In this document: piece by piece, positions 1 to 64,000 of the stretch
Layout of the letters: every line of letters begins with the position of its first letter
How positions within the stretch are numbered: the stretch's first letter is position 1
Origin: Oscillospiraceae bacterium
GTDB taxonomy: Bacteria; Bacillota; Clostridia; Oscillospirales; CAG-272
Reading direction: 5' to 3'
DNA length: 64,000 nucleotides
Assembly (NCBI GenBank): GCA_015065075.1
Contig: SVRA01000001.1
Coordinates: 12,234-76,233, forward strand
The notes under the pieces: model-generated
Seen by the model: only the letters and a program-made list of their open reading frames with translations
Databases searched by the model: none
What the model was told of the DNA's origin: nothing
Made by a program: the position numbers and the translations under genes

Positions 1-1316
1 ATTTTTTCCTCAGGCGCGGCAAGACGGGGAGCCTTTATAACAAGCCTCGGCTCTGCCTTGTCAACTACGCATTCGCGAGTGATGATAACCTCCGCAACGT
101 CGTCGCGAGAGGGAATTTCAAACATGATCTTGGTCATAACGCCCTCAATGATGGAGCGAAGTCCGCGCGCGCCGATCTTTCTTTCGGTCGCAAGCTCGGC
201 AATGCTGAGCAACGCGTCGTTTTCAAAGGAAAGCTTGACTCCGTCGATCTCAAAGAGCTTCTGATACTGCTTTATGATCGCGTTCTTCGGCTCGGTGAGG
301 ATGCGGATGAGCGCATCGTTGTCAAGCTCGGAGAGCGAAACTATAACGGGCAGACGTCCGACAAGCTCGGGAATAATACCGAATTTGACGATATCGTGCG
401 CCGTAACGTCACCGAAAATGCCCTTATTTGCGCCTTCGACCTTCTTTTCAGCCTCACCCGAGAAGCCGATAAGTCTCTTGCCCTTGCGAGCTTCGATGAC
501 CTTGTCAAGTCCGTCAAAAGCGCCGCCGCAAATGAAGAGAATGTTCTCGGTGTTGATGCGGATGAACTCCTGATTGGGATGCTTACGTCCGCCCTGCGGA
601 GGTACGTTAGCGACCGTGCCCTCAAGGATCTTCAGAAGTGCCTGCTGAACGCCCTCACCCGAAACGTCGCGGGTGATAGAGCGGTTTTCGCTCTTTCGCG
701 AGATCTTGTCGACCTCGTCGATATAAATAATACCGTGCTCCGCGCGCTCAACGTCAAAATCCGCCGCCTGAATAAGACGAAGCAGAATATTCTCAACGTC
801 CTCGCCGACGTAGCCCGCCTCGGTAAGAGTGGTCGCGTCCGCGATAGCAAAGGGAACCTTGAGAGTTTTTGCCAGAGTCTGCGCGAGATAGGTCTTTCCA
901 ACACCCGTAGGTCCGATCAGAAGCACGTTGCTCTTCTGAATATCAACTCCGTCGTTCTGCTCGTCGGTTTTTTTGTGTCGTCTGCCTCGCGAGGCGGTTT
1001 CCTTGGAGAGAATTCTCTTGTAGTGATTGTAGACCGCAACCGAAAGCGCGACCTTCGCCTCATCCTGACCAATAACGTGCTCGTCAAGTGACGCCTTGAT
1101 ATCCATAGGCTTTGGCAGAGTGGAGAGGGAAAGCTCCTCGCCCTCGCTTGCGATCTCGGTGTTTTCAAATATCAGATCGGAGCAAGCCTCAACGCAGAAA
1201 TCGCAGATATAAACGCCCGAAGGGGAGGGGATAAGAAAGTTGACCTGATTTTCGTTACGGCCGCAAAAGGAGCAGTAACGAATATTGTTCTGCGGGGTTT
1301 TGGTGTTTGATGACAT
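1..1316 (-). CDS. clpX: ATP-dependent Clp protease ATP-binding subunit ClpX (C-terminal end runs off the window)
   Basis: Absent from the ORF track because no stop lies in the window. My minus-strand translation from the ATG at 1316 gives [20 protein letters not shown] (zinc-finger CxxC), Walker [18 protein letters not shown] and Walker B IYIDEVDK. It lies directly downstream of clpP. Confidence 0.93.
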
Positions 1317-1337
1317 TTTAAATTAACCTTTCAGGGA

Positions 1338-1943
1338 TTATTCGTGCTTGGTGATGATTCTGTCGATAAGACCGTACTCCAGAGCCTGCTCTGCGGTCAT
1401 GAAGTTGTCTCTGTCGGTGTCCTTTTCGATCTGCTCGATAGGCTTGCCCGTGTTCTCGGACAGGATCTTGTTGAGCATATCTCTGGTGCGGAGAATGAGC
1501 TCGGCGCGGATCTTTATATCACTTGCCTGACCCTGCGCGCCGCCAAGAGGCTGGTGGATCATTATCTCACTGTGGGGAAGAGCAATTCTCTTGCCCTTTG
1601 TACCTGCGGAAAGCAGGAACGCGCCCATGCTTGCCGCCATACCGATGCAGATGGTGGACACGTCGCACTTGATATACTGCATCGTGTCGTATATAGCCAT
1701 ACCTGCGGTGACAGATCCGCCGGGGCTGTTGATGTAGAAGGAAATATCCTTGGTAGGATCCTGCGCCTCAAGGAAGAGCATCTGCGCGACCACGAGAGAA
1801 GCGGTAGCGTCGTTTACCTCGTCAGAGAGGAAGATAATGCGGTCGTTGAGCAGACGCGAGAAAATATCGTAGGAGCGCTCACCGCGTCCCGTCTGTTCGA
1901 CAACCATAGGTACGAGTGCGTTGCGAATAATGGAGTTGTCCAT
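1338..1943 (-). CDS. clpP: ATP-dependent Clp protease proteolytic subunit ClpP
   Basis: 201 aa. [19 protein letters not shown] and the catalytic Ser context [11 protein letters not shown] are typical of ClpP. Adjacent to clpX. Confidence 0.97.
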
Positions 1944-2426
1944 ATTTATTACCTCGTTTCGAAATTTATGTATTTAAGTGACTTTGTGGCGAAGCCTGTT
2001 CTAAAGTTTTGGTTCAAGCCTTTTTCAAAAGGCTTGGCTGAGCCGCCGAGCTCGGCGGTCGCCTCCGCAGAGGCGAAGTCCTTATCGTTGGAAAGCGCCA
2101 CGAGGGGTGAATGTCAAGCCGTAGGCTTGGCAGAGGGGAACACACAAGTGGGGGTTCCCCTTTCTACACGAGCAATCTGTAATTGTTTACCCGCTTTTTT
2201 CTTTGGCAGTAGAGGCGCAAAGAAAAAAGCTTGGCGAAAAAGAAAATGCCGCAGGAGAGATTTCATCGCGTGCGCGCGGCGACCAACGCTTCGCGCGTTG
2301 GATGGCGGTCGCTTTTGAAAGAGCGACGCAAAACTTTCCACAAGGCAAGCCGTGGCGACCCTTTGATAAAGTCAAGTTTGCGCCGTGTAACGTAATATTG
2401 TCCACGGCGCAACCCTTTAAGTAAAA

Positions 2427-3800
2427 TTATTCTTCTGTCTTAGCTTCTTCAGTTGCCTCGGGTGCAGCTTCCTCAGCTACGGGCTCTGCAACCTTCTTCT
2501 TGCGGGGCTTGGAAGCCTTCTTGGGAGCCTTAACGTTGTCCTTGACTACCTGCATAGCCTTTCTTACGCTGACGTCAGCCTTTACCATAGCCTCATCGAC
2601 CATGGACTTAACCTGCTCCTTGTCGATATTGTAGGTGGTAGCGATGAGCTCGTATTCAGCTGCGAGCTCCTCCTCGGTGACCTCAATAGCCTCTGCCTTT
2701 GCAATAGTCTCAAGAGCAAGACGAGCCTTGACCTGCTTTTCAGCCTGGGGTCTCATCTGCTCGCGGAGCTTGGCAAGATCAAGACCGGTATACTGGAAGT
2801 AGGTCTTGAGATCAAGTCCGCTCTGGCGGAGACGGTTGTCGTAGTCGCGAACGAAGTTCTCGGTCTCAGCTTCGAACATAGCCTCGGGAATATCAGCCTC
2901 AAGCTTCTCAATAAGAGCGTCGATGATCTTCTCCTCGAACTCAGCGTTTGCAGCGTTCTCGTGTCTCTTCTCGATTTTTGCCTTAAGATCAGCCTTGTAT
3001 TCATCAATAGTGTCGAATTCGGAAACGTCCTTTGCGAAATCGTCGTCAAGCTCGGGAAGCTCGATCTTGGTGATAGCGTTTACCTTACACTTGAAGCAAG
3101 CCTCCTTGCCTGCAAGCTCCTCTGCGTGATAGTCTGCGGGGAAGGGTACGTTAACGTCGAACTCGTCGCCGATCTTGTGACCTGCAACCTGCTCCTCAAA
3201 TCCGGGGATGAAGGAGCCGGAGCCAAGCTTAAGCGAGTAGTTCTCGCCCTTGCCACCCTCGAATGCAACGCCGTCGATGAAGCCCTCGAAATCGATCTTT
3301 GCAACGTCGCCCATAGCTGCGGGAGTTTCGTCCTCAACCTCGATCTCACGGGACTGTCTTTCACGGACGGTCTTGAGCTCGTTTTCGATCTCCTCGTCCT
3401 TAACGGGCTCGACAACCTTTGCGATGTCAAGACCCTTGTAGCCCTCGAGCTTGCACTCGGGCTTTACGGGAACGATGGCAGAGAGAACGAGACCGTTCTC
3501 ATCGATAGAAACGATGTCGATCTCGGGCTGACCAACGGGATCGATGCCTGCTTCCTTAACGGCAGCAGTGTAGTTTTCGGGAATAAGGTCGTTGATAGCG
3601 TCCTCATAGAATACGCCCGAGCCGTACATCTTCTCGATGATAGCGCGGGGAGCCTTACCTGCTCTGAATCCGGGCACGTTGATCTTCTTTACCTGTCTGC
3701 GATAGACCTTGTCAACAGCCGCGTCAAATACTGCTTTTTCGACGGAGAACTCGATTTTGATCGTGCTCTTCTCGCCCTGTTCTTGTTTCAACAATTTCAT
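2427..3800 (-). CDS. tig: trigger factor (ribosome-associated PPIase chaperone)
   Basis: 457 aa. Has the ribosome-binding signature VPGFRAGKAPR, a central FKBP-like region and an acidic/Lys-rich tail, in the classic tig-clpP-clpX order. Confidence 0.95.
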   Translation of the reverse strand: MKLLKQEQGEKSTIKIEFSVEKAVFDAAVDKVYRRQVKKINVPGFRAGKAPRAIIEKMYGSGVFYEDAINDLIPENYTAAVKEAGIDPVGQPEIDIVSIDENGLVLSAIVPVKPECKLEGYKGLDIAKVVEPVKDEEIENELKTVRERQSREIEVEDETPAAMGDVAKIDFEGFIDGVAFEGGKGENYSLKLGSGSFIPGFEEQVAGHKIGDEFDVNVPFPADYHAEELAGKEACFKCKVNAITKIELPELDDDFAKDVSEFDTIDEYKADLKAKIEKRHENAANAEFEEKIIDALIEKLEADIPEAMFEAETENFVRDYDNRLRQSGLDLKTYFQYTGLDLAKLREQMRPQAEKQVKARLALETIAKAEAIEVTEEELAAEYELIATTYNIDKEQVKSMVDEAMVKADVSVRKAMQVVKDNVKAPKKASKPRKKKVAEPVAEEAAPEATEEAKTEE

Positions 3801-3904
3801 TGTTTAAAACCTCCGAAGATTTTATCTAAATATTTTTTTACATAAAATTACTCCCTGAATTTTGCCAAAATTATGCAAAAAGGGATTTTTACGCACACAA
3901 ATAT

Positions 3905-3933
3905 ATTTTATCTTTTTTTTGCCGATTTGTCAA
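3905..3933 (-). promoter_or_regulatory. sigma-70-type promoter for tig (TTGACA-17-TAAAAT on minus strand)
   Basis: Reverse complement reads ttgaca aatcggcaaaaaaaaga taaaat, about 100 nt upstream of the tig ATG. Confidence 0.55.
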
Positions 3934-4000
3934 GACTTTTTTGCATTTTTAGACCCAAATTTATCAAAAAATCAACCGCTTTTCATAAATAACCGACCTT

Positions 4001-4738
4001 TTATATTTTTAACGGGTAAAAATTCAGAAAATCAGACGACGTAAGCGTAAATTTTATTCCGTCGTGCTCGAAGCGACCGGGAGCGTTGTAGGTGCCGTGT
4101 ATATGCCCGAAATAGCACTCGCGCACGCCCTTTTCCTTGAGCGCGGCGACCAATTCCTCCATCACACAGTCGCACCAGACGGGAGGAAAGTGCAGAAATA
4201 CCGAGATCGGCAGCTCCTCACCCGACGAAGCAAGGTGCTCCTCGCGAAGCTTTACCGCAGCGTCGAGACTTAAGTTGAGTCTTGTCAGCTCACGGTTGAC
4301 TATCTTGGCGTGATCGACCTCGCCGACCGTCACCTGATGCGTCTCGTCGGGAAACCAACCGCGAGTACCGCAAATTATCCTATCCTCAACAATATATGCG
4401 TTATTGTAGAGAATAGACAGCGTTGAAAAGCCTTTTTCTTCAAAAAAAGCATTCATCTTTGCCGCAGTCGACCACCAGAAATCGTGGTTGCCCTTGCCGA
4501 TAAGCTTTTTGCCGTTGAGCGAGTCGAGAAAGCGCAGGTCAGACTCCGCCTCGGGAAGCCTTGTCGCCCAGGAAATGTCGCCCGGGACTATCACCGTGTC
4601 GTCGGCACCGACCACGGCATTCCAATTTTTTTCAATTTTGGGAATATAGCCTTGCCACCGCGAGCCGAAGACCTCCATAGACTTGTTGGTCAGCGAGTCG
4701 GTTGACAAATGCAGGTCGGATAAAACGAAAATAGCCAT
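4001..4738 (-). CDS. metallophosphoesterase family protein
   Basis: 245 aa. Calcineurin-like motifs are present: SDLHLS, GDISWA, GNHDFWW, HFPP and GHIHG. Confidence 0.85.
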   Translation of the reverse strand: MAIFVLSDLHLSTDSLTNKSMEVFGSRWQGYIPKIEKNWNAVVGADDTVIVPGDISWATRLPEAESDLRFLDSLNGKKLIGKGNHDFWWSTAAKMNAFFEEKGFSTLSILYNNAYIVEDRIICGTRGWFPDETHQVTVGEVDHAKIVNRELTRLNLSLDAAVKLREEHLASSGEELPISVFLHFPPVWCDCVMEELVAALKEKGVRECYFGHIHGTYNAPGRFEHDGIKFTLTSSDFLNFYPLKI

Positions 4739-4876
4739 CTGTTACCTCAAAAAAGCTTGTATAATTTGCTCCAACGGCGGAAATAATAATACCGTCGGTA
4801 TGAAAAATACCGAGATTCAACCCTCGGTCGCGTTTGCGAGCGAAGGGAAGTTTGTAAAAAAAGAAAGGATCAAATC

Positions 4877-5077
4877 ATGATGAACGAATCCTCCAAGTGC
4901 GAAAAGCACATCAAGGGCATTAACTGCTCTGTAAAGAATTGCGTATATCACGACGGCGAGTGCTATTGCACCGCTGAAAACATTCACGTAGGCCCCCACC
5001 ACGCAGAGAAGAGCGCAGACACTGTTTGCGCTACCTTCAAGCCTGAGTGCGCAAACGGTGGCTGTAGTATAAAGTGA
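4877..5077 (+). CDS. DUF1540 domain-containing small Cys-rich protein
   Basis: 66 aa. Carries the repeated pattern C.V..C.YH....C.A..I.V and TVCATF typical of DUF1540. An RBS-like aaagaaagga lies upstream. Confidence 0.75.
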   Translation: MMNESSKCEKHIKGINCSVKNCVYHDGECYCTAENIHVGPHHAEKSADTVCATFKPECANGGCSIK

Positions 5078-5096
5078 ACTAACGGATAGATCCGTG

Positions 5097-5120
5097 GGGC
5101 GAGCTTGCTCGCCCTTTTTT
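5097..5120 (+). terminator. rho-independent terminator after the DUF1540 gene
   Basis: Hairpin gggcgag-cttg-ctcgccc followed by tttttt. Confidence 0.7.
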
Positions 5121-5122
5121 AC

Positions 5123-6607
5123 TTATTTAACAATGTATTTTTTGACCGCATCAAGCATATCGCAGGCATCGATCACCTCGGTAAATCTTACCTCGCGCTC
5201 TGCAAGACCGCGCAAGGGATAGGTTATCTCGGTTTTCGAGTAATCCGAGAGCATATCGAGCGCATCCATGTCGTCCTCGGGCTTCTCCATGCCGAGAGAC
5301 TTGCAAACGTCTGCCGCAAACTTGTAAGGACTTGCCGTCGAGGCAACAACCATAGGAGTGTTGTCGTTGCTTTCTGCGATGTATTTTTCAGCCGCACAGA
5401 GCGCGACCGCCGTGTGAGTGTCGGCAAGGTAGCCGTATGACGCGTAGTACTTCCTGATCGTCGCAGAGGTCTCGTCCTCGTCGGTATAATAGCCGCAGAA
5501 GCTCTCATCGATCTTCGACTTCACGTCGCCGCTGACCTCGTAAACGCCCGTAGCCGCAAGGGAATCCATATATTCTGCGGTCTTCTCCTTGCCCGCGGCG
5601 AAGCAGAGAAGTCGCTCGAGATTGGATGAGATAAGAATATCCATCGAGGGTGACATAGTGCAATGGAAATCGCGGTTGCGGTCGTATCTGCCCGTGCCGA
5701 GAAAATCGGTAAGTATGTTGTTCTGATTGGAGGCACAAACGAGCTTGCCGAGCGGTAGACCCATAAGCTTCGCAAGGTAAGCGGCAAAGATGTTGCCGAA
5801 GTTACCCGTGGGAACGCATACGTTTATCTTGTCACCGAGCTTGATATCGCCTTTTGCGAGAAGGTCGCAGTATGCCGAAACGTAGTAAACGATCTGAGGC
5901 GCAAGACGTCCCCAGTTTATAGAGTTAGCGCTTGAGAAGAAGTGACCGTTTCCGTCAAGATAGCTTACGGCATCTGCGTCGGAGAATATCTTTTTAACTC
6001 CACTCTGCGCGTCGTCGAAATTGCCGCGGATCGCGGTGACGTTCACGTTCGAGCCGGTCTGGGTAGCCATCTGCATCTTCTGTACGCGGCTGACGCCGTC
6101 AACGGGATAGAAGACCATCATTCGAATACCGTCGATGTCCTTATATCCCTCGAGCGCCGCTTTACCCGTATCGCCCGAGGTCGCAACTAAAATGAGCGCG
6201 GTACGCTTCTCGCCCGTCTTTACGAGAGCGCGAGAGAGAAGTCTGGGCATGATCTGAAGCGCCATGTCTTTAAATGCCGCCGTCGGTCCGTGCCAGAGCT
6301 CGAGCGAGTATATGCCGTCCTTTGCCTTGACTACGGGAGCCGCGCCTCCGGGAAAGGAGCTTTCACAATAAGCCGCCTTACAGTCGGAAAGAAGCTCGTC
6401 GTAGGTGTAATCGGTGAGAAATTTTGAAAGGATCTTCGCTGCTCTCTCGGGATAGGAATCCGAGCAGAGTGCCTTGATCTCGTCAAGAGTGAGAGTGGGG
6501 ATAGACTCGGGGATGAAAAGTCCGCCGTCGAGCGCGAGTCCTTGCTTGATGATCTGTGCGGAGGAGAGGCTTTCGCCCGATCTGCCGCGTGTGCTTTGGT
6601 AGTTCAT
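5123..6607 (-). CDS. thrC: threonine synthase (long form)
   Basis: 494 aa. The N-terminus MNYQSTRG and the PLP-lysine context AFKDMALQ are typical of ThrC. Confidence 0.93.
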   Translation of the reverse strand: MNYQSTRGRSGESLSSAQIIKQGLALDGGLFIPESIPTLTLDEIKALCSDSYPERAAKILSKFLTDYTYDELLSDCKAAYCESSFPGGAAPVVKAKDGIYSLELWHGPTAAFKDMALQIMPRLLSRALVKTGEKRTALILVATSGDTGKAALEGYKDIDGIRMMVFYPVDGVSRVQKMQMATQTGSNVNVTAIRGNFDDAQSGVKKIFSDADAVSYLDGNGHFFSSANSINWGRLAPQIVYYVSAYCDLLAKGDIKLGDKINVCVPTGNFGNIFAAYLAKLMGLPLGKLVCASNQNNILTDFLGTGRYDRNRDFHCTMSPSMDILISSNLERLLCFAAGKEKTAEYMDSLAATGVYEVSGDVKSKIDESFCGYYTDEDETSATIRKYYASYGYLADTHTAVALCAAEKYIAESNDNTPMVVASTASPYKFAADVCKSLGMEKPEDDMDALDMLSDYSKTEITYPLRGLAEREVRFTEVIDACDMLDAVKKYIVK

Positions 6608-6629
6608 AGCTGTTGTTTCCTTTATAGAA

Positions 6630-7655
6630 TCAAAAGTTTCTTTTTATAAATTCAAAATTGTTTTTCCAGAATATTTTTTCGATCAGAGCGTCGGAGTAGC
6701 CGCGCGACGACATCGCCTCGGCAAGCCTTTCAATATCTTCGACTCCGCAAAATCCCTCGGGCAGATCTGTGCCGTCGAGGTCGCAACCAAGACCGAGAAT
6801 ATTTTCCGCGCCGCGCTCAAGATATCCGTCAATATGCCGCATAACGTCGTCGACCGTGCATATATCGTATACAAGCTCGTCCTTGTTGGAGTGATCGGCG
6901 TTAAGCGTGCCGCCAAGGATCATATTTTTGATGTGCCACGGGCAGAGATTAATACCCACCGTGCCGCCAAGCTCGATCAGGGCGTTGATATGCCTGTCGC
7001 GCAAGTTTCTTGTGTGCGGAAAAACGCCGAAGCAATCCGAATGTGAGGCGATAAACGGCTTTTTATATTCGTAAGCAAGCTCGCAGACCTCATCCGTAAC
7101 CTGCTCGTTCGAGTGCGACACGTCGGGAACGATGCCAAGCTCAAAGCAACGCCTGACCACCGCCTTACCAAAGTCAGTAAGACCGCCGAGCACGTCATGC
7201 GAAGCGCCGATACAGGTCTCGCCGCCCCAAAGCAGAGTCAGATATTTGACTCCGCGAGCGTTAAGCTCGTCAAGTCTCTCAATCTTACCACCGAGGATTC
7301 GAGCGTCCTCAACGGCAAGAAAAGCTGCGCGCTTGCCCTGGTCCCAAGCCGAGATCATTTGGTCAAAGCTTCTGACAAAAGCGATCTTGTCGGTATTTTT
7401 TTCGATCTCGCAAAAGAGATTGTCGCTGATCTTGATAAAATTCTCAAAGCATTCGTCGTCTGTGCGTCTTCTGTTCGCCCAGACCGCGAAGAATTGAGTA
7501 TAATTTTCATATTTTGCCGCACCGCCAAGGCTTACGTGACAAGAGTTTTCGACAAGTCTCTCTTTTTTGTGGTAAAGCTCGAAGGCGGTGTCGCAATGTG
7601 TGTCGATTAAAGATAATTTCATAGCCTTAATGTAGCTTTCTGCCTCTTGCATCAA
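6630..7655 (-). CDS. membrane dipeptidase family protein (peptidase M19)
   Basis: IDTHCDT at the N-terminus, with HSNE and HSD motifs. An alternative start, MKLSLIDTHCD at 7622, would remove the overlap with yraN. Confidence 0.85.
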   Translation of the reverse strand: MMQEAESYIKAMKLSLIDTHCDTAFELYHKKERLVENSCHVSLGGAAKYENYTQFFAVWANRRRTDDECFENFIKISDNLFCEIEKNTDKIAFVRSFDQMISAWDQGKRAAFLAVEDARILGGKIERLDELNARGVKYLTLLWGGETCIGASHDVLGGLTDFGKAVVRRCFELGIVPDVSHSNEQVTDEVCELAYEYKKPFIASHSDCFGVFPHTRNLRDRHINALIELGGTVGINLCPWHIKNMILGGTLNADHSNKDELVYDICTVDDVMRHIDGYLERGAENILGLGCDLDGTDLPEGFCGVEDIERLAEAMSSRGYSDALIEKIFWKNNFEFIKRNF

Positions 7656-8043
7656 AGGCGTTTCTTATGTGATTGATCTTAAGCACGGTAGGCGTCTTGA
7701 ATTCGCTTTGAGATTCAAGCAGATACACCTCGATAACGTCGATACGCGGCTGCTTTGATACGTAGTTTTTCAAGAGATAATCCTTGACCGCCTTAATCGT
7801 GTTACCTCTCTTTTTATGGTCGACCGCGCGTCCGGGCGTGCCGTATCCGTTTGATTCGGGATAAAGACAAGAGCGAGTTTTGACCTCAACGAATACGATA
7901 AAATCGTCGTCCTCGGCAACTATGTCAAGCTCGTTCTTCGAAAAGTGAAGATTTCGACCAACGACGGTGTAACCGTTCTTTTCGAGATAGTCAGCGGCGA
8001 GATCCTCTCCAAGCCGACCGAGCACTTGCTTGTCGGTCTGCAT
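7627..8043 (-). CDS. yraN: YraN family endonuclease-like protein (UPF0102)
   Basis: 138 aa. GRLGEDLAADYLEKNGYTVVGRN...ELDIVA...VFVEVKTR is the YraN signature. It sits downstream of rnhB, as in many Firmicutes. Confidence 0.9.
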   Translation of the reverse strand: MQTDKQVLGRLGEDLAADYLEKNGYTVVGRNLHFSKNELDIVAEDDDFIVFVEVKTRSCLYPESNGYGTPGRAVDHKKRGNTIKAVKDYLLKNYVSKQPRIDVIEVYLLESQSEFKTPTVLKINHIRNAFDARGRKLH

Positions 8044-8651
8044 TATTTCTGCTCCTCGTCGAGAAATCTGATAAATTTCTTTCTGTGAATAGGGGAGGGA
8101 CCGTGCTTGCGGAGCGCATCCATGTGCTCCTTTGTTCCGTAGCCCTTGTGCTTTGCGATCAGATATTCGGGGTATTCGCGGTCAAGCTCCTCGCAGACGC
8201 GATCTCTCGCCACCTTTGCGAGCACAGATGCCGCCGCGATGCTCATGCTTGTCGCATCACCCTTGATCACCGCCATCGCAGGGATCTGAAAGTCACGCGC
8301 CACGTTGCCGTCGATGATCGCAAAATCCGCCTTGACGGAAAGGCCGTCGATAGCTCTGCGCATAGCGAGCAGATCGGCCTCGAGTATGTTCATCTCGTCG
8401 ATCTCCTCAACGCTTGCAGAGGCTATACAGTAAGCGATCGCCTCCTTGCAGATAACGTCAAACAGCTTCTCACGCTTCTTTGCGGTAAGCTTTTTGGAAT
8501 CGTTGAGCCCCTCGATCACAAGACCGTCAGGCAGTATGCACGCCGCCGCGTACACAGGTCCGCAAAGAGGACCGCGCCCCGCCTCGTCTATTCCGCAGAC
8601 TACCCCGTAGCCCTTTTCGTGAAGCGAATTTTCTATTGAATAATCAGGCAT
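8043..8651 (-). CDS. rnhB: ribonuclease HII
   Basis: 202 aa. Contains GIDEAGRGPLCGPV and the typical RNase HII layout. Confidence 0.95.
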   Translation of the reverse strand: MPDYSIENSLHEKGYGVVCGIDEAGRGPLCGPVYAAACILPDGLVIEGLNDSKKLTAKKREKLFDVICKEAIAYCIASASVEEIDEMNILEADLLAMRRAIDGLSVKADFAIIDGNVARDFQIPAMAVIKGDATSMSIAAASVLAKVARDRVCEELDREYPEYLIAKHKGYGTKEHMDALRKHGPSPIHRKKFIRFLDEEQK

Positions 8652-8666
8652 TTTGTCTACCTCTCG

Positions 8667-9533
8667 TTACTCTGTGATTCTGTCGAGCGTGATACGTCCC
8701 AGCTTTGCCGCGCGGAACTCGTCAAGCAGCATATCTGCGGTGCGCTCGGTGTTGATCTCGCCGCCCGAGATCAGAAATCCGCGCTTTTTACCGATGTAGC
8801 AGAGCAGCTCGTAGTCGGTCATATCCGCGAAGCTCTCGGCCTCGCCAAGCTTGTAGCGCGTGGCAAGCAGCTCGGGATAAAGCATTCTCATACGGTTGCA
8901 GTATGCCATAGCGAGCTCCTCGATCTGAACGACGTCGTCCTTTATCGCACCGGTCAGGGCGAGATTTTCACCCACCGTTCTGTCCTCGAATTTGGGCCAG
9001 AGAATACCCGGCATATCCATAATGTCAAGCCCAATTCCCGTGGAGAACCACTGCTTGTCTCTCGTCACACCGGGGCGGTTTTCCACCTTTGCCTTTTTGC
9101 TACCCGAGAGCTTATTGATAAGAGTTGATTTGCCTACGTTGGGAATGCCCAGCACCATAGCATAGATGCGGCGGTTCATGCCCTTGCTTTCGTAGCGCTC
9201 AAGCTTGTCGCGAATCAGCTCCTTGATCGCGGGGAGTATCTTGGAAAGTCCCTCGCCCGAAAGACAGTCAACGAGAATACAAGAGGTATTTGCGGTACTG
9301 TAATACTCCTGCCAAAGCTTATTTTGCACGGGATCGGCAAGCGACGCCTTGTTGAGAATTATAAGTGATGGCTTATTTTCGATAAGCCTTGTGATCTCGG
9401 GGTTTCTGGAGGAGTGGGGAATGCGGGCATCGAGGATCTCAATAATAACGTCAACGTTTTTGAGATTTTCCGATATCATTCTCCGTGTTTTCGCCATGTG
9501 CCCGGGAAACCACTGTATCTGTTCAGATGGCAT
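8667..9533 (-). CDS. rbgA: ribosome biogenesis GTPase A (YlqF/RbgA)
   Basis: 288 aa. IQWFPGHMAKTRR, with circularly permuted GTPase motifs NKASL and GIPNVGKST. Confidence 0.95.
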   Translation of the reverse strand: MPSEQIQWFPGHMAKTRRMISENLKNVDVIIEILDARIPHSSRNPEITRLIENKPSLIILNKASLADPVQNKLWQEYYSTANTSCILVDCLSGEGLSKILPAIKELIRDKLERYESKGMNRRIYAMVLGIPNVGKSTLINKLSGSKKAKVENRPGVTRDKQWFSTGIGLDIMDMPGILWPKFEDRTVGENLALTGAIKDDVVQIEELAMAYCNRMRMLYPELLATRYKLGEAESFADMTDYELLCYIGKKRGFLISGGEINTERTADMLLDEFRAAKLGRITLDRITE

Positions 9534-9561
9534 AGATAGTCACCTCAATTTCTAAAAATGA

Positions 9562-10188
9562 TCATTTAAAAACGGTAAAAGGGGAAAGACGCATAATTGC
9601 CTTGCCGAGAATGCAGTCCTCGTCGACGAAGCTGACGAGATAAGCGCGCGAGTCGGTAGAGCCGTTTCGATTGTCGCCCATAACGAAGACCTTTCCCTCG
9701 GGGACCGTCGCGATAAACCAGACGGTGCCATCCTCCTCGGTGTGCATAAATTTCTTCTGGAAATCGCTTCTTATCGAGTATTTTCCACCGTCAACGTAAG
9801 CGTAGTCCTCCTCGAGCAGCACGCCGTCAACGAAGACCTTGCCCTCAGTCAGATTGATCTTGACCTCCTGACCCCCAAGCGCAATAACTCGCTTGACAAG
9901 GGGCTGGGAGTAGTAATCGTTTGAAAGGTGAAAAACGATTATGTCACCCTGCTTCGGCGAATAGAAAAGATTAGTCGTTACTAGTCTTTCCTCGTGTGTG
10001 AGTGTTTTGTTCATAGAGTTGCCGTCAACTCGGCAGGTTCTGAAGCAAAAGGTAAATACGAGCAGAACTGCAAGCACGGAGATAGCGAGCACCTCGACGT
10101 AGTCGAAGATCGATTTCAAAAATCCAGCCCTCTCCTTTTTTGGGGTCTCGTTTTGCAGATCTTGATTTGTAATGGGTTCGTTGTTCAT
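9562..10188 (-). CDS. lepB: signal peptidase I
   Basis: 208 aa. Has an N-terminal TM helix, the catalytic-Ser box GNSMNKT, and the KRV and GDNRNGSTDSR boxes. Confidence 0.93.
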   Translation of the reverse strand: MNNEPITNQDLQNETPKKERAGFLKSIFDYVEVLAISVLAVLLVFTFCFRTCRVDGNSMNKTLTHEERLVTTNLFYSPKQGDIIVFHLSNDYYSQPLVKRVIALGGQEVKINLTEGKVFVDGVLLEEDYAYVDGGKYSIRSDFQKKFMHTEEDGTVWFIATVPEGKVFVMGDNRNGSTDSRAYLVSFVDEDCILGKAIMRLSPFTVFK

Positions 10189-10224
10189 AAAGATCTCCGA
10201 TCCGCCGCTATGAACGGCGGCAAT

Positions 10225-11433
10225 TTATTTTTCTATGAGTAGATTCATCAGCCCGTGACCGTGAGGAACGTAAAGTCCCGTTTTTATCGCTTCGTCCTCG
10301 GAGAACGTTGTACAACCGACCTTTTCCTCCTTTGAGGAGTAGATCATAAAGGGCACGGGGTCGATAGTGTGCGTACGCAGACGAGTGGGCGTGGGATGGT
10401 CGGGAAGGATCATAATTTTGAAATCCTCACCGCAATTTTTCAGATATTCGTAAACGGGTGCAAGGATCTTTCCGTCAATCAGCTCGATCGCGCGGACCTT
10501 GTTCTCAACTTCGGCGCGGTGACCGCACTCGTCGGGTCCTTCAACGTGAATATAAACGTAATCTGCACCGTCCTTGAATGCCGAGATCGCCGCCTGCGCC
10601 TTGCCGTCGTAGTTGGTATGTACGTTACCCGTAGCACCCTCAACGTCGATAGATCTCATTCCCGCGCAAAGACCGATGCCCTTGATAAGATCGACCGCCG
10701 AGATGACCGCCGCATCAAGTCCCCACTTTTCCTTGAAGGAGGGAAGAGCGGGCTTTTTGCCGGGGCTCCAGAGCCAGATCGAGTTTGCAGGGCGAAGACC
10801 GCGTGCGCGGCGAGCTTCGTTGACGGGGTGATGATTAAGAATATCCCAGCTTGCTTTCATCAGCTCGTAAAAGACCTTGCCGTCCTCTCCCGAGGGCAGA
10901 TAATTTTTTATCGGCTGACCGAGAATGTCGTGCGGACGCATAAAGTTATAAGTGTCGCAGCCACCCTGCCAGAGTATGCAATGACGGTAGCTGACGCCCG
11001 TGTAGAAGCGACGGATCTCATTTCCAAGCTCCTTGTCGAGCGCTTTAATAAGTTCATCTGCCTCGGCAGTCGTGATCTCGTCGGCGCTGTGATCCAACAT
11101 TATCTTTTCGTCGTATTCGCCCTCGTCGGAAAGCGTGACGATGTTGCATCGATAAGCGACCTCGTCCTCCTTCATCTCAAGGCCCATGCTGACTGCCTCA
11201 AGAGGAGAGCGTCCCTTGGAATAAACCTTGGGATCAAAGGAAAGTATTGCCATATTTGCGGTGTCGCTTTCGGGAACCATGCCCTCGGGCACGTTGGAGA
11301 CCAAGCCAACGGTAGAGCGCGCACATAGCGCGTCAGTGTTCGGCTTGTTCGCTGCCTCCATGGGAGTTCTGTTGCCGAGAGCTTCTATTTTTTCGTCTGC
11401 CATTCCATCGGGGATCAGCACAAGATATTTCAT
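10225..11433 (-). CDS. apgM: cofactor-independent phosphoglycerate mutase (ApgM type)
   Basis: 402 aa. MKYLVLIPDGMAD, HVEGPDECGH and ILPDHPTP motifs belong to the archaeal-type iPGM family. Confidence 0.9.
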   Translation of the reverse strand: MKYLVLIPDGMADEKIEALGNRTPMEAANKPNTDALCARSTVGLVSNVPEGMVPESDTANMAILSFDPKVYSKGRSPLEAVSMGLEMKEDEVAYRCNIVTLSDEGEYDEKIMLDHSADEITTAEADELIKALDKELGNEIRRFYTGVSYRHCILWQGGCDTYNFMRPHDILGQPIKNYLPSGEDGKVFYELMKASWDILNHHPVNEARRARGLRPANSIWLWSPGKKPALPSFKEKWGLDAAVISAVDLIKGIGLCAGMRSIDVEGATGNVHTNYDGKAQAAISAFKDGADYVYIHVEGPDECGHRAEVENKVRAIELIDGKILAPVYEYLKNCGEDFKIMILPDHPTPTRLRTHTIDPVPFMIYSSKEEKVGCTTFSEDEAIKTGLYVPHGHGLMNLLIEK

Positions 11434-11663
11434 GATTTCAACTTCCTTTCCGTAGGAAAAATAAAAAATAATACTACATTATACATTATACCACGACCGA
11501 GCGCGGAAAACAACATTTTTTTCGCTTTTTTAAATATTTCTAATATATTGATAAATAAAAGCACCTGTATTTCACCGAAATTTAACATATTGACGATGAT
11601 TTCTGTTGCAAAGACGGCAGTTTTATGATATACTTATACCGTAAAGCGTAAATTCAGATCAGA

Positions 11664-12344
11664 ATGGAGAGAAAAATGAACGAAGAAAATAAATCTGGCG
11701 TGATCCGTATGAATGCGGATGCCAGAAAGAAAAATAAGATAATAATAATCTGCATTTTTGCGGCGTCGCTATTGCTCTTGCTGGTGTGCTCGCTGATACC
11801 GGGAATTCTAAGGAGTAACGGCGGCAAGCCCGACAGAGAAGAATACACCGTCGACCCCTCCAAGCTTGCCGACACCAAGGAGGAGGACTTCGACATACTC
11901 GAGTACGAGGAATATCTGAAGTATGACCGCACTATACAGTATTGCTACACAGCAGGGGTGCAGGTCAGCGTCAACGACAAGACTCTGTCAAACTACGATG
12001 CGAGCTTCAGACTTATATATGAGCTTATCGGCACGCTCATAGCAGGGGATAGCGACGCGTATAATGAGCTGGTGCACGAGGACGTCGGACATTTTGACAG
12101 CTTCACGCAGCAGCAGGTCTACGACGTCGTGGTAACCAAATATAGCGAGACCACTAAGCAGAGCGAGGCAGGCAAGATCTATTTTGAGTACGTCTATGTC
12201 GTTGAGTATAAGATACACGAGAACAACGGTACTTACAGAAAGGATATTGAGTCGGATGCCTGCCGAGCGCAGTATTTCGTTATCAATAACAGCACGGGCG
12301 AGCTGCTGATCATGGATATCTTCAGCAAAACCCATGCAAACTGA
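11664..12344 (+). CDS. hypothetical membrane-anchored protein
   Basis: 226 aa. One N-terminal TM helix (IIIICIFAASLLLLLVCSLI). No recognisable domain. Confidence 0.6.
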   Translation: MERKMNEENKSGVIRMNADARKKNKIIIICIFAASLLLLLVCSLIPGILRSNGGKPDREEYTVDPSKLADTKEEDFDILEYEEYLKYDRTIQYCYTAGVQVSVNDKTLSNYDASFRLIYELIGTLIAGDSDAYNELVHEDVGHFDSFTQQQVYDVVVTKYSETTKQSEAGKIYFEYVYVVEYKIHENNGTYRKDIESDACRAQYFVINNSTGELLIMDIFSKTHAN

Positions 12345-12410
12345 TGGGATTTGTACAATGTGTACCAAAAGTGCACTGAAAAATTGTTTATATTTTTTGC
12401 GCGAAACGTA

Positions 12411-12439
12411 TTGACAATCACGCGACTGCGTGATATAAT
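12411..12439 (+). promoter_or_regulatory. consensus sigma-70 promoter for the nfeD/SPFH operon
   Basis: TTGACA, a 17-nt spacer, then TATAAT (12434-12439). Confidence 0.6.
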
Positions 12440-12502
12440 TGAGTTAAGATAAAACAATCACAACCGATTGCATATCTGTTAACACAGCAAGGAGGCGTTA
12501 TA

Positions 12503-12946
12503 ATGGAAGAATACGTAATGACGATCGTATGGGCGTCGGTATTCGTCGTTTCTATCGGAATCGAAGCGGCGACGGCAGAGCTTGTGGCTATCTGGTTTCT
12601 GCCGGGAACGGTAGTGTCACTCATTTTGTCGCTTTTCGGAGTAGCCGAATGGGTGCAAGGAGTAGTCTTTGCAGCTATTTCAATCGTGCTTTTCGTGCTC
12701 GCATTTACCGTGATCAGAAAGCGCATATTGAAAAAGAGCGATGCAAAGACCGATCTCGATCTTCTGATAGGTCAGCGTGCAAGAGTCGAGGAGGATATCA
12801 ATAATCCTGAGATGAGAGGCGCGGTAAAGATCGACGGAAAGGTCTGGAGTGCGCGAATGATCAACGATTCCGACACCGCAGCGGTGGGAGAATACGTTAT
12901 AGTAGAAAGCATCTCGGGAGTCAAGTTAAACTGTAGAAAAATTTAA
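12503..12946 (+). CDS. NfeD family membrane protein
   Basis: 147 aa. Two to three TM helices followed by a C-terminal OB-like segment (GQRARVEEDI..GAVKIDGKVWSAR). Located upstream of an SPFH gene. Confidence 0.88.
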   Translation: MEEYVMTIVWASVFVVSIGIEAATAELVAIWFLPGTVVSLILSLFGVAEWVQGVVFAAISIVLFVLAFTVIRKRILKKSDAKTDLDLLIGQRARVEEDINNPEMRGAVKIDGKVWSARMINDSDTAAVGEYVIVESISGVKLNCRKI

Positions 12947-12980
12947 GCTACATAGCTGATTTAAGAAAGGAAAAAGTATT

Positions 12981-13946
12981 ATGACAACAGCTTTATTTAT
13001 GAACGTAATGGCTATGAATCAAGGCGCTCTCGTGGCATTGGCAATAATCGGAGTTCTGCTTCTGATCATTATTATGTCCAATATCCACGTTGTTCCTCAG
13101 GCGAGAGCGTACGTTATCGAGCGACTCGGCGCATACCACGCTACGTGGGGCACGGGACTTCACTTCAAGATACCCTTCATCGATAGGATCGCAAAGAAAA
13201 TAAACAAAATGGAGCAGGTCGCAGACTTCCCGCCCCAGCCCGTTATTACCAAGGATAACGTAAGAATGCAGATAGACACCGTCGTGTTCTATCAGATCAC
13301 CGACCCCAAGCTTTATTCCTACGGTCACGCGACCCCTATGACCGCGATCGAAAATCTCACCTCCACCACTCTTCGTAATATCATCGGTGAGATGGAGCTT
13401 GATGCAACGCTCACCTCGCGTGACGTTATCAACTCGAAGATGAGATCTATACTTGACGAGGCAACTGACCCTTGGGGAATCAAGGTAAGCCGCGTAGAGC
13501 TTAAGAATATCATTCCTCCCAAGGAAATTCAGGACGCGATGGAAAAGCAGATGAAGGCAGAGCGTGAAAGACGTGAAGCTATTCTTCGTGCAGAGGGTGA
13601 AAAGAACTCCGCAATTCTGCTTGCAGAAGGACGTAAGCAGTCTATGATCCTTGACGCAGAGGCAGAGAAGCAGTCGCGCATACTCCGTGCGGAAGCAGAG
13701 AAGCAGTCGCAGGTGCTCAAGGCAGAGGGTGAAGCTGAAGCTATCCTTAAGATCCAGCAGGCAACCGCAGACGGTATCAAGATGATCAACGAAGCGAAGC
13801 CGGGCGAGGGTGTTATCGCGATCAAGAGTCTCGAGTCGCTTGAAAAGGTAGCGAACGGTCAGGCGACCAAGATCATCATTCCCTCCGAGATCCAGAACGT
13901 AGCAGGACTCGTAGCGTCCATCAAGGGCGTAGCTGAGGAGAAGTAA
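12981..13946 (+). CDS. SPFH/band-7 (stomatin/QmcA-like) protein
   Basis: 321 aa. TM anchor, an SPFH core (VVPQARAYVIERLG...TKDNV...D) and a repetitive AEAEKQS coiled-coil tail. Confidence 0.92.
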   Translation: MTTALFMNVMAMNQGALVALAIIGVLLLIIIMSNIHVVPQARAYVIERLGAYHATWGTGLHFKIPFIDRIAKKINKMEQVADFPPQPVITKDNVRMQIDTVVFYQITDPKLYSYGHATPMTAIENLTSTTLRNIIGEMELDATLTSRDVINSKMRSILDEATDPWGIKVSRVELKNIIPPKEIQDAMEKQMKAERERREAILRAEGEKNSAILLAEGRKQSMILDAEAEKQSRILRAEAEKQSQVLKAEGEAEAILKIQQATADGIKMINEAKPGEGVIAIKSLESLEKVANGQATKIIIPSEIQNVAGLVASIKGVAEEK

Positions 13947-13988
13947 TTTACAAAGCTTATTAACTGATTTCAATAGGAGGATAAGACT

Positions 13989-14543
13989 GTGGATCCGTTT
14001 TTGTGCATAGCCCTTATAGTACTCACGGTGATAGGCGTTACACTTTCCGTTCTCATAATCAAGCGCGTTTTATGCTTGAATAAAATAAAACGCGCCTGGA
14101 ACGGCGAAGTTATTTATTGCCGGAGCCCTCTATCTTCAGTTTTTTCGCACGACGGTAAGGTCGATCTATTGCTTAAGGATCAAGAAAAAGAATACGCCGT
14201 CTCCATATTTACAACGTCGTTTCGCAAATCAAGATATCACTTTGCAAGCGATAAGCAGTTAGAGATAATTATTGAGAAAACTGCGGCATATCTGACAAAT
14301 CCCAAAAATTCGCACGCTAATTTGACCACGACGGATCGCGTGTACACAATAAAAAAGCACCGCATCGATCTTGACGAACTCTCGACACACTCGGCAGAGA
14401 ACAGATACATAATTGTGAATCCTGCCCCGAGGGCAGTGTCCAAGGTTTCAGGCAGCACGGTAGAGCAATTATACGATGGCGACGAGCTTGTCAACGGCAT
14501 ACGCGTTGTTGGTCTTAAAGGATTTTTAGAAAAGATATCTTGA
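13989..14543 (+). CDS. hypothetical membrane-anchored protein (GTG start)
   Basis: 184 aa. N-terminal TM helix, with RBS aggagg 8 nt upstream of the GTG. Confidence 0.55.
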   Translation: MDPFLCIALIVLTVIGVTLSVLIIKRVLCLNKIKRAWNGEVIYCRSPLSSVFSHDGKVDLLLKDQEKEYAVSIFTTSFRKSRYHFASDKQLEIIIEKTAAYLTNPKNSHANLTTTDRVYTIKKHRIDLDELSTHSAENRYIIVNPAPRAVSKVSGSTVEQLYDGDELVNGIRVVGLKGFLEKIS

Positions 14544-14645
14544 TCAAATAAAGGGGCGGATTTGCAAAGACTTTACTGTTGCGGACTCCGCCCTATTTAA
14601 ACAAAATATTATCAAAACAAACCGACATTTCACAAAGGATCTCCA

Positions 14646-15185
14646 ATGAAAAAAATAACCTTTCTGATCTACACCTTTATCATCGCCACCACGGGAATAT
14701 TCGCGCTGATATTCAAGCAACACCTTGTTATAGGCTTGGAGTCCTTAATTCCCGTTGCCGTTATGGCGTATATGTTATTCATTGGCTATCAGTCGTATAA
14801 AAACAGAGTCTACTTCCGTCACGGCAGATGGCACAGTTATTCCGACTCCTTTGATTTCAAATATTCAAAAAATTCAAAGGGAGAAGGTAAATTTCAAATC
14901 ATCGATTCGCGCGAAGGTCCCAATGTTGTTAACTTGATCTTGGGATATACGATGTTTATCGGAGCAGCGCTCAATATACCGTTGATCATCTTTGGTTCAT
15001 TTATAATTAAAGCGTTCAGCGTAGCGATCATGCTCGTAGCCTTAGGCGTGGGCATCGTAGCATCTCTCCCGATTGAGATAAAGGAAACCAAGCAAGCCAA
15101 GGAAGCAGAAAAAGCAAAATACGAGCAGTGGAAAAGGGAGCTCGAAGAGCAGAAAAAGCGCGAGGAACTCGGCAAATGGAAATAA
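14646..15185 (+). CDS. hypothetical integral membrane protein
   Basis: 179 aa. About four TM helices and a charged EK-rich C-terminus. Confidence 0.6.
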   Translation: MKKITFLIYTFIIATTGIFALIFKQHLVIGLESLIPVAVMAYMLFIGYQSYKNRVYFRHGRWHSYSDSFDFKYSKNSKGEGKFQIIDSREGPNVVNLILGYTMFIGAALNIPLIIFGSFIIKAFSVAIMLVALGVGIVASLPIEIKETKQAKEAEKAKYEQWKRELEEQKKREELGKWK

Positions 15186-15195
15186 CCCATAAAAC

Positions 15196-15229
15196 CAAAA
15201 ACACGGAAGCCTGAACTTCCGTGTTTTTA
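15196..15229. terminator. bidirectional rho-independent terminator between convergent genes
   Basis: aaaaacacggaag-cctgaa-cttccgtgttttt, with an A-tract on one side and a T-tract on the other. Confidence 0.75.
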
Positions 15230-15230
15230 A

Positions 15231-16544
15231 TTATCTTCTTCTCGTATATTTCCCGTGAGAATTATATCTATTTACGTATCTGTAAATAAGCACCGCCGCA
15301 AGCAGCACGACAAAGCAAATTATTGTCGCAACAAACGCGCGGCTCATCGTGTACGAGCCGATCTTGTCGATGACTACCATTATCGAGTTCGCTTCATAGC
15401 TATTTTTCAGCAGCAGATCGACCTCGCCAACCTTGTCGCCATCCGCCGTTGCGATTACCTTACCGATGACCGTGCCCTCCGCAATAGGCGCTTTCAGATC
15501 CTTGTCAATTTCGACGTGATACGAAACCTCGCACCCCGCAGGAACGTAGACCGTCAGATCATCTGCCGCAATATACGGCGCATCGTTCGCTGCAATCCCT
15601 ACAAGACCGATATTTGTCGTACCAACCTGCGCGCCGGCAGGGAATATCTGATAGTCGTTATACGTCTTACAGACCCAATTTGCAAGCACGTTCACGCTGT
15701 CGTATGCGTAAATTTCACTGCCGTCGGCATTTTCCTTGCCACCAAGCAAGACGCAGACGTATTCGGCTCCGTCGTCCTCATCCTCGATCAGAGTGACGAT
15801 GCTCCAGCCGCCCGCCTCACCCGAGTAGCCTGCGTTCAGCCCCTTGCATTTCGAGTTGTAGTAGCTTCCGTTTGTCACGGAGCAGACGAGATAATTGCGG
15901 TTGTATATCGTTCTTTTGTCGCTCTTGTTGGTCGCCTTGACAGTGTGACTGACCGCCGAGCAGACCGTCATGTAAAGCTCGTTATCCGATGCGGCAAGCG
16001 CGATCTTGAGCGTGTCGTACGCCGTCGTGATCATAGAGCTGCTGTCGGGATAGCCGATGGGATTGACGTAATTGGTCGCCTTCGCTCCAAGCTCAAGAGC
16101 GCGGGAATTCATCATATCCACAAACCCCGAGCCTCCGCAAAGGTAGGCAAGCGCATAGGCAGCGTCGTTGTATGAGCCGCATATCGCGCCGTATAAAAGG
16201 TCCTCGATCTTGATCCTCTCGCCGACGGATAGCGACATGCTGTATCCCGAAGCGCCCGAAATCATATCCTCCGATATAGTCACTGTCTGGTCGAGCCTGT
16301 CGGCAAGCGTTTCGCACGCGATAAGACCCATCATTATCTTCGCGCTCGTCGAGGTGTTGAGCATTGCAAACCCGTTTTCCTCAACGATATACCGCTTGTG
16401 AGTCTTGTCGTACAAGACGATCGCCTCGCCTCCGTCAACCTCGGGCGTATCGACCGCTACAGCAGGTATGACCGATAAAATTGATGCCAAAATTATGAAA
16501 AGCGTTGCCACGATCGCGGCAAAACGCCTTTTTTTATTTATCAT
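15231..16544 (-). CDS. D-alanyl-D-alanine carboxypeptidase (S11/PBP5-DacB-like) homolog with degenerate active-site motifs
   Basis: The ORF runs to 16604, but MINKKRRFAAIV at 16544 has the strong RBS aaggaaaggag. Signal anchor, S11-like core including SYNDAAYALA (SxN) and a C-terminal TM helix. The SxxK position reads TSAK and the KTG position reads NAG. Confidence 0.8.
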   Translation of the reverse strand: MINKKRRFAAIVATLFIILASILSVIPAVAVDTPEVDGGEAIVLYDKTHKRYIVEENGFAMLNTSTSAKIMMGLIACETLADRLDQTVTISEDMISGASGYSMSLSVGERIKIEDLLYGAICGSYNDAAYALAYLCGGSGFVDMMNSRALELGAKATNYVNPIGYPDSSSMITTAYDTLKIALAASDNELYMTVCSAVSHTVKATNKSDKRTIYNRNYLVCSVTNGSYYNSKCKGLNAGYSGEAGGWSIVTLIEDEDDGAEYVCVLLGGKENADGSEIYAYDSVNVLANWVCKTYNDYQIFPAGAQVGTTNIGLVGIAANDAPYIAADDLTVYVPAGCEVSYHVEIDKDLKAPIAEGTVIGKVIATADGDKVGEVDLLLKNSYEANSIMVVIDKIGSYTMSRAFVATIICFVVLLAAVLIYRYVNRYNSHGKYTRRR

Positions 16545-16654
16545 AGCAACTCCTTTCCTTCTTTTTCCAGAACCCTTTTTGAAAAAAGGGTTCTGGACTC
16601 CCAAAAACTTCCCGCAAGGTGTTTAATGGAGTTTTTTAGTTGATTTTACAAAAA

Positions 16655-17611
16655 TTAAAATTCTCGACCGCTAAAATATCTGATAGAAGCATCAATATCT
16701 CTACCGATCTGCTCCTTGAGTGCGTCAAGTGAGTCAAATTTCTTCTCCTCGCGCAAAAGCTCGTAAAATTCCACGGTCACATTTTTGCCGTAAAGGTCGC
16801 CCGAGAAGCCGTGAATATAGGTCTCGCAGTTGACCGCGTGAGAATCCGCCTCGTCCGAAATGGTCGGACGAACACCGACGTTGGATACTGAAGTCATACG
16901 ATTGCCGTCAACGGTGCATACAGTAGCGTAAATTCCGTTTTTCAGCTTTACCGAATCGGTGGGGAAGAGCTGATTTGCGGTCGGGAAGCCCCATTCGCGA
17001 CCAAGCCTTTTGCCGCCGATTATTTCCGCGGTAAGCGAGAAGGGTCTGCCGAGCATAGCGTTCGCCTCGGATATCCTGCCGCCCTCAACGTAAGAGCGAA
17101 TGACTGACGAGCTCACCGTCACTCCGTTGTGCTTGATCTCTGGAACTGCGACCACGTTTTGCCCGCCAAGTGCGGCGGCAAGAGTCGTAGGATTGCCAAG
17201 CCCCTTGTGCCCGAAGCGGTGATTGTATCCGCACACCGCGCCGACACAACCGAGCTTATCCACGAGCACGTCACTAATAAAGGACTCCGCGCTCATAGAG
17301 CAAAAGTCCTCAAAATCTCCCACGGCAACGAAATCGAGCCCGAGGGAGAGCATCATATCTACCTTTTCCTCAAGAGATGTCAGCATAGGCACCTTCGTTT
17401 TGAGAATAAACGAAGCAGGCGGCATAGAGAAACACCACGCGCCAACCAGCTTTGCCCCCACGCGTTCTGCAAGCTCTATTGCACTTTCCAAAAGAGCGCG
17501 ATGCGCTATGTGAACGCCGTCAAAGGTTCCAAGCGCCACAACGCTGTTACCTAAGGGCGGGGAGTCGACCTGACCGTCCCTTGTGATAATTCTAAAATTT
17601 GATAAAGTCAT
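16655..17611 (-). CDS. ribF: bifunctional riboflavin kinase / FMN adenylyltransferase
   Basis: 318 aa. GTFDGVHIAHRAL, with a C-terminal riboflavin kinase region (GFPTAN). Confidence 0.94.
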   Translation of the reverse strand: MTLSNFRIITRDGQVDSPPLGNSVVALGTFDGVHIAHRALLESAIELAERVGAKLVGAWCFSMPPASFILKTKVPMLTSLEEKVDMMLSLGLDFVAVGDFEDFCSMSAESFISDVLVDKLGCVGAVCGYNHRFGHKGLGNPTTLAAALGGQNVVAVPEIKHNGVTVSSSVIRSYVEGGRISEANAMLGRPFSLTAEIIGGKRLGREWGFPTANQLFPTDSVKLKNGIYATVCTVDGNRMTSVSNVGVRPTISDEADSHAVNCETYIHGFSGDLYGKNVTVEFYELLREEKKFDSLDALKEQIGRDIDASIRYFSGREF

Positions 17612-17922
17612 TTCCTTAAATTTCGTGAATCTATCTCGTCGGCGACAGAGTCAATGTAGCTCTGTACCATCTGCTTGAGCAGCTCGTCGCGCTCCAGCTT
17701 TCCAATAAGTGTTCTTGCGTTTTTGTAATTCGTAATGTGGGTGGGGTCTTCCGAGATAATGTATCCCACTATCTGCGATACGGGGTCGTATCCGCCCTCG
17801 CGAATTGCCTCGCAGATATCGAAAAGCAGCTGCTTCTGATCGATCTCCCCCTCGGGCACCGAGATCATAGGCTTGCTTTTCGCCTTGATTATAATTCTAT
17901 CCTTGTTATTTTCGAGTACCAT
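17608..17922 (-). CDS. IreB family regulatory phosphoprotein (UPF0297)
   Basis: 104 aa. EGGYDPVSQIVGYIISEDPTHITNYKNAR...ERDELL matches the IreB family signature. Confidence 0.88.
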   Translation of the reverse strand: MVLENNKDRIIIKAKSKPMISVPEGEIDQKQLLFDICEAIREGGYDPVSQIVGYIISEDPTHITNYKNARTLIGKLERDELLKQMVQSYIDSVADEIDSRNLRK

Positions 17923-17940
17923 TTCTACCTCAATAGATTT

Positions 17941-18504
17941 TTAATTGTCCGACCTGTCGTCCGCGACAGACGAAGACGCCGAGCCCGTAAGCTGCTTGCG
18001 GTCGATAAGCCTGTTCCTTTCGCCGACCTTTTTGAATACCGTCATCAGAATGCAATAAACCAAGCTGTTGATGAAAAATACCGCAACGAAGTCTGCTGGG
18101 TGCAGTCTTGCTATCATAGAGCTTTCCGACAACGACTCGCCGAACTTGACCAATCCCGTGATAAAGCGTACACCACCTGAACAAAACGCCTCAAAGCCAA
18201 AAAGAAGGCTGAAAAGAAAATGAATAACCGAGGCGAGAGCACAGGAGATAAACGTTCCTATTATTGAACATTTTGCACTCTTGTATCCGTCGCGATAAGC
18301 GACAGCGGAAAGGGTTGCGTTTACTCCAAGCGTGTATATCACCGTGCGGATGATGCACAGCGTAAAGTAATCGATCGCTACGCACACGTCCACGATCTTT
18401 ACAAGCAATATCTCGGCGCACATGCAAACGAGACAAGCGGCGAGCATAGAGAATAGGTATATCAACGAATCGACGGCAACGTCGAAGATCCTTGCCTTTT
18501 TCAT
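17941..18504 (-). CDS. hypothetical integral membrane protein
   Basis: 187 aa. Five to six hydrophobic helices. No recognised motif. Confidence 0.55.
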   Translation of the reverse strand: MKKARIFDVAVDSLIYLFSMLAACLVCMCAEILLVKIVDVCVAIDYFTLCIIRTVIYTLGVNATLSAVAYRDGYKSAKCSIIGTFISCALASVIHFLFSLLFGFEAFCSGGVRFITGLVKFGESLSESSMIARLHPADFVAVFFINSLVYCILMTVFKKVGERNRLIDRKQLTGSASSSVADDRSDN

Positions 18505-18507
18505 ACC

Positions 18508-19098
18508 TTAAAACGTTTTTCCGTAGCAAAGCTCTGAGAGCATAGCGTCGGAATGTCTCTTGATGAGCGAAGCGTAGTATGCAACAACTATTATTTCAAG
18601 CGCCTGGGAGAGTCTTTCTCTCGCACCGGGCATCTTTTCCTGATAGTCCTTGGTCTCCTCCTCAATAGCAACGCGAACCGAGCCGAGAGAGCAGACCTCA
18701 TAGGTCATAAGTCTGTCAAGAACTCGGCATATATAGTCGTAGAGCACCGAGTCCTCGATGATATCGTCGCTTGCGTCGTCGAGCTTTCCGTTAATGTATT
18801 CGATGAGGAACGCGATCTTATCAAGCTGCATGCAAGAGCGAAGCATATTGATAATAAGAATGTGTGCAACCTGATCGATGCTGTATTTTTTCAGCTTTGA
18901 ATTCATTACCCAGCCGCGCTTGGTCCAGTTTTGCAGGGTAGTACCGTCAATGCCCGAGATTTCGCGTATCTGCGTGAGCATAACTCCGTTTGAGATAAAG
19001 AAGATTTTAGAGAGAAATTCAAGTCCCGTAACACCGCCCATTTCCGAGCGAAGAAGCTTTGTACCGGGAATAAGCTCGTCCTTGATCTGAAGATTCAT
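18508..19098 (-). CDS. DUF1836 domain-containing (MerR-like HTH) protein
   Basis: 196 aa. MLTQIREISGIDGTTLQNWTKRGW...KKYSIDQVAHILIINMLR is the DUF1836 pattern. Confidence 0.75.
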   Translation of the reverse strand: MNLQIKDELIPGTKLLRSEMGGVTGLEFLSKIFFISNGVMLTQIREISGIDGTTLQNWTKRGWVMNSKLKKYSIDQVAHILIINMLRSCMQLDKIAFLIEYINGKLDDASDDIIEDSVLYDYICRVLDRLMTYEVCSLGSVRVAIEEETKDYQEKMPGARERLSQALEIIVVAYYASLIKRHSDAMLSELCYGKTF

Positions 19099-19242
19099 AA
19101 ATCAAATTCCTTTCAAAAAGTCGCAATTTTGATAATATATTTTTTAACATATTATATCATATCATACGGTCGCGTGATTGTCAAGTAATTTCACAAAAAA
19201 TATAAATATTCTTTTCTGCGCCGACATAAATTAATAAAAAAC

Positions 19243-19923
19243 GTGATCGGAGAGATAATTTTGAGAAAGATCAGATACGGACTTGGTGGAATTCTGCTGT
19301 TTCTGGCATTAATGATATGTAACGGAGTAAAACCCTTTGTCATATACGCTTTGGCGGCACTTTTGCACGAGGCAGGACATATTTTGGCGGCAAAAATGCA
19401 AAAGATCAAGCTAAAAGAGATAAAATTCGGCATATTCGGCGCAAAAATAGAGACCGACGCGCGCTTGATCTCGTATAAAAGCGAGTTTTTTCTCGCCCTG
19501 GCAGGCCCACTGGCAAATCTTGTCTCCGCCGCGATAATTTTCGCTATTTCAAGAGCAAGTGGAGCTTCGGCACTCGAGCTTTTTGAAAAAGCGTCGGAGC
19601 TGTTGGAGTCGGGGCAGAGCGACACGCTGGGCTATCTTGGTTTTTTTGCGGTATCCTCGCTCGTACACGCGGTCACAAACCTTGTGCCGATAGCAAAGCT
19701 TGACGGCGGCAGAGTGCTGTATTGTGCCGTCGCTGCGATTTCAAATGAGGGATTTGCGGAAAGATTTTTGTCGGTCACCACCGCGATCTCGCTTTTTGCT
19801 ATCTGGACTATGGCTCTCTATCTGATGCTGAAAATATCGTCGGGGATCGGCATATATGCCTTCGCATTTTGCATCTTTCTGACCACGTTGAAGCAAGATA
19901 ATTCAGAGGAAAAAACCAACTAA
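19243..19923 (+). CDS. site-2 protease family (M50, SpoIVFB-like) intramembrane metalloprotease
   Basis: 226 aa, GTG start. HEAGH zinc motif in a TM helix, plus NLVPIAKLDGGRVL (the NxxPxxxLDG motif). Confidence 0.85.
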   Translation: MIGEIILRKIRYGLGGILLFLALMICNGVKPFVIYALAALLHEAGHILAAKMQKIKLKEIKFGIFGAKIETDARLISYKSEFFLALAGPLANLVSAAIIFAISRASGASALELFEKASELLESGQSDTLGYLGFFAVSSLVHAVTNLVPIAKLDGGRVLYCAVAAISNEGFAERFLSVTTAISLFAIWTMALYLMLKISSGIGIYAFAFCIFLTTLKQDNSEEKTN

Positions 19924-19926
19924 AAA

Positions 19927-19999
19927 TTTGCGAACAGTTCGCAAAAGCCCTTGACAAATTGATTGATCTGTGGTAAAATATTTGCAAATCATTCGCATA
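19927..19999 (+). promoter_or_regulatory. zur operon promoter flanked by two related 9-1-9 palindromic operator candidates
   Basis: tttgcgaac-a-gttcgcaaa (19927-19945) is a perfect inverted repeat. It is followed by TTGACA (19951), a 17-nt spacer with TG, and TAAAAT (19974). A second related box, tttgcaaatcattcgcata, lies at 19981-19999. Confidence 0.6.
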
Positions 20000-20014
20000 T
20001 TTGGAGGCAAATCA

Positions 20015-20407
20015 ATGGCTCAGTATCATACCGAACAGAGAAAAATATTGTATGAGTTTTTTTGCGACCACCCCCACGAATACTTTACCGTCAAAGAGAT
20101 ACACTCATTTTTAGCGGATCAGGGCATCAGCTTGAGCGCGATATACAGAAACCTTGCAAGCATGAAAGAGGAGGGAGTGGTGCGCTGTCAGATAAACAAA
20201 GACAGCCGCGACCTGCTTTATCGCTTCATCGATAAGGAGCACTGCGCCAATTCTATACATCTGACCTGCGTGGAATGTGGAAAGGTCTTCCACATGAACG
20301 CCGAAAGCGAGCGCAAGATGCAGGCGGCACTCTCTGCAGCGGAGGGCTTTCATATAAACAAGGAGAAGACCGTTCTCTACGGCACGTGTAAAAAATGTCA
20401 GGCATAA
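20015..20407 (+). CDS. zur: Fur family transcriptional regulator (Zur-like)
   Basis: The ORF-track start 19970 would overlap the promoter. The ATG at 20015 has RBS ggagg. CxxC pairs are present (CVECG, CKKC), and the gene heads a zinc ABC operon. Confidence 0.85.
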   Translation: MAQYHTEQRKILYEFFCDHPHEYFTVKEIHSFLADQGISLSAIYRNLASMKEEGVVRCQINKDSRDLLYRFIDKEHCANSIHLTCVECGKVFHMNAESERKMQAALSAAEGFHINKEKTVLYGTCKKCQA

Positions 20408-21378
20408 GGAATATCACGAAAATACTATTGGTCGCACTCGTGGTAATACTGATCACGTGCGCGGTGTCGTGTGACAACGTACAGAAAGATCACGACGGAC
20501 TCAATATAGTAGTAACAATTTTCCCCGAATACGATTGGGTAATGCAGATACTCGGCGAGCGCGCGGAGGACTCGGAGATCACCTTGCTTTTGCGAAACGG
20601 TACGGATATTCACAATTATCAGCCGTCGGTCGCCGACCTTGTGACGATATCGGAGTGCGATCTTTTCATATACGTCGGAGGAAATAGCGAAAGCTGGGTG
20701 GAGGACGCCCTGAAAAACGCAGCGAACGACGAAATGACCGTGATAAATCTCACCGAGGTCCTTGCCGACCGAGTGGTAGAGGAGGAGATAGCGGACGGTA
20801 TGGAGCACGACCACGAGCACAGCGAAGACGATCACGGACAAGCTGTCGACGAGCATGTCTGGCTCTCGCTCGAAAACGCGAGAAAGTGCTGTGAATATAT
20901 AGCAAACAGGCTTTCCGAGATCGACCACGACAATGCCGACGAGTATACCGAAAACGCGGCCCGCTATTGCGAGCAGCTATCGGTGCTCGACGGGGAATAT
21001 AAAACGGCGATCGAGAGTGCAAAATTCAGCACCCTGATATTTGCCGACCGTTTTCCGTTCCGATACCTCGTTGACGACTATTCTCTGGAATATTACGCCG
21101 CATTTTCGGGCTGCAGCACCGAGACCGAGGCGAGCTTTGAAACTATTGCGTTTCTCGTGGACAAGCTTGAAGCCTCGGGAGTCGGAAGCCTTTTCGTGAT
21201 CGACGGCTCGGACGGCAAGCTTGCGCGTACCGTCATAGAAAATTCGTCGGCAAAGAAAGTAGAGGTTCGCACCCTGAATTCGATGCAGTCGGTGACCGCG
21301 TCGGACATTGAAAACGGAATCACCTATCTTTCGGTAATGAAAGAAAATCTTGAAGTGCTTAAAATAGCGCTTAATTGA
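20395..21378 (+). CDS. znuA: metal (zinc) ABC transporter substrate-binding lipoprotein
   Basis: 327 aa. Lipobox AVSC, a His/Asp/Glu-rich loop MEHDHEHSEDDHGQAVDEH typical of ZnuA, and the ZnuA/TroA family layout. Confidence 0.88.
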   Translation: MSGIRNITKILLVALVVILITCAVSCDNVQKDHDGLNIVVTIFPEYDWVMQILGERAEDSEITLLLRNGTDIHNYQPSVADLVTISECDLFIYVGGNSESWVEDALKNAANDEMTVINLTEVLADRVVEEEIADGMEHDHEHSEDDHGQAVDEHVWLSLENARKCCEYIANRLSEIDHDNADEYTENAARYCEQLSVLDGEYKTAIESAKFSTLIFADRFPFRYLVDDYSLEYYAAFSGCSTETEASFETIAFLVDKLEASGVGSLFVIDGSDGKLARTVIENSSAKKVEVRTLNSMQSVTASDIENGITYLSVMKENLEVLKIALN

Positions 21379-21400
21379 AAAAAGCCGCACGGGCGGCAGA

Positions 21401-22123
21401 ATGGAGAATTTAATGGCGTTACTAACAGTTCAGAACGTGACGTTGGGATATGAAAATACGACCGTGGTCGAGGGACTCGATTTCGAGGTGAATTCGGGCG
21501 ACTATCTCTGCATAGTCGGTGAGAACGGCTCGGGTAAGACCACCCTGATGAAGACTATACTTCACTTAAGACCTGCCTTGTCGGGCAAGATCTTCACGGG
21601 GGAGGGACTTAAGCGAAACGAGATCGGCTATCTTCCTCAGCAGACCGAGGTGCAAAGGGATTTTCCTGCATCGGTATTTGAGATAGTCCTTTCGGGATGC
21701 CTCAATAAATGCGGCTTGCGCCCGTTTTATACCAAGAAAGAAAAAGCACTCGCACGCGAGAATATGGAGAAAATGGGTATATCACATCTGTCGGATCGTT
21801 GCTACCGCGAGCTTTCGGGCGGTCAGCAGCAAAGAGTGTTGCTTGCAAGAGCGCTTTGCGCTACCTCGAAAATGCTGCTTTTGGACGAGCCCGTCGCGGG
21901 ACTCGACCCCAAGGCGACCTCGGAGCTTTACGAGCAGATAGATAAGCTCAACAAGGAGTACGGAATAACGGTTATTATGATCTCGCACGACATCTCCGCA
22001 GCCGTAAAATACGCGAGCCATATCCTTCACGTCAGTCATAAGCCGCTTTTCTTCGGCAAGACCGAGGATTACCTAAAAAGCGGCATCAGACAAGAGTTTT
22101 CGCAGGGAGGAGAGGGAGTATGA
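21401..22123 (+). CDS. znuC: metal ABC transporter ATP-binding protein
   Basis: Walker A GENGSGKTT, signature LSGGQQQR and Walker B LLLDEP. The likely true start is MALLTV at 21413, with RBS ggaga. Confidence 0.9.
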   Translation: MENLMALLTVQNVTLGYENTTVVEGLDFEVNSGDYLCIVGENGSGKTTLMKTILHLRPALSGKIFTGEGLKRNEIGYLPQQTEVQRDFPASVFEIVLSGCLNKCGLRPFYTKKEKALARENMEKMGISHLSDRCYRELSGGQQQRVLLARALCATSKMLLLDEPVAGLDPKATSELYEQIDKLNKEYGITVIMISHDISAAVKYASHILHVSHKPLFFGKTEDYLKSGIRQEFSQGGEGV

Positions 22124-22962
22124 TCGAAATTTTTGATAAGCTTGCGACGTATCTGCGCTTCGACTTCGTCCGCAATGCCCTGATAGTCGGTGTCCTGATC
22201 GCCCTCTGCTCGTCCTTGCTTGGAGTGACGCTTGTTCTCAAGCGATTTTCCTTTATCGGAGACGGACTTTCCCACGTTGCCTTCGGCGCGATGTCGGTGG
22301 CGGCGGTGGTCGGTCTGACCGAGCAAATGGCACTCGTTTTGCCTGTCACCGTGGCTTCGGCGATCATATTGCTCTCAATGGGGCAGGGCTCCAAGCTCAA
22401 GGGAGACGCCGCCATAGCAATGATCTCGGTCGGCGCGCTTGCGGTGGGTTATCTCTTGCAAAACGTCTTTTCAACATCAGCAAACGTCTCGGGCGACGTC
22501 TGCAGCACTCTTTTCGGCTCGACCTCGATCCTCACCTTGAGCAGAGGCGACGTTTGGACCTGCCTTATCCTCTCGGCGCTCGTTTTAACGGTATTTATCG
22601 TCTTTTATAACAAGATCTTCGCGGTCACGTTCGACGAAAGCTTTGCTCAGGCAACGGGGATACGTGCCAAAGCCTATAATCTGATGATCGCGGTGGTCAT
22701 TGCCGTGATAATCGTGCTTGCGATGAATCTCGTCGGCTCGCTTCTCGTTTCGGCGCTGATCATCTTTCCCGCGCTTTCGGCGATGCGACTTTTCAAGAGC
22801 TTTCGCGGAGTTGTGATCTGCTCGGCGATCATCTCGGTCGTCTGCGCCCTGATCGGCATTTTGATCTCGATCGTGGCAAGCACACCCGTCGGATCGACCG
22901 TTGTTGTGACCGACCTTGCCGTTTTTGCCATCTTCGCACTCATCGGAGTCGTAAAAAAATAA
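22120..22962 (+). CDS. znuB: metal ABC transporter permease (ABC-3 family)
   Basis: 280 aa, polytopic. Overlaps the znuC stop by 4 nt. Confidence 0.88.
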   Translation: MIEIFDKLATYLRFDFVRNALIVGVLIALCSSLLGVTLVLKRFSFIGDGLSHVAFGAMSVAAVVGLTEQMALVLPVTVASAIILLSMGQGSKLKGDAAIAMISVGALAVGYLLQNVFSTSANVSGDVCSTLFGSTSILTLSRGDVWTCLILSALVLTVFIVFYNKIFAVTFDESFAQATGIRAKAYNLMIAVVIAVIIVLAMNLVGSLLVSALIIFPALSAMRLFKSFRGVVICSAIISVVCALIGILISIVASTPVGSTVVVTDLAVFAIFALIGVVKK

Positions 22963-22973
22963 TTTGAACACGC

Positions 22974-23011
22974 AAAAACCACGCGATTCACTGTCGGATA
23001 GCGTGGTTTTT
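22974..23011 (+). terminator. rho-independent terminator of the zinc operon
   Basis: aaaaaccacgc ... gcgtggttttt hairpin. Confidence 0.7.
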
Positions 23012-23061
23012 CGTATAAAATCCCTGCCGAAAATTTAAGTTCGGAATTTTTGACGAAATCC

Positions 23062-23090
23062 TTGAAATAGAGCAAGATTTATGATACAAT
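23062..23090 (+). promoter_or_regulatory. sigma-70 promoter (TTGAAA-17-TACAAT, TG-extended)
   Basis: ttgaaa tagagcaagatttatga tacaat, 32 nt upstream of the ATG at 23122. Confidence 0.5.
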
Positions 23091-23121
23091 ATATCTATAA
23101 ATACAAAGAACGGAGCTCGTT

Positions 23122-24954
23122 ATGAAAATACAAAAGCTTTACCCCGAATGTAAGGACTACCTTTGGGGAGGAAACAAACTAAAAGAAATCTACGGCAAGG
23201 AGACCGAAAAAACACCCTGTGCGGAGAGCTGGGAGCTGTCATTTCACAAGGACGGTATGACAAAGCTCTCGGACGGTAAAACTCTTGCACAGACGGCAAC
23301 GGACGCCGACCTCGGCGAGCACGTAAAGGACTTTTCCTTCTTTCCCGTGCTTATAAAATTCATCGATGCCAAGCAGGACCTTTCGGTTCAGGTGCACCCC
23401 TCGGACGAATATGCGCTGAAGAATGAAAATTCCTTCGGCAAAACTGAAATGTGGTACATCGTCGAAGCAGATCAGGGAGCTGGCATCTATCTCGGATTCC
23501 GCGAAAGCGTCACAAAGGAAGAATATGAAAAAGCCATTGCTGAAAAGAGACTTACCGACCTGCTCAACTTCTATGAGGTCAAAGCAGGAGAGTGCTATTT
23601 CATTCCCTCGGGAACGATCCACGCAATCGGCAAGGGTTGTCTGATCTGCGAGATACAGCAGAACAGTAACCTCACCTACCGCGTCTATGACTACGGCAGA
23701 AAGGACGCAAACGGCAACGAACGAGAGCTTCACGTCGAAAAGGCGCTCCGTGTCACAAATCTTGACAAATTCGAAAGGCTTTCACTCGGCGGCGACCTGC
23801 TTGGAGTCAGCAAGTATTTTAACGTGCGCAAAATATCCGTGAAAAACGAGATCTTCTATACAAACGAAAAGACCTTTGCATGCATCTGTTGTGTAAAGGG
23901 AGAAGGCGAGATCGACGGACAGAAAATAACCGTCGGAGACAGCTATTTTATCCCCGCAAACTACGGAAAATATACACTCAAAGGAGAAATGGAGATCATT
24001 ATGACTGAAATTCGCAAGTATTACATCGGAATCGACCTCGGAGGCACGTTCATCAAGGGTGGAATTATCGACGACGAGGGCAAAATAATCGTCAACGATA
24101 AGGTTCCTACCGAGAGCGCGGGCGGCTCCGAAACTGTTTTGAAGAATATCGCAAGCCTTTGCAAGTCCTTGCTCAAAAAGGCAAATATGACCGCAAACGA
24201 CGTAGAGGGCATCGGTATGGGTGTTCCGGGAATGATCGATAGCGAGCAAGGAGAGGTCATCTACTCCAACAATCTCGGTTGGGAGGATTTCTCTATCTCG
24301 AAGGAGCTCGAGCAGCTCGTCGGACTCCCCGTAAGGATCGCAAACGACGCTAACGTTGCCGCACTTGGAGAGACCAAGTTTGGCTGTGGCAAGGACTACA
24401 ACAATACCGTTATGCTCACGCTCGGCACGGGTGTCGGCGGCGGAATAATCATAAACGGAAAGCTCTTTGAGGGTAACCGTTCGGCAGGCGCGGAGCTTGG
24501 CCACGCGGTGATCGTTGCGGGCGGCGAGCAGTGCACCTGCGGCCGTCGCGGATGCCTTGAGACCTATGCTTCGGCAACCGCGTTGATCCGTGACACAAAG
24601 CGCGCTATGCTTGCTAATAAGGACAGTAAAATGTGGGAGATCGGAGATATAGAAAATGTCAACGGCAAGACACCGTTCGACTACTATGACGTCGACGAGA
24701 GTGCAAGAGGTGTCGTTGACAACTATATCGAAATGCTCGGTGCGGGAATTGCCAATATTGCCAATATGTTCAGACCCGAGGCAGTTATCCTCGGCGGCGG
24801 TGTCTGCAAGCAGGGAGATTCTCTGATCAAGCCCATCCAGGCAGTGCTTGACCGAGACATTTACGCGGGTACTAAGGGCCCGCAGGTCAAGGTAGTCACT
24901 GCAATGCTTGAAAACGACGCAGGAATTATGGGTGCCGCGGCATTGTGGATGTAA
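23122..24954 (+). CDS. fusion protein: class I mannose-6-phosphate isomerase (N-terminal) + ROK family sugar kinase (C-terminal)
   Basis: 610 aa. N-terminal half: SWELS, QVHPSD, TEMWY and HAIG (ManA type I). C-terminal half: YYIGIDLGGTFIKGG, GAELGH and the Zn motif CTCGRRGCLETYAS (ROK glucokinase-like). Confidence 0.88.
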   Translation: MKIQKLYPECKDYLWGGNKLKEIYGKETEKTPCAESWELSFHKDGMTKLSDGKTLAQTATDADLGEHVKDFSFFPVLIKFIDAKQDLSVQVHPSDEYALKNENSFGKTEMWYIVEADQGAGIYLGFRESVTKEEYEKAIAEKRLTDLLNFYEVKAGECYFIPSGTIHAIGKGCLICEIQQNSNLTYRVYDYGRKDANGNERELHVEKALRVTNLDKFERLSLGGDLLGVSKYFNVRKISVKNEIFYTNEKTFACICCVKGEGEIDGQKITVGDSYFIPANYGKYTLKGEMEIIMTEIRKYYIGIDLGGTFIKGGIIDDEGKIIVNDKVPTESAGGSETVLKNIASLCKSLLKKANMTANDVEGIGMGVPGMIDSEQGEVIYSNNLGWEDFSISKELEQLVGLPVRIANDANVAALGETKFGCGKDYNNTVMLTLGTGVGGGIIINGKLFEGNRSAGAELGHAVIVAGGEQCTCGRRGCLETYASATALIRDTKRAMLANKDSKMWEIGDIENVNGKTPFDYYDVDESARGVVDNYIEMLGAGIANIANMFRPEAVILGGGVCKQGDSLIKPIQAVLDRDIYAGTKGPQVKVVTAMLENDAGIMGAAALWM

Positions 24955-24965
24955 TCTGTTGAAAT

Positions 24966-25003
24966 AAAAAATGCCAAACGACGTTCTCGTTTGGCATTTT
25001 TTT
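24966..25003 (+). terminator. rho-independent terminator
   Basis: atgccaaacg-acgttct-cgtttggcat followed by ttttttt. Confidence 0.8.
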
Positions 25004-25057
25004 ATGTATGAAAGGCTTTTTCAACCTAGCAAAAAGGGTTTTTTGGACAATTTGATA

Positions 25058-25086
25058 TTGACAAATCTTTCTTCAAGAGTTATAAT
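25058..25086 (+). promoter_or_regulatory. perfect consensus sigma-70 promoter heading the nine-gene accessory operon
   Basis: TTGACA, a 17-nt spacer, then TATAAT. The leader to the ATG at 25192 is about 100 nt. Confidence 0.6.
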
Positions 25087-25191
25087 TAATCCATCTGTAC
25101 CCAGAGGGTAACCTCGGGATCAAAATATATGCAATATTAGGTCGGACTTTCGGCTCTGAAAAATCCGATCTCGTAATAGAATGGAGATAAA

Positions 25192-26739
25192 ATGACGTTC
25201 ACAATCTTTTCACTCGTATCAATAATAGCAATTGCCTTCAGCGTGGGCAAGGGCGCGTATAACGGACATCGCAGAGGAAGTACGAAAGCATTCGTTTCTC
25301 TTTTGTGTGTTATTTTCTCGCTTTGCATAGGAGCTCTCCTTTCTTCGCGCGTTTATGCTTCTTCGGTAGGTAATGCGGTAATATCGCTGCTGCAATCAAA
25401 TGAATCTATCGGTTCCTTGCTTGGAAGCATTGGACGGCTTGATGCTGTAGTGAGTGCGATCGTAGCTATGATAGTATCTCCGATAATATTTTTGATCGTG
25501 TTTTTGATCCTGAGGCTGATATGCCACATCGTCATGTCGATCGTTTATAAAAAGGCCCTTCAAGGTGTCGATAAGACCGAGTACCGCGTTGGAGAGAATG
25601 ACGGCTGGTATAAGCGCAACGATAAAAAAATAGGCGCCGTTGTGGGAGGCATAACGGGATTTCTTACCGTGCTGATACTGTTTTCACCTATAATAGGTAC
25701 GCTTAAGGCGGTCGATTCGGTTACAACTATGATATACGGCGACAGAAGGGGAGCTGTACGAGAGCAGGAAAATGATGATCAGGCAGACGCTCGCAGCGCC
25801 GACTACTCAGAGGAGGGTAGCTCAAAGAGCGCGATCGACATCGTGTCCGATTATGCCAACGACTTTGCAGGCACTGTAATGTATTATTGCGGAGGCAAAG
25901 CTATATATGATATGAGCGCCAGGGCAGAGATCGACGGACATACGGTAATATTGACACAGGAGATCGAGTCGGTTTCAAATATAATGCAGGATCTCTCAGA
26001 GGTCGCCCCCGCACTTACTGACATCGGCAGCTTTAGCACCGAGCACGTAGAAAAGCTTGAAAATATATGCGTGGCGTTAGACGATTCTTATTTTTTGAGT
26101 CTGTTGTCTTCATCCGTAGTATCCTCAGCGTCGCAGAGTTGGGTTATGAGAGAGGATTTTATAGGTATACCAAGACCTGATTTCAACTATTCGATATCTT
26201 CGTTTTGTGACAGTATCCTCTCGGTTTTGGCTACCACGACGCCTGATACGGTCAGCTCGGATCTTTCAACGTTCATGCGTGTATGCGACATAATAATGAA
26301 TTCAGGGCTTCTCCAAACCGACGGGGATTATATGGCTATAATGGCGATGATGGAGGACGGCAGCTTTTTGAACGATCTTATCGGTGAATTGGAAAAGAAT
26401 CCAAGGACCGCTCATTTGGTAGATTCACTTCACCTGTTTGCTATGAATTCCTTGGTCAATACCCTTAAGTTTGACGGATATGACGTTGCGGAGTATTACG
26501 GATTGATGGAAGACATCGCGGAGCAGTTCAACCGTATGAACGGTCAGACCCACGAGAAGAAGGTTGAGGACCTTGCTAATTATACGGTGGAATATTTGCA
26601 GGATTACGGCGTTGATATTCCCACAGAGGTGGCAAAGGTCGTTGCGGACGCTATGCTGACCGATATACCTAATTCGGACGGATACATTACCGCCGAACAA
26701 ATGCAGGAATTTTTCGATAAATATTATCAAGGAAACTGA
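25192..26739 (+). CDS. CvpA-like polytopic membrane protein with large C-terminal helical domain of unknown function
   Basis: 515 aa. The N-terminal roughly 170 aa hold four TM helices arranged like the CvpA/colicin V production family. The remaining roughly 330 aa are soluble with no recognised motif. Confidence 0.6.
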   Translation: MTFTIFSLVSIIAIAFSVGKGAYNGHRRGSTKAFVSLLCVIFSLCIGALLSSRVYASSVGNAVISLLQSNESIGSLLGSIGRLDAVVSAIVAMIVSPIIFLIVFLILRLICHIVMSIVYKKALQGVDKTEYRVGENDGWYKRNDKKIGAVVGGITGFLTVLILFSPIIGTLKAVDSVTTMIYGDRRGAVREQENDDQADARSADYSEEGSSKSAIDIVSDYANDFAGTVMYYCGGKAIYDMSARAEIDGHTVILTQEIESVSNIMQDLSEVAPALTDIGSFSTEHVEKLENICVALDDSYFLSLLSSSVVSSASQSWVMREDFIGIPRPDFNYSISSFCDSILSVLATTTPDTVSSDLSTFMRVCDIIMNSGLLQTDGDYMAIMAMMEDGSFLNDLIGELEKNPRTAHLVDSLHLFAMNSLVNTLKFDGYDVAEYYGLMEDIAEQFNRMNGQTHEKKVEDLANYTVEYLQDYGVDIPTEVAKVVADAMLTDIPNSDGYITAEQMQEFFDKYYQGN

Positions 26740-26772
26740 TCAAATTAAAATCAGTTGTTTTGGAGAGATCAT

Positions 26773-27474
26773 ATGTTTGATACCATACTCAAAGACTTGT
26801 TCGAGATATTGCTGTGCCTTATAAGCATAGCTATATATGTTTTTGCCGTGGGCTCGGTGTTGCCTTCGTGGCTCTTGCGCTTAAGATGTTCCGTGCAGGA
26901 CAGAGGTCTTAATAAATATACGTATCCGAGCGGTAGAGGAATACTTTATGAACCGCACCCAACGTTGAGAAAATACGTAAGCTCGTATATACTCTTTGTT
27001 GACAACGGGGTGAAATACATAAGGTGTAAGGCCACCGACGGTGTTGAACGGATATCGTATTCCGTGGCCGTGTTTGACAGACACGGCAAGGTGATAGAGG
27101 TGCTTAAGACCACTGATGTCATAGGGCCCGCGGGTTGCACAAGGCGCGTTGCTTTGCCCAAGGAGACCTCGTACGTAACGCTTATGCTTGATGCGGTCAA
27201 TGAAAAAAAGATAGATAGCGCTACACAACTGACGCTTGACAAGAAAAAGGGAATAGCTTTTGGCGGACTTGTCGTCGTGCTTACGGTCATAGAAGCGTTT
27301 ATAATAAGAGCGATGATGCTTAAGGCGGTAAATCTCGTTAGAGTGTATCTGATGGGAGATTCGGCATTGGAAATAAGCGGAGCATTCGTATTTGTTGCGG
27401 CGGTGGTAATAAGTGCCGTTGGATTGGGCGCTATGTTCCTCAAAAAAAGAAAAGGCGGTCTTAAGATAAAATGA
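26773..27474 (+). CDS. hypothetical membrane protein (N-terminal TM, beta-rich middle domain, two C-terminal TM helices)
   Basis: The ORF track starts at TTG 26755, but the ATG at 26773 has RBS ggagag. The middle domain resembles that of the next gene. Confidence 0.6.
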   Translation: MFDTILKDLFEILLCLISIAIYVFAVGSVLPSWLLRLRCSVQDRGLNKYTYPSGRGILYEPHPTLRKYVSSYILFVDNGVKYIRCKATDGVERISYSVAVFDRHGKVIEVLKTTDVIGPAGCTRRVALPKETSYVTLMLDAVNEKKIDSATQLTLDKKKGIAFGGLVVVLTVIEAFIIRAMMLKAVNLVRVYLMGDSALEISGAFVFVAAVVISAVGLGAMFLKKRKGGLKIK

Positions 27475-27998
27475 GTGAAATAGATAAGATCACGGTAAAG
27501 GGAATTTACAAATATCCGCAAGCGGATGGATTTGTCAGTGTCAAGCAATTTATGTTCGTTTACAGAGAAGGTGTCAAGCACCTGATTTTGAGATGCTCGA
27601 ACGATACTGAAACTGTGTTGAGAACCGTCAGCTTCGTGCTTACGGAGCTTGACCGCGACGGCGCGGTGATAAGGGATCGCCGACTGTCATATGACGATAT
27701 AAACGCCGAGGCGGGAGCGATGTTTTCGTCGAGCAAGGGAATACCCTTGTCGGACGAATGCGTTGATTTCAGGATCCACTTCGTAAGGGCTAAGTCGGAT
27801 AAATATATTTATAAGGTCACGGGAAAAAGAGCGTATGCATATTATTTTCCCAAGAAAACCGAACGCAGATCGAAAATTTTTGATTTTGGATTTTCGGCAA
27901 GCCGATTTGATATGTCGCAGTTCAAGCCGACGGCGACTTTGATGGTAGGAGCATTGCTGCTGCTCATCACAGCATTGACCGTTATATCTCTTCTTTGA
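27471..27998 (+). CDS. hypothetical tail-anchored membrane protein, paralogous domain to the preceding gene
   Basis: 175 aa. Overlaps the upstream stop by 4 nt. C-terminal TM helix ATLMVGALLLLITALTVISLL. Confidence 0.6.
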   Translation: MSEIDKITVKGIYKYPQADGFVSVKQFMFVYREGVKHLILRCSNDTETVLRTVSFVLTELDRDGAVIRDRRLSYDDINAEAGAMFSSSKGIPLSDECVDFRIHFVRAKSDKYIYKVTGKRAYAYYFPKKTERRSKIFDFGFSASRFDMSQFKPTATLMVGALLLLITALTVISLL

Positions 27999-28052
27999 TA
28001 GGTCAAGATTTTCAGCGTGGTAAACAAACCTTATTTTACTTTGGAGAAAACG

Positions 28053-31000
28053 ATGTTCAAATATAACAGTATGATCTCAAGCATTAAGGACGACGACAAG
28101 GTGAGGATACTCACCGATGTTATGTCCTTGTCAGACGGAGAGAGAGTGCGTCTGGGGATCCCGGGATTTGCCGTTCTCAATATGCGACGTATGCTAAAGG
28201 ACGGAAAATATCCTTCGCCTCAGGCGTTGGCTCATTCATGGGACAATAAGCTTATATACGAGCTGTCGGGGGAGGTCGCGCTTTCCGCTGCAAGCTCGGC
28301 ATCAAGCGTGATATTAACACCGGGTGCAAAGGTGAAGCTATCTCCCTACAGAAACGAAATGTCGGAGGATATATATCTTTCACGGTCGCTTGCGACCGAG
28401 TTCGCGCGCGGGGTAAAGTACGCGGGCTCTGCGGCGGCTGTGTCGGGATATTATCTGTCGGATACTGACGTCGAGTGGATGGATGCCTCGCCTTCAAGGG
28501 CAGTCTTGCACGAGTTTTTGATAGAGCCGTTCAAGCGCACTCTTATTGACGGACAGGCGCCTGCGGTAATTACCGATAGACGTATTCTTGCAAATGAATA
28601 TTCAAACGAAAATGCATATTTATCGGACGAGAAAATGGGTAACGTGCCTAGCGGTACTTGCGTAGTAGCAAAGCGCGTTTCTGCGGAAGACACCGTGCCG
28701 TTCCTCGTAAATGGAGGAATATGCCTTAAGGGCTCGCAATCAGCCCTTGAAAACGCTCTTAAAACCTACTATAAGCTTCAAAAGAAGCAGGAGTCGGGTG
28801 AGGTCACTATGGGCGAGGTTGAAGCCGAGATAAAAGCGGGCAGAGCGATCTCCCCCGAGCTTATTGACGCTGCTCTTGAAAGATTATTCACTTTCCTGCT
28901 TAAATCGGATGCGGAGAAGGGCAAAAGGCTCCTTCCCGATCAAAAGGAACAGCTTGCGTTGCGCGCGACAAGAAGCTCCGTGGTTCTTTTGAAGAACGAA
29001 GGCGCAATGCTTCCCTTGAATATAAAAAACGTATCCTCGGTCGCTCTGATAAGCGGTATAGCGGATGAAAGCGGTCTTCTTGACAGATGTGAGGCACAGC
29101 TTTTAGCTAACGGAGTCGGTAAGGTAGAAAAGGCAAGGGGGTATGATTTTACTAAGGACGTCGCGACAAGCGATGACGATTGCCTTGAGGCACTTTCGGC
29201 AGTCGGCACGTGCGATCTGACGATCTTGTTCGTGGGACACGGCGAAAAGCGAGGAAACGATATTTCCTTATCGCATAAAGTATCTTTGCCCGCAAATCAG
29301 CTTGAATTGGCAGATAGGCTAATTCCTCATGCCAAAAAGGTCATCGTGGTTTTGGAAACCGGATATGGTGTTGATATGGCGTTTGCGGAGCCTTTCTGTG
29401 CGGTTATGCTGGCACCCTTTGGAGTGAGAAACGACGCTTCCGTGATAATTGATACGCTGCTTGGCAAGTCCGAGCCCTTGGGCCGATTGCCGTATACGCT
29501 TTATTCCGATATTGACGGATATTCAGAGAAGCATTTGTCGTATCGCGATAAATACGGCGTTAAATCGGGTAGATTCGTGGGATACAGATATTATACAACT
29601 GCGGGTCTTCAGGAAAAATATCCGTTCGGACACGGGCTTTCATATACGAAATTCGCTTATTCAAAGCTTGAGGTGAGCGGCAATACGGTCAGCTTCACGG
29701 TTACTAATACGGGTAAGCGTGCAGGCAGAGAGGTCGCCCAGATATACGTGGGATCGAAGGATTCTCGATTGATACGACCTGCTCGTGAGCTGTGCGGATA
29801 CGCCATTGTCGACCTTAACGTCAAGGAAAGCAAGCGTGTCAGTGTAGAAATTGAGCTTCCTGCGGTATTCGACGAGAACAGTAACAGCATGATAGTTGAA
29901 AAGGGAACGTACACCGTTTACGTGGGTTCGTCCTCAACCGATATAAAGCTGAGTACTAAAATTCACGGTGGAAGTGAAACCGTAAGCGCAGGATCGGAAG
30001 ATAAGCTTTACGAGTATCTTCAGACCGAATCAAACATTATAGGTGACAAATATACTTTAGAGGCAGGTTACAAACTTATGAAGAGATCCATAAAAAATAT
30101 AGTATGCGGAATAGGAGCGAGCGTCCTGGCGATAGCTCTCGGTGTATATAACGCATTAACGTCGTCTGCGACGTTTTTGGGAGTGCTTACCGCGATACTT
30201 GCGGTAACGGGAATAATTTTCTTTATCGTTGACGCGGTTGAGAAGAACAAGGCATATGCTAAAGAGCGCGAAATGATAGCCAAGGAAAATCAGAAGCACT
30301 TTGAAGACGCTGAAAAGCTTGAGGAATTCTCTGCGGAAAATATGTTCAGAACCGAATTTGACGCAGTGTCGGAAAATCAGAACGACACGCAACAGGTTAC
30401 CGTAAAGGAGCACAAGAGCTACGACGAGTCGCTCAAATACGTAGACAAAAAGCTGGATTTCGCCCGTGCGACCAAGGAGTTCAAGGTTTTTGCGCTTGAG
30501 AGAGGGCTTATGCTTGACGATGAAGTGGTGAAGGGCATTTTCGCGTCTGTTTCCGCTTCGAGAATGTTGGTATTCAAGGATATGAGCTCGGAGGATTTCA
30601 AGAGCTTGATATCGGCGCTCTCCGAATATTTCGGAACGAAGACCTACATTGATAAGGTTGATCCTTCGTATGTTAACGAGGAAAGCGCCCTTTTCGCAGT
30701 AGATGAAGAGGGACACCGTGTCAAGAAGAATATGACTTATGCTATCGAAAGCGCCTTGAACGTCAAGGAAAAGCTGCATATAGCCGCGCTCGACGGTGTT
30801 AAATCAGAGGATATGATGGTGTACTTTGCTCCTTACGTTAAGCATGCGAAGAATCCGTTTGGATATACCTCGGTGGTCGCGCATAACGAGCGTAATAAGG
30901 AAACGGCGTACTATATACCCAAGAATATATGGTTTGCGATAAACCTTGCTATTGGTGAATCCTACGATATGATCCCCGACTTTCTCTCTGAGATAGCAAC

Positions 31001-31610
31001 GGTAAATCGTATCTCGATCTCAAAGAGCACACCCTCGAATAAACACTCGGATTTTGGCAATTTCTATTATTATCAGCTGGACTACATAAGTGAGCGTGCC
31101 GTAAACCGTTACGTTATAGGTGAGGAGCTCTGGAAGAAGATAGACTCTCTTGAAAAGCGCGTAAAGAGCATTGCGCCCGAATTTGCGATAAACAACAAGA
31201 TGTGTTTGGCATTTGAAAAGAGTGCGGCAGCGCTGATGGCAGCAGGGCTCGAAATAAAGCAGAGCGTTGATATGGCTCTGGCGGTAAAGATCATGCCCTC
31301 GATTCTGTTCGTGACAAGCGGCAAGAAGACCGAGTCGGGAGACTCGATCGTTGAGATATTTGATTCGGTTTTCGGTGACGACGATATGATGAAGTGCGCC
31401 GAGGTGATCAAGGATGCCGAAACCTATAAAAAAGACAGCTATTCACAGCCCGAGACAGTTCAGAATTCGGATATCGAATACGAGGTCAAAACGACAGAAG
31501 ATGATAAGGCAGACGTAGCCGAGGCCGTTGACTTGGCAGAGGATACCGCAGACGTAAATGAAGATCAATCGCCCTCTGATAGCGAAGATTCAAATAAAGA
31601 TCAGGATTAA
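28053..31610 (+). CDS. multidomain protein: divergent glycoside hydrolase family 3-like region + Fn3-like domain + TM hairpin + degenerate McrB-like AAA+ domain + acidic tail
   Basis: The ORF runs from GTG 28017, but the ATG at 28053 has RBS ggaga.
- GH3 hallmarks: LGIPGF, SVVLLKNEGAMLPL, LGRLPYT, GHGLSYTKF and an Fn3-like REVAQIYVG...RELCGYAIVDL.
- Two TM helices at 30099-30239.
- The C-terminal region aligns with the downstream ATPases but has Walker A DMSSEDFK and Walker B LDGVK. Confidence 0.8.
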   Translation: MFKYNSMISSIKDDDKVRILTDVMSLSDGERVRLGIPGFAVLNMRRMLKDGKYPSPQALAHSWDNKLIYELSGEVALSAASSASSVILTPGAKVKLSPYRNEMSEDIYLSRSLATEFARGVKYAGSAAAVSGYYLSDTDVEWMDASPSRAVLHEFLIEPFKRTLIDGQAPAVITDRRILANEYSNENAYLSDEKMGNVPSGTCVVAKRVSAEDTVPFLVNGGICLKGSQSALENALKTYYKLQKKQESGEVTMGEVEAEIKAGRAISPELIDAALERLFTFLLKSDAEKGKRLLPDQKEQLALRATRSSVVLLKNEGAMLPLNIKNVSSVALISGIADESGLLDRCEAQLLANGVGKVEKARGYDFTKDVATSDDDCLEALSAVGTCDLTILFVGHGEKRGNDISLSHKVSLPANQLELADRLIPHAKKVIVVLETGYGVDMAFAEPFCAVMLAPFGVRNDASVIIDTLLGKSEPLGRLPYTLYSDIDGYSEKHLSYRDKYGVKSGRFVGYRYYTTAGLQEKYPFGHGLSYTKFAYSKLEVSGNTVSFTVTNTGKRAGREVAQIYVGSKDSRLIRPARELCGYAIVDLNVKESKRVSVEIELPAVFDENSNSMIVEKGTYTVYVGSSSTDIKLSTKIHGGSETVSAGSEDKLYEYLQTESNIIGDKYTLEAGYKLMKRSIKNIVCGIGASVLAIALGVYNALTSSATFLGVLTAILAVTGIIFFIVDAVEKNKAYAKEREMIAKENQKHFEDAEKLEEFSAENMFRTEFDAVSENQNDTQQVTVKEHKSYDESLKYVDKKLDFARATKEFKVFALERGLMLDDEVVKGIFASVSASRMLVFKDMSSEDFKSLISALSEYFGTKTYIDKVDPSYVNEESALFAVDEEGHRVKKNMTYAIESALNVKEKLHIAALDGVKSEDMMVYFAPYVKHAKNPFGYTSVVAHNERNKETAYYIPKNIWFAINLAIGESYDMIPDFLSEIATVNRISISKSTPSNKHSDFGNFYYYQLDYISERAVNRYVIGEELWKKIDSLEKRVKSIAPEFAINNKMCLAFEKSAAALMAAGLEIKQSVDMALAVKIMPSILFVTSGKKTESGDSIVEIFDSVFGDDDMMKCAEVIKDAETYKKDSYSQPETVQNSDIEYEVKTTEDDKADVAEAVDLAEDTADVNEDQSPSDSEDSNKDQD

Positions 31611-31621
31611 GGAGATCGCAA

Positions 31622-32944
31622 ATGCTAAACTTTACAATGGCCAACGCGTTTGGCTCAATTCCAGCCGCATTTATGTCGCTTACTGATCTTTTGTCTTCTC
31701 CCGGTGCGATCTTTACTTATCTCTTCGTAGTGCTAGCGGCAATAGCGGTCATAGTTATCGCCATTATCATTAAGGAAAGAGGTCAGTCGGGCGCGGTAGA
31801 GTATAAGATTTCTTATGACGGCGCGGCAGCCCCCAAAACGAAGAAAGAGGAGCCCGAGGAGACCGGAGAGCGCTTCTATATGCTGAGTACGATAGACGGC
31901 AATGAGAAGAGTTATATGAGAACGAGCTACGATAAAGGAGTAACGCTCAAGGAGCTGTGCGACAATTTCAGGAACTACTCTGCAAGTAATCTGGGACTGT
32001 ATTACGATATCGAGGATATCAGAAGATTTATTGCAGGCATGTCGGTATCACATATATTGATACTTCAGGGTATGTCGGGAACAGGTAAGACCTCGCTTGC
32101 GTACGCTTTCGGCTCGTTTATGGATAATTCGTCAACGGTAATACCCGTACAGCCTATGTGGAAGGAAAGGACTGACCTTATAGGATACTATAACGAGTTT
32201 ACGAAGAAATTTAACGAAACGCTCCTGCTTGAGAAGATGTACGAGGCGAATTACAGTGAGGATATATACATATCGGTGCTCGACGAGATGAATATTGCGA
32301 GAGTAGAGTACTATTTTGCTGAATTTTTGTCACTTTTGGAGCTTCCGAACCCCGACGACAGATATCTTGAGGTAGTGCCTGACAAATGGCCTACAGACCC
32401 GAAGAATCTGATCGAGGGAAGAATAAAGCTGCCGAGCAATATGTGGTTTATCGGAACGGCAAACAACGACGACTCGACGTTTGCGATATCGGATAAGGTA
32501 TATGACAGAGCGATGGTGTTGAATCTTGACACGAGAAGCGAGAGATTTGCGGCACCGTTGACCGAGAAGATGCATATATCGGCGAAGCAGTTCAAGGAGC
32601 TAGTAGATGAAGCGATAAAGGAATATGATATCAGCAGAAGAAACAGAGCAAGACTGGAGCAGCTGGACAAATATCTTGTCGATCATTTCCATATCACGTT
32701 CGGAAACCGAATAATGAAGCAGATAAGAACGTATATTCCGGTGTATATAAGCTGCGGAGGCGACGAGCTAGATGCACTTGACGACATATTGTCGAAGAAG
32801 GTAATGAGAAAGCTTGAAACGCAGAACCCGATATATCTGAGAAACTCAGCCGAGGGACTTATATCGTTCCTTGACGAATTGTTCGGTCAGGATAAGATGA
32901 CCTTGTGCAAGGACTTTATCCACAGACTCCAGAGAAACGCCTAA
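31622..32944 (+). CDS. membrane-anchored McrB-like AAA+ NTPase (paralog 1)
   Basis: 440 aa.
- One N-terminal TM helix.
- Walker A GMSGTGKT (32069-32092).
- Walker B VLDEMN (32276-32293), followed by IARVEYYFAEFLSLLE, as in the McrB segment DEINRANLSKVFGE.
- FIGTANNDDS, an NxxD-type motif as in McrB NTAD.
- No DNA-binding N-terminal domain. Confidence 0.8.
   Translation: MLNFTMANAFGSIPAAFMSLTDLLSSPGAIFTYLFVVLAAIAVIVIAIIIKERGQSGAVEYKISYDGAAAPKTKKEEPEETGERFYMLSTIDGNEKSYMRTSYDKGVTLKELCDNFRNYSASNLGLYYDIEDIRRFIAGMSVSHILILQGMSGTGKTSLAYAFGSFMDNSSTVIPVQPMWKERTDLIGYYNEFTKKFNETLLLEKMYEANYSEDIYISVLDEMNIARVEYYFAEFLSLLELPNPDDRYLEVVPDKWPTDPKNLIEGRIKLPSNMWFIGTANNDDSTFAISDKVYDRAMVLNLDTRSERFAAPLTEKMHISAKQFKELVDEAIKEYDISRRNRARLEQLDKYLVDHFHITFGNRIMKQIRTYIPVYISCGGDELDALDDILSKKVMRKLETQNPIYLRNSAEGLISFLDELFGQDKMTLCKDFIHRLQRNA
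31829..32944 (+). repeat. 1.1 kb direct repeat, copy A (ATPase module)
   Basis: Near-identical to 34921-36036 at a constant offset of 3092 bp. The encoded 371 aa are identical. The differences I found (31831, 31837, 31912, 32932) are all synonymous. Confidence 0.95.
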
Positions 32945-32959
32945 AAAGGAAATTACCGT

Positions 32960-34660
32960 ATGAACGAGTTAGATACATATTATCGAGCACTGCTCGAGTT
33001 GCGAAACACAACGAATAGTGTCCGACAGTGTGCGATGCTAAACGCGGCTATCGCCGCGGCTGACGCCGAGGATGACAAAATAGTCGTAACGCGCGCAAAG
33101 TGCACCGTCGACGAGGATTGGATATGCGCTATTGAGGAAGGTCTTATACATATCGAAAAGGCCATCAAGGAGGAGCGTCAGTTTATACGCTCCAACGGCG
33201 AGGTCATTCCGATAGAGAAGGTGAAGAACGTGTCCAAGGAATCTGTACAGCACCTGGCAAGACACGGAAATCTCATCACTCACGTGCCCGAGGACGAAAA
33301 CGATATCGTGCCCGATAAGCTCTTTTCGGTAGAGCGACTCAACGATTATACCGTGTACGAAAACCGTTTTCTGTATATGCTGCTGTGCTATCTTCGCGAT
33401 TTTGTCACGCTGAGATATAATAAGATCCTGGATCTTACAAATAAATACGACGGCGCGCTTACTATGAATAAGACCGTATCGTCCGCAAAGAGAAAGATGA
33501 CATTCGTCTTAGATCTCAAGGAAGAGCGCCGCGACGACAGATACCTGAGCAACAACAATAAGGCAAAGCCGCTTATCGACCGAATAGACATCATTCTTAA
33601 GACTATATTGGCATTTTTGGCGACTCCGCTTATGGAATACGCGTCAAAGGTGGCTATGCTCAAGCCCCCGATAACCAAGACCAACGTATTGAAGATGGAT
33701 AACAACTTCAAGGGCGCGGTCAAGCTTTACGATTTTATAATAGCTTACGACAAGGTGGGCTATTCCGTTGAAAACGAGGCGCTCACCATCTCTCCCTTTA
33801 ACGATAACCTTGCGGCAGAGCTTGCCGATTGTAGCGCTTTGATATCTTTTATAACCTACGAGTACGGACTCGGTATAACCTCCGAGCTCAAGGACCGTTA
33901 TATAGAAAATGAAAGCCGCCGCAAGCTAGAGGAGCTCAGAAAAAAGACCGAGCAGCTCGAGGCGCTCTCAAGAAGACTCAAGAAGTCCGACGTGAGCGTT
34001 GAGGAATATATACTTGCTTTAGAAAAGCACGTGCGCGCCCTTGACGCCGAGTGCGCAAAGATCGAGGCGCTCAGAAATGAAATATCGGCTATGAAGGCCG
34101 CCGAGCGTGAGCATATCGCCAAGATCGGCGAGCTGACCGAGGCGGTAGATCTTGTCAAGCAGGAGCTGAACGAGGAAAAGCACAATCACTTGGCGGAAAA
34201 AGCCCTCCTTCAAAAGCAACATCAGAGCGATATGGATGCTCTTTGCCAAACTCACAGAGATGAGCTCCGCGTCAACAACGAGCGCCATGAAAAAGAGCTT
34301 GAGGAGATCCGCTTGCACATTGGCAAAATGGAAAACGACTTTGCCGCACAGCTTGATCGTGAGAGGGCAGTATCGCAGTCGGTACGCGACGAATTAGCCA
34401 AAAAGACCGAGAAATACGATCAGCTATACGAGAGATTTCTCTTGGCAGAGGCGATCGCGAACGGGGTGCGTGCCCGCCGAGGAGAAGAATTGGGCGATTT
34501 CACCGATAAGGAGAGCTTTGACGAGCTCGAAAAGCAGTACAACGCCTTTCTGCGCTTCTATAAGAAGGAATGGCAAAAGACTAAGAAGAAGATAAGAAAG
34601 AATACGCTCAAGATTGAAAATTTTAAGAAAACGAAAGACGACAGTGACGGTCTTGAATAA
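32960..34660 (+). CDS. coiled-coil protein in the McrC-equivalent position, no recognisable nuclease domain
   Basis: 566 aa. The N-terminal roughly 300 aa are globular, including YTVYENRFLYMLLCYLRDFV. The C-terminal roughly 260 aa are heptad-rich E/K/L/R coiled coil ending in a basic tail, KKEWQKTKKKIRKN. It lies between the two McrB-like genes. Confidence 0.65.
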   Translation: MNELDTYYRALLELRNTTNSVRQCAMLNAAIAAADAEDDKIVVTRAKCTVDEDWICAIEEGLIHIEKAIKEERQFIRSNGEVIPIEKVKNVSKESVQHLARHGNLITHVPEDENDIVPDKLFSVERLNDYTVYENRFLYMLLCYLRDFVTLRYNKILDLTNKYDGALTMNKTVSSAKRKMTFVLDLKEERRDDRYLSNNNKAKPLIDRIDIILKTILAFLATPLMEYASKVAMLKPPITKTNVLKMDNNFKGAVKLYDFIIAYDKVGYSVENEALTISPFNDNLAAELADCSALISFITYEYGLGITSELKDRYIENESRRKLEELRKKTEQLEALSRRLKKSDVSVEEYILALEKHVRALDAECAKIEALRNEISAMKAAEREHIAKIGELTEAVDLVKQELNEEKHNHLAEKALLQKQHQSDMDALCQTHRDELRVNNERHEKELEEIRLHIGKMENDFAAQLDRERAVSQSVRDELAKKTEKYDQLYERFLLAEAIANGVRARRGEELGDFTDKESFDELEKQYNAFLRFYKKEWQKTKKKIRKNTLKIENFKKTKDDSDGLE

Positions 34661-34665
34661 TTGTT

Positions 34666-36036
34666 ATGGGAAATAAAAAGATAGACAAAAAGTGGATATT
34701 TTTGATGATCGCGGTTGCAGTTGCCACGCTTTTGTTGGCATACGCGCTGAGCACGGCAGACCTTAGCTCTATGCTGAACGGTGCAGTGCGCCCACAGCAC
34801 GTCAGGGCGATAATAATATTTATGATCGCGATTCCGATCCTTCTTATCGCGCTGATTGCGGTTATGCTCCTGATGAAGCCTGAGACGAAGACGGTGGTAA
34901 CGCATATGCCCGACGTAGTTGCTCCCAAGACGAAGAAAGAGGAGCCCGAGGAGACCGGAGAGCGCTTCTATATGCTGAGTACGATAGACGGCAATGAGAA
35001 GAGCTATATGAGAACGAGCTACGATAAAGGAGTAACGCTCAAGGAGCTGTGCGACAATTTCAGGAACTACTCTGCAAGTAATCTGGGACTGTATTACGAT
35101 ATCGAGGATATCAGAAGATTTATTGCAGGCATGTCGGTATCACATATATTGATACTTCAGGGTATGTCGGGAACAGGTAAGACCTCGCTTGCGTACGCTT
35201 TCGGCTCGTTTATGGATAATTCGTCAACGGTAATACCCGTACAGCCTATGTGGAAGGAAAGGACTGACCTTATAGGATACTATAACGAGTTTACGAAGAA
35301 ATTTAACGAAACGCTCCTGCTTGAGAAGATGTACGAGGCGAATTACAGTGAGGATATATACATATCGGTGCTCGACGAGATGAATATTGCGAGAGTAGAG
35401 TACTATTTTGCTGAATTTTTGTCACTTTTGGAGCTTCCGAACCCCGACGACAGATATCTTGAGGTAGTGCCTGACAAATGGCCTACAGACCCGAAGAATC
35501 TGATCGAGGGAAGAATAAAGCTGCCGAGCAATATGTGGTTTATCGGAACGGCAAACAACGACGACTCGACGTTTGCGATATCGGATAAGGTATATGACAG
35601 AGCGATGGTGTTGAATCTTGACACGAGAAGCGAGAGATTTGCGGCACCGTTGACCGAGAAGATGCATATATCGGCGAAGCAGTTCAAGGAGCTAGTAGAT
35701 GAAGCGATAAAGGAATATGATATCAGCAGAAGAAACAGAGCAAGACTGGAGCAGCTGGACAAATATCTTGTCGATCATTTCCATATCACGTTCGGAAACC
35801 GAATAATGAAGCAGATAAGAACGTATATTCCGGTGTATATAAGCTGCGGAGGCGACGAGCTAGATGCACTTGACGACATATTGTCGAAGAAGGTAATGAG
35901 AAAGCTTGAAACGCAGAACCCGATATATCTGAGAAACTCAGCCGAGGGACTTATATCGTTCCTTGACGAATTGTTCGGTCAGGATAAGATGACCTTGTGC
36001 AAGGACTTTATCCACAGACTCCAAAGAAACGCCTAA
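34666..36036 (+). CDS. membrane-anchored McrB-like AAA+ NTPase (paralog 2)
   Basis: 456 aa. Unrelated N-terminus with two TM helices, then 371 aa identical to paralog 1. Confidence 0.8.
   Translation: MGNKKIDKKWIFLMIAVAVATLLLAYALSTADLSSMLNGAVRPQHVRAIIIFMIAIPILLIALIAVMLLMKPETKTVVTHMPDVVAPKTKKEEPEETGERFYMLSTIDGNEKSYMRTSYDKGVTLKELCDNFRNYSASNLGLYYDIEDIRRFIAGMSVSHILILQGMSGTGKTSLAYAFGSFMDNSSTVIPVQPMWKERTDLIGYYNEFTKKFNETLLLEKMYEANYSEDIYISVLDEMNIARVEYYFAEFLSLLELPNPDDRYLEVVPDKWPTDPKNLIEGRIKLPSNMWFIGTANNDDSTFAISDKVYDRAMVLNLDTRSERFAAPLTEKMHISAKQFKELVDEAIKEYDISRRNRARLEQLDKYLVDHFHITFGNRIMKQIRTYIPVYISCGGDELDALDDILSKKVMRKLETQNPIYLRNSAEGLISFLDELFGQDKMTLCKDFIHRLQRNA
34921..36036 (+). repeat. 1.1 kb direct repeat, copy B (ATPase module)
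   Basis: See copy A. The repeat ends exactly at the stop codon, and the flanking sequences differ. Confidence 0.95.
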
Positions 36037-36076
36037 AGGGGCAAAACAATAACTATATATAGAGAAGTTTTTAATT

Positions 36077-38833
36077 ATGAACAGATCAAAATTGATTATC
36101 ATACTTAGCGCGGCTATACTTTGTGTAGTGACGGTATTGTGCGTGATGCTGGTGATGATATTTCCGAGCTTGACCGAAAACGTAAACAAGCTGGTGTTTG
36201 AGTCGGAAAGCTGTGAGAGCTATTACGACGGAACCGCTTTAACGGGTACTAAGTGGTCGTTGGTTTCGGGAGAGCTGAAGCCGGGACACACCGCCCAGGT
36301 AACCCTTTCGGGCAGTCAACGCTACGTGGGAACGACACCGAATCTTATGCAGATCGTAATAGTTGATTCCAACGGAAAAGACGTAACGTCACGATACAAT
36401 ATAGAGTGCAAACCGGGAACGCTGACTGTAAAGCCCGCCAATATAACGATCGTCAGTAACTCCAGGGCCAAGATATACGACGGCCAGCCGCTATTTGACG
36501 GTGGGTACATGTTGCTTCCCGAGGACGCGTTGCCGTCGGGGCACGTGTTGGACGTTGAAATAACGGGAAAAATAACCGAAATAGGTGAGACGGCGAATAC
36601 TATATCCCGTGTCGTCGTGTATGATGTTGGCGGAAAAGATATTTCCTTTAATTTCAACATCATTCCCGTTGAGGGACGCCTTGTCGTTTTGGATGAGGAC
36701 GACCCCAGACTCAATCTTGATATCAACAAGGACGGCATGCCCGACTTGAATATAGATTTTGACGGCGACCTGATTCCCGATCTGAATATAGATCTTAACG
36801 GAGATTTTTTATCAGACCTGAACATAGATCTTAACGGCGACCTTCTGGCTGATCTTAATATAGATCTTAACGGAGATATGCTGTCCGATCTTAATATAGA
36901 TCTTAACGGAGACAGATTATCTGATCTTAATATAGATCTCGACGGAGATAAGATTCCCGATTTGAATATAGATCTTGATGGAGATAAGATCCCTGACGTG
37001 AATATAGACGGTGACGGAGATAAGATACCCGACCTGAACATAGATATCGATGGGGATAAGCTTCCCGATGTGAACGTAGATATTGACGGTGACGGTATCC
37101 CGGATATAAACATCGACGGACTTGGCAACGGAAACAGTAATGGCAACGGGAACGGAAACGGAGGCTCGGGCAAACTCGACATCAGCGGAAATATCGGTTC
37201 GGGAGATTTGAACGGAGATGGAAAGAAGACCGTATGTTACAAAGTAACGTCGGACTCCACGGACAGGATATACCTCAAAGTAACTAATTTCGGAAGCTAT
37301 AACGGAAAACAGTGGTCGGCTGCCAAGCAGTACGACGAGCTTATATACGGTTCCTTCTCGGCTTCGTATCTGCCGTCGATAGCGATGCTCAATTCAGGCA
37401 GAATGCCGAGCAACGTATACGTTGAGGTGTTGAACGAGCAGGCGGTAGTGCCGTATTATTCATACGGATTGTTATGGAGTGAAAGCGACATTGCGGTTTC
37501 ATATCAGGATGAAAATTTGGAATTCGTTTGCTTTGGCGGAGGACATAGGGGCTTAACGACGCCTTACGATCTTTACGATTACGAGGAAAGATACAGAAGC
37601 TTTGTTTACGAAAATTATCTTGATATAGACCCTGATACGTTTGGGTATATGCAAAAGATAATCGAAGCAAACGGATTTTCCGCAAGCTCACCCGGTGTGA
37701 TAGAAGCGGTTGCCGAATATATTCAGCAATCCGCAAAATACGATCTCAAATACGACAGATCCCTCGATAAAGAGGACAATATAGTAGTCAAATTCCTTGA
37801 CGAATACAAGACGGGTATATGTCAGCATTATGCAAGCGCAGCGACGCTTTTGTACAGAGCTCTCGGAATACCCGCAAGATACACCGTGGGATTTGTTTGC
37901 GATGCCGTTGCGGGAAAGACCGTAGAGGTCACTGCAATGCAGGCACACGCTTGGGTAGAGGTTTATATAGACGGCTTGGGCTGGATATTCGTTGAAGTAA
38001 CGGGCTCGGACGGATCGGGTGATATTCAGGAAAATCCCAATAAGATCACCGTGACTCCATCAAGCTGCGAAAAGAGATACGACGGACAGCCGCTTGTGGC
38101 AGAAAACGAGATTCAGATGACTCCGGCGATTCTGAATCTGATCAATAATGGATACACCCTCGTTACCGTTGTTTCGGGAGAGAGGACCGACCCGGGCAAA
38201 TCCGAGAGCTTTATCGCGGATATTCGAATATACGATCCTTTTGGCGAGGACGTTACACACGAATTCCAGATCGAGCGCAAGACGGGTGTCGTGCACGTGT
38301 ATATAGGAGAGTTCTACTTCGCGAGTGAAACCGTTTCCAAGGAATACGACGGAACGGCGCTTGAGGGCGATCTGTCTAACCTTGTATATATGGGAGCGGA
38401 CTTCGACGCGACCAATTATACGTATCAAGCAACCCCGTCGATCTTGGCTAACATCAAAAACGTGGGAAGTACCCAAAACTCGTTCAATGTGAAAATATTC
38501 AACGAGAATAACGAAGACGTTACCGATATGTACAAGATCGTAAAGCAGTGGGGATCTCTGGAAATAGAACCGAGGAGCATTACCGTGACTGCGGGAAGCG
38601 CTACGGCGTCTTATACGGGAGAGCCACTCGTTTGTAATGATATCTTCGTTACAAGCGGAATACTGGTTGAAGAAGAATACATATTTGATTACGTTGTTGA
38701 GGGCTCACAGACAGACAGAGGCCGCTCCGACAATATAGTCAAGAGCATTACCATATACGATGCAAATGGTAACGACGTAACCCAGAATTACGCCATAGTC
38801 TTTGAAAAAGGTACGTTGAGAGTAACGAACTAA
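36077..38833 (+). CDS. membrane-anchored transglutaminase-like (Cys protease fold) surface protein with MBG (YGX-type) repeats and an acidic 9-aa repeat array
   Basis: 918 aa.
- N-terminal signal anchor.
- MBG-like modules ending ...YNIECKPGTLTVKP and ...NYAIVFEKGTLRVTN.
- TGase core GICQHYASAATLLYRALGIPARYTVGF...HAWVEVYIDGLGWIFVEVT, with the Cys codon at 37820. Confidence 0.85.
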   Translation: MNRSKLIIILSAAILCVVTVLCVMLVMIFPSLTENVNKLVFESESCESYYDGTALTGTKWSLVSGELKPGHTAQVTLSGSQRYVGTTPNLMQIVIVDSNGKDVTSRYNIECKPGTLTVKPANITIVSNSRAKIYDGQPLFDGGYMLLPEDALPSGHVLDVEITGKITEIGETANTISRVVVYDVGGKDISFNFNIIPVEGRLVVLDEDDPRLNLDINKDGMPDLNIDFDGDLIPDLNIDLNGDFLSDLNIDLNGDLLADLNIDLNGDMLSDLNIDLNGDRLSDLNIDLDGDKIPDLNIDLDGDKIPDVNIDGDGDKIPDLNIDIDGDKLPDVNVDIDGDGIPDINIDGLGNGNSNGNGNGNGGSGKLDISGNIGSGDLNGDGKKTVCYKVTSDSTDRIYLKVTNFGSYNGKQWSAAKQYDELIYGSFSASYLPSIAMLNSGRMPSNVYVEVLNEQAVVPYYSYGLLWSESDIAVSYQDENLEFVCFGGGHRGLTTPYDLYDYEERYRSFVYENYLDIDPDTFGYMQKIIEANGFSASSPGVIEAVAEYIQQSAKYDLKYDRSLDKEDNIVVKFLDEYKTGICQHYASAATLLYRALGIPARYTVGFVCDAVAGKTVEVTAMQAHAWVEVYIDGLGWIFVEVTGSDGSGDIQENPNKITVTPSSCEKRYDGQPLVAENEIQMTPAILNLINNGYTLVTVVSGERTDPGKSESFIADIRIYDPFGEDVTHEFQIERKTGVVHVYIGEFYFASETVSKEYDGTALEGDLSNLVYMGADFDATNYTYQATPSILANIKNVGSTQNSFNVKIFNENNEDVTDMYKIVKQWGSLEIEPRSITVTAGSATASYTGEPLVCNDIFVTSGILVEEEYIFDYVVEGSQTDRGRSDNIVKSITIYDANGNDVTQNYAIVFEKGTLRVTN
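36710..37120 (+). repeat. about 14 tandem 27-bp (9-aa) repeats encoding DLNIDLNGDxLx / DxDGD acidic loops
   Basis: The repeat is visible at both DNA and protein level, for example cttaatatagatcttaacggagat. It is followed by a (GN)n linker at 37121-37165. Confidence 0.9.
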
Positions 38834-38859
38834 CGAAAGTATAGATAGGGCAGGTTTTT

Positions 38860-41800
38860 ATGCAATACGATAATTATCAAAAAAAGATAGATAAGGTTGC
38901 CTCTTTTATGAGGTGTATCTTCAAGCATATAGTGAAGATAAGTATAGCTGTAGCCATGATTGTGGTTGCAACTATAACCGTTCTCGCTACTAAAGGAATA
39001 ATTATTAGTGACGGCGCCTGCCCGAAGACTATGGTTTATGGCGAAAAAATGTCGCGCAATTCCAAAGCGTTTCTTTCCTCGGTAAAGTATGAGTACTGCG
39101 CCTACGGCACGAGCGACTGGAGCACCGAAGAGCCCGTTATGCCGGGTAAATATAACGTGCGTACGGTTTCTAACGCCTCCTTTGGCGCTAAAAGGTACGG
39201 AAAGGTAGAAACCTTTACTATTATGCCAAAGAGCATAACCGTGTATCCTTGTGACACCGTGGTATACGGCGATGATCTGATGCCGACGGCAGAGCTTGAG
39301 AGGGGAGATAACTTTTCCTCGTGCGATTTCGACGTTTTGAGTATAAGTACAGATAGTATGAAGATGTCGGCTATTGCGGATGCTTCAAGCGTGGTTATAG
39401 TCGATTCGGAGGGCAACGACGTAACGGCAGCGTACGATGTTTCGGTTTCGGTGGGCGATTCGAGGATAACGAAGCGTCCCTTGGCTTTGGAGATCGGTAG
39501 CAAAATTGCGGAATATGACGGAAATGAGTTGATATGTGAAGAATATCAGATAACCGAGGGAAGCGTAGTCAAGGGAAATCGCCTTGAGCTTGTTTTTGAC
39601 GACTATGTGCTGGACGTCGGCACGGTTTCAAACGATCCTATCATCAGTTTGACCGATAAAGACGGCAACGACGTGAGAAATTTTTACGAGTTGTCTATCA
39701 AAAGCGGAAGCTTGACACTGACGCCCCGTGATATTACGGTATCTACCAAGAGCAGGGAATTCACTTATGACGGACAACCGCACAGAGTGTTAGACATTAA
39801 GGTGTCAAACGGCACGCTTGTTGCAGGCCACTCTTTATTGTCTGGAAAGGCGACGGAGGTGGTAAATGCAGGCGAATACGAGAACGAAGTTTCGGCGTCT
39901 GTTATTGATTCGGATGGCAGAGACGTGACGCAAAATTATATCATTTCCTACGATTACGGAAAGTTGACGGTAAATAAAAGACCGATAACCATTACTACGG
40001 CAAGTGCAGAGTTCTTTTATGATGGAACTTATCACAGTGAACCTTTCACCTATAGTGATAATCTGGCTGTAGATCACGTGATCAGACCTGTTTTCCAGGT
40101 AGTAGGTTCTGATGTTGATGAAGATGCGGAGCCTGAGATCAGAAACGTAGGATCGATTTCCAATGCTTTTGACTGTCGTATTCTGGACGTTGTATATTAT
40201 GACGTTACCGACAACTACGAAATAACCTACGAATATGGAACTATTACAATTGTTCCGCGTCCTATAATAATACGTACCCATAGTTTAAGCGTTATGTACG
40301 ACGGTGAAGAGCACAGTGCCCCCGATTTTGAAATATTTTTGGATCTTGATAGGGACGGAAAGCCGGACGGAACATATGAGGTAGACGAGCCGTGGATAGA
40401 TGAAGTTTATCCTGACATAGACGTAGATTATCCTGGAATAAACGTAGATGACAGTGTGATCAACGACATACCTGGCGACGATGTTTATTTCTATTACTAC
40501 GGTATTCCGGCAACCGATGCCGTAACCTTAGTGTCATATACTACCATAACCGATGTGGGAGAGCTAAAGAACGTCGTCGAAATAGATATATCGAGCGATC
40601 TCGATTCGGGTATGGAAAACTACGAGATAACGTACGAATACGGTACTCTTGAAGTCACCAAACGTCCCATAACCGTAAAGCCCACGGACGTACAGGTGAT
40701 TTATAACGGACAATCTCAGGGTGGAGTGGATGTTGAGGTAGCGTATTGGTCGACACAGCTTGTAAACGGACACGCTTTGAAATTTGACGGTATAATATCC
40801 GGCTCTCGCATTGACGCAGGATACGAGCAACTTTCCCTCATCGGAGAATGCTTCGTATTCAACGGAGATCAGGATATATCCTATAACTATGATGTTACCT
40901 TTGAAACGGGAACTCTGGAGATCCTGCGCCGTCCCATATACGTATACACGGGAAGCAGTGAAAAGATGTACGACGGTACTTGGCTGACCGACTCTAGGTA
41001 CAGCGTGTGGGATCCGGTATTTGATAATGTGGTCCCTTGGTCTTCGTGGATTACGACTGACGCGGAGCCGTTTACGGACGAGATAGGTTTAGAGTATTAT
41101 GATCTTGTAGCAGGTCACGAGCTTATTCTTACCACCGACGGTATGATAATCGACGTGGGAACGGTTGAAAACACTGTATCTGAGTATAGCATTTTATCGG
41201 GTGATGACGATGTCACTCACAACTACGACATTTACTTTGATTACGGCGAATTGACGATCACCCCGAGAAAAATAACCGTAGCGACTGCAACTAATTCGTG
41301 GATATACGACGATACCGTGCACGAAGATCTTAATTTTGAGGTGGTATCGGAGATCGACCTCGTGGGATCGCACTCGTTGTATATGTACAACTATACTTCC
41401 ATTGAAAATGCGGGTACGGTGGATAACGTTCTTGACTTTTGGGTGGTCGATGAGAACGGATGGGATATCTCCTACAACTATGAGATAACCTACGAATACG
41501 GAACGCTTACCGTTGTCCCGAGACCTATAACGGTGCAGACGGATTCAATGTCGTGGGTGTATGAGGACGTATATTTCGCGTATGACTCTTTCAGCATAAC
41601 GGATGGCGAGATAATTTGGTATCATAGTTATTGGCCTGTAGATGTTGCAAGCATTCGTGACGTCGGATCCTGTGATAACGTTATCAAGATAGAGATATAT
41701 GACGGTGAAGAGAACGTCACGGGCAATTACAACATATCCTACGATTACGGAACCTTGTCTGTAACTCCCCGACACATAACGGTTACCTCGGGCTCGAGAT

Positions 41801-43854
41801 CGAAAGTATATAACGGAAGAACGTGGTCATACGAGGAATACGAGGTATCGGGTGACGGACTTGTCGAGTCGCATTTATCCTTGGTCGTTAACAGCACGTC
41901 GGTATGTGAGGTAACGGTCGTACCTAACGAGCTTGAAATACTTATATTCAACCTTGAGGGCGACGTTACGAAGAATTATGAGATAACGTACGTATACGGA
42001 ACGCTTGAGGTCCTTGAAGGGCAAGAGCCCGGCGGTCCCGGCGGTCCTGACGGCCCAGGTGACGATACTGGTGACGATACGGGAGACGACTCCGGAGACG
42101 GTTCCGGTGGCGGCTCGGGCGTGGGAAAGCTTGATTTGAGTGGAAAGATAAACGGCGGCCCTCTTGGCGGCGGTGAAGGCGAAGGTGAGATTTTGCCCTC
42201 GTATATAATCTGGTCTGCAAAGAACGGTATAATGTATTTGAGAGTAAAGAGCTTTGGCGATTATAACGGAAACGGCTTTGATGAAGCAGAAGAATATTCC
42301 GCTATGATAGACTCCAAATATTCGGCATTGTATCTCTCCTCCATAGCTCTTATGGAAAGCGGAAATTCGTCCGATATTATCAAGATAAAATCCTTGAACG
42401 GTCAGTACGTGTTGCCGTATTATGCAAATCCGTTTGTTGACGGCATCGTTCAAACGAGCGACGTTATCGTACCTGAAATGACGAATGGACATTATCAGCT
42501 TGACGTATACACTCTCGAAAATATTGGAGATCTGAGTCTTACGGAGGCGTACGCGAGCTATGAGAGGGAATACCGTGAATTCGTATATCAAAATTATCTT
42601 GCTATAGATGACGAAACGCTGGAATATATGCGTGGACTTATTGAAAGCTATGGCTTTAATAAGTATTCACCGAGTGTTATCCACGACGTTGCAAACTATA
42701 TAGCAAACTCTGCAATATACGATATGGAATATGACAGAGCGCTTGATCAGAGTGATAACGTAGTAATTGCCTTCCTTGAGGCGTATAAGAGCGGAATATG
42801 CCAGCATTACGCCGCATCTGCGGTCATGCTGTATCGCGCGTTGGGTATTCCTGCAAGATATACGATAGGATATGCCGCAAATGCCCGTGAGAATGAGTGG
42901 ACGTTGGTCACCGGCATGGAAGCGCACGCGTGGGTAGAGATCTATCTTGACGGAATCGGCTGGATAATGGTAGAGGTCACGGGCTCGGGTAACGATTTCG
43001 GTGAAATGCCTGAACCTCCCACAGAAAACACCATCGTGATAACCCCCTCGTATCAGTACAAGGAATACGACGGAACTCCGCTTTACGCGGCTAACGAGAT
43101 ATCCGTGCCCTTCGAACTTCTTGAGCTTCTTGATCAGGGATATACTTACGAAGTAGTGGTTAACGGTCAGCAGACCGAGGTCGGTATGGGTAAAAGCTAT
43201 ATACAAAGCTTTGTTCTGTACGATCCGTACGGAAACGACGTTACGGCTGATTTTGATATAAGGTATGAGAATGGAACGTTGGCTGTCGCATACAAAACGG
43301 TTAAGATCCTCTTGTATAAGCTTCAGAAATACTATGACGGAACGCCTCTTACCTTTACCGATGAGGACTATGAGTATATAACCCAGCCTCCTGAGGGTAT
43401 GACGATCGATATAAACGTAAATATATCACTTACAGACGCGGGATATCTTACGATGTCTGACATAAACAACAATATAGACGAGTACATCACGTATACGGTG
43501 TATATAAACGGCGTTCGGACGGAAGGTGTATTGTTGGTGGTAGACGTATATGAGGGAATGAGTCAGGACTACGTGCCTATCAGAATAGACCGAGTTGACT
43601 TGGAGCTGACGTCGGCAAGTATGTCAAAGGATTATGACGGAGAGGCGCTTGTATATGATAAGGTTTATATATCCAAGGGAACCCTTGCAAACGGTGACGT
43701 GCTTGAAGCGCACGCATCGGGTATGATAATCGACAAGGGAAGGACTGAAAATATCATCTTTGAGGAAGACGTTCGTATTATCAATAGGGATGGAGAGGAC
43801 GTTACCGATAATTATAATATTACGCTGATATTCGGAAGTCTCATGGTACAATAG
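38860..43854 (+). CDS. giant membrane-anchored transglutaminase-like surface protein with at least 12 MBG (YGX-type) repeats
   Basis: 1664 aa.
- TM anchor (ISIAVAMIVVATITVLA).
- Ten N-terminal modules ending NYEITYEYGTLTVxPRPIT.
- G/P/D-rich linker.
- TGase core GICQHYAASAVMLYRALGIPARYTIGY...HAWVEIYLDGIGWIMVEVT, with the Cys codon at 42799.
- Further C-terminal modules. Confidence 0.85.
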   Translation: MQYDNYQKKIDKVASFMRCIFKHIVKISIAVAMIVVATITVLATKGIIISDGACPKTMVYGEKMSRNSKAFLSSVKYEYCAYGTSDWSTEEPVMPGKYNVRTVSNASFGAKRYGKVETFTIMPKSITVYPCDTVVYGDDLMPTAELERGDNFSSCDFDVLSISTDSMKMSAIADASSVVIVDSEGNDVTAAYDVSVSVGDSRITKRPLALEIGSKIAEYDGNELICEEYQITEGSVVKGNRLELVFDDYVLDVGTVSNDPIISLTDKDGNDVRNFYELSIKSGSLTLTPRDITVSTKSREFTYDGQPHRVLDIKVSNGTLVAGHSLLSGKATEVVNAGEYENEVSASVIDSDGRDVTQNYIISYDYGKLTVNKRPITITTASAEFFYDGTYHSEPFTYSDNLAVDHVIRPVFQVVGSDVDEDAEPEIRNVGSISNAFDCRILDVVYYDVTDNYEITYEYGTITIVPRPIIIRTHSLSVMYDGEEHSAPDFEIFLDLDRDGKPDGTYEVDEPWIDEVYPDIDVDYPGINVDDSVINDIPGDDVYFYYYGIPATDAVTLVSYTTITDVGELKNVVEIDISSDLDSGMENYEITYEYGTLEVTKRPITVKPTDVQVIYNGQSQGGVDVEVAYWSTQLVNGHALKFDGIISGSRIDAGYEQLSLIGECFVFNGDQDISYNYDVTFETGTLEILRRPIYVYTGSSEKMYDGTWLTDSRYSVWDPVFDNVVPWSSWITTDAEPFTDEIGLEYYDLVAGHELILTTDGMIIDVGTVENTVSEYSILSGDDDVTHNYDIYFDYGELTITPRKITVATATNSWIYDDTVHEDLNFEVVSEIDLVGSHSLYMYNYTSIENAGTVDNVLDFWVVDENGWDISYNYEITYEYGTLTVVPRPITVQTDSMSWVYEDVYFAYDSFSITDGEIIWYHSYWPVDVASIRDVGSCDNVIKIEIYDGEENVTGNYNISYDYGTLSVTPRHITVTSGSRSKVYNGRTWSYEEYEVSGDGLVESHLSLVVNSTSVCEVTVVPNELEILIFNLEGDVTKNYEITYVYGTLEVLEGQEPGGPGGPDGPGDDTGDDTGDDSGDGSGGGSGVGKLDLSGKINGGPLGGGEGEGEILPSYIIWSAKNGIMYLRVKSFGDYNGNGFDEAEEYSAMIDSKYSALYLSSIALMESGNSSDIIKIKSLNGQYVLPYYANPFVDGIVQTSDVIVPEMTNGHYQLDVYTLENIGDLSLTEAYASYEREYREFVYQNYLAIDDETLEYMRGLIESYGFNKYSPSVIHDVANYIANSAIYDMEYDRALDQSDNVVIAFLEAYKSGICQHYAASAVMLYRALGIPARYTIGYAANARENEWTLVTGMEAHAWVEIYLDGIGWIMVEVTGSGNDFGEMPEPPTENTIVITPSYQYKEYDGTPLYAANEISVPFELLELLDQGYTYEVVVNGQQTEVGMGKSYIQSFVLYDPYGNDVTADFDIRYENGTLAVAYKTVKILLYKLQKYYDGTPLTFTDEDYEYITQPPEGMTIDINVNISLTDAGYLTMSDINNNIDEYITYTVYINGVRTEGVLLVVDVYEGMSQDYVPIRIDRVDLELTSASMSKDYDGEALVYDKVYISKGTLANGDVLEAHASGMIIDKGRTENIIFEEDVRIINRDGEDVTDNYNITLIFGSLMVQ

Positions 43855-43879
43855 TTCCTTGATCTATTTGAAAATATTT

Positions 43880-43918
43880 AAGAAAGCACCGTGGGCAATT
43901 GGCCTGCGGTGCTTTCTT
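43880..43918 (+). terminator. hairpin terminator closing the operon
   Basis: aagaaagcaccg ... cggtgctttctt, a 12-bp stem. The T-tract is weak. Confidence 0.55.
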
Positions 43919-43975
43919 AAATGGAAAATTTTTAAACCCGCGGTCTCTGTGGTTGCGGAATTTTTTGTAGAAGAG

Positions 43976-44004
43976 TTGACAGAGAGAAAAAATTTTGATA
44001 AAAT
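43976..44004 (+). promoter_or_regulatory. sigma-70 promoter (TTGACA-17-TAAAAT, TG-extended)
   Basis: ttgaca gagagaaaaaattttga taaaat, 45 nt upstream of the ATG at 44050. Confidence 0.55.
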
Positions 44005-44049
44005 GAATTTGTGGGGAATTAAACTTATGTTGAGATTGGAGGAACACAA

Positions 44050-46470
44050 ATGAAAAAATTGATTTCCATGATTCTTGTCCTTACGATGCTGATCTGTGTT
44101 CTCGCATCATGCGGCAACAAGAACGATCAAGATATCGACTCACTGCCCACTCAGTCAGATGACGGTGGTGAAACTCCAGATAATACCGATGATACGAACG
44201 ATACCGATGATACCGATGATACAGATGATACCGATGATACAGATGACACCGATGATACTGATGATACTGATGATACTGATGATACTGATGATACCGGAAA
44301 CAATGACGATCCGATCATTTCTCCTACGCTCCCTGAGGGCTTGAGTGGCATTGATGCAATAAAACTCTTGCTTGCTGATGAACGCTTGAACGGAAAGCTG
44401 ATAGAGGACGGCGACAGCATATTTGCGGGTGGAGAAGAGGCTCTGCGTGAGCTTGCTTCTCGCGCAAAGGAAAATCTCAACGTACAGATTCTCACGGCCT
44501 CGGGCGGCGCGTCCGAATGTCTCAAGCCGAGTGCTATTTCGAGCAACGTTGTCAGTCTCGGAGACACATCCTCCGAAATGACCGAATTTGACGAGATAAG
44601 CCGAAATTACGAGGAGTTTGAGTTAACGACGAGAGTAATTGTCGACCAGGCAGAGCGTGCCGCGGATATGATCAAATTCGTCAAGAATTATATTCGAATA
44701 CTTGATACGTGGGTAGGAAATCCGGCCGTGCAGGATGAAGAGGTGTATCTGCACGTGGAGGAAAACTCCGAAACCATTTTTCAAAGATACGGGGACTCGA
44801 TTACTGTTTGTCACCGATATAAAAACGAGCTCGGCGAGGACGTTTACGAGATCTGCACACAGTCCAGCTTTGATATGCTCCGCTTTACGTATATAGCGGG
44901 CAAAAAATACGAGATGATCTATAGAATGAACGACGGAGCAAGATATCAAGGCATATCGGCCAATAACGACAAGGGTTATTGGGAAGTGTTTGATATGATC
45001 TACGATTCAGGCTGGGTGGAGTATCCGTTTGATACGAACTTCATCATTATGAAGGACGATATCTGCTACAAAGCGGGATATAGTCTCCGAGAAGGCTCAA
45101 ACATCAACTATACTATTACGACCGCTGATAGAAAATCCGATCTGATGCTTATTGGTGAAAATTCTTACACGACGCTTTTCGATGTAAAGCTCGCAGGATT
45201 TGAGGGATATTACGGCGTGGTAAATATCGTTCCCGGAAATATGGGAACCTTAAAGCTGGCAGACGGTACGCTGATCGAACTGGGAGAGTTGGATATTTCG
45301 GGCTTGAATGATCAGTATACGGCTGCTATCAACGGAATATATGCAAGTGAATCTGCATTCGGGTGCGAGGGTAGCATAATTATTACCATCAATGGAGAGG
45401 ACCCTGCAGTGCGTCGCGCGTTGCTTATGGAGATATTGGCAAGCTGGGGCATTAGCTGCAAATACGATATGTCTCATACCTTTGAGGCGGTAGATCGCGC
45501 GGGCAGTGAATTCGTTATGATGCGAAAGTATTTGAAATGGAACGGTCACGACGTTAACACCATGGAAGGATTGCTGGCAGGCGTGGCTGTGGAAAGAGCG
45601 CTCTTTGATGAGTTTATTTCAAAGTATGATGCGATCAAGGATGCCCCTGTCGTTCAGATCGGCACCGAGGCGGCAGATCTTTTGGTAAGGTTTGCACCGA
45701 TCGCTGATATTACGTGTGGGGAGATCTCAGCTAAAGGCCTCGAGGTCACTGTAAGCGATATTTCGCTAACGGTAAACGATATGCTTCTCTTTGTAGAGAA
45801 TGAGGAATATAAGATCGCATTTGCAATGAAATCGCTTGACGAAGACGGAGGCCTTACACATATCGAAGTTGATACGGCTGCCGCGCTTTACGACGGTGCG
45901 GATAGTCTGACCGTCACGGCGCAAGATCTGACGTTTATGCTTCCGATGCTCTCGCCCGGAGATTATAGTCTTGTTGCGTACGTTGCTACCGCAGACGGAA
46001 TCCGTTCGTCTATGTACACGGAGCTCGGTGTTACGAATATCAGCGACGAAGTGGTTAAGGAGGGCAATGTTCAGGCTACAGTCAAGTCCGAGGACGGTGT
46101 TCTTAAGGTAACCTACATAGAAACTCCGGAGGCAGTTGCCGTTATCGCAAGGGATGAGATCACACCTTATGCCGAATTATACGAGCTTATGGCTGAAATT
46201 GCTTTTAATTATGGAATTCCTTCCGAGGATCTGATTCAAAAGGTCGACCCCGAAACAATGGAGGCAACGGCACTTGTCGGAGATGAGGAAGATATCGAGA
46301 GTGGTATGTATATGATCCTTTACACCTCGAACAGCGGCGAAAAGACAGAGCAAGGAAAGCTTTACGTCGAGTTCGAGCGCATAGAGACTCCCGAGGAGAC
46401 CGGAACCGAGACCGCTGAGGAGGATACCACTGAGGATACCACTGAGGATACCTCTAACAGCGGTCAGTGA
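44050..46470 (+). CDS. large lipoprotein of unknown function with (DDT)n linker
   Basis: 806 aa. Signal peptide plus lipobox LASC, an acidic low-complexity linker and an acidic C-terminal tail. No recognised catalytic motif. Confidence 0.7.
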   Translation: MKKLISMILVLTMLICVLASCGNKNDQDIDSLPTQSDDGGETPDNTDDTNDTDDTDDTDDTDDTDDTDDTDDTDDTDDTDDTGNNDDPIISPTLPEGLSGIDAIKLLLADERLNGKLIEDGDSIFAGGEEALRELASRAKENLNVQILTASGGASECLKPSAISSNVVSLGDTSSEMTEFDEISRNYEEFELTTRVIVDQAERAADMIKFVKNYIRILDTWVGNPAVQDEEVYLHVEENSETIFQRYGDSITVCHRYKNELGEDVYEICTQSSFDMLRFTYIAGKKYEMIYRMNDGARYQGISANNDKGYWEVFDMIYDSGWVEYPFDTNFIIMKDDICYKAGYSLREGSNINYTITTADRKSDLMLIGENSYTTLFDVKLAGFEGYYGVVNIVPGNMGTLKLADGTLIELGELDISGLNDQYTAAINGIYASESAFGCEGSIIITINGEDPAVRRALLMEILASWGISCKYDMSHTFEAVDRAGSEFVMMRKYLKWNGHDVNTMEGLLAGVAVERALFDEFISKYDAIKDAPVVQIGTEAADLLVRFAPIADITCGEISAKGLEVTVSDISLTVNDMLLFVENEEYKIAFAMKSLDEDGGLTHIEVDTAAALYDGADSLTVTAQDLTFMLPMLSPGDYSLVAYVATADGIRSSMYTELGVTNISDEVVKEGNVQATVKSEDGVLKVTYIETPEAVAVIARDEITPYAELYELMAEIAFNYGIPSEDLIQKVDPETMEATALVGDEEDIESGMYMILYTSNSGEKTEQGKLYVEFERIETPEETGTETAEEDTTEDTTEDTSNSGQ
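44179..44295 (+). repeat. 13 tandem 9-bp units (GAT GAT ACN and variants) encoding DDT repeats
   Basis: Read directly from the sequence: gataataccgatgatacgaacgataccgatgatacc...gatgatacc. Confidence 0.9.
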
Positions 46471-46526
46471 GAGAATAGTTACAACCCAATCACAATATCC
46501 CCCTGTCGCATAACGGTGGTATTGTG

Positions 46527-46556
46527 AAAAAAACGGCACGTAACGTGCCGTTTTTT
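46527..46556. terminator. bidirectional rho-independent terminator
   Basis: aaaaaaacggcacg-taa-cgtgccgtttttt. Confidence 0.8.
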
Positions 46557-46886
46557 GTGCGGGTAAAAGGACTTAGAACCCATACACTCGCCCTATGCGA
46601 ACCCCCAAAACTCGCGTTGCTCGTTTCGGGAAATCCCTATGGGCGAGGTGGAAGATTCAAGTGAGACTTCTCACCCAGACAAAAAATACGCAGCAAGGAT
46701 AAACCCTACTGCGTATTTTTGGTGCGGGTAAAAGGACTTAGAACCCATACACTCGCCCTATGCGAACCCCCAAAACTCGCGTTGCTCGTTTCGGGAAACA
46801 CCTATGGGCGAGGTGGAAGATTCAAGTGAGACTTCTCACCCAGACAAAAAATACGCAGCAAGGATAAACCCTACTGCGTATTTTTG
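46557..46886 (-). repeat. two 165-bp tandem units, each a decayed tRNA-Leu(CAG) copy plus spacer plus terminator hairpin
   Basis: Units 46557-46721 and 46722-46886 differ at 2 positions (tc versus ca). Each starts with gtgcgggtaaaaggactt, identical to the tRNA-Leu 3' end, and ends with the hairpin aaaaatacgcag...ctgcgtattttt. Confidence 0.9.
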
Positions 46887-46971
46887 GTGCGGGTAAAAGG
46901 ACTTGAACCTTCACGAAGTCGCCCCCACTAGAACCTGAATCTAGCGCGTCTGCCAATTCCGCCATACCCGC
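46885..46971 (-). tRNA. tRNA-Leu (anticodon CAG)
   Basis: Reverse complement reads gcgggtatggcggaattggcagacgcgCTAGAttCAGgtTCTAGtgggggcgacttcgtgaaggttcaagtccttttacccgcacca. It has a 7-bp acceptor stem, a long variable arm, a T-loop GGTTCAAGTCC and an encoded CCA. Confidence 0.9.
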
Positions 46972-46998
46972 GGCGAGCAAGATGCAATCGCATCCTGC

Positions 46999-47083
46999 TG
47001 GTGCGAGAAACGGGACTTGAACCCGTACGGTGTAAACCACACGCCCCTCAAACGTGCGCGTCTGCCAGTTCCGCCACTCTCGC
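46999..47083 (-). tRNA. tRNA-Leu (anticodon GAG)
   Basis: Reverse complement reads gcgagagtggcggaactggcagacgcgCACGTttGAGggGCGTGtggtttacaccgtacgggttcaagtcccgtttctcgcacca. Cloverleaf with a long variable arm and an encoded CCA. Confidence 0.88.
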
Positions 47084-47142
47084 ATACAAAACACCTTTAT
47101 TTTCTTGCTCGAAGAAGGTCTCCGAGGAGGAAAGGGAGTAGG

Positions 47143-47264
47143 TCACACGCCCCTCAAGCTGTGCGCTTTCGCAAAACTTGGTTTTGCTTTTCGGGTTGCT
47201 CCGCAAAGGCTTCGCAACCTCGGTCTGCCAAGTGCTTCGCACTTGAGTTCCGCCGTCGCTTGCA
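47143..47264 (-). pseudogene. fragmented tRNA-Leu(GAG)-like 5' half (anticodon arm and D-arm pieces split by insertions)
   Basis: cacacgcccctcaa and gtgcgc (47144-47166) match the anticodon arm of the real gene. gtctgcca / agttccgcc (47223-47254) match its D-arm but are split by the hairpin agtgcttcgcacttg. No T-arm or acceptor 3' strand is present. Confidence 0.6.
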
Positions 47265-47417
47265 ATCACGTCCGAAGATGTTCGGCGCATTTTTCGCGAC
47301 AACGCAAACATTATACATCATATGGGCCTTTTTGTCAATAGGTTTTTTAAAAAAAGTATAAAAATTATTGCCTATTCTTTCCTTACAAGTCAAGTCTGTT
47401 CATTATCCCAAATTATC

Positions 47418-47446
47418 TTGACTTATGCAGAAAAATATTTTATAAT
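47418..47446 (+). promoter_or_regulatory. sigma-70 promoter (TTGACT-17-TATAAT)
   Basis: ttgact tatgcagaaaaatattt tataat, upstream of the ATG at 47493, which has RBS aaggagaaa. Confidence 0.55.
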
Positions 47447-47492
47447 TATACTATAAAATAGTCTCACGAGTAAAACCCGAAGGAGAAATGCT

Positions 47493-50400
47493 ATGAAAAA
47501 AAGAGTTCTTAGACTTATGGCGATTGTTTTGGCGCTTTGGATGTGTATGGGAATCTTTGCATCTTGCGGAAGTGGCGGTACAGAGGAAACGACCACCGAA
47601 AGTACGAACGGGGAAACAACCACCGAAAGCACGAAAGAGGAAACGACTGTGGAAAAAAATGAGAATACAACCGTCGATGAAACCACGACGTCGAAGGAAA
47701 CGACTAAAACAGAAGAAACTACCGTGCTCGAGGAAACAACGAAAATAGAAGAAACAACGTTGCTTGAGGAAACGACCGACGAGGATATTGTTCTTGATGA
47801 CGACGACGGAGAACTCATTTTAATGGCAGATCGGCTTGCAAATGGTGTGCAGACATATTTTGAGTACGGCGGCAGAGACTTTTTTATGATTGAAAACATG
47901 AATATGCTGTTGAAATTTGCGATTTCGGGCAACGAAAAAAAGCAGGTCTCGTCAATGACCGACAAATCGGGGAATTCCTATATCAATGACACTATGGACG
48001 TTTTTGTAAGAATGCAAGACGGCTCGACCTACTACTCGTCGGGCGCGTTCACGTCCGCCTCCACGAACATCTACCGACTTGGATACTATTACTATGAAAA
48101 TCGAATAGAGAACCTTTCGTTCGTTGGAGAGAGCAGTATTGATTCGTCAAAATCTTGTGCTCACATGAGCGCCATAACCAATGACCATCTTTCGATTGTT
48201 TCAAAAAATCTTGACGAAGACCAGATCATTATGAAGGTCGAAAACTCGGTGGATCCGTTTTTTATGACCAATAACGTCAATATGTCGGCTGATAAATATA
48301 AACACGTTGAGATAACGCTGAAGGCAAACAGCGGAATATCCTCGTCGGCGGGAGTTTACGTTATTGCGGGGTCACAGGACGGATATAATGCCGAGCAACA
48401 AACGACCTTTAATATCATTCCCGACGGCAAATATCACACGTACGTTGTCGCACTAGGTGGATTGCCCGACTATACGGGAAGCCTTAAAGGAGTCAGATTT
48501 GACATAGGCGGCACTGAGGGCTCGACCTTCGAGGTCAGCGGAGTAAGAATGCTTGGAATGAATGACACCGCACCCGACAACCTTTCTCTCTGCAGATCAT
48601 TTTTGAGCTATTCGAATAAACTCCACCACGTCATACAGGTAGCGGCATCCGAGGAGACCTCAGGCATAGCCGAGGTCGGTATGCTTACGGAAATACCTTC
48701 GGATAAGGTAAATCAGCTCGTAGTCAAGGATAAGAACGGCTTGCATTACGACCTCTCCAACGCTATTGATTGGGCGAGTGCCGAGTACGTAGGATTTCTT
48801 ATCGACGGAGTCGGTACATTTGGATATATTCTTCCGTATGATGCCTCGGGTGGCAATATAAAGGTCGTTAAGGACGGCGAAAATTACCTCGTAGAGCAGA
48901 CCAAGGCGGTTGAAAACAATACTATAAAGCCGTCGGCAAAGGGAAGTGAAAACGCCAACGATTTCTTTATGGGACAACGCATTTACACAGACTCGTCAAA
49001 GGATCTTGAAGCGTTTGTTTACGAGGCGGAGTGTGAAAGACGTCCGTTGACAGCTGACAATTTCACAATCAAGGCCGAGATCATATCCGACGCGCATTTT
49101 TCGGGTTATGACGCGCTTCGCGGTTGTTACGTTATCTCGATCACAAAGCTGGCAGGGTTTAACGATTTCTACTATGATTATCCCAACGCGCAATTCGGCG
49201 CAGAATTCACGGTCAAGGGCGACGGCAAGGATCGCACGGTGTATCTTATGACCGCATCCCCCAACGGTGGACTTGAATGTGCCGCGCTTCTCGACGAAAA
49301 GCAAATGCTGCTCCCGATACCGATCGAGGTCTGTAAGAACTTCAAGGGAGACGGAGAGAACACAATATTTATGTTGGATGATACCGCATACGGTGAGGCT
49401 ATAGTTCCCTTGCAGGTAAAGGCAAACTCCGAGGACACATTCACCTTCCTGAACCTTTATCAGAACTGGGGGCTTTATCCGCTCAAGCAGCTCTCGTCGA
49501 TACAGTTCTTCCAGCCCTATTATCATCTTTCCACGGGTGTTACCGAAACCAACTGCATCGTTCCTTATTCGAGCGAGGGAATTCTTCTGCCCGACCACAG
49601 AGCTATGTCTGCGCCGTTCTGGGACTCTCAGCCACAGCACAGTAATAGCGGACACCATAATTTCGTCAAATATTATCTCCCCGACGGCACGCTTGTCACA
49701 AGTCAGCACGCGCAAACTGATATTGCCTCGTACGGCCCTACGTATTCGGATATGACCGACGTGATGATAACGACCGACAAGAAGATCAAATTTACGTATA
49801 ATCACATGGAGATGCCTCAGCTCGACGAGAACCGAACCTACTACCAGATGAAGATAGACATCCTCGAGAATCTGACGATCGAAAGCTTTAGGGAAGATTT
49901 CTGTATTTACAGCGTCGGCTCAAACGACGTTACGGGATACTATACGCAGGTAGGATATCTTGATGAAAACAACGTAAATCAAGTCGTCGGCGCGAATATG
50001 GGCAACACCGCGGTCGAATATCTCCTCGGAGACGAGTTCCCCTATTTTACGTTTATGAATATGAAGGAATATACCACTCCGACGGGCTATTGTAACGTCT
50101 CAATTCTCGTGTATGACGCTACAGCGGTCATCAACGGGGAGGAGACTGAGTGCAGATTCGTTCTCAGAAACACCAAGGGCGTTCTGACCCTCACGCTTGA
50201 TCTCGATAAGGTCGAGCTTAAGGCAGGGGACAATATTACCATAAACGGCATCCTGCTCCCTTGGGGCTCGCAGGAGAGCATCTACGACGGCTCGAATGGA
50301 CTTGCGCCCGACCAGAATCTCAGAAACGTGATAAAGGACTCCTTTGTTGATCCCCTCAAGGCAACTGCAAGAAAGAACTGCGAGACCGTGTCATACAGCG

Positions 50401-51347
50401 ACGGAATATTCCTCCCCGAACTGCTTACCACCAACGGCAAGAGCGCGACCTTCACGCTTTCAGGCGGTAACGATAACGTCGCGGTAAGGGTATACGGCTT
50501 TGACGATCTGACCGTGCCTTACATAGAGGAATACGTAAACGGTGAGTGGGTAGAGTATAAGCTCTCGTCCTCCAACGCACCCGATGCATACGGATACGGC
50601 TATGAGCACGATGGCTACTGTGTGTATTACGATGGAGATAAGACCTACTCCTATTCGTTTGTTACCACGCTTGACAACGGCGCGCCGAGAACCTTCCGAA
50701 TTACCGTAGACGGCGAGTTTGAGGGTTGGGGAAACGATTCGTTTGGTGGGAGCGTAAACGTTACCACGGACGAGAAGGGGACTGAAGACCTCAATGTCTA
50801 CGTTTCGCCCAAAAATATAAGTGAGTTGACGAGCATCATTGGTTGTAAGGCAAGAGTTTTTGAGAGCGATGAATATTACGTCAGATTTACCGCGCAGGGT
50901 GCTCCCGAAAGCTATGCGATATTCTATACAGATCCGACGGGAAGCGTTGCAACGGGAAAATATATGGTGGTCAAATACAGAGTTCCCACAACTGTCGCAA
51001 GCACGGCATCCTTGTTCGAAATTTTCGTTAGTACGCAAAACGAAGCTCCCGCCGAGACCGGCAGATTTATGTCGACTGCTATAGTACATGACGGCCAGTG
51101 GCACATAATGGTGATCGATATGACGCAGAGCGCTACGTTTACTGAGGCGAGCGACGGCAATTATTATGCAAAGCACGCCAGACTCGATATGATCAACGGT
51201 CAATATGATCATAACACGTATATCGACATTGCTTATTTGGGTCTGACCGATGAGATCTCGGACCTCAATAAGCTCGCGCGAAATGCGGCTACCGTCACGC
51301 TCGTTGACGCAACCGGAGTTGCTTCAAGGCTCGATACCCAGCAATAA
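47493..51347 (+). CDS. very large lipoprotein of unknown function with E/T-rich linker
   Basis: 1284 aa. Signal peptide plus lipobox FASC, and a linker TEETTTESTNGETTTESTKEETT... at 47575-47790. Beta-sandwich-like modules occur near both ends (GKYHTYVVALG and DGQWHIMVIDM). Confidence 0.7.
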   Translation: MKKRVLRLMAIVLALWMCMGIFASCGSGGTEETTTESTNGETTTESTKEETTVEKNENTTVDETTTSKETTKTEETTVLEETTKIEETTLLEETTDEDIVLDDDDGELILMADRLANGVQTYFEYGGRDFFMIENMNMLLKFAISGNEKKQVSSMTDKSGNSYINDTMDVFVRMQDGSTYYSSGAFTSASTNIYRLGYYYYENRIENLSFVGESSIDSSKSCAHMSAITNDHLSIVSKNLDEDQIIMKVENSVDPFFMTNNVNMSADKYKHVEITLKANSGISSSAGVYVIAGSQDGYNAEQQTTFNIIPDGKYHTYVVALGGLPDYTGSLKGVRFDIGGTEGSTFEVSGVRMLGMNDTAPDNLSLCRSFLSYSNKLHHVIQVAASEETSGIAEVGMLTEIPSDKVNQLVVKDKNGLHYDLSNAIDWASAEYVGFLIDGVGTFGYILPYDASGGNIKVVKDGENYLVEQTKAVENNTIKPSAKGSENANDFFMGQRIYTDSSKDLEAFVYEAECERRPLTADNFTIKAEIISDAHFSGYDALRGCYVISITKLAGFNDFYYDYPNAQFGAEFTVKGDGKDRTVYLMTASPNGGLECAALLDEKQMLLPIPIEVCKNFKGDGENTIFMLDDTAYGEAIVPLQVKANSEDTFTFLNLYQNWGLYPLKQLSSIQFFQPYYHLSTGVTETNCIVPYSSEGILLPDHRAMSAPFWDSQPQHSNSGHHNFVKYYLPDGTLVTSQHAQTDIASYGPTYSDMTDVMITTDKKIKFTYNHMEMPQLDENRTYYQMKIDILENLTIESFREDFCIYSVGSNDVTGYYTQVGYLDENNVNQVVGANMGNTAVEYLLGDEFPYFTFMNMKEYTTPTGYCNVSILVYDATAVINGEETECRFVLRNTKGVLTLTLDLDKVELKAGDNITINGILLPWGSQESIYDGSNGLAPDQNLRNVIKDSFVDPLKATARKNCETVSYSDGIFLPELLTTNGKSATFTLSGGNDNVAVRVYGFDDLTVPYIEEYVNGEWVEYKLSSSNAPDAYGYGYEHDGYCVYYDGDKTYSYSFVTTLDNGAPRTFRITVDGEFEGWGNDSFGGSVNVTTDEKGTEDLNVYVSPKNISELTSIIGCKARVFESDEYYVRFTAQGAPESYAIFYTDPTGSVATGKYMVVKYRVPTTVASTASLFEIFVSTQNEAPAETGRFMSTAIVHDGQWHIMVIDMTQSATFTEASDGNYYAKHARLDMINGQYDHNTYIDIAYLGLTDEISDLNKLARNAATVTLVDATGVASRLDTQQ

Positions 51348-51387
51348 CGACTGTTGTGAGCAAAATTTACAAAAAATTAACAATTCA

Positions 51388-51416
51388 AAGAGGCTGTTAA
51401 AAACGGCCTCTTTTTT
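51388..51416 (+). terminator. rho-independent terminator
   Basis: gaggctgtt-aaaa-acggcctc followed by tttttt. Confidence 0.75.
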
Positions 51417-51460
51417 GTGCCAAAAAAAGCAAAAAGCTTGTACAAAAAAGTGGTTTTGTA

Positions 51461-51489
51461 TTGACACAAACGCATTAATATGATATAAT
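51461..51489 (+). promoter_or_regulatory. perfect consensus, TG-extended sigma-70 promoter of the polysaccharide locus
   Basis: TTGACA, a 17-nt spacer, then TGATATAAT. The -10 element ends 3 nt before the ORF-track ATG at 51493, which argues for the downstream start at 51529. Confidence 0.6.
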
Positions 51490-51528
51490 ATTATGAATTA
51501 TAATGTTTTTATAGGGAGATTGTCAAAA

Positions 51529-52239
51529 ATGTACGCTCGTGCCATAAAAAGAATCATAGATCTTGTTCTTGCAATCGTAGGTATAATCGTACTGGCTTTG
51601 CCGATGCTGATCGTAGCCATCATCATTAAGATCGAGTCCAAGGGTCCCGCTATTTTCGTTCAAGAGAGAGTCGGCAAGGGCGGAAAAGTCTACAAGATGT
51701 ACAAATTCCGTTCTATGTGCGTCGGTGCAGAGCAGCAGGAGGGCGGAGTTTATTGCGTCAAGGGTGATAAGCGCGTCACAAAAGTGGGTAAATTCATTCG
51801 CGCAACGAGCATTGACGAGCTTCCGCAATTGGTGAATATAATCAAGGGCGAAATGTCCTTTATCGGTCCCCGTCCCGTTCTTACATATTACCCTAAACAG
51901 TGGGAAGAGTACACCGAAGAGGAATTAAGACGCTTCGATGCTCGCCCGGGCGTGACGGGTTGGGCTGCGGTGCACGGCAGAAAGACCAATACAGTCAAGG
52001 CACGCTTTGAATACGATAATTATTACGTTGATAACCTGACCTTCGGTTTGGACGTTAAAATCTTCTTTATGACGATCAAGACGGTCTTTACAAACGAGGG
52101 CAACGAGGACGACGGCTCCTCCGAGGTCAAAACCGAAGAAGCAAAGACCTCTGTGGAAATTTCTGAAGCCGAGAATAATGTAAGCGCGGCACAAGAGATC
52201 GCGATGGCACAAGATGCGGACGATATCAAGAAAAGTTGA
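51529..52239 (+). CDS. polyprenyl-phosphate sugar phosphotransferase (bacterial sugar transferase, small WbaP/WecA-unrelated PGT type)
   Basis: The start at 51529 has RBS gggaga. One TM helix, with KFRSM and IDELPQLVNIIKGEMSFIGPRP signatures. Confidence 0.88.
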   Translation: MYARAIKRIIDLVLAIVGIIVLALPMLIVAIIIKIESKGPAIFVQERVGKGGKVYKMYKFRSMCVGAEQQEGGVYCVKGDKRVTKVGKFIRATSIDELPQLVNIIKGEMSFIGPRPVLTYYPKQWEEYTEEELRRFDARPGVTGWAAVHGRKTNTVKARFEYDNYYVDNLTFGLDVKIFFMTIKTVFTNEGNEDDGSSEVKTEEAKTSVEISEAENNVSAAQEIAMAQDADDIKKS

Positions 52240-52251
52240 TAAGGGGCGTAA

Positions 52252-53238
52252 ATGTATTATTTTATAAATTACCTGCGTGCACTTGCAACGATTTTGATAA
52301 CCAACTCTCATTATGGGCAGATCTGGCCGATCGATGATCTTGCGGCAGGCGGATTGCTTGGTAATATCCTGTTTTTCGCAGCATCGGGCTTTTGCCTCTT
52401 CAGTATAAAGGAAAAATTCGGCAAGTGGTACTTAAAGCGCATTGTCAGAATATACCCCGTGATGCTAGTCTTTACACTTCTGACGGTCTTGTTCGGTCAG
52501 TATTCGCTGACGACGGGTCAGGATGCGCTCCGCTTGTTCCTGTACCCGACAAATTACATATTCCTTGTTTGGCTTATGATCTCATACGTCGCTTTCTACA
52601 TAGTGGCATGGTTTTCAAAAAAATATGCCCATTTCACGGAATATACACTTGGAGTCGTCCTGATTGCTTGGATAGTTGCTTATTTCGCAATTGTCGATAA
52701 ATCTGTTTACCATATCGATGACGTCAGCAAGCCGTTTATCTTGTTCTTGTATTTTTCAAGCATGCTGATCGGTGCGCTTTTCAAAAAACATGTCGACTCC
52801 TTCAAGAAAACAAAAGCAATTAACGTGGCTTTTCTTTTCGTGAGCTTGATCATATATTTTGGGTCCAAAATTGCCTTTTCAAAAATACAGACCATAGTGT
52901 TTTGGCAGATCTTAAATCAGCTGAGCATTTTGGCGGTGCTGTATTTTATGTTTGCAGTGTTTGCGGGGCTTGAGGATAAGCTTAAGAAAGCACCGAAATG
53001 GCTAAATAAGCCGATTGAATTTATGGCGAATATCACGTTGCACCTTTACCTTGTGCAGTTTGTGATCATCCGTGCATTTGAGAAGTATGTATTCCCAATC
53101 AATTTTGTAATAACTACCGTGACGATCATAGCGGCGGCAAGCGTGTTGTATTTTGCCGAGCACTATATCCGCAAGGGTGTTTTGCTTCTTGCCGACAAAA
53201 TCAAAAGGAAAAAGAAATATGCAGAAGGTAACGATTAA
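52252..53238 (+). CDS. acyltransferase family 3 (O-acyltransferase) membrane protein
   Basis: 328 aa, about 10 TM helices. N-terminus LRALATILI..H is typical of acyltransferase_3. Confidence 0.8.
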   Translation: MYYFINYLRALATILITNSHYGQIWPIDDLAAGGLLGNILFFAASGFCLFSIKEKFGKWYLKRIVRIYPVMLVFTLLTVLFGQYSLTTGQDALRLFLYPTNYIFLVWLMISYVAFYIVAWFSKKYAHFTEYTLGVVLIAWIVAYFAIVDKSVYHIDDVSKPFILFLYFSSMLIGALFKKHVDSFKKTKAINVAFLFVSLIIYFGSKIAFSKIQTIVFWQILNQLSILAVLYFMFAVFAGLEDKLKKAPKWLNKPIEFMANITLHLYLVQFVIIRAFEKYVFPINFVITTVTIIAAASVLYFAEHYIRKGVLLLADKIKRKKKYAEGND

Positions 53239-54163
53239 AAAAACAGACCTGACGGTCTCGGCGCTCTGTATGGGAGGATGTCCGCTTGGTGGCTATGGCT
53301 GGGGCGACGTTCAGAGAAACGATCTCATAAACGCTGTAAAAACCGCCGTGGATAACGGAATAAACTTTTTTGATACCGCAGATACGTACGGTCTTGGAGA
53401 GAGCGAAAGAACGCTTGCCGAGGCGCTTGGTACGAGCAACAAGGACGTGGTGATCACCACGAAATTCGGTGTCCGCGTAGAAAACGGTAAAACAACGTAC
53501 GATAATTCTCGCGAGTACATATTTAAGGCGGTAGAGGGTAGCCTTAAGCGACTTAACCGCGATTATATCGATCTTTATCAGGTACATTACCGCGACGGAG
53601 TAACGCCGCTTGCCGACGTTGCCGAATCGCTTAAAATATTGAAGCAGCAGGGAAAGATTCGCTATTACGGACTCTCAAATATTCACGAGCAGGATGCCGC
53701 AGAGCTACGCGCCTTCGGAGAGAGCAATCCTTTCGTTTCGTTCCAGGACGAGTATAGCTTGGCTTGCAGAAAGAACGAGCAGGAAATGTTCCGCTTCCGC
53801 GACGAGTACGAGATGACTCCTTTTACCTGGGGAAGCTTGGGACAGGGAATTCTAAGCGGAAAATACGATAAAAATTGCAAATTTGAAGCAAACGACCGCC
53901 GTTCCCGTGATATTTACGTCAACTTCCACGGCGCAAAGCTCTTAAAGAACCTTGAGATCGTAGAGGTCTTAAAGGAAATTGCCGCAGAGCAAAATAAATC
54001 GGTCTCTTCGGTTGCGATCCGTTGGATTTTGGACTATCTGAACGACTCGGTCGTGATCGTGGGCGCAAAGTCCCCAAAACAGATACTGCAAAACACAGAG
54101 GCGTTGGATTGGACGCTGACGCCCGAGCAGATCGACAGATTAGAGAAGATTTCGAGGGATTAA
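53219..54163 (+). CDS. aldo/keto reductase
   Basis: The ORF-track start 53153 lies inside the upstream gene. MQKVTIKK at 53219 gives a typical AKR N-terminus, with GINFFDTADTYGLGESE and LYQVH motifs. Confidence 0.88.
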   Translation: MQKVTIKKTDLTVSALCMGGCPLGGYGWGDVQRNDLINAVKTAVDNGINFFDTADTYGLGESERTLAEALGTSNKDVVITTKFGVRVENGKTTYDNSREYIFKAVEGSLKRLNRDYIDLYQVHYRDGVTPLADVAESLKILKQQGKIRYYGLSNIHEQDAAELRAFGESNPFVSFQDEYSLACRKNEQEMFRFRDEYEMTPFTWGSLGQGILSGKYDKNCKFEANDRRSRDIYVNFHGAKLLKNLEIVEVLKEIAAEQNKSVSSVAIRWILDYLNDSVVIVGAKSPKQILQNTEALDWTLTPEQIDRLEKISRD

Positions 54164-54244
54164 AAGCCGCAAGGACACTGAATTTTGCCAATAAGGCAAA
54201 TCAAACAAACTTGTGTCGCCGTTGGCGACGGAATGGAGATTTTA

Positions 54245-55096
54245 ATGAAAAGTGAACAGTTGGCGTGGCTTATAAGACGTCACGGAATTGAAATGACTCA
54301 TATTTCTCACGGTAGCCATATCGGCGCGATTTTGTCGGTCGCCGACATAGTTGCAGTGCTTTATAACGACGTGGCAAACGTTTCGCCCGAAAAATTAAAG
54401 GACGAAAACCGTGACAGAATTATTCTGAGTAAGGGTCATGCAGGCGCGGCGATATACGCGGCTCTGGCAGAAAAGGGCTTTTTCGACAGAGAAGAGCTGA
54501 AAACTCATTACGCCGACGGTAGCCGCCTTTCAGGTCACGTTTCTCATAAGGGTGTGCCCGGTGTAGAATTTTCCACGGGCTCGCTCGGTCATGGCGCTTG
54601 CGTTGCGGCAGGTATGGCGCTTAACGCAAAGCTTGAAAAAAAGCCGTACTACACCTACGCGATCGTAGGCGACGGTGAGTGCGATGAGGGCTCTATTTGG
54701 GAAATGGCGCTCTTTGCAAATCACTTCAAGCTTAATCAGTTTGTCGTTGTCGTAGACCACAATAAGATGCAGAGCTTGGATTTCTGTGAAAATACGCTCG
54801 CACTTGCTCCGTTTGCTGATAAGTGGAGATCGTTCGGCTGGAACGTGCTTGATATCGACGGACATGATCACGATGCGCTTCGTGACGCATTCGCAAAAGC
54901 AAAGGAAAGTGCGGACAAGCCCACCGTCATTATCGCGAATACGGTAAAGGGTAAGGGCGTGTCGTTTATGGAGTTTGACATTCTGTGGCACTACCGTTTT
55001 CCGCACGACGGTGAGGAATACGACGGAGCGCTTGCAGAGCTGCACGCGGCGATGCCCGACGGAGTTGTTGATCCCTACGAGGAGGAAGCAAAATGA
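54245..55096 (+). CDS. transketolase, N-terminal subunit (split type)
   Basis: The ORF runs from 54185, but MKSEQL at 54245 has RBS ggaga. Motifs: GHIGAILSVADI, SKGHAG, GSLGHG and the TPP motif GDGECDEGSIWE. Confidence 0.9.
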   Translation: MKSEQLAWLIRRHGIEMTHISHGSHIGAILSVADIVAVLYNDVANVSPEKLKDENRDRIILSKGHAGAAIYAALAEKGFFDREELKTHYADGSRLSGHVSHKGVPGVEFSTGSLGHGACVAAGMALNAKLEKKPYYTYAIVGDGECDEGSIWEMALFANHFKLNQFVVVVDHNKMQSLDFCENTLALAPFADKWRSFGWNVLDIDGHDHDALRDAFAKAKESADKPTVIIANTVKGKGVSFMEFDILWHYRFPHDGEEYDGALAELHAAMPDGVVDPYEEEAK

Positions 55097-56010
55097 GAGA
55101 TACGTTCGTAAAAACTTTGCTTGAAATCGCAAAGAAAGATAAAAACGTTTACATAGTTACGGGTGACCTTGGGTTCGGTGTGTTGAAGCCCTTTTGGACA
55201 GAGCTGCCCGATCAGATCATCAACGCGGGCATCGCGGAGCAGAATATGACCTCTATCGCGGCGGGACTTGCGATGCAAGGCAAGATCGTTTATACATACT
55301 CGATCGGAAATTTTCCCACGCTCCGTTGCATAGAGCAGATCCGAAACGACTGCGCGTATCATAACGCAAACGTAAAGGTCGTCTGCGTAGGCGGCGGCTT
55401 TGTATACGGCTCGCTTGGTATGAGCCACCACGCCACCGAGGATATCGCGATCATGCGCGCACTTCCCGACGTGACCGTGCTCGCCCCAGGAGACCTTGTT
55501 GAAGCAGAGGCGGCAACCAAGGCGATATATGAAACCCCCGGCACCTGCTATCTGCGTCTTGGCAGAGGCGGTGAAAAGCGCATACACGAAAAGCTCGACG
55601 GGTTTGAAGTCGGTAAGGCGATCGAGATACAGCAGGGCGAAAAGGTCGCCGTTTTCTCAACGGGCGCTATCTTCGACGAGGTCGATGAGGCGTGCGGAGA
55701 ATTGAAGGCGCAGGGCATAGTGCCCACCGTGTATACCTTCCCGACGGTCAAGCCGATCGACAAAGAAGTTATTCTTGAGTGTGCAAAGAATTATAAAGCA
55801 ATCGTTACGGTGGAAGAGCACAATTTAAGCGGCGGCTTCGGCTCCGCGGTTGCCGAGGTCTTGGCTGAAAGCGACGGTGCTCATGCAAAGCTTGTTCGCG
55901 TTGCTCTCGACGACAGATACTCCTGTATCGTAGGAAGCCAGAAATATTTGAGAAAACAATATTCGATCGACGCAAAAGCGATCATAGAAAAAGTAAAAGA
56001 GAATTGGTGA
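55093..56010 (+). CDS. transketolase, C-terminal subunit (split type)
   Basis: 305 aa. GIAEQNMTSIAAGLA. Overlaps the upstream stop by 4 nt. Confidence 0.9.
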   Translation: MRDTFVKTLLEIAKKDKNVYIVTGDLGFGVLKPFWTELPDQIINAGIAEQNMTSIAAGLAMQGKIVYTYSIGNFPTLRCIEQIRNDCAYHNANVKVVCVGGGFVYGSLGMSHHATEDIAIMRALPDVTVLAPGDLVEAEAATKAIYETPGTCYLRLGRGGEKRIHEKLDGFEVGKAIEIQQGEKVAVFSTGAIFDEVDEACGELKAQGIVPTVYTFPTVKPIDKEVILECAKNYKAIVTVEEHNLSGGFGSAVAEVLAESDGAHAKLVRVALDDRYSCIVGSQKYLRKQYSIDAKAIIEKVKENW

Positions 56011-56011
56011 G

Positions 56012-57085
56012 ATGAAAAAAATACTCATTTTGGTAAATGACGTAACAACCGTTTTGCAGTTTCGTTGCGAGCTTGTGCGCGCCTTGGTCGCCGAAGGGCA
56101 CGAGGTGACGGTCAGCGTTCCGAAAAGCGACCGAATTCCCGAAATAGAGGCGCTTGGCGCGAAAGTTGTAGAAACCGAAGTAGCAAGACACGGCAAAAAT
56201 CCTATGCAGGATTTAAAGCTTTTGAAAAACTATAAGAAGCTGTTGAGAGCGCTTAAGCCCGATATCGCGCTGTCGTTTACGATCAAGCCCAACGTATACG
56301 GCGGCATGGCTTGCGGAAGCTTAAAGATACCGTATGTTGCCAACGTTACGGGACTTGGTGTCGTCGGTGACGGCGGAATTATGCAAAAGCTGATGCTGTG
56401 GCTCTATAAAAACGGCTTAAAAAAGGCAAAATGCGTATTTTTCCAAAACCAAGCCAATGAAAAGTTCTTCCGAGAGAAAAAAGTCGTTTCTGGAAAAACG
56501 GAATTATTGCCCGGCTCGGGAGTTAACGTAGAAAAATTTTCGTTCGTTGACTATCCCGAGGAGAGAACAACGAATATCGTGTTCGTCGGAAGGATCATCA
56601 AAGACAAGGGCGTGTTTGAATTAGCCGAGGCGGCTAAGCGCCTCCAAAATAACAGCGACCTGAAATTCACCGTCGTAGGTGACGTGGAATATGGAGCAGA
56701 AAACCCCTTTACAGAGCTTCCCAACGTAGAATGTGTAGGATTCCATAAAGATGTAAAGCCGTATTTGAAGGATGCCCACGCGATCGTGCTGCCTTCCTAT
56801 CATGAGGGAATGGCAAACGTTTTGCTGGAAGCGGCGGCAAGCGGTCGTCCGATTTTAGCGTCCGATATTCCGGGTTGCACAGAGACCTTTGACGAAGGTG
56901 TGACGGGCTTTGGTTTTAAAGCCAAGGACGTGGATAGCTTAACGGGGGCTATAGAAAAATTCGTTGCTTTGCCTTATGAGGAAAAACGCGAGATGGGCAA
57001 GGCAGGCAGAAATAAAATTGAAAATGAATTCAACCGAAAGATCGTTGTTGATAAATATCTACATCAAGTCAATTCATTAGAATAA
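56012..57085 (+). CDS. glycosyltransferase family 4 (GT-B, retaining)
   Basis: 357 aa. Contains PSYHEGMANVLLEAAASGRPILASDIPG...F, an E-x7-E region. Confidence 0.88.
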   Translation: MKKILILVNDVTTVLQFRCELVRALVAEGHEVTVSVPKSDRIPEIEALGAKVVETEVARHGKNPMQDLKLLKNYKKLLRALKPDIALSFTIKPNVYGGMACGSLKIPYVANVTGLGVVGDGGIMQKLMLWLYKNGLKKAKCVFFQNQANEKFFREKKVVSGKTELLPGSGVNVEKFSFVDYPEERTTNIVFVGRIIKDKGVFELAEAAKRLQNNSDLKFTVVGDVEYGAENPFTELPNVECVGFHKDVKPYLKDAHAIVLPSYHEGMANVLLEAAASGRPILASDIPGCTETFDEGVTGFGFKAKDVDSLTGAIEKFVALPYEEKREMGKAGRNKIENEFNRKIVVDKYLHQVNSLE

Positions 57086-57104
57086 ACGTTAGGAGATAAA
57101 GGAT

Positions 57105-58421
57105 ATGTACGCAAATCTTTATGAGAAAATAGTAAAAGGCGAGGAAAAAATCTCGCTTGTTGGCCTTGGCTACGTTGGAATGCCTATTGCGGTTGCTTTT
57201 GCAAAAAAGGTAAAGGTCGTTGGCTACGACTTGAACAAGGCAAAAATCGAGCTTTATAAATCGGGAATAGATCCTACAAATGAGGTTGGAAACGACGCCA
57301 TCAAAAATAGCACGGTGGAATTTACCTCCGATGAGAGCAAGCTTCGCGAAGCAAAGTTTCATATCGTGGCAGTACCCACCCCGGTTTACGATGACCATAC
57401 ACCCGACCTGACACCCGTTGAGGGCGCAAGCAGAATTTTGGGAAGAAATCTCGTAAAGGGAAGTGTCGTTGTCTTTGAGTCAACCGTCTATCCCGGTGTT
57501 ACCGAGGATGTTTGCGTACCTATTCTTGAAAAGGAATCAGGTCTCAAGTGCGGAGTGGATTTCAAGGTCGGCTACTCGCCTGAGCGAATCAATCCCGGCG
57601 ATAAGGTGCACCGCCTTGAAACTATCACGAAGATCGTTTCGGGTATGGATGACGAAACGCTCGACGTGGTTGCGAAGGTATATGAGCTCGTGGTTGACGC
57701 GGGTGTACATAGAGCCTCCTGCATTAAGGTCGCAGAGGCGGCAAAGGTAATCGAAAACAGCCAGCGCGACATCAATATCGCGTTTATGAACGAGCTTTCG
57801 ATCATCTTCAATAAGATCGGCATCGATACAAAATCGGTTCTCGAGGCGGCAGGAACAAAGTGGAATTTCCTCAAGTTCTATCCGGGTCTTGTCGGCGGTC
57901 ATTGCATTGGCGTTGACCCCTATTATCTGACCTACAAGGCAGAGCAGCTCGGTTATCATAGTCAGGTCATCCTCGCAGGTCGCCGCATCAACGACGATAT
58001 GGGTAAATACGTTGCCGAAAACGTAGTTAAAAATCTTATTAAGGCAGAAAAATCGGTAAAGGGCGCGAGGGTGGCTATTCTTGGCTTTACCTTCAAGGAA
58101 AATTGTCCCGACACGAGAAATACGAAGATATTTGACATCGTAAAGGAGCTTCGTGAATACGGTATTGAACCTACGATTGCAGATCCCACCGCAGACGCGG
58201 CAGAGGCAAAGCATCTCTACGGCGTGGAGTTCGTGGATATCAATACGGTCAAGGATATGGACGCTGTCGTATTAGCTGTTGCTCATGACGCGTTCGCTCA
58301 TTTCACGATGGTAGATATGGACAAGTTCTTTGGAAACGGACAGAAGGTCCTGCTCGACATCAAGGGACTTCTTAACAGAGCGGAATACGAAAAGGCTGGA
58401 TACAGCTACTGGAGATTATAA
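57105..58421 (+). CDS. nucleotide-sugar 6-dehydrogenase, TviB/WbpO/CapL-like (UDP-GlcNAc or UDP-ManNAc dehydrogenase)
   Basis: 438 aa. Rossmann motif [14 protein letters not shown] and catalytic Cys [12 protein letters not shown]. Confidence 0.88.
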
Positions 58422-58422
58422 A

Positions 58423-59397
58423 ATGGGATATAAGCATTTACAGTTTCCCGAAGGATCGAAATTTCTCGTAACGGGCGGCGCGGGCTTTATCGGCTCAAAT
58501 CTTTGTGAGACAATTTTGAATATGGGATACAAGGTTCGTTGCCTTGACGATCTCTCTACGGGCAAGCAGGAAAACGTGGATATGTTTCTTGGAAACCCGA
58601 ATTACGAATTTATCAAGGGCGACATCAAGGACCTCGATACTTGTATGAAAGCTTGCGAGGGAGTGGATTATGTGCTCAATCAGGCGGCGTGGGGAAGCGT
58701 ACCGCGTTCGATCGAAATGCCGATCTTTTATTGCAAAAACAATATTGAGGGCACTTTGAATATGCTCGAGGCGGCGCGTCAGCAGGGGGTAAAGAAATTT
58801 GTTTACGCTTCGTCGTCGTCGGTCTACGGCGATGAGCCCAATCTGCCGAAAACCGAGGGCAGAGAAGGCAATTTGCTCTCTCCCTATGCGCTGACCAAGC
58901 GTTGCGACGAGGAGTGGGCAAAGCTTTATACAAAGCTTTACGGACTTGATACGTACGGAATGCGCTATTTCAACGTGTTCGGCCGCAGGCAAGATCCAAA
59001 CGGAACTTACGCTGCGGTTATCCCGAAGTTTATCAAGCAGCTCTTGAACGATGAGCAGCCCACGATCAACGGAGATGGCAAGCAGAGCCGCGATTTTACC
59101 TATATCGATAACGTTATAGAGGCTAATCTTAAGGCTTGTCTTGCTTCACACGAGGCGGCGGGAAGAGCATATAACATAGCATACGGTGGCAGAGAGTATC
59201 TGATCGATATTTATCATACGCTGACACGGGCGTTGGGTAAGGACATCGAGCCCAACTTCGGCCCCGACAGAAAGGGAGATATCAAGCACTCCAATGCGGA
59301 TATTTCTGCGGCAAGAGAAATGCTTGGCTATGACCCCGACTACGATTTTGCCAAGGGCTTGAACGAAGCGATCGCTTGGTATAAGGAGAATTTGTAA
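58423..59397 (+). CDS. NAD-dependent 4-epimerase, TviC/WbpP-like
   Basis: The ORF-track start 58330 overlaps the upstream gene. MGYKHL at 58423 follows the upstream stop directly. VTGGAGFIGSNL and the catalytic YALTK are present. Confidence 0.88.
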   Translation: MGYKHLQFPEGSKFLVTGGAGFIGSNLCETILNMGYKVRCLDDLSTGKQENVDMFLGNPNYEFIKGDIKDLDTCMKACEGVDYVLNQAAWGSVPRSIEMPIFYCKNNIEGTLNMLEAARQQGVKKFVYASSSSVYGDEPNLPKTEGREGNLLSPYALTKRCDEEWAKLYTKLYGLDTYGMRYFNVFGRRQDPNGTYAAVIPKFIKQLLNDEQPTINGDGKQSRDFTYIDNVIEANLKACLASHEAAGRAYNIAYGGREYLIDIYHTLTRALGKDIEPNFGPDRKGDIKHSNADISAAREMLGYDPDYDFAKGLNEAIAWYKENL

Positions 59398-60276
59398 ATG
59401 GATTATAAAAGAATTTTCAAAAATCGAGAGTTCCGTTTGAAGCTTATAAACTGTTTGCGCTTTATTCCTACAAAGCCATATCTGAAGATGGTATATAGAA
59501 TCAAGACGGGAAAAAAATTAAATCTTAAAAATCCTGTTGGATTTAATGAGAAGCTGAACTGGCTTAAAATCAACGATGTACATCCCGAATATACCGACTA
59601 TGTTGATAAAATTAAGGTGAGAGATATTGTAAAAGAGAAATTGGGTGAGGATATTTGTTTTCCTTTGCTGGGACAGTGGGAAAGATATGAGGATATTGAT
59701 TTTTCTAAGCTGCCCGATCAGTTTGTTTTAAAATGTAATCACGATTCGGGAAGTGTTAAGATTGTTAAAGATAAATCGACAATTAATCACGAAGAATTTG
59801 CTAAATTCTACAAATCCAGATTGAAAATGAATCCGTATACCATTGGACGAGAATATCCGTACAAAAAAGTAAAGTCAATGATTATGGCGGAAAAATATAT
59901 GGTTCCGGAAGGGGCAAGAGACATTGAAGATTACAAGTTTTTCTGCTTCAACGGAGAGCCTGAAATTATGTTTGTTGCTACGGAAAGAAGCAGGGACTGT
60001 AAGTTCGATTTCTATGATATGAACTTTAATCATTTGGATATCGTAACGATTCATCCACAATCGGGAAAAATATTGCCAAAGCCGGTCTCGTTCGATCGAA
60101 TGAAAGAGATTGCCTCTGTCTTATCAAAGGGGATAAAGGCTGTTCGTATTGATTTGTATGAAATAGACGGAAAAATATATTTTGGAGAATACACCTTTTT
60201 CCACGGTGGAGGTTTTTATTTGTTTACTCCCGAGGAATGGGAGAAAAAATTAGGAGATCTGATAGATGTTCAATAG
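59398..60276 (+). CDS. ATP-grasp fold amidoligase family protein (TupA-like)
   Basis: 292 aa. FNEKLNWLK, FVLKCNHDSG, EDYKFFCFNGEP and RIDLYEIDGKIYFGEYTF are typical of the TupA-like ATP-grasp family found in capsule loci. Confidence 0.8.
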   Translation: MDYKRIFKNREFRLKLINCLRFIPTKPYLKMVYRIKTGKKLNLKNPVGFNEKLNWLKINDVHPEYTDYVDKIKVRDIVKEKLGEDICFPLLGQWERYEDIDFSKLPDQFVLKCNHDSGSVKIVKDKSTINHEEFAKFYKSRLKMNPYTIGREYPYKKVKSMIMAEKYMVPEGARDIEDYKFFCFNGEPEIMFVATERSRDCKFDFYDMNFNHLDIVTIHPQSGKILPKPVSFDRMKEIASVLSKGIKAVRIDLYEIDGKIYFGEYTFFHGGGFYLFTPEEWEKKLGDLIDVQ

Positions 60277-60304
60277 TATGAATGTTTATCAATAGAACAC
60301 AGAT

Positions 60305-61579
60305 ATGAAAGTGCTTTTTGTTTCACAATCTCCCATAAATGCGAGTGTCAGCGTTGGGAACACTTTTTTGAATGTTTTCAACGATCTTGAAGATGTTGAA
60401 TTTGGAAGCGTATATGCAAAGAATGGACTACCCGATGCGCGTATTAAAGCCGCGTTTCGCGTCAACGAAAAAATGATCGTTAAGAGGTTGATTGGAAAAA
60501 CTGTGGGGGAGCCAGTCTATTCCAGATATACAGGAGAAAGAGTGCTTGACGGAAAAGCTACAAGATTCGCAAAACGAAAACGATGGACGATATTTTTTTG
60601 GGTGCAAAATTTGATTTGGAGATTGCCATTCTGGAAATCCAAGGAACTGAAAAACTTTTTAGACGACTATAATCCTGATGTAATTTTTACGGTTTTAAGT
60701 GATTCTGTTCCTTTAAATCGTATGATTCGTTTTGTGCAAAAGTATACAAACAAGCCGTTGGCTTTGTATGCTTGGGACGATAATTACAGCATGCAGACGA
60801 GTGGAGCTTCTCCTTTAAAAAAGTTGAATCGTTTAATTAGCAGAGCAAGTATGCGTAAAACTGTCAAAAAAGCTTCTCAATTTTACGTTATTTCAAAAAT
60901 ACAAAAAACCGAATACGAAGCTTGGTTTCAGCGAGAGTGTAAAATATTGACGAAATCAGAGAAATTTTCTTCAGAACCTTATTTCAAAGAAAATTACGGA
61001 ACTCCTCTGCATCTTGTATTTACAGGCAATATTGGTATGAATCGTTGGAAGTCTTTGGGAATGATTGCAAGGGCTTTGCAATGTATCAACAGCAATGGTG
61101 TAAAAGCGCAATTGTATATCTACTCGGGAAACATACCCACAGATGAAATGTTAGCAACTTTAAATGTCGGGGATTCCTCGTTTTTTATGGGGAGTGTTTC
61201 TGCTGAACAAGTGGCAGATTTGCAGAGAAGCGCGGATATCCTTGTTCACGTTGAGGGATTGGATAAAAAAAGTCAAAAAGAAGTACATCAATCTTTTTCG
61301 ACGAAATTGGTGGATTATTTCAAAATGGCGCGTCCGATTTTAGCTGTTGGACCGAAAAATGTTGCTTCTATCGAGCATTTAAGAGAGAACAGTTGCGCAC
61401 TTTTAGCCGAAACAGAGAAAGAGTTGTCTGACTGTTTATTGTCTGTAATTAATGACTATGAGAAGTTACATTTGTTGGCTAAAAATGCTTATGAATGTGG
61501 CAAAAAAAACCATGATCAAACAGTTATGAAAAAAATGTTGGAAACGGATATGCGACAATTGTGTAAGGGGAATGAATGA
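60305..61579 (+). CDS. hypothetical protein, possibly a GT-B-like glycosyltransferase
   Basis: 424 aa. The N-terminus MKVLFVSQSP and a C-terminal half with FTGNIG resemble the GT-B layout. No firm motif, and the DNA is AT-rich. Confidence 0.45.
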   Translation: MKVLFVSQSPINASVSVGNTFLNVFNDLEDVEFGSVYAKNGLPDARIKAAFRVNEKMIVKRLIGKTVGEPVYSRYTGERVLDGKATRFAKRKRWTIFFWVQNLIWRLPFWKSKELKNFLDDYNPDVIFTVLSDSVPLNRMIRFVQKYTNKPLALYAWDDNYSMQTSGASPLKKLNRLISRASMRKTVKKASQFYVISKIQKTEYEAWFQRECKILTKSEKFSSEPYFKENYGTPLHLVFTGNIGMNRWKSLGMIARALQCINSNGVKAQLYIYSGNIPTDEMLATLNVGDSSFFMGSVSAEQVADLQRSADILVHVEGLDKKSQKEVHQSFSTKLVDYFKMARPILAVGPKNVASIEHLRENSCALLAETEKELSDCLLSVINDYEKLHLLAKNAYECGKKNHDQTVMKKMLETDMRQLCKGNE

Positions 61580-62781
61580 AAGTCTTACAAATCAACGCCG
61601 TGTACGGATTTAAAAGCACGGGTGTTATCGTAAAAGATATAGGCGATATGCTGTCCCAAAACGGTAATGAAGCATATTTCGCATATCAAACGACGAATAA
61701 AGAGCTTGAAACCGGCTTTTTGGTTGGCAACAAGCTTGATTGGAAACATCACGCCGTTCATGCCCGTTTGTTCGGCAAGCAGGCTTATGCGAGTAAGCGC
61801 TCTACGAAAAAGCTTATAAGATGGATAGATAAAGTTCAGCCCGACGTCGTCCATTTTCACAATTTGCATAGCAACTACGTAAATCTCAATATGCTTTGCG
61901 ATTATCTTGCGGCTGAAAAGATACCGACTGTGATCACAATGCATGATTGCTGGTATTTCACGGGCAAGTGCACTCATTATGCAGCGGTCAAGTGCGACAA
62001 GTGGCAAAAGGAGTGTGGCAATTGCCCTCTCAATAAAACCGAGCAGCCGAGTTTGTTTTTTGATAGTACATCAAATGTGCTGCGTGATCGAACTGAGCAT
62101 TTGCTTAAGATACCAAGCCTTACTTTAGTTGGTTGCAGCAATTGGATCGCAAACGAGGCAAGAAAGTCGAAGCTCGGCTCGGCAGATATTGACGTTGTAT
62201 ATAACGGTGTGGATACAGAAATATTCAAGCCGCATGAGAGCAGTGTCCGCAGAGAGCTTGGATTAGACGGCAAATTCGTCATTCTCGGAATGGCGGATAA
62301 GTGGGCTGCAGAACAAAATCGCGAAATTGTCGGGAAGCTCGTTTCGGCTCAGGACGAAAACACAAAAATTGTTATCGTCGGTTGCAAGAAACAACACAAA
62401 GAATATCTTTCGCGTTTTGAAAATGTGGTTACTGTTGGTTACGTTACGGATAGACATCGTCTTTCGGACATTTATGCCGCCGCGGATGTGTTCGTGAACT
62501 TGACCAGAGCAGACACTTTGCCGACAGTCAATATGGAAAGCATTTGCTGCGGAACACCGGTTATAACCTTCGATTCCTGCGGCAGTCCCGAGCTGGTTGA
62601 CGAAGAATGTGGCTTTGTTGTCAGAGAAGGCGACTATGATGGTTTGATTGCCGCCATAGAAAAGATCAAGTGCCAGCTTCTTTCCTTCGATGTTCAAAAG
62701 CAGCATCAAAAATTTGATAAAAACGAGTGCTACAAAAAGTACTTGGATATTTATAAACATATAAGTGAGAATGTAAAATGA
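61576..62781 (+). CDS. glycosyltransferase (GT-B, family 1/4-like) with an N-domain Cys cluster
   Basis: 401 aa. MKVLQINAVYG...GV and a C-terminal segment NLTRADTLPTVNMESICCGTPVITF. The Cys cluster is CWYFTGKCTHYAAVKCDKWQKECGNCP. Confidence 0.75.
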   Translation: MKVLQINAVYGFKSTGVIVKDIGDMLSQNGNEAYFAYQTTNKELETGFLVGNKLDWKHHAVHARLFGKQAYASKRSTKKLIRWIDKVQPDVVHFHNLHSNYVNLNMLCDYLAAEKIPTVITMHDCWYFTGKCTHYAAVKCDKWQKECGNCPLNKTEQPSLFFDSTSNVLRDRTEHLLKIPSLTLVGCSNWIANEARKSKLGSADIDVVYNGVDTEIFKPHESSVRRELGLDGKFVILGMADKWAAEQNREIVGKLVSAQDENTKIVIVGCKKQHKEYLSRFENVVTVGYVTDRHRLSDIYAAADVFVNLTRADTLPTVNMESICCGTPVITFDSCGSPELVDEECGFVVREGDYDGLIAAIEKIKCQLLSFDVQKQHQKFDKNECYKKYLDIYKHISENVK

Positions 62782-63848
62782 TTTATTATGTAATATCGGC
62801 TCTTTTTCCTCTCGCTATGTGGTTTTTATACTATTACATAACGAAAGAAAATCGAATTGATGATAAGCAAAAAATAAAATTGAGAAATGCTCTAACGGTG
62901 ATATCAATATTGCCTATGTTCTTGTTATTTGTGCTCAGATACAAATACGTGGGTAACGATACCATTGGATACGTGCGATTCTTCGAAAATGAGATAAGAA
63001 CGTATTCTTTTCAGGATTTGCTCGTTCGGGACGAAATGCGCGTTGAAATGGGATATCGCATATACGTAAAGATTGTTTCTTTGTTTACTGACAATTATAC
63101 GGTATTTTTCTTAATAAACGGTATTGTTATTTTTGGAACTCTGTTGCATTTTGCGAAGAAATATACCGAAAATCCCTTTGTATTTTTCTTCCTGTTTATG
63201 ACTCTCGGAACGTATAGCTTTGTCGAAACAGGACTGCGACAGGCACTTGCTATGATGATATGTCTGTGGTCGATCGATTTCCTTAAGAATAAAAAGATAA
63301 TTCGCTTTTTGCTTTTAGTCACCCTGGCATATTTCTTCCATCAGTCAGCGTTGATATTCATTTTGATGCTTCCGTTGTCTTTTATCAAAAAGTACGATTG
63401 GATGATCCTGACGCATATACTTATGGCTATCGTATTCTTTGCGGGATTCACTGCCTTCCACGAGTTTTTCAACGAATGGCTGGGATATGAATATAACATA
63501 GAAGAAACGGGCAACGGTTTGATCTTCTTGATGCTGGTATCCGTACTGTTTATTTTCTCGCTATTTATGATGTATGACAAGCCGAATGAGGTCGACGGAC
63601 AGCCGTTGATCGTGCATCTCTCTTTGTTGACCGTTATATTCTGGCTGTTGCGCTTGGTCTCTCGTACTGCGGAGCGAGTAAGCTACTATTATATATTGGG
63701 ACTATATGCATATTTCGCTCAAGCTACGAAATACGAAAAGGATAAGCTTTCAACGTTGCTTAAATGGTTGTTAATAGCTGCCTGCTTTATCCTGTTCTTT
63801 TATCGAAATCCCGGAACAAATTATTTATTCTTCTGGCAAATGGTGTAA
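62778..63848 (+). CDS. EpsG family polysaccharide polymerase-like membrane protein
   Basis: 356 aa, about 10 TM helices. [12 protein letters not shown] and EMGYRIY are typical of the EpsG/Wzy-like family. Confidence 0.8.
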
Positions 63849-63853
63849 GATTT

Positions 63854-64000
63854 ATGAGCGAAAAAGTAAGTGTGATCATTCCTGCGTATAACGCAGAACA
63901 GTACATTAAAGAGTGTATTGAATCGCTTTTTAAACAATCTTATAAGAATTTGGAGATAGTCGTTGTAAACGACGGTTCTACCGATGGGACTAAAGCTATC
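63854..64000 (+). CDS. glycosyltransferase family 2 (N-terminal 49 aa; continues beyond window)
   Basis: My translation gives [46 protein letters not shown], the canonical GT2 N-terminus. Confidence 0.85.

Follow-up and report, generated by a model that had tools for sequence, protein, structure and literature searches.

Why should a beta-glucosidase-like module that carries no export signal be tethered to the membrane and joined to an AAA+-like domain, and what could it do there? The question is raised by gene 4 (28053..31610), a member of a nine-gene cluster in the window, that is, the whole 64,000-nucleotide stretch of Oscillospiraceae DNA that we analysed; all features described here lie on its + strand. 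Gene 4 encodes 1185 residues, in which a two-helix transmembrane (TM) hairpin links a dead GH3 fold to a McrB-like AAA+ domain that has degenerated, and an acidic tail closes the chain. The protein is 100% identical to NCBI MBE6684064.1, a record from a Ruminococcaceae/Oscillospiraceae MAG annotated as "hypothetical protein," and we found no description of its architecture, or of that of the cluster, in the literature on McrB relatives, DUF2357, and GH3 pseudoenzymes. Some homologues are annotated as "GH3 C-terminal domain-containing protein."

The ATG at 28053 has GGAG 8 nt ahead of it and opens a protein beginning MFKYNS. A GTG at 28017 was considered as an alternative start codon and rejected, since the N termini of homologues correspond to the ATG. 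The motifs quoted as GH3 hallmarks in the initial annotation all fall in this reading frame, with VVLLKNEGAMLPL at residues 310-322, LGKSEPLGRLPYT at 470-482, GHGLSYTKF at 526-534, and REVAQIYVG at 559-567. At the other end, the acidic tail (31458..31607; 19 D/E and 3 K/R in 50 residues) was modelled with low confidence and is probably disordered. The fusion protein matched nothing in PADLOC or PHROGs.

The N-terminal 640 residues are a complete GH3 fold of the cytoplasmic BglB type, comprising a barrel, an alpha/beta sandwich, and an Fn3-like domain, all three homologous to their GH3 counterparts. The sandwich (Glyco_hydro_3_C, 28980..29645, residues 310-531) and the Fn3-like domain (29730..29936, residues 560-628) were recovered by Pfam above the curated cut-offs, with E values of 8e-25 and 6.5e-16, respectively. 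The barrel (28053..28952, residues 1-300), which is remodelled and has no catalytic residues, scored 16.4 bits and so remained below its cut-off of 27. A phmmer search of the PDB aligned residues 51-639 with Clostridium thermocellum BglB (7ms2) with an E value of 7e-53. The AF2 model of the module reached a pLDDT of 91.8 and a pTM of 0.91, and its Foldseek matches were the GH3 beta-glucosidases 9lql/8j9f, 7ms2, and 5wab (E values of 1e-44 to 1e-40, TM score of ~0.7).

It had been thought that the barrel was shortened. Relative to canonical GH3 enzymes, it has lost 16 and 4 residues ahead of the KHF position and gained ~17, in an insertion specific to the family, downstream of the nucleophile strand; because these changes compensate, the sandwich starts at residue 310 compared to ~316 in the canonical enzyme. 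The N-domain was modelled at a pLDDT of ~90 or higher throughout. The barrel is thus remodelled with no gross shortening, and a truncated barrel is ruled out by the alignment. NagZ, which had been proposed as a reference for comparison, is found neither among the 53 PDB sequence matches nor among the NCBIfam matches or the top 50 Foldseek matches, and the relatives of gene 4 are three-domain beta-glucosidases.

The catalytic residues of this fold are gone. We used P0056, whose nucleophile is D231, as the canonical reference for residue numbering; the literature equivalents are D58/D242/E458 in TnBgl3B and D44/D232/E417 in BaBgl3 (PMC6327262). The GYYLSD segment, previously read as the nucleophile context, instead aligns with the KHF motif: SGYYLSD (28443..28463, residues 131-137), which is conserved in the family, stands at the canonical KHF position, with S131-G132 in place of the K-H pair. 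The canonical nucleophile column is occupied by K207 (28671..28673), where VVSDW has become VVAKR. KHF and SDW, which the initial annotation could not confirm, are both absent from the alignment of gene 4. Other subsite -1 columns have also changed, with the Asp of DGPHG replaced by N43, Tyr by R176, and Trp by R208. The acid/base Glu (SEGxDR) column corresponds to N402 or to D403, according to which alignment is used, and is unconserved in the family (D in 12 members, R in 12, K in 9, and others). By this alignment, the GH3 module of gene 4 is a pseudo-glycosidase that has lost the nucleophile, the acid/base residue, the K-H pair, and, except perhaps for one Arg, the other scored subsite -1 residues. 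As the catalytic dyad is not intact, a non-enzymatic reading of the module survives.

Replacement of these residues is a property of the family. The canonical K and H columns are occupied by Ser in 36 and by Gly in 45 of the 50 members, respectively, and the nucleophile column holds Glu in 18, Lys in 14, Asp in 6, and another residue in 12. Given the acidic residue present there in 24 of the 50 proteins, a non-canonical activity is conceivable in some members, but gene 4 has Lys. A single canonical Arg contact may survive, as the conserved R100 lies two residues out of register from R119 of P0056.

The module is joined to the C-terminal domain by a hairpin of two TM helices (30099..30230, residues 683-702 and 706-726), which are separated by a short loop of ~3 uncharged residues and flanked by K/R-rich segments. 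The hairpin had been described as the sole hydrophobic stretch, and indeed the protein has just two transmembrane-grade segments; the same number was detected in nearly all homologues, with four in two members. The initial annotation had also seen no hydrophobic leader, which holds for the whole family. N termini are similar among the 55 homologues, none of which has a leader or any hydrophobic segment in its first 36 residues, and Kyte-Doolittle means over 12 residues peak at ≤1.49 in the family as a whole and at 0.72 in gene 4. The N-terminal signal peptide of secreted or periplasmic GH3 enzymes of the BglX type is accordingly absent from the gene 4 protein. The active paralogues encoded by genes 5 and 7 are membrane-anchored, with the GTPase domain following a K/R-rich membrane exit. 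From the missing leader, the count of two TM segments, the K/R-rich flanks, the NTP-dependent paralogues, and the leaderless BglB-type relatives, we infer that the GH3-like module almost certainly faces the cytoplasm together with the pseudo-AAA+ domain, as had been proposed.

Over its C-terminal 350 residues, gene 4 is paralogous, in degenerate form, to the two membrane-anchored McrB-like GTPases encoded next to it. The domain (30417..31454, residues 789-1134) has the AAA_5/McrB fold and is homologous to the neighbouring AAA_5 protein by BLASTP (4e-8) and to its family by hhalign (99.6% probability, E value of 7.6e-25, 326 columns). Its AF2 model (pLDDT of 84.6) gave McrB as the top Foldseek match (6hz4_E, 1.6e-6), followed by dynein, BchI, NorQ, and MoxR, with modest TM scores of 0.3-0.45. 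A search of PDB sequences with the C-domain profile found no McrB match, so the link to McrB comes through the neighbouring paralogue and the similarity in fold. Walker A reads DMSSEDFKS where the neighbour has GMSGTGKTS, Walker B has changed from LDEMN to LDGVK, and NxxD from NNDD to IGES; a GxxGxGK[ST] P-loop is present in 0 of the 19 aligned family members. With Walker A, the Walker B Glu, and NxxD lost, the domain is unable to hydrolyse GTP by the canonical P-loop route, and the earlier label "pseudo-AAA+" is correct.

The genes of the cluster are tightly spaced, with promoter-like and terminator-like sites at its two ends. A putative sigma-70-like promoter (25058..25086), proposed from its 12/12 match to the consensus TTGACA-17-TATAAT, lies ~106 nt upstream of gene 1, and a hairpin followed by a T run (43938..43958), terminator-like by the same kind of match, comes after the last gene. 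Rfam was searched for a riboswitch ahead of the operon and returned only two tRNAs, which are sited elsewhere. Gene 1 (25192..26739) encodes 515 residues with four TM segments, a weak CvpA/Colicin_V-like match, and a large soluble C-terminal part; a gene of ~500 codons occupies the same position in L001, L005, L011, and L012. Gene 2 (26755..27474; ~235 residues, start codon uncertain) has three hydrophobic segments and gene 3 (27471..27998; 175 residues) a single C-terminal TM segment, which makes its product tail-anchored. Neither matches a family, and both positions are kept in homologous loci.

Downstream of gene 4, the cluster combines intact McrB-like GTPases with a DUF2357 protein encoded beside them, as in McrBC-type systems. 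Gene 5 (31622..32944) encodes a McrB-like AAA_5 GTPase with one N-terminal TM segment, Walker A GMSGTGKT, Walker B LDEMN, and NNDD as the NxxD motif, and gene 7 (34666..36036) a second one, whose N terminus has two TM segments; aligned with Escherichia coli McrB, the AAA_5 proteins show Walker A, Walker B, and NxxD intact. The 3' end of gene 7 (~1107 nt) is the same as that of gene 5 except for 2 mismatches. We ruled out an assembly artefact, as the same pattern occurs in four independent assemblies. In the soluble product of gene 6 (32960..34660), a long coiled coil comes after a domain that resembles the McrC N terminus (DUF2357). The protein scored 21.5 bits against DUF2357, just under the cut-off of 23.3, and precomputed Pfam annotation assigns PF09823 to many of its homologues. 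Neither Pfam nor a family profile run against PDB sequences detected a nuclease domain in gene 6, the matches being of the coiled-coil type, but it may conceivably contain a PD-(D/E)xK nuclease fold too divergent or inactivated for such searches.

Genes 8 (36077..38833; 918 residues) and 9 (38860..43854; 1664 residues) encode proteins with an N-terminal TM anchor and a transglutaminase core; in gene 8, the Cys and His motifs are present, together with Asp-rich 12-residue tandem repeats. Among seven cluster and downstream proteins submitted to PADLOC, the two AAA_5 proteins gave partial matches to the candidate system PDC-M26A (4e-46), and there was no match for the fusion, the DUF2357 protein, the transglutaminase proteins, or an 806-residue lipoprotein.

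The fusion travels with these partners. All seven of the other loci that were long enough have, downstream of the fusion gene and in this order, an AAA_5 gene, the DUF2357 coiled-coil gene, a second AAA_5 gene, and the transglutaminase-core giants, and gene order is shared at 30-50% identity in L001, L002 (to the end of the contig), L003, L005, L011, and L012. The C-domain is represented by 521 clusters (50% identity) at an E value of ≤1e-3; among the best 150 of these, nearly all are 1050-1370 residues long with the domain at ~780-1120. There are more than 1700 DUF2357 partners. A scan of a genome collection with a 5-sequence alignment found 5 close loci, all in Clostridia or Eubacteriales MAGs, so the phyletic range is poorly sampled by it. 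Most of the shorter C-domain matches look like N-terminally truncated gene calls, since they keep the sandwich and Fn3-like domains or start within the Fn3-like/hairpin region. P0302 (470 residues) might be a genuinely GH3-less variant, and a 981-residue match that includes a ThiI_fer domain seems to result from merged gene calls.

Taken with the computed domain identities, motif loss, hairpin conservation, paralogy, and synteny, the cluster leads us to think it rather likely that gene 4 encodes a subunit without catalytic activity, serving as adaptor or input for a conserved machine of nine genes that spans the envelope and descends from McrBC. The hairpin would insert the protein in the membrane with both large parts facing the cytoplasm, and the dead AAA+ domain would dock onto or into a ring in which the two active GTPases join the McrC-N-like coiled-coil protein. 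The GH3-like module would then sit where classical McrB has its N-terminal target-recognition domain. Its remodelled but still constrained pocket or surface may bind a cytoplasmic partner, probably something other than a GH3-type glycoside, and this binding could modulate GTPase activity. The membrane anchors and the coiled coil would relay the output to the two giant transglutaminase-core proteins outside the cell. For the ring, the partner, and the coupling to the transglutaminase-core proteins, this model draws on homology and synteny.

The initial annotation had suggested that the module is a sensor that binds glycans or muropeptides. The non-catalytic and cytoplasmic parts of that proposal agree with our results; glycan or muropeptide binding is not supported, as most of the scored sugar-contact positions are replaced. 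That the dead pocket still binds such a ligand, so that the module would report cytoplasmic sugar to the AAA+ machinery, seems to us unlikely. The complete GH3 fold has been kept at high model confidence, the constraint on its N-domain is comparable to that on the rest of the protein, and conserved family residues lie on the former pocket loops, including SGYY and R100 near the sugar-binding Arg. Non-catalytic lectins with a glycosidase fold are known in other GH families. Against this, the equivalents of the hydrogen-bonding residues of subsite -1 (D44, K152-H153, Y199, D231-W232, and E419 in P0056) are replaced across the 50 family members, and the nucleophile and acid/base columns are unconserved even within the family. 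The nearest relatives are moreover beta-glucosidases and not NagZ, and the cluster has no conserved genes of sugar metabolism or cell-wall recycling.

The freely drifting catalytic and sugar-binding columns would also suit a module that senses no ligand and serves purely as a scaffold, whether as a spacer or for oligomerisation or protein docking, recruited only because BglB-type GH3 proteins form stable multidomain oligomers. Crystal entries of the closest GH3 enzymes do hold several chains. Mean pairwise identity is highest in the Fn3-like domain (0.43) and the sandwich (0.385) and not in the barrel (0.325; pseudo-AAA domain, 0.305). We also looked among the C-domain matches for another N-terminal module on the pseudo-AAA domain and could establish none, which favours a fixed structural part over a swappable sensor. 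Such a role is nevertheless rather improbable, since the 46 family-specific conserved residues include several on or next to the former active-site motifs (K93, Y99, R100, G132, Y134, D175, C224, and L225), and a mere spacer would not need a cluster of conserved residues on these loops.

Two further readings can be set aside quickly. An active, membrane-tethered cytoplasmic glycosidase using non-canonical catalytic residues might be argued from the Pfam scores of the sandwich and Fn3-like domains and from the Glu or Asp found in the nucleophile column of 24 of the 50 homologues, but it is very hard to reconcile with Lys at that position in gene 4, Asn or Asp in an unconserved acid/base column, the disappearance of the K-H pair and the D44 equivalent from essentially all members, and NCBIfam equivalog scores 5 to 17 times under the cut-offs. 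A surface-displayed glycan binder with both domains outside the cell (N-out/C-out) would be allowed by the even number of TM segments and would share its compartment with the extracellular transglutaminase-core partners, but we regard it as highly implausible, given that no member has a signal peptide before the 680-residue N-terminal domain, that K and R are enriched on the hairpin flanks and missing from the loop, that the C-domain is paralogous to NTP-dependent GTPases anchored on the cytoplasmic side, and that the closest GH3 relatives are leaderless.

Returning to the adaptor reading, its extension to the entire operon (25192-43854) is more tentative. The operon could represent an undescribed class of membrane-spanning, McrBC-derived machine that drives or gates surface proteins, a proposal we would put forward as possible and not yet as probable. 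Under it, gene conversion may keep the two McrB-like GTPases identical while their anchors differ, the third, dead paralogue may carry the dead beta-glucosidase fold as a cytoplasmic input module, and the nuclease-less, McrC-like coiled-coil protein may complete the cytoplasmic part. The assembled machine may in turn drive or gate the giant extracellular transglutaminase/protease-like surface proteins. If this is true, a restriction-type motor has been repurposed for envelope or surface biology, or for defence at the cell surface, in gut Clostridia.

An entire three-domain glycosidase fold has here been kept for non-catalytic work and wired through a membrane hairpin to a degenerate McrB-type motor, and the fusion is a fixed component of a gene cluster widespread in rumen and gut Clostridia. 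The pairing of a pseudo-glycosidase with a pseudo-GTPase in one polypeptide is a clean natural case of paired pseudoenzymes. When metagenomes of gut and rumen are surveyed for CAZymes, genes of this type should be left out of the beta-glucosidase count. With this cluster, the known McrBC-derived systems also come to include one that is embedded in the membrane and has transglutaminase-like partners outside the cell.

Among known proteins, the single-domain N-acetylglucosaminidase NagZ resembles the module of gene 4 in belonging to the GH3 superfamily and in being cytoplasmic. NagZ is without the C-terminal sandwich and the Fn3-like domain; gene 4 has both and is without the catalytic Asp. The closest likeness is to BglB (7MS2), PSTG1 (8J9F/9LQL), the Bifidobacterium adolescentis enzyme (5WAB), and Thermotoga neapolitana Bgl3B (2X40), which share the domain order and the leaderless N-terminal helix at 23-30% sequence identity. 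Unlike these beta-glucosidases, gene 4 has replaced its catalytic and subsite -1 residues, carries indels in the barrel, and continues into a TM hairpin and an AAA+-like domain.

On the GTPase side, AAA_5 and DUF2357 genes are paired on plasmids, for example those of Rhodoferax antarcticus (NZ_CP019242) and Deinococcus sp. AJ005 (p96k), where DUF2357 also follows the GTPase. The plasmid AAA_5 proteins are 35-39% identical to the GTPase domain of genes 5 and 7 (E values of 1e-49 to 2e-57), with the differences that these ATPases are ~790 residues long and paired with other AAA proteins, and the annotation of the two loci that we examined includes neither a GH3-like nor a transglutaminase gene. 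The CoCoNuT/CoCoPALM systems likewise combine a McrB-like GTPase with DUF2357, long coiled coils, and McrC homologues without an active nuclease (Bell et al., eLife 2024, PMC11090510), and CoCoPALM has TM segments, as does our cluster. That paper and two of its supplementary files make no mention of GH3 or transglutaminase partners (PMC11090510). The CoCoNuT/CoCoPALM clades have a shortened NxD motif and usually carry the coiled coil on the GTPase (PMC11090510), whereas the GTPases described here have NxxD (NNDD) and the coiled coil is confined to the McrC-like protein. E. coli McrB (6HZ4, 6UT6) shares with gene 4 the fold of the C-domain and a large accessory module N-terminal to the AAA+ domain, and E. 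coli McrBC also has its DUF2357 (McrC N-terminal) partner encoded next to the GTPase. The accessory module of McrB is, however, a DNA-binding domain and that of gene 4 a glycosidase fold, and in contrast to E. coli McrBC, the McrC-like partner here has, without a detectable nuclease, a coiled coil, and all three paralogues are membrane-anchored.

The open reading frame at 28053-31610 (+ strand) encodes a fusion protein of 1185 aa counted from its ATG, and the region originally remarked on, 28053-30240, forms the initial 57% of it. A GTG at 28017 would lengthen the frame; ATG 28053 is preceded at 8 nt by GGAG, and the N-terminus that it gives, M-[LF]-K-[YH], has an equivalent in 55/55 full-length homologues. 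Judged by sequence, ATG 28053 is the true start. The product is 100% identical to NCBI MBE6684064.1, labelled 'hypothetical protein' and derived from a Ruminococcaceae/Oscillospiraceae metagenome-assembled genome.

The GH3 motifs quoted in the initial annotation were each found where it had placed them. Pfam recognizes Glyco_hydro_3_C (aa 310-531, E 8e-25) and an Fn3-like domain (aa 560-628, E 6.5e-16), and the N-terminal GH3 barrel falls under threshold, at 16.4 bits for a 27-bit cut-off. AlphaFold2, run on residues 1-640 with a 52-sequence alignment, gave a model with a mean pLDDT of 91.8 and a pTM of 0.91, for which Foldseek retrieved three-domain GH3 beta-glucosidases (E 1e-44 to 1e-40, TM ∼0.7). 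The fold belongs to the BglB/Bgl3B type of GH3 and is not like NagZ, which had been suggested earlier as a comparator. For comparison with canonical GH3 enzymes we used phmmer against Clostridium thermocellum BglB (7ms2; E 7e-53, alignment spanning residues 51-639) and MAFFT alignments. A 16-residue loop past the DGPHGLR position and 4 residues at CGRN have been deleted, and a family-specific insertion of ∼17 residues (GxICLxGSxxALExAxxRYxKL) follows the nucleophile strand. Because of these changes GH3_C begins at residue 310 (∼316 in a canonical relative), and the barrel, which had appeared shortened, is remodelled instead of truncated.

Catalytic residues were scored on the numbering of P0056, a canonical GH3 reference whose residues are concordant with literature assignments (D58/D242/E458 in Thermotoga neapolitana Bgl3B and D44/D232/E417 in Bifidobacterium adolescentis Bgl3; PMC6327262), and each column was counted over 50 members of the fusion family. 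D44 is replaced by N43 in the window protein (family: N 22, Y 10, D 5, others 13), K152 by S131 (S in 36/50), H153 by G132 (G in 45/50), and Y199 by R176 in a variable column. The counterpart of the canonical VVSDW strand reads VVAKR, with K207 in the column of the nucleophile D231 (E 18, K 14, D 6, others 12) and R208 in that of W232, which is variable. The acid/base column, E419 in the canonical SEGxDR loop, holds N402 or D403 in the window protein (D 12, R 12, K 9, others 17). The candidate nucleophile context had been assigned to GYYLSD; the alignments place this stretch at the KHF motif instead. The KHF and SDW motifs, which could not be confirmed at first reading, are absent, with S131-G132 and VVAKR in their place. 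On these counts the scored catalytic and subsite -1 residues are lost, a possible Arg excepted, and even within the family the nucleophile and acid/base columns are unconserved. The module is therefore a predicted pseudo-glycosidase across the whole fusion family, in agreement with the non-enzymatic role first proposed.

Residues 789-1134 align to the product of the adjoining gene, 31622-32944 (BLASTP E 4e-8), and a comparison of the two families with hhalign gave a probability of 99.6% and an E of 7.6e-25 over 326 columns. Aligned to Escherichia coli McrB, the neighboring product shows a Walker A motif (GMSGTGKT), a Walker B motif (LDEMN), and an NNDD signature that matches the McrB NTAD (NxxD) GTPase signature. 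The fusion reads DMSSEDFKS, LDGVK, and IGES at these positions, and a P-loop is absent in 19/19 aligned family members. Searched directly against the PDB, the sequence profile of the domain gave zero matches; its AlphaFold2 model (pLDDT 84.6) matched McrB 6hz4_E best, followed by dynein AAA modules, BchI, NorQ, and MoxR, all of AAA_5 type. The earlier label pseudo-AAA+ is apt for the C-terminal domain and can be narrowed to a dead paralogue of the McrB-like GTPases.

A 19-residue hydropathy scan placed the only membrane-grade segments at aa 683-702 and 706-726 (nt 30099-30230) and found nothing hydrophobic at the N-terminus, bearing out both the two-helix hairpin as sole hydrophobic stretch and the missing leader. 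A signal-like N-terminus occurs in 0/55 homologues, a 680-residue domain lies ahead of the first hydrophobic segment, and the nearest GH3 relatives are leaderless enzymes. By the same scan nearly all homologues keep two TM segments in this position, and two divergent members have four. Summed over 20 scorable members, the 15 residues ahead of helix 1 contain 60 K/R versus 34 D/E, and the loop between helices is ∼3-5 residues long, its lack of charge being imposed by the selection used; the window protein has 8 K/R in the hairpin flanks and 0 in the loop. The paralogues of the C-terminal domain are nucleotide-dependent GTPases in which an N-terminal anchor is followed by a K/R-rich exit and then by the GTPase domain. 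Because the absence of signals, the constant TM pair, the K/R flanks, and the GTPase paralogy are four independent lines, an N-in/C-in topology is strongly predicted, with the GH3-like and pseudo-AAA+ regions both cytoplasmic, as had been supposed.

The fusion gene is the fourth of nine co-directional, closely packed genes on the + strand, the measured gaps being 5-54 nt. It is preceded by genes for a CvpA-like protein with 4 TM segments (25192-26739), a small membrane protein of ∼235 aa (26755-27474), and a tail-anchored protein of 175 aa (27471-27998), and followed by an AAA_5 GTPase with 1 TM segment (gene 5, 31622-32944), a soluble DUF2357-like protein with a long coiled coil (gene 6, 32960-34660), a second AAA_5 GTPase with 2 TM segments (gene 7, 34666-36036), and two transglutaminase-core proteins with N-terminal anchors (genes 8 and 9, 36077-38833 and 38860-43854). 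The cluster spans ∼18.7 kb (25058-43958) between a sigma-70-like promoter with a perfect consensus match (25058-25086, +) and a terminator-like hairpin, also a consensus match (43938-43958, +).

The core order (fusion, AAA_5, DUF2357 coiled-coil protein, AAA_5, transglutaminase, giant protein) is kept in distant Clostridia MAGs: in five full-length homologous loci (L001, L003, L005, L011, and L012), with just 30-50% identity in their fusion proteins or DUF2357 partners, and in L002 as far as the contig end; the three upstream membrane genes are common to 5/6 of these loci. A phmmer search of 1.84 billion representative proteins with the C-terminal domain returned 521 clusters, 318 of them with E ≤1e-10. 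The best 150 of the 521 are nearly all 1050-1370 aa long with the domain at ∼780-1120, and most shorter matches still have GH3_C and Fn3-like domains and look like N-terminally truncated gene calls. Given the kept order, the 521 clusters, and the constant lengths, the architecture is that of a large, stable, unnamed family of rumen and gut Clostridia. The DUF2357 partner has >1700 homologues (∼50% identity), a family much bigger and more conserved than the first-retrieved GH3 fusion set, and its C-terminal coiled coil is ∼250 residues long.

Genes 5 and 7 lie on either side of the DUF2357 gene as a direct repeat with a spacing of ∼3 kb. Their ∼1.1-kb 3' ends are nearly identical, differing at 2 positions in the window and at 0, 0, and 1 in the pairs of three other genomes (L001, 14157-15458/17630-19024; L003, 13764-15119/17188-18585; L005, 13435-14748/16658-17989), while their 5' anchor regions are unlike each other. 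The AAA_5 proteins differ by 27-40% from genome to genome, and this combination of identity within and divergence between genomes indicates putative ongoing gene conversion (concerted evolution). The first transglutaminase-core protein carries, in its extracellular part, Asp-rich 12-residue repeats, DLNIDLNGDxLx, encoded by 36-nt tandem units (36740-37089, 9.7 copies); the array may bind calcium or serve as a spacer. Directly upstream of the cluster, 23122-24954 encodes a 610-aa protein in which a type I phosphomannose isomerase, with catalytic and cupin domains, is joined to a ROK-family sugar kinase. Downstream, two minus-strand tRNA genes (46888-46971 and 47002-47083) lie between two large ORFs, 44050-46470 and 47493-51347, that open with lipoprotein-like leaders, LASCG and FASCG, and continue into long low-complexity stretches rich in Asp/Thr or Glu/Thr; neither has a Pfam match, and no counterparts were seen within the 10-kb flanks of homologous loci.

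From the computed domain identities, motif losses, paralogy, and synteny, we infer that the fusion protein is probably a non-catalytic adaptor or input subunit. Its dead AAA+ domain would dock on or into a ring that both active GTPases build around the McrC-N-like protein, comparably to McrC, which acts as the plug of the McrB hexamer in McrBC. The GH3-like module would take the N-terminal place of the McrB target-recognition domain and act as a cytoplasmic binding or input module, and the membrane anchors, together with the coiled coil, would relay GTP-dependent changes to the transglutaminase-core proteins outside the cell.

The module is evidently not decaying: mean pairwise identity within the family is 0.325 for the GH3 N-domain, close to the 0.305 of the pseudo-AAA domain and little under the 0.385 of GH3_C. 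At 46 positions the family is ≥80% conserved and unlike the canonical consensus; K93, Y99, R100, G132, Y134, D175, C224, and L225 lie at or beside former active-site motifs, and Y484 is among the family-specific residues that stand in for canonical invariants. This pattern fits a remodelled pocket or interface still in use and does not fit kept GH3-type sugar binding. The initial annotation was right about the motifs, domains, hairpin, and lack of leader, GYYLSD apart, and in its cytoplasmic, non-enzymatic reading, but the glycan or muropeptide binding that it proposed finds no support, the scored subsite -1 residues being gone save for the possible Arg. A retained glycan or muropeptide sensor is accordingly unlikely, and a pure scaffold is improbable to the same degree. 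An active enzyme is hardly credible, as none of the catalytic features that define GH3 enzymes was found, and an extracytoplasmic location is just as implausible.

The adaptor or input subunit would work within an McrBC-derived system. As in McrBC, the window operon pairs an McrB-like GTPase with a DUF2357 partner, but Pfam and a family profile run against PDB sequences detected no nuclease domain in this partner, the gene 6 product. The coiled-coil (CoCoNuT) and membrane-linked (CoCoPALM) derivatives treated in a published survey of McrBC diversity belong to the NxD clade, whereas the window GTPases carry NxxD; GH3 or transglutaminase partners are unmentioned there (PMC11090510), and our literature searches found no published description of the GH3-fold/TM hairpin/pseudo-McrB architecture. 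The window AAA_5 GTPase domain is 35-39% identical to ∼790-aa ATPases on plasmids from several phyla (278 matching plasmid records, 159 of them Klebsiella). On Rhodoferax antarcticus plasmid NZ_CP019242 (L013, 47271-51460) and Deinococcus sp. AJ005 p96k (L014, 30371-34899), the ∼790-aa ATPase stands between another large AAA protein upstream and a DUF2357 protein downstream. Since the nearest annotated relatives of the window GTPases are such plasmid-borne AAA_5 and DUF2357 pairs in defence-like operons, along with the PADLOC candidate PDC-M26A, the system as a whole may by analogy serve in defence. Two known kinds, a pseudo-glycosidase and an McrBC-derived system, are represented here, and taken together the cluster may constitute a new class of system.

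Follow-up and report, generated by a model that had tools for sequence, protein, structure and literature searches.

The 64,000-nucleotide stretch of DNA analysed here (the window) carries a 566-aa open reading frame that starts with ATG and lies between two McrB-like AAA+ genes; the stop codon of the upstream gene is located 15 nt before it, and the downstream gene begins 5 nt past its end (Table 1). ORF calls, Pfam and PDB-sequence matches agreed on this position, which had been recognized in a preliminary description of the sequence, and the peptides quoted there were found in the translation at residues 133-149 (YENRFLYMLLCYLRDFV), 320-342 (RRKLEELRKKTEQLEALSRRLKK), 370-385 (ALRNEISAMKAAEREH) and 536-558 (KKEWQKTKKKIRKNTLKIENFKK). 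The family search returned at least 1768 matches to the target, with 1226 representatives after 50% clustering, and one layout was common to all representatives: a single N-domain, a variable helical rod and a conserved C-terminal helix. Because a large family keeps these three parts, the target does not represent a chance reading frame. An AAA gene flanked the target homologue on both sides in every related locus with sufficient flanking DNA.

Table 1 Features of the target gene and its cluster, with positions in the window.
Feature	Position	Strand	Basis
Three membrane proteins encoded upstream in the operon (515, 239 and 175 aa)	25192..27998	+	TM scan, synteny
GH3-like/pseudo-McrB fusion, 1197 aa	28017..31610	+	Pfam, BLASTP, 7MS2 alignment, family check, TM scan
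McrB-like AAA+ NTPase 1, 440 aa	31622..32944	+	Pfam AAA_5, PADLOC, PDB sequences, TM scan
Direct repeat, first copy (1118 bp; differs from the second at 5 positions)	31829..32947	+	Repeat comparison
Target: McrC/CnuC homologue without a detectable nuclease, made up of a DUF2357-type N-domain, a helical rod and a conserved C-terminal helix	32960..34660	+	ORF, family, DUF2357 homology
N-terminal globular domain, residues 1-306	32960..33877	+	Alignments, AF2, hhalign match to residues 75-318
Putative McrC 'finger', residues 52-160	33113..33439	+	Secondary structure, invariant columns, Pfam DUF2357
Heptad coiled-coil segment, residues ~307-409	33878..34186	+	Heptad layout, a/d scan, predicted helices
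Hendecad (11-residue) repeats, residues ~410-465	34187..34354	+	Lag self-identity, consensus, length classes
Conserved C-terminal helix and basic tail, residues 517-558	34508..34633	+	Alignment, predicted helix 517-549
McrB-like AAA+ NTPase 2, 456 aa	34666..36036	+	Pfam, PADLOC, TM scan
Direct repeat, second copy	34921..36039	+	Repeat comparison
Two giant proteins with a transglutaminase core, 918 and 1664 aa	36077..43854	+	Pfam, TM scan, synteny

Among PDB sequences, the flanking ATPases matched only E. coli McrB, with the Walker A, Walker B and signature motifs aligned; in NTPase 1 these motifs read GMSGTGKT, LDEMN and NNDD, respectively. Compared with a coiled-coil McrB homologue, a CoCoNuT-type GTPase, the ATPases showed 39% identity (E 1e-65); they also matched the PADLOC model PDC-M26A (E 4e-46). 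The signature NNDD fits the pattern NxD plus D and corresponds to NQDE in the coiled-coil homologue; it also aligns without gaps with NTAD of E. coli. The N-terminal parts of the two proteins consist of one or two transmembrane helices and a short linker, the TM scan predicting a single helix at residues 32-50 in NTPase 1 and a hairpin at residues 11-29 and 49-67 in NTPase 2. These anchors differ from each other and each is orthologously conserved, whereas the core protein sequences of the two ATPases are identical. The underlying direct repeat spans the linker, the entire AAA+ core and the stop codon, and its 1.1-kb cores were 99.6-100% identical within each of eight genomes, compared with 67-90% between genomes. 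Across species, the AAA core showed 66-96% protein identity and was, together with the target N-domain, the best conserved part.

The N-terminal 306 residues of the target form a folded helix/strand domain, which had previously been described as globular and was modelled by AF2 with a mean pLDDT of 80.5 over residues 1-312. No other part of the target is as well conserved (63-93% identity to the query N-domain among 52 aligned relatives). The likeness to McrC/DUF2357, offered in the preliminary description with low confidence, gained support at the family level from Pfam, BLASTP and hhalign. Pfam DUF2357 (PF09823) matched residues 76-164 of the query with an E-value of 1.5e-4 and 21.5 bits, under the gathering cut-off of 23.3, and matched 29 of the 92 distinct family members, the best at 1.1e-7 and 1.2e-8. 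BLASTP aligned the target with an McrC-like protein whose gene adjoins that of the coiled-coil McrB homologue; the alignment (25% identity, E 4e-11) falls in the DUF2357 region of this protein. In hhalign, the target family matched a DUF2357 family that neighbours coiled-coil McrB homologues and mostly carries PF09823, with a probability of 96.1% (E 3.2e-9, 231 columns). These sequence and profile comparisons show that the McrC-type DUF2357 'finger' domain has its homologue in target residues ~75-306.

The putative finger was predicted to contain a helix (residues 52-79), a strand (81-84), a tip helix (93-102), a second strand (123-126) and a return helix (129-160), an order that agrees with the finger topology described for TgMcrC and EcMcrC (PMC7680126). 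Invariant residues are dense in this region (R73, Q74, F75, I76, S78, N79, G80, E81, I85, E86, K87, H98, L99, H102, P118, R126 and Y133-L138), and the return helix carries an invariant YENRF motif, which resembles ANRII of E. coli McrC in that (E/A)NR is common to both. AF2 confidence was low in this region (pLDDT ~50-60). Foldseek searches of a PDB set including the McrC chains 6HZ4, 6UT6 and 7VSR returned nothing with E <0.1 for either the full-length or the N-domain model, and the one BFVD match of the N-domain model (E 7e-4, TM ~0.1) was uninterpretable. An hhalign comparison of the target family profile with E. coli McrC as a single sequence also found nothing (probability 0.2%). For the target, NCBIfam and PADLOC yielded nothing useful, no PADLOC model matching it even with a limit of E 0.1. 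The proposed relationship of the N-domain to McrC-like activators is thus borne out by sequence and profile evidence but not by a Foldseek fold match to solved McrC.

Long helices were predicted at residues 307-342, 347-506 and 517-549 (pLDDT ~80-92). The earlier view of a continuous heptad coiled coil from about residue 300 was only partly correct: a clear a/d heptad register was confined to ~322-409, where the a/d occupancy of windows at about 323-378 exceeded the 99th percentile of shuffled sequences, but from ~410 onwards the repeat unit is 11 residues. In this hendecad segment, His residues are phased at positions 410, 421, 432 and 443, and self-identity at lags of 11, 22 and 33 was 0.25, 0.20 and 0.19, compared with a background of ~0.09. 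The hendecad consensus derived from 309 repeats was H-E-x-E-[IMV]-x-x-L-[KN]-E-x; the number of hendecads differs among homologues, whose lengths fall into classes modulo 11. When residues 347-506 were Fourier-analysed as a whole, the hydrophobicity signal did not rise above shuffles because the register changes, and the windowed and lag analyses resolved the periodicity. The rod is strongly acidic, with a net charge of -7 over residues 307-510. In family members richer in repeats, Pfam Apolipoprotein gave matches of up to E 2.8e-12, and the PDB-sequence profile matches, which comprised only apolipoproteins and other helical repeat proteins, were taken as compositional.

The C-terminal helix contains four invariant residues (F520, L523, E524 and K542) and seven near-invariant ones (E526, A529, F530, Y534, W538, I545 and R546). 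Its amphipathic periodicity of ~3.64, with a power ~1.8 SD above shuffles, is suggestive only. The basic stretch that had been taken for the end of the protein is present, but the acidic sequence TKDDSDGLE comes after it.

No nuclease domain was found by Pfam in the query or in the other 91 distinct family members, and no nuclease fold emerged from the Foldseek searches of PDB or BFVD, in accordance with the earlier failure to see a D...(D/E)xK core. In the C-terminal half, no PD-(D/E)xK-type endonuclease was detected and long helices were predicted, as expected if a coiled coil and basic tail take the place of the nuclease. A cryptic PD-(D/E)xK site among the invariant N-domain residues was considered and rejected, as none fitted by eye in the alignment. 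When the operon proteins were scanned with Pfam, NCBIfam and PADLOC, no nuclease gene came to light, and no HEPN or other toxin domain was detected in these proteins. McrC homologues without PD-(D/E)xK have already been reported by Bell et al. 2024 (eLife, PMC11090510), a point to be added to the preliminary description, in which CoCoNuT-class systems were said to retain nucleases. The nuclease-less McrC systems of that study have other nucleases in tandem; the setting of the target differs in that no tandem nuclease was detected here.

The target and its two partners belong to a nine-gene cluster that was syntenic in every long related contig, down to 38% identity, and that is conserved across uncultured gut Clostridia. 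Upstream lie three membrane proteins that are syntenic in related genomes, the 515-aa protein being weakly CvpA-like in its N-terminal part, followed by a large fusion protein. In the GH3-like domain of this fusion, the catalytic nucleophile is replaced (VVSDWGA to VVAKRVSA), and its McrB-like domain (residues ~800-1135), which aligned with NTPase 1 by BLASTP (E 1e-8), is degenerate, having lost the Walker A and NxD motifs. The fusion also holds an Fn3-like domain and a transmembrane hairpin at residues 692-738. Downstream, the two giant proteins matched Pfam Transglut_core (E 1e-21 and 9e-21), contain repeated domains with weak MBG-like similarity and are N-terminally anchored and predicted to be extracellular. 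According to a hydropathy scan combined with the positive-inside rule, the transglutaminase proteins lie outside the cell, and the AAA, GH3-like and pseudo-AAA domains are predicted to be cytoplasmic. The cluster is surrounded by housekeeping and exopolysaccharide genes; no mobile-element genes were found among the ten flanking ORFs scanned, neither the plasmid collection nor IMG/VR contained a match to the cluster, and the phage collection gave only one distant McrC-like match. Given its housekeeping neighbours and the lack of plasmid or IMG/VR matches, the cluster is not mobile. Its setting is a membrane/envelope cluster rather than a restriction locus. No account of such a cluster turned up in literature searches on PDC-M26, on CoCoPALM follow-up work and on McrB in combination with transglutaminase.

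In light of these relationships, the target is a nuclease-less homologue of McrC, a CnuC-type partner of McrB-like AAA+ NTPases. By analogy with McrBC, we consider the chances slightly better than even that it plugs and activates a membrane-tethered McrB-like ring in what is probably a non-restriction, envelope-linked machine. The homology, the lack of a detectable nuclease, the gene order, the conservation and the repeat structure were observed directly, whereas the membrane topology is inferred from hydropathy, the steps of the mechanism are proposed from homology and gene context, and the envelope role is read from the gene neighbourhood and the predicted topology. The ring would be made by the two membrane-anchored McrB-like proteins flanking the target, with the N-domain finger inserted in the pore, and the catalytically dead McrB-like domain of the GH3-like protein might join it. 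As in McrBC, the finger would use a conserved basic residue to stimulate NTP hydrolysis in the active sites one by one; candidates for this residue are the invariant R136 of YENRF and K240. The McrC nuclease domain also mediates McrC dimerisation; the helical rod that replaces it here would probably oligomerise the target and serve as a spacer, and the aromatic/basic C-terminal helix may dock on another component or on the membrane surface. The whole system would then combine a membrane-tethered cytoplasmic motor with giant transglutaminase-like proteins outside the cell and with pseudo-enzyme domains that serve as sensors or scaffolds. Most likely, it is an envelope-associated machine, fixed in the chromosome, that derives from the NxD/CoCoNuT branch of McrBC and is not a DNA-cutting restriction enzyme.

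A more specific version of this envelope reading, which we put forward tentatively and at less than even odds, is that gut Clostridia have permanently domesticated an McrBC-derived motor for a housekeeping envelope function, for example the assembly, anchoring or control of the transglutaminase-like giants. Here, the His-lined hendecad rod might sense metal or pH, the pseudo-glycosidase/pseudo-McrB fusion might act as a sensor or ring subunit, and continuous gene conversion would keep the two active subunits identical because both have to work in a single ring with a single McrC-like plug.

Among GTP-driven restriction motors, McrBC is the textbook case, and every characterised member that we know of cuts nucleic acid. 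A family that keeps the McrB ring and the McrC finger without a detectable nuclease would show the rotary-like McrB-McrC cycle uncoupled from cleavage. The conserved cluster, the membrane-anchored motor proteins and the nuclease-less McrC relative suggest that a defence motor has been reused for a cell-envelope job. This would be a possible exaptation of immune machinery into cell biology, an idea raised for CoCoPALM just in passing; the significance would be smaller if the system were a further defence variant.

The locus was compared with several known systems. Like the target, McrC of the McrBC type IV restriction enzymes (E. coli, Thermococcus gammatolerans) has a homologous DUF2357-type domain (PF09823), is encoded directly beside McrB-like AAA+ gene(s) and has a finger with antiparallel helices, a strand stalk and a helix tip, which is predicted likewise in the target. 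However, McrC carries a PD-(D/E)xK nuclease where the target has a 200-aa helical rod and the conserved C-terminal helix, McrB has a DNA-binding domain where the partners of the target have transmembrane anchors, and McrBC has one McrB partner gene, whereas the target locus has two. With the CnuC/CnuB pair of CoCoNuT (PMC11090510), the locus shares coiled coils, the N-x-D-(D/E) signature, also present in the coiled-coil McrB homologue, and a DUF2357-type domain, the target N-domain being homologous to that of the neighbouring McrC-like protein. In CoCoNuT, the coiled coil is inserted in DUF2357, whereas here it is found on the McrC-like protein only and is C-terminal; the GTPases bear transmembrane anchors instead of the CnuB coiled coils; and no N-terminal beta-sandwich or zinc ribbon is present. 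CoCoNuT loci also encode tandem nucleases (HEPN, PD-(D/E)xK or other), whereas no HEPN, PD-(D/E)xK, helicase or nuclease gene was detected in the target operon, which is chromosomal and syntenic. As for PDC-M26, only the ATPases matched (PDC-M26A) and the target matched no model, so that the two-protein match was not obtained.

CoCoPALM, which Bell et al. 2024 (PMC11090510) name without detail and which is compared here by description alone, likewise combines an McrB-like GTPase of the same branch bearing a transmembrane segment with a coiled coil on the McrC homologue, and the link proposed for it is to a surface structure, not to DNA restriction. Its GTPase is fused to an FtsB-like domain of a transmembrane segment and a coiled coil; the ATPases here have transmembrane helices but no coiled coil and no DivIC/FtsB Pfam match, and its signal-peptidase-family (pilus assembly) genes had no counterpart among the target operon proteins at E up to 0.1; the neighbours here are the pseudo-GH3/pseudo-McrB fusion and the transglutaminase-like surface giants. 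The MoxR-DUF58/VWA-transglutaminase operons (Pseudomonas TgpA; Bifidobacterium PFNA, PMC8430577) also pair an AAA_5/MoxR-McrB ATPase with membrane-anchored extracytoplasmic transglutaminase-like proteins. Assignment to this MoxR/TgpA type was rejected, as the ATPase here is McrB-type, with a DUF2357 adaptor, and no VWA or DUF58 was found in the operon.

The relatives named above, CoCoNuT and PDC-M26, are the closest characterised or candidate ones and are defence systems, and the system might accordingly still serve anti-phage defence or abortive infection as a membrane-bound CoCoNuT/CoCoPALM offshoot, in which infection would be sensed by the McrBC-like module and a membrane or other toxic activity of the operon proteins (the CvpA-like, 239-aa and 175-aa membrane proteins) would serve as effector in place of a nuclease. 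Three operon proteins without a recognisable domain leave room for such an effector, the strong match to a defence-candidate model and the nuclease-less McrC homologues and membrane-linked CoCoPALM described within the branch are in line with it, and the coiled-coil McrB homologue adjoins Mokosh-like helicase genes. We nevertheless regard this alternative as unlikely, although it is not a negligible one, for the operon yielded no nuclease, HEPN or other toxin domain, the cluster was apparently inherited vertically and in synteny across species at 38-91% identity among housekeeping genes, and it had no match in the plasmid collection or IMG/VR. The ATPase core is also unusually conserved, unlike fast-evolving defence genes, and extracellular surface proteins make up half of the operon coding.

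Another possibility concerns the target alone, which might be mainly a membrane-surface scaffold: its apolipoprotein/perilipin-like 11-residue repeats and C-terminal helix would organise the ATPases on the inner leaflet, and DUF2357 would serve for attachment only, not for NTPase activation. The strong hendecad periodicity with its variable repeat number, the apolipoprotein matches in Pfam and among the PDB profiles, the membrane anchors of the partner ATPases and an amphipathic C-terminal helix with a conserved aromatic face and Lys/Arg flanks could all be read in this way. However, the conserved H1, [IMV]5 and L8, with E at position 4, fit the a/e/h core of a hendecad coiled coil no less well than a lipid-binding face, the rod is strongly acidic, and the invariant charged residues E524 and K542 suggest a protein-protein contact. 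Moreover, conservation in the target is highest in the finger region, which argues for a McrC-like role in the catalytic cycle. We judge a pure scaffold improbable.

That the gene order is an assembly artefact, or the target a decaying McrC remnant, was rejected as having almost no chance of being correct: short-read assembly may merge repeats that are near-identical and thereby inflate their identity, and most related contigs are just 2-3.4 kb, but the order recurred in eight independent genomes, with contigs of 139-388 kb included, the copies in the window are not identical in nucleotide sequence and have distinct anchors, and the target ORF is intact and full-length, with its numerous relatives and strongly conserved N-domain. 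The near-identity of the ATPase cores within genomes across at least eight species provides a clean natural example of sustained gene conversion of adjacent paralogues. The direct repeat that holds these cores breaks most short-read assemblies at this locus.

The target gene, an ORF with an ATG start that encodes a 566-aa protein, begins 15 nt past the stop of the ATPase 1 gene and ends 5 nt ahead of the ATPase 2 gene. Both flanking proteins matched Pfam AAA_5, and their only matches among PDB sequences were to E. coli McrB, indicating that the target indeed lies between two McrB-like genes, as the preliminary description had stated; the four peptides quoted there are all present in the translation. 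An alignment of 53 relatives revealed a three-part layout, with a conserved N-domain, a variable middle and a conserved C-terminal motif. Residues 1-306 were highly conserved (blocks such as ERQFIRSNGEVxPIEKVK, VYENRFLYMLL and KPPITKTNVLK), and the relatives' identity to the query N-domain ranged from 63 to 93%. AlphaFold2, which gave two models, both from the relatives' alignment, predicted a helix-and-strand domain for residues 1-312 (pLDDT 80.5).

Features of the cluster and its surroundings (window positions)
Feature	Position	Strand	Details
Putative nine-gene operon	25192-43854
1197-aa double pseudo-enzyme fusion	28017-31610		upstream of ATPase 1; GH3-like + TM hairpin + McrB-like
ATPase 1	31622-32944		440 aa
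Direct repeat common to the ATPase genes	31829-32947 and 34921-36039		1118 bp; 5 mismatches
Target gene	32960-34660	+	566 aa
His-phased 11-residue repeats	34187-34354		target residues ~410-465; His at 410, 421, 432, 443
ATPase 2	34666-36036		456 aa
Two large predicted lipoproteins	44050-46470 and 47493-51347		after the operon
Exopolysaccharide-type biosynthesis locus	51493-63848		directly downstream; priming sugar transferase, acyltransferase, GT4 glycosyltransferases, UDP-glucose dehydrogenase, EpsG-like polymerase

Pfam DUF2357 (PF09823) matched residues 76-164 of the query with an E-value of 1.5e-4 (21.5 bits, slightly under the gathering score of 23.3). When family members were scanned singly, it was found in 15 of 53 and 15 of 40, together 29 of 92 distinct proteins (best E-values 1.1e-7 and 1.2e-8). 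A tblastn search of phage records returned one distant relative, on L035 (MT835511.1, deposited as a phage): target residues 67-306 aligned to residues 144-384 of its McrC-like protein at 25% identity (E 4e-11), and the majority of that protein's family carry PF09823. The two families aligned in hhalign over 231 columns (target 75-318 against 153-395) with 96.1% probability and an E-value of 3.2e-9, sharing the motifs EVxPIExVK, ESxxxLAxHS, YENR and PxxxTN[VI]LxM[DN]; YENR resembles the ANRII motif of E. coli McrC. An hhalign comparison of the target family with the single E. coli McrC sequence found nothing, Foldseek searches with both models gave no PDB match under E 0.1, and a search of BFVD gave nothing interpretable. 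The McrC finger domain consists of antiparallel helices, a beta stalk and a loop-helix-loop tip (Niu et al. 2020, PMC7680126), and the same order of secondary structure was predicted for target residues 52-160 (helix 52-79, strand 81-84, helix 93-102, strand 123-126, helix 129-160), a stretch that holds many of the residues invariant among the 53 aligned sequences. The resemblance to McrC/DUF2357 N-domains first proposed with low confidence is therefore well supported as homology by profile and sequence comparison, but not confirmed by fold comparison, and we consider it very probable that the target is an McrC homologue.

No nuclease family was matched in the query, in agreement with the earlier reading that no nuclease core could be seen, or in the other 91 distinct family members, and Pfam, NCBIfam and PADLOC detected no nuclease, HEPN or toxin domain in any operon protein. 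These results show the target to be a nuclease-less homologue of the DUF2357 finger. In the L035 relative, a zinc-ribbon-containing C-terminal half follows the DUF2357 domain, whereas the target has a helical rod in its place. This middle region (~307-510) was weakly conserved and varied in length among the 53 relatives, and AlphaFold2 predicted helices at 307-342, 347-506 and 517-549 (pLDDT ~80-92). A continuous heptad coiled coil had been proposed from about residue 300; a clean a/d heptad register does run through ~322-409, but from ~410 the periodicity of the family is 11 residues, with a mean self-identity of 0.25, 0.20 and 0.19 at lags of 11, 22 and 33 and ~0.09 elsewhere. The consensus of 309 His-anchored repeats was H-E-x-E-[IMV]-x-x-L-[KN]-E-x, and the lengths of the middle region fell into classes modulo 11. 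Homologues carried between 0 and 12 copies of the repeat, whose predicted core positions include His and Glu, a hint of possible metal or pH sensitivity. Conservation returned in the C-terminal motif FTDKESFxELExEYxAFxxxYxxxWxKTKKxIRK, and Lys made up 23% of the last 56 residues; the basic tail described previously is present at 536-558, but it is followed by an acidic end.

In an alignment to E. coli McrB, both ATPases displayed the Walker A motif GMSGTGKT, the Walker B motif LDEMN and the signature loop NNDD (opposite NTAD). Each shared 39% identity (E 1e-65) with the GTPase part of the coiled-coil McrB homologue of L035, in which the signature is NQDE. By its motif, NNDD fits the NxD branch, since D or E usually comes after the motif there (Bell et al. 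2024, PMC11090510), though its alignment with the NxxD motif of E. coli is gap-free as well. In place of the DNA-binding domain of McrB and the coiled coil of CnuB, the CoCoNuT GTPase, both ATPases have hydrophobic anchors: one helix (32-50) in ATPase 1 and a hairpin (11-29, 49-67) in ATPase 2, according to a hydropathy scan. Hydropathy and the positive-inside rule together predict that the ATPase domains are cytoplasmic.

The direct repeat always started directly after the membrane anchor. In all eight genomes with both ATPase copies (the window and the related loci L001, L003, L005, L015, L016, L020 and L033), the 1071-nt cores were 99.6-100% identical within a genome and only 67-90% identical between genomes. 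The collapse of near-identical copies by short-read assemblers may inflate the within-genome values, but the mismatches in the window and L016 show that the copies are separate. Since each of the two anchor types remained recognisable across species, these identities point to an old duplication with cores under homogenisation, indicating that gene conversion between adjacent paralogues has been sustained. Of 29 genome contigs with the target, 21 were only 2.1-3.4 kb long, as expected in size for assemblies broken inside repeats, and most public contigs with the gene ended inside the ATPase repeat. This indicates that the repeat interrupts short-read assembly here, and MAG annotations probably under-represent the cluster.

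The spacing of 5-40 nt between the nine genes suggests that they form one operon. The 1197-aa protein matched Glyco_hydro_3_C in Pfam (E 9e-25) and an Fn3-like domain, but alignment to the beta-glucosidase 7MS2 showed that its SDW nucleophile motif is replaced (VVSDWGA to VVAKRVSA), and SDW is likewise absent at this position in its homologues. A TM hairpin, detected by hydropathy scan, joins this part to the C-terminal 400 aa, which show homology to the ATPases (E 1e-8) but have lost Walker A and the signature motif; the fusion thus unites a dead glycosidase with a McrB paralogue that is also dead. Two downstream proteins contain a transglutaminase core along with repeated domains that weakly resemble MBG, and hydropathy and the positive-inside rule suggest that these giants are N-terminally anchored and extracellular. 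The first of their genes carries at least nine tandem 36-nt units (36743-37102), encoding 12-aa DLNIDLNGDxxx repeats that look calcium-binding, followed by a GNGNGN run. The three upstream membrane proteins have no clear domains. Two operon proteins encoded at 26755-27998, of 239 and 175 aa, each seem to have TM helices as well as a soluble, beta-rich part; no family was recognised for either, and they may be paralogues.

The target family comprised at least 1768 matches in a 90% clustered database and 1226 representatives at 50% clustering (E <=1e-3; 1038 at <=1e-10); for almost all of the 150 best among the 1226, the match started no more than a few residues from the N-terminus, and full-length members were mostly ~520-1330 aa. 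All genome matches were to uncultured Clostridia, Eubacteriales or Oscillospiraceae from animal guts, and the family was absent from the plasmid collection and IMG/VR searched. An ATPase gene lay on each side of the target in every locus with flanking DNA, so that pairing with McrB-like ATPases is obligate. Genes 4-9 kept their order in all seven long related contigs, and genes 1-3 did so wherever the locus extends that far, except in L033, a 38%-identity relative; the linkage to the transglutaminase-like giants is conserved. The remaining genes of the window have housekeeping functions (trigger factor, threonine synthase, phosphoglycerate mutase, D-Ala-D-Ala carboxypeptidase and zinc ABC transporter). 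Across the contigs sampled, this distribution matches a chromosomal cluster present throughout the lineage rather than a defence island that moves between genomes. A CoCoPALM group linked to the membrane has already been noted, as have McrC homologues without PD-(D/E)xK (Bell et al. 2024, PMC11090510). The main rival reading, which we regard as unlikely, is that the CoCoNuT/CoCoPALM branch includes here a defence system acting at the membrane. As a package, an envelope-related, non-restriction role is somewhat favoured.

By analogy with McrBC (PMC7680126, PMC6624300), the finger would plug the ATPase ring and stimulate NTP hydrolysis site by site. A nuclease-mediated McrC dimer bridges two hexamers in McrBC (PMC7680126, PMC6624300); the rod might oligomerise the target in place of that dimer, and the conserved C-terminal helix may dock to a partner or the membrane. 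The architecture combines TM-anchored twin GTPases, a rod, a pseudo-GH3/pseudo-McrB fusion, transglutaminase-like giants and a nuclease-free operon. In features that define them, it departs from canonical McrBC, from CoCoNuT and, as far as testable, from CoCoPALM, a description of which is absent from Bell et al. 2024 and for which we found no follow-up in the literature. The rod is C-terminal, heptad-plus-hendecad and carried by the McrC homologue. We found these five features together nowhere in the searchable literature.

No domain was recognised in either large predicted lipoprotein, and neither had a tblastn match in the related loci examined; an acidic DDT/DT repeat occurs in the first, and the N-terminal region of the second is rich in Thr and Glu. 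L035 ('Bacteriophage sp.', human faeces) carries a CoCoNuT-like gene set at ~55-7620, in the order SF1 helicase (MkoA-like), MkoB-like protein, 824-aa coiled-coil/McrB fusion and 689-aa DUF2357 protein; the fusion matched the PADLOC candidate defence model PDC-M26A (E 2e-52) and has a helical insert, and the DUF2357 protein contains CxxC zinc-ribbon motifs.

Follow-up and report, generated by a model that had tools for sequence, protein, structure and literature searches.

Two large adjacent genes in a 64,000-nt stretch of Oscillospiraceae DNA (the window; all positions are within it) raise the question of what a transglutaminase (TGase)-like enzyme does in the middle of a long adhesin-like stalk, and why such proteins should be encoded downstream of AAA+ genes. 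TgpA-type enzymes, which the two proteins resemble, occur widely, and the viability of Pseudomonas aeruginosa depends critically on TgpA. To our knowledge, neither the substrates of these enzymes nor the cellular role of TgpA is known, and it is not explained why these enzymes pair recurrently with AAA+ ATPases. Here we analyse the two proteins (A and B) and their neighbours. With a probability of roughly 0.6, we read A and B as surface TGase rods of a nine-gene membrane-associated system, with inferred activity, targets and coupling to NTPases. Literature searches on TgpA/MoxR, MBG/YDG, McrB and Christensenella with transglutaminase, with subscription journals outside their coverage, returned no description of the family or the operon; the latter has apparently never been studied before.

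Two predicted enzymes set into repeat stalks

A first-pass annotation of the locus had placed both open reading frames and the codons of their presumed catalytic cysteines exactly (Table 1). The architecture that it described also holds for both proteins: an N-terminal signal anchor, YDG/MBG-type repeats of ~85 aa, a low-complexity linker, a TGase module of ~290 aa and three further repeats. The modules are 45% identical, in line with the proposed paralogy. As repeats flank the module on both sides, the enzyme does lie within the stalk, as had been claimed. The added remark that this placement is unusual stands relative to characterised proteins only, since the module family comprises 700 representatives of 50%-identity clusters at E ≤ 1e-30.

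The repeat signature read at first pass (YDG...NY.I.Y.YG.L.V.PR.IT) is present, and an HMM trained on the repeats recovered two N-terminal and three C-terminal copies in A, and about ten N-terminal (two with insertions) and three C-terminal copies (one degenerate) in B, at E values of 1e-20 to 1e-31 for most copies. The label MBG(YGX) was less apt. Among 52 family members, Pfam YDG was matched by 14 (best E 2.5e-10), MBG by five (best E 6e-6) and MBG_2, the YGX type, by two, so that YDG fits the family best and MBG_2 most weakly. A broader YDG/MBG-type designation stands, with single repeats of A and B below threshold for each profile (MBG, E 0.017, 16 bits versus a cut-off of 23.3; MBG_2, E 0.046–0.07; YDG, E 0.055). 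The repeats share with Pfam YDG (PF18657) and MBG (PF17883, PF18676) the ~85-aa length, the YDG start and the N-Y-x-I...G-x-L-x-V end, but at E values of only 0.017–0.07 they appear to form a divergent subfamily.

Each protein has one N-terminal hydrophobic segment (residues 6–24 in A and 24–42 in B). These segments and the YDG, MBG and MBG_2 profile matches in the family are the basis for predicting that A and B are extracellular arms, each held in the membrane by a single signal anchor. The C termini come directly after the last repeat (...GTLRVTN in A and ...GSLMVQ in B), and neither carries a C-terminal LPXTG sorting signal. The 12-aa linker unit of A resembles a DxDxDG calcium-binding loop, a motif that suggests it may bind calcium. 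NCBIfam matches of this acidic linker to the MSCRAMMs SdrC, ClfA and ClfB (E about 1e-4, scoring ~20 bits where at least 999 was required) were rejected as compositional. Pfam matches of A and B to AgI_II_C2 and DUF896, which are fragments of 17–34 residues on the repeat motif D..G.DVT..Y.I, were given no domain assignment.

Table 1 Features of the nine-gene operon, with positions in the window
Feature	Position	Strand	Basis
Sigma-70-like promoter match TTGACA-17-TATAAT (12/12), upstream of gene 1	25058..25086	+	consensus match only
Gene 1, 515-aa polytopic membrane protein, 4–5 hydrophobic segments then ~340-aa domain	25192..26739	+	no family match
Gene 2, 239-aa membrane protein, 3 hydrophobic segments	26755..27474	+	no family match
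Gene 3, 175-aa protein, C-terminal membrane anchor	27471..27998	+	no family match
Gene 4, 1197-aa GH3-like protein	28017..31610	+	Pfam, BLASTP, hydrophobicity
Gene 5, AAA5a, 440-aa McrB-like AAA+ NTPase, one N-terminal membrane segment	31622..32944	+	Pfam, PDB match
Direct repeat, copy 1, 1117 nt	31829..32945	+	4 positions differ from copy 2
Gene 6, X, 566 aa, soluble	32960..34660	+	Pfam, model
Gene 7, AAA5b, 456 aa	34666..36036	+	comparison with AAA5a
Direct repeat, copy 2	34921..36037	+	4 positions differ from copy 1
Gene 8, TGase protein A, 918 aa	36077..38833	+	ORF check
A, N-terminal signal anchor, residues ~6–29	36092..36163	+	hydrophobic segment
A, two YDG/MBG-type repeats, residues 36–204	36182..36688	+	repeat HMM
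A, linker, 9.7 copies of the 36-nt (12-aa) unit PDLNIDLDGDKI, then G/N-rich tract	36740..37089	+	
A, TgpA-like TGase module, residues 375–662 (N-terminal beta subdomain and papain-like core)	37199..38062	+	model, Foldseek, PDB match
A, Cys582 codon, predicted nucleophile	37820..37822	+	motif, conservation
A, His624 codon	37946..37948	+	motif, conservation
A, Glu640 codon, third triad position	37994..37996	+	motif, TgpA alignment, conservation
A, three C-terminal YDG/MBG-type repeats, residues 654–916	38036..38824	+	repeat HMM
Gene 9, TGase protein B, 1664 aa	38860..43854	+	ORF check
B, N-terminal signal anchor, residues ~24–44	38929..38991	+	hydrophobic segment
B, about ten YDG/MBG-type repeats, residues 123–1051, two with insertions	39226..42012	+	repeat HMM
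B, TgpA-like TGase module, residues ~1100–1395	42157..43044	+	Pfam, motifs, A/B comparison
B, triad codons Cys1314, His1356, Glu1372	42799..42801, 42925..42927, 42973..42975	+	motifs
B, three C-terminal repeats, residues 1389–1663, middle one degenerate	43024..43848	+	repeat HMM
Best terminator-like hairpin of the scanned region, 8 pairs then T-run, 84 nt past B stop	43938..43958	+	

A TgpA-like module with a predicted Cys-His-Glu active site

Profile search and structural modelling, two of the checks proposed at first pass for the TGase-like core, both place it in the TGase fold. Pfam Transglut_core (PF01841) matched residues 542–640 of A (E 9.4e-22, 77.8 bits) and 1275–1372 of B (E 9.3e-21, 74.6 bits), each against a cut-off of 23 bits, as well as all 52 relatives tested. 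The best PDB match by phmmer was TgpA of P. aeruginosa (PA2873; 6G49, E 2.9e-9). An AlphaFold model of the A module was obtained with confidence (pLDDT 91.7, pTM 0.89), and its top Foldseek matches were again TgpA structures (6G4H and 6G49, E 8e-14, TM 0.61–0.63 over 282 columns), with a probability of 1.00 for TgpA, the cysteine protease 3ISR and TglA.

In A, the motif GICQHY is followed by H624 in HAWVEVY and E640 in GWIFVEVTG; in B, the same motif is followed by H1356 in HAWVEIY and E1372 in GWIMVEVTG. The cysteine and the histidine, which had been read as conserved between the two proteins, each recur in 87 of 88 aligned sequences, and the single sequence without the cysteine (P0046) also lacks the histidine. 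The suggestion that Glu is the third triad residue fared equally well: it occupies the same column as the TgpA Asp, and Asp is the only residue that replaces it in the family (84 Glu and 4 Asp among the 88; about 178 Glu versus at least 23 Asp in the wider set). The 134 representatives of the wider set show the same pattern of Cys and His with Glu or Asp. The third triad residue of the transglutaminase-like superfamily is usually Asp; being present in 84 of the 88 sequences and aligned with the TgpA Asp, the Glu of A and B is therefore a family trait and a conservative variant, and by itself of modest interest. Glu is accepted as the third residue across papain-like enzymes (PMC10318531).

The model of the A module agrees with a papain-like fold, with the Cys predicted at the N terminus of a helix and the His on the following strand; the geometry of the putative Cys582-His624-Glu640 triad rests on superposition with TgpA. 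Together, alignment and model indicate that A and B probably carry the Cys-His-Glu active site of a TgpA-type transglutaminase/cysteine-protease domain. Cross-linking, proteolysis and deamidation are indistinguishable from sequence. When A-type and B-type modules were considered as two ancient clades, tblastn scores separated them clearly only in the closest relative (L009).

A predicted nine-gene operon with duplicated McrB-like NTPases

A nine-gene operon that ends with A and B spans 25192–43854, about 19 kb, with intergenic gaps of 5–40 nt. The gene spacing and the flanking consensus motifs suggest that the nine genes are co-transcribed. Lipoprotein genes farther downstream (44050–46470 and 47493–51347) were rejected as members: they lie beyond the terminator-like hairpin, and the first is matched in one related locus only (L009).

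In the product of gene 4, domains of the GH3 C-terminal and Fn3-like types precede two membrane segments (residues 692–738), after which comes a degenerate AAA_5-like C-terminal domain. This last domain is homologous to the downstream AAA5 proteins (BLASTP E 2e-8, 314 aa) but lacks Walker A. AAA5a has a Walker A motif (GMSGTGKTS), a Walker B motif (VLDEMN) and the signature GTANNDDST, all kept in about 58–60 of 68 homologous stretches. AAA5b shares the AAA+ domain but differs in its N-terminal anchor, which has two hydrophobic segments. Pfam assigned AAA5 to AAA_5 only, and its best PDB match was McrB (E 0.0024), with GTANNDDS aligning without gaps to GLMNTADRS, which contains the McrB signature MNTADRS. 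AAA5 thus has the Walker motifs and the N-x-x-D signature of a McrB-type AAA+ domain, the NNDD of the signature being ambiguous between NxxD and NxD-D. Where McrB has an N-terminal DNA-binding domain, the AAA5 proteins have one or two hydrophobic membrane segments and a short linker. No MoxR-type (AAA_3) match was obtained in Pfam at E ≤ 0.01, nor any MoxR-type PDB chain at E ≤ 1 for AAA5, and none of the nine products matched DUF58 or VWA.

Between the two NTPase genes lies X, modelled as an alpha/beta N-terminal domain with a conserved low-confidence loop (residues 81–127) followed by a single helix of ~160 residues. X scored 21.5 bits against DUF2357, the N-terminal domain of McrC (cut-off 23.3), and 16 of 55 homologues matched at E ≤ 1e-3; these sub-threshold or partial matches hint that X may be McrC-like. 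Of the DUF2357 and PD-(D/E)xK nuclease domains of a McrC partner, X thus offers the first below threshold, and no nuclease domain was detected in it by Pfam, model, Foldseek or homologue profiles. Foldseek and PDB profile searches gave no McrC match for X, and PADLOC assigned none of A, B and X to a defence family.

The AAA+ genes noted upstream of the TGase proteins at first pass are a real and conserved linkage. An AAA_5 gene lies upstream of the TGase in 22 of the 25 species-level loci with at least 4.5 kb of upstream sequence, and among 52 truncated loci 30 have an AAA_5 fragment at the contig edge; three of the 25 (L070, L079 and L080) have the module without an upstream AAA_5 gene. The carriers found, all metagenome-assembled genomes (MAGs) from animal or human gut samples, include Christensenellales-like, Lachnospiraceae, Oscillospiraceae and Acholeplasmataceae, and the AAA_5 position immediately upstream of the TGase is kept among them. 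Seven loci show the same gene order between different flanking genes (L001, L004, L006, L011, L016, L085 and L086), and gene 1 is syntenic in six (L001, L006, L011, L016, L085 and L086). One pair of assemblies, L003 and L004, differs by the presence of X and the second AAA_5 gene, which may be because the 1.1-kb repeat collapsed during assembly. On contigs of ~2.0–2.4 kb, many X homologues stand alone, and many contigs end inside AAA_5.

A model for the system and its alternatives

We propose that the modules of A and B would act as thiol enzymes at the cell surface, catalysing either transamidation (Gln–Lys cross-linking), as TgpA does in vitro, or hydrolysis of a related kind, as an isopeptidase, protease or deamidase. 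Envelope or surface polymers would be the targets; the TgpA analogy by itself names no substrate. One possibility is that the rods or partner proteins become covalently fixed to the cell wall, which is considered because A and B both lack a sortase signal. The difference in stalk length (a short stalk with an acidic linker in A, ~ten repeats in B) could place two active sites at different heights above the membrane. The remaining products, namely the two membrane-anchored McrB-like NTPases, X, the fusion of a GH3-like protein with a dead AAA_5 domain and the three small membrane proteins, would form a complex at the cytoplasmic face that controls or energises rod assembly or activity, in parallel to MoxR–DUF58–TgpA operons but with a different AAA+ lineage. 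More tentatively, the operon might encode an undescribed envelope machine, in which a membrane-anchored, duplicated, nuclease-less McrBC-derived NTPase switch and a GH3-like dead-AAA sensor are coupled mechanically or allosterically to the TGase rods, a second independent recruitment of AAA+ proteins to TgpA-type enzymes. Such a machine could either build a cross-linked surface layer or sense surface attack (by phage, epibionts or host factors) and signal inward, the latter by analogy with the proposal for the MoxR–vWA–TGase Esr pathway.

It is also conceivable, if unlikely, that A and B are covalent adhesins whose modules cross-link the cell to host or dietary proteins (for example mucus glycoproteins) or to neighbours, with the upstream genes serving only for export. 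The adhesin-like build of repeat stalk, acidic linker and surface anchor, the gut origin of all carriers and the existence of relatives with up to 4–5 modules and up to 5441 aa would suit such a role, as would the much faster evolution of the module (median identity 40%, versus 68% for AAA5 across the same species), which is typical of exposed, interaction-driven proteins. However, the searches revealed no known binding domain, the enzyme sits mid-stalk with three conserved repeats after it and not at the tip, and a simple adhesin would not be expected to be so tightly linked, across orders, to cytoplasmic NTPases. Loss of catalysis, with the modules retained as structural or binding domains, is very improbable: inactive TGase-fold proteins are known, with Rad4/XPC among the Foldseek matches, and the family member P0046 has neither Cys nor His, but the near-invariant Cys and His and an acid that is always Glu or Asp persist at only about 40% overall identity, and likewise in the 134 representatives.

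We regard as improbable the idea that AAA_5–X–AAA_5 is a McrBC-derived defence module merely adjoining two unrelated surface enzymes. AAA5 matches McrB and also PDC-M26A, a candidate defence protein in PADLOC (E 4e-46, in the AAA domain only, profile positions 314–430 of 724), X has its sub-threshold similarity to DUF2357, and X and the second AAA_5 gene are present or absent between L003 and L004. Against this, neither a nuclease nor another effector domain was detected, the N-terminal regions are predicted membrane anchors and not DNA readers, and the adjoining GH3-like protein has a homologous dead AAA_5 domain. From Christensenellales-like to Acholeplasmataceae MAGs, the genes keep their place directly before the TGase genes, with AAA5 55–81% identical across species, unlike patchy defence islands; the difference within the L003/L004 pair may be an assembly collapse, with many X homologues found alone on ~2-kb contigs.

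Under the preferred reading, as surface TGase rods of a membrane-associated system, the same enzyme module with a different, McrB-like AAA+ lineage provides a second system for probing NTPase–TGase coupling; this independent pairing argues for a functional, not an accidental, coupling. Many abundant uncultured gut Clostridia (among them Christensenellales-like, Oscillospiraceae and Lachnospiraceae MAGs) conserve the operon, which at ~19 kb is likely to shape their cell surface. It may also exemplify restriction-type McrBC machinery reused for a task other than acting on DNA.

Comparison with known systems

TgpA, the best PDB match of the A module in both sequence and structure, is a six-helix polytopic membrane protein with the module in a periplasmic loop; in vitro, its periplasmic domain is active as a TGase (PMC3507681). 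Superposition of TgpA (as in 6G49) and A extends beyond the core to the entire extracytoplasmic module of ~280 residues and two subdomains, and its motifs G-x-C-x-H-Y, HAWVE and GW align with those of A and B. Further likenesses are the enzyme outside the cytoplasmic membrane, predicted for A and B, and the genetic linkage to an AAA+ protein. By contrast, a single N-terminal anchor, YDG-type repeats (5 in A, 13 in B) and Glu in place of the TgpA Asp characterise A and B. The N-terminal multi-helix TgpA_N domain of a TgpA orthologue is absent from both by Pfam and is matched in one of 52 relatives.

The first-pass annotation had likened the arrangement to the MoxR–TgpA linkage. Linkage to an AAA+ gene stands, but the ATPases here are not MoxR; with AAA_5 as the only Pfam family, McrB as the PDB match, membrane anchors and no DUF58/vWA, the MoxR–TgpA operon is therefore an analogy and not a homology. 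The operons in question are the P. aeruginosa tgpA locus, yeaC–yeaD–yebA of Bacillus subtilis, which we take to be a MoxR–DUF58–transglutaminase operon, and the PFNA cluster. The last is a MoxR–DUF58–transglutaminase operon of Bifidobacterium (PMC8430577). They share with the present locus a cytoplasmic AAA+ gene conserved beside the gene of an extracytoplasmic TgpA-like enzyme; here the AAA+ protein is McrB-like (AAA_5), membrane-anchored and duplicated, and in place of DUF58/vWA there are a DUF2357-like coiled-coil protein, a GH3-like/dead-AAA fusion and three small membrane proteins.

In the Esr pathway of oral Actinomycetota, a repeat-stalk filament, a transglutaminase proposed to fix it and an AAA+ (MoxR)–vWA pair occur together (bioRxiv 10.64898/2026.09.08.750141). 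As here, one cluster contains a repeat-stalk surface protein, a transglutaminase and an AAA+ gene; however, Esr divides stalk and TGase between two proteins, EsrA (Ig-like repeats and a beta-propeller) and EsrD, whereas A and B each join both in one polypeptide, and the Esr ATPase is a MoxR accompanied by kinases and FHA proteins, for which no gene was seen among the nine. With McrBC and its non-restriction derivatives of the CoCoNuT/CoCoPALM branch, the locus shares an AAA_5 NTPase that has a McrB-type signature and lies beside a DUF2357-like protein containing a long coiled coil, but here there is no nuclease, FtsB-like domain or signal-peptidase partner, and the linkage is to TGase rods. 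CoCoPALMs, which are McrBC relatives with coiled coils that associate with membranes and are linked to the assembly of surface structures, have been mentioned but not analysed (PMC11090510).

TGase modules of the TgpA type with a Glu in the triad

The first-pass annotation had described A and B, two adjacent paralogues, as transglutaminase (TGase)-fold proteins. That finding is real and its essentials were correctly described: the ORF coordinates, the quoted motifs and the Cys codons at 37820 and 42799 are all correct, and Pfam Transglut_core matched A (residues 542-640, E = 9.4e-22) and B (1275-1372, E = 9.3e-21) far over the gathering score. The conserved enzyme unit exceeds this Pfam core and comprises about 290 residues (A 375-662). 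A phmmer search of the PDB retrieved the Pseudomonas aeruginosa transglutaminase TgpA (6G49, E = 2.9e-9), with the N-terminal segment YLKVTNFGSYNGKQW of the module aligning weakly with TgpA LYWRALTMERFDGRRW. The AlphaFold2 model of the A module, computed from an alignment of 88 family sequences, was confident (pLDDT 91.7, pTM 0.89). The best Foldseek match was the periplasmic domain of TgpA (E = 8e-14, TM 0.61-0.63, 282 columns), ahead of a Cytophaga putative cysteine protease, Streptococcus pyogenes TglA and animal transglutaminases; the predicted geometry of the triad (Cys582, His624 and Glu640 in A) derives from superposition on TgpA. The TgpA domain itself has transglutaminase activity in vitro (PMC3507681).

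The Glu reported at the usual Asp position is there: in the HMMER alignment, Glu640 (FVEVT) occupies the same column as the TgpA Asp (SVDPT). Among 88 aligned family members, Cys and His are each present in 87, the sole Cys-less protein also being without His, and the acid is Glu in 84 and Asp in 4. A further 134 representatives from a 50%-identity library contained about 178 modules with Glu and at least 23 with Asp. Exchange with Asp only, in a family of about 40% identity, is the behaviour that sequence comparison leads one to expect of a triad acid, and therefore identifies Glu as a trait of the clade. Since the third residue of papain-like enzymes may be Asn, Gln, Asp or Glu (PMC10318531), we rate it as a real but conservative variant.

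Stalks, anchors and relatives

Repeat copies in the stalks were delimited with an HMM trained on the A and B repeats themselves, mostly at E = 1e-20 to 1e-31. A carries two copies ahead of its linker and three behind the enzyme module, and B carries about ten N-terminal of its module (two with insertions) and three C-terminal, the middle one degenerate. The repeat signature and stalk recognized at first pass were upheld, but not their name, MBG(YGX). Single repeats from the window stayed below threshold, at E = 0.017 against MBG (with full-length coverage), 0.046-0.07 against MBG_2 and 0.055 against YDG, and among 52 family members YDG matched 14 (best 2.5e-10), MBG 5 and MBG_2 2; by these profile scores the stalk is best described as a divergent YDG/MBG-type repeat, for which "YDG domain" is the better label. 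Each protein has a single N-terminal hydrophobic segment with basic residues ahead of it, which fits a signal anchor and a predicted extracellular location of the remainder; an LPXTG signal is absent from both C-termini. The linker, annotated as low-complexity, is so in A but is also a tandem repeat of a 36-nt unit, likely variable in copy number between strains. The encoded unit resembles DxDxDG calcium-binding loops, a likeness of pattern that suggests calcium binding.

In the library, the TGase module was found in 700 cluster representatives at E<=1e-30 and in 5626 at E<=1e-10. Roughly half of the 134 top-scoring representatives contain two modules per chain, and some contain three or four. 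Some relatives are giants, reaching 5441 aa and carrying two to five modules in a single chain (homologues P0121-P0254; loci L048 and L012), and L048 encodes five in tandem (6314-10897). All genomic matches come from MAGs of human or animal gut origin, with labels that include Clostridia, Eubacteriales, Christensenella, Borkfalkia, Scatosoma, Oscillospiraceae and Lachnospiraceae and, in a few cases, Acholeplasmataceae and Haloplasmataceae. Source annotations of the family read only "transglutaminase domain-containing protein" or "hypothetical".

A conserved operon with McrB-like NTPases

A and B, 26 nt apart, are the last of nine genes spanning 25192-43854, in which neighbours either overlap or have gaps of 5-40 nt. 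Ahead of gene 1 stands a perfect TTGACA-17-TATAAT match, and the best terminator-like hairpin of the scanned region lies 3′ of B.

Features of the nine-gene operon
Feature	Position	Strand	Length	Description
Genes 1-3			515, 239, 175 aa	Three membrane proteins without family assignment
Gene 4	28017-31610		1197 aa	GH3-like protein
Gene 5 (AAA5a)				McrB-like AAA_5
Gene 6 (X)	32960-34660		566 aa	
Gene 7 (AAA5b)				McrB-like AAA_5
Direct repeat	31829-32945 / 34921-36037		1117 nt	Shared by the two AAA_5 genes; 4 mismatches
Gene 8 (A)	36077-38833	+	918 aa	TGase protein
Linker of A	36740-37089			Tandem repeat of a 36-nt unit (encoded peptide PDLNIDLDGDKI), 9.7 copies
Gene 9 (B)	38860-43854	+	1664 aa	TGase protein

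Gene order is kept, with differing flanks, in seven related loci (L001, L004, L006, L011, L016, L085 and L086). Among 77 species-representative loci, 25 extend 4.5 kb or more upstream, and AAA_5 is found upstream in 22 of them; of the 52 truncated loci, 30 start with a fragment of it. These counts bear out the annotated placement of AAA+ genes ahead of the TGase pair. This conserved operon, which pairs TgpA-type surface enzymes with McrB-like membrane NTPases, is apparently undescribed, and it is a more interesting result than the Glu variant.

Upstream of the operon lie a ZnuA-type ABC transporter and a PMI-ROK fusion, and from 51493 on, Bac_transf, Acyl_transf_3 and aldo/keto reductase genes look like a surface-polysaccharide locus. 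Two large predicted lipoproteins are encoded 3′ of the operon (44050-46470 and 47493-51347; N-termini ending LASCG and FASCG), neither with a Pfam family. Each has low-complexity linkers, acidic or rich in Thr, and one of these is a 9-nt repeat, GATGATACC, in 13 copies (44179-44296). Lying beyond the terminator-like hairpin and not conserved with the operon, they were ruled out as members of it.

AAA5a and AAA5b matched only AAA_5 in Pfam, and their best PDB match was McrB (GTANNDDS versus GLMNTADRS, ungapped). A MoxR identity was rejected, and the MoxR-TgpA parallel drawn at first pass thus fails as to the type of AAA+ protein. Motifs conserved across species are Walker A G[MLI]SGTGKTS, Walker B VLDEMN and GTANNDDST. 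Compared over the same species, X and the TGase module each showed a median identity of 40%, whereas AAA5 reached 68% and is the most conserved of these components. At the protein level AAA5a and AAA5b show 100% identity beyond about residue 72 but differ in their membrane-anchor N-termini: that of AAA5a contains one hydrophobic segment, that of AAA5b two. The copy pair is 98.5-100% identical in L001, L004, L011, L024, L036, L049, L054 and L060, but just 73-84% in Lachnospiraceae-type loci (L067-L084), a distribution of identities that suggests an old duplication whose copies gene conversion keeps uniform in one lineage. Contigs frequently end or start inside AAA_5 (L002, L005, L007, L019-L021 and others), and many X homologues (P0255-P0374) stand alone on contigs of about 2.0-2.4 kb; short-read assemblies evidently fail at the 1117-nt direct repeat. 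L003 seems to lack X and the second AAA_5 that L004 has; this difference may therefore reflect collapse of the assembly rather than a real polymorphism.

X gave a below-threshold match to DUF2357, the McrC N-terminal family, and 16 of 55 homologues matched it at E<=1e-3, with neither a nuclease domain nor a structural match to McrC found in X; descent of the AAA5/X pair from McrBC is thus plausible. The model of X shows an alpha/beta domain followed by one helix some 160 residues long. Its loop 81-127 is strongly conserved, with N79, G80, E81, H98, H102, P118 and R126 among the many invariant residues in or near it, and has pLDDT < 50, as we would expect of a segment ordered only on binding a partner, for example the pore of an AAA+ ring. 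A census of McrBC systems (the CoCoNuT study) mentions, without analysis, membrane-anchored coiled-coil McrBC relatives (CoCoPALM), tied to surface-structure assembly (PMC11090510).

The GH3-like protein lacks a signal peptide; it has two central membrane segments and a C-terminal domain homologous to the McrB-like AAA_5 proteins (E = 2e-8) but without Walker A. We know of no description of such a glycosidase-like/dead-AAA fusion.

A proposed role for the operon

Building on the established fold, conserved triad, topology signals, repeat architecture, conserved operon and NTPase motifs, we propose that the modules act as thiol enzymes outside the membrane, with cross-linking, isopeptidase/protease or deamidase chemistry. 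The short and long stalks would hold two active sites at two heights, and a putative NTPase complex at the cytoplasmic face may control or energise the rods.

That A and B are covalent adhesins would also fit life in the gut and an exposed TGase module that evolves fast; as this leaves the conserved NTPase linkage unexplained, we consider it unlikely. Should the AAA5/X genes instead belong to a neighbouring defence island, neither their fixed position across several bacterial orders nor their membrane anchors would be expected, and the missing nuclease and the homologous dead AAA domain in the GH3-like neighbour make such an origin highly improbable. That the modules are pseudo-enzymes is hard to credit given the conserved triad.

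The proposed NTPase control of surface rods would be analogous to the MoxR-DUF58-TgpA system. Another analogy is the Esr cluster (bioRxiv 10.64898/2026.09.08.750141), whose TGase has been proposed to anchor a filamentous protein at the cell surface.
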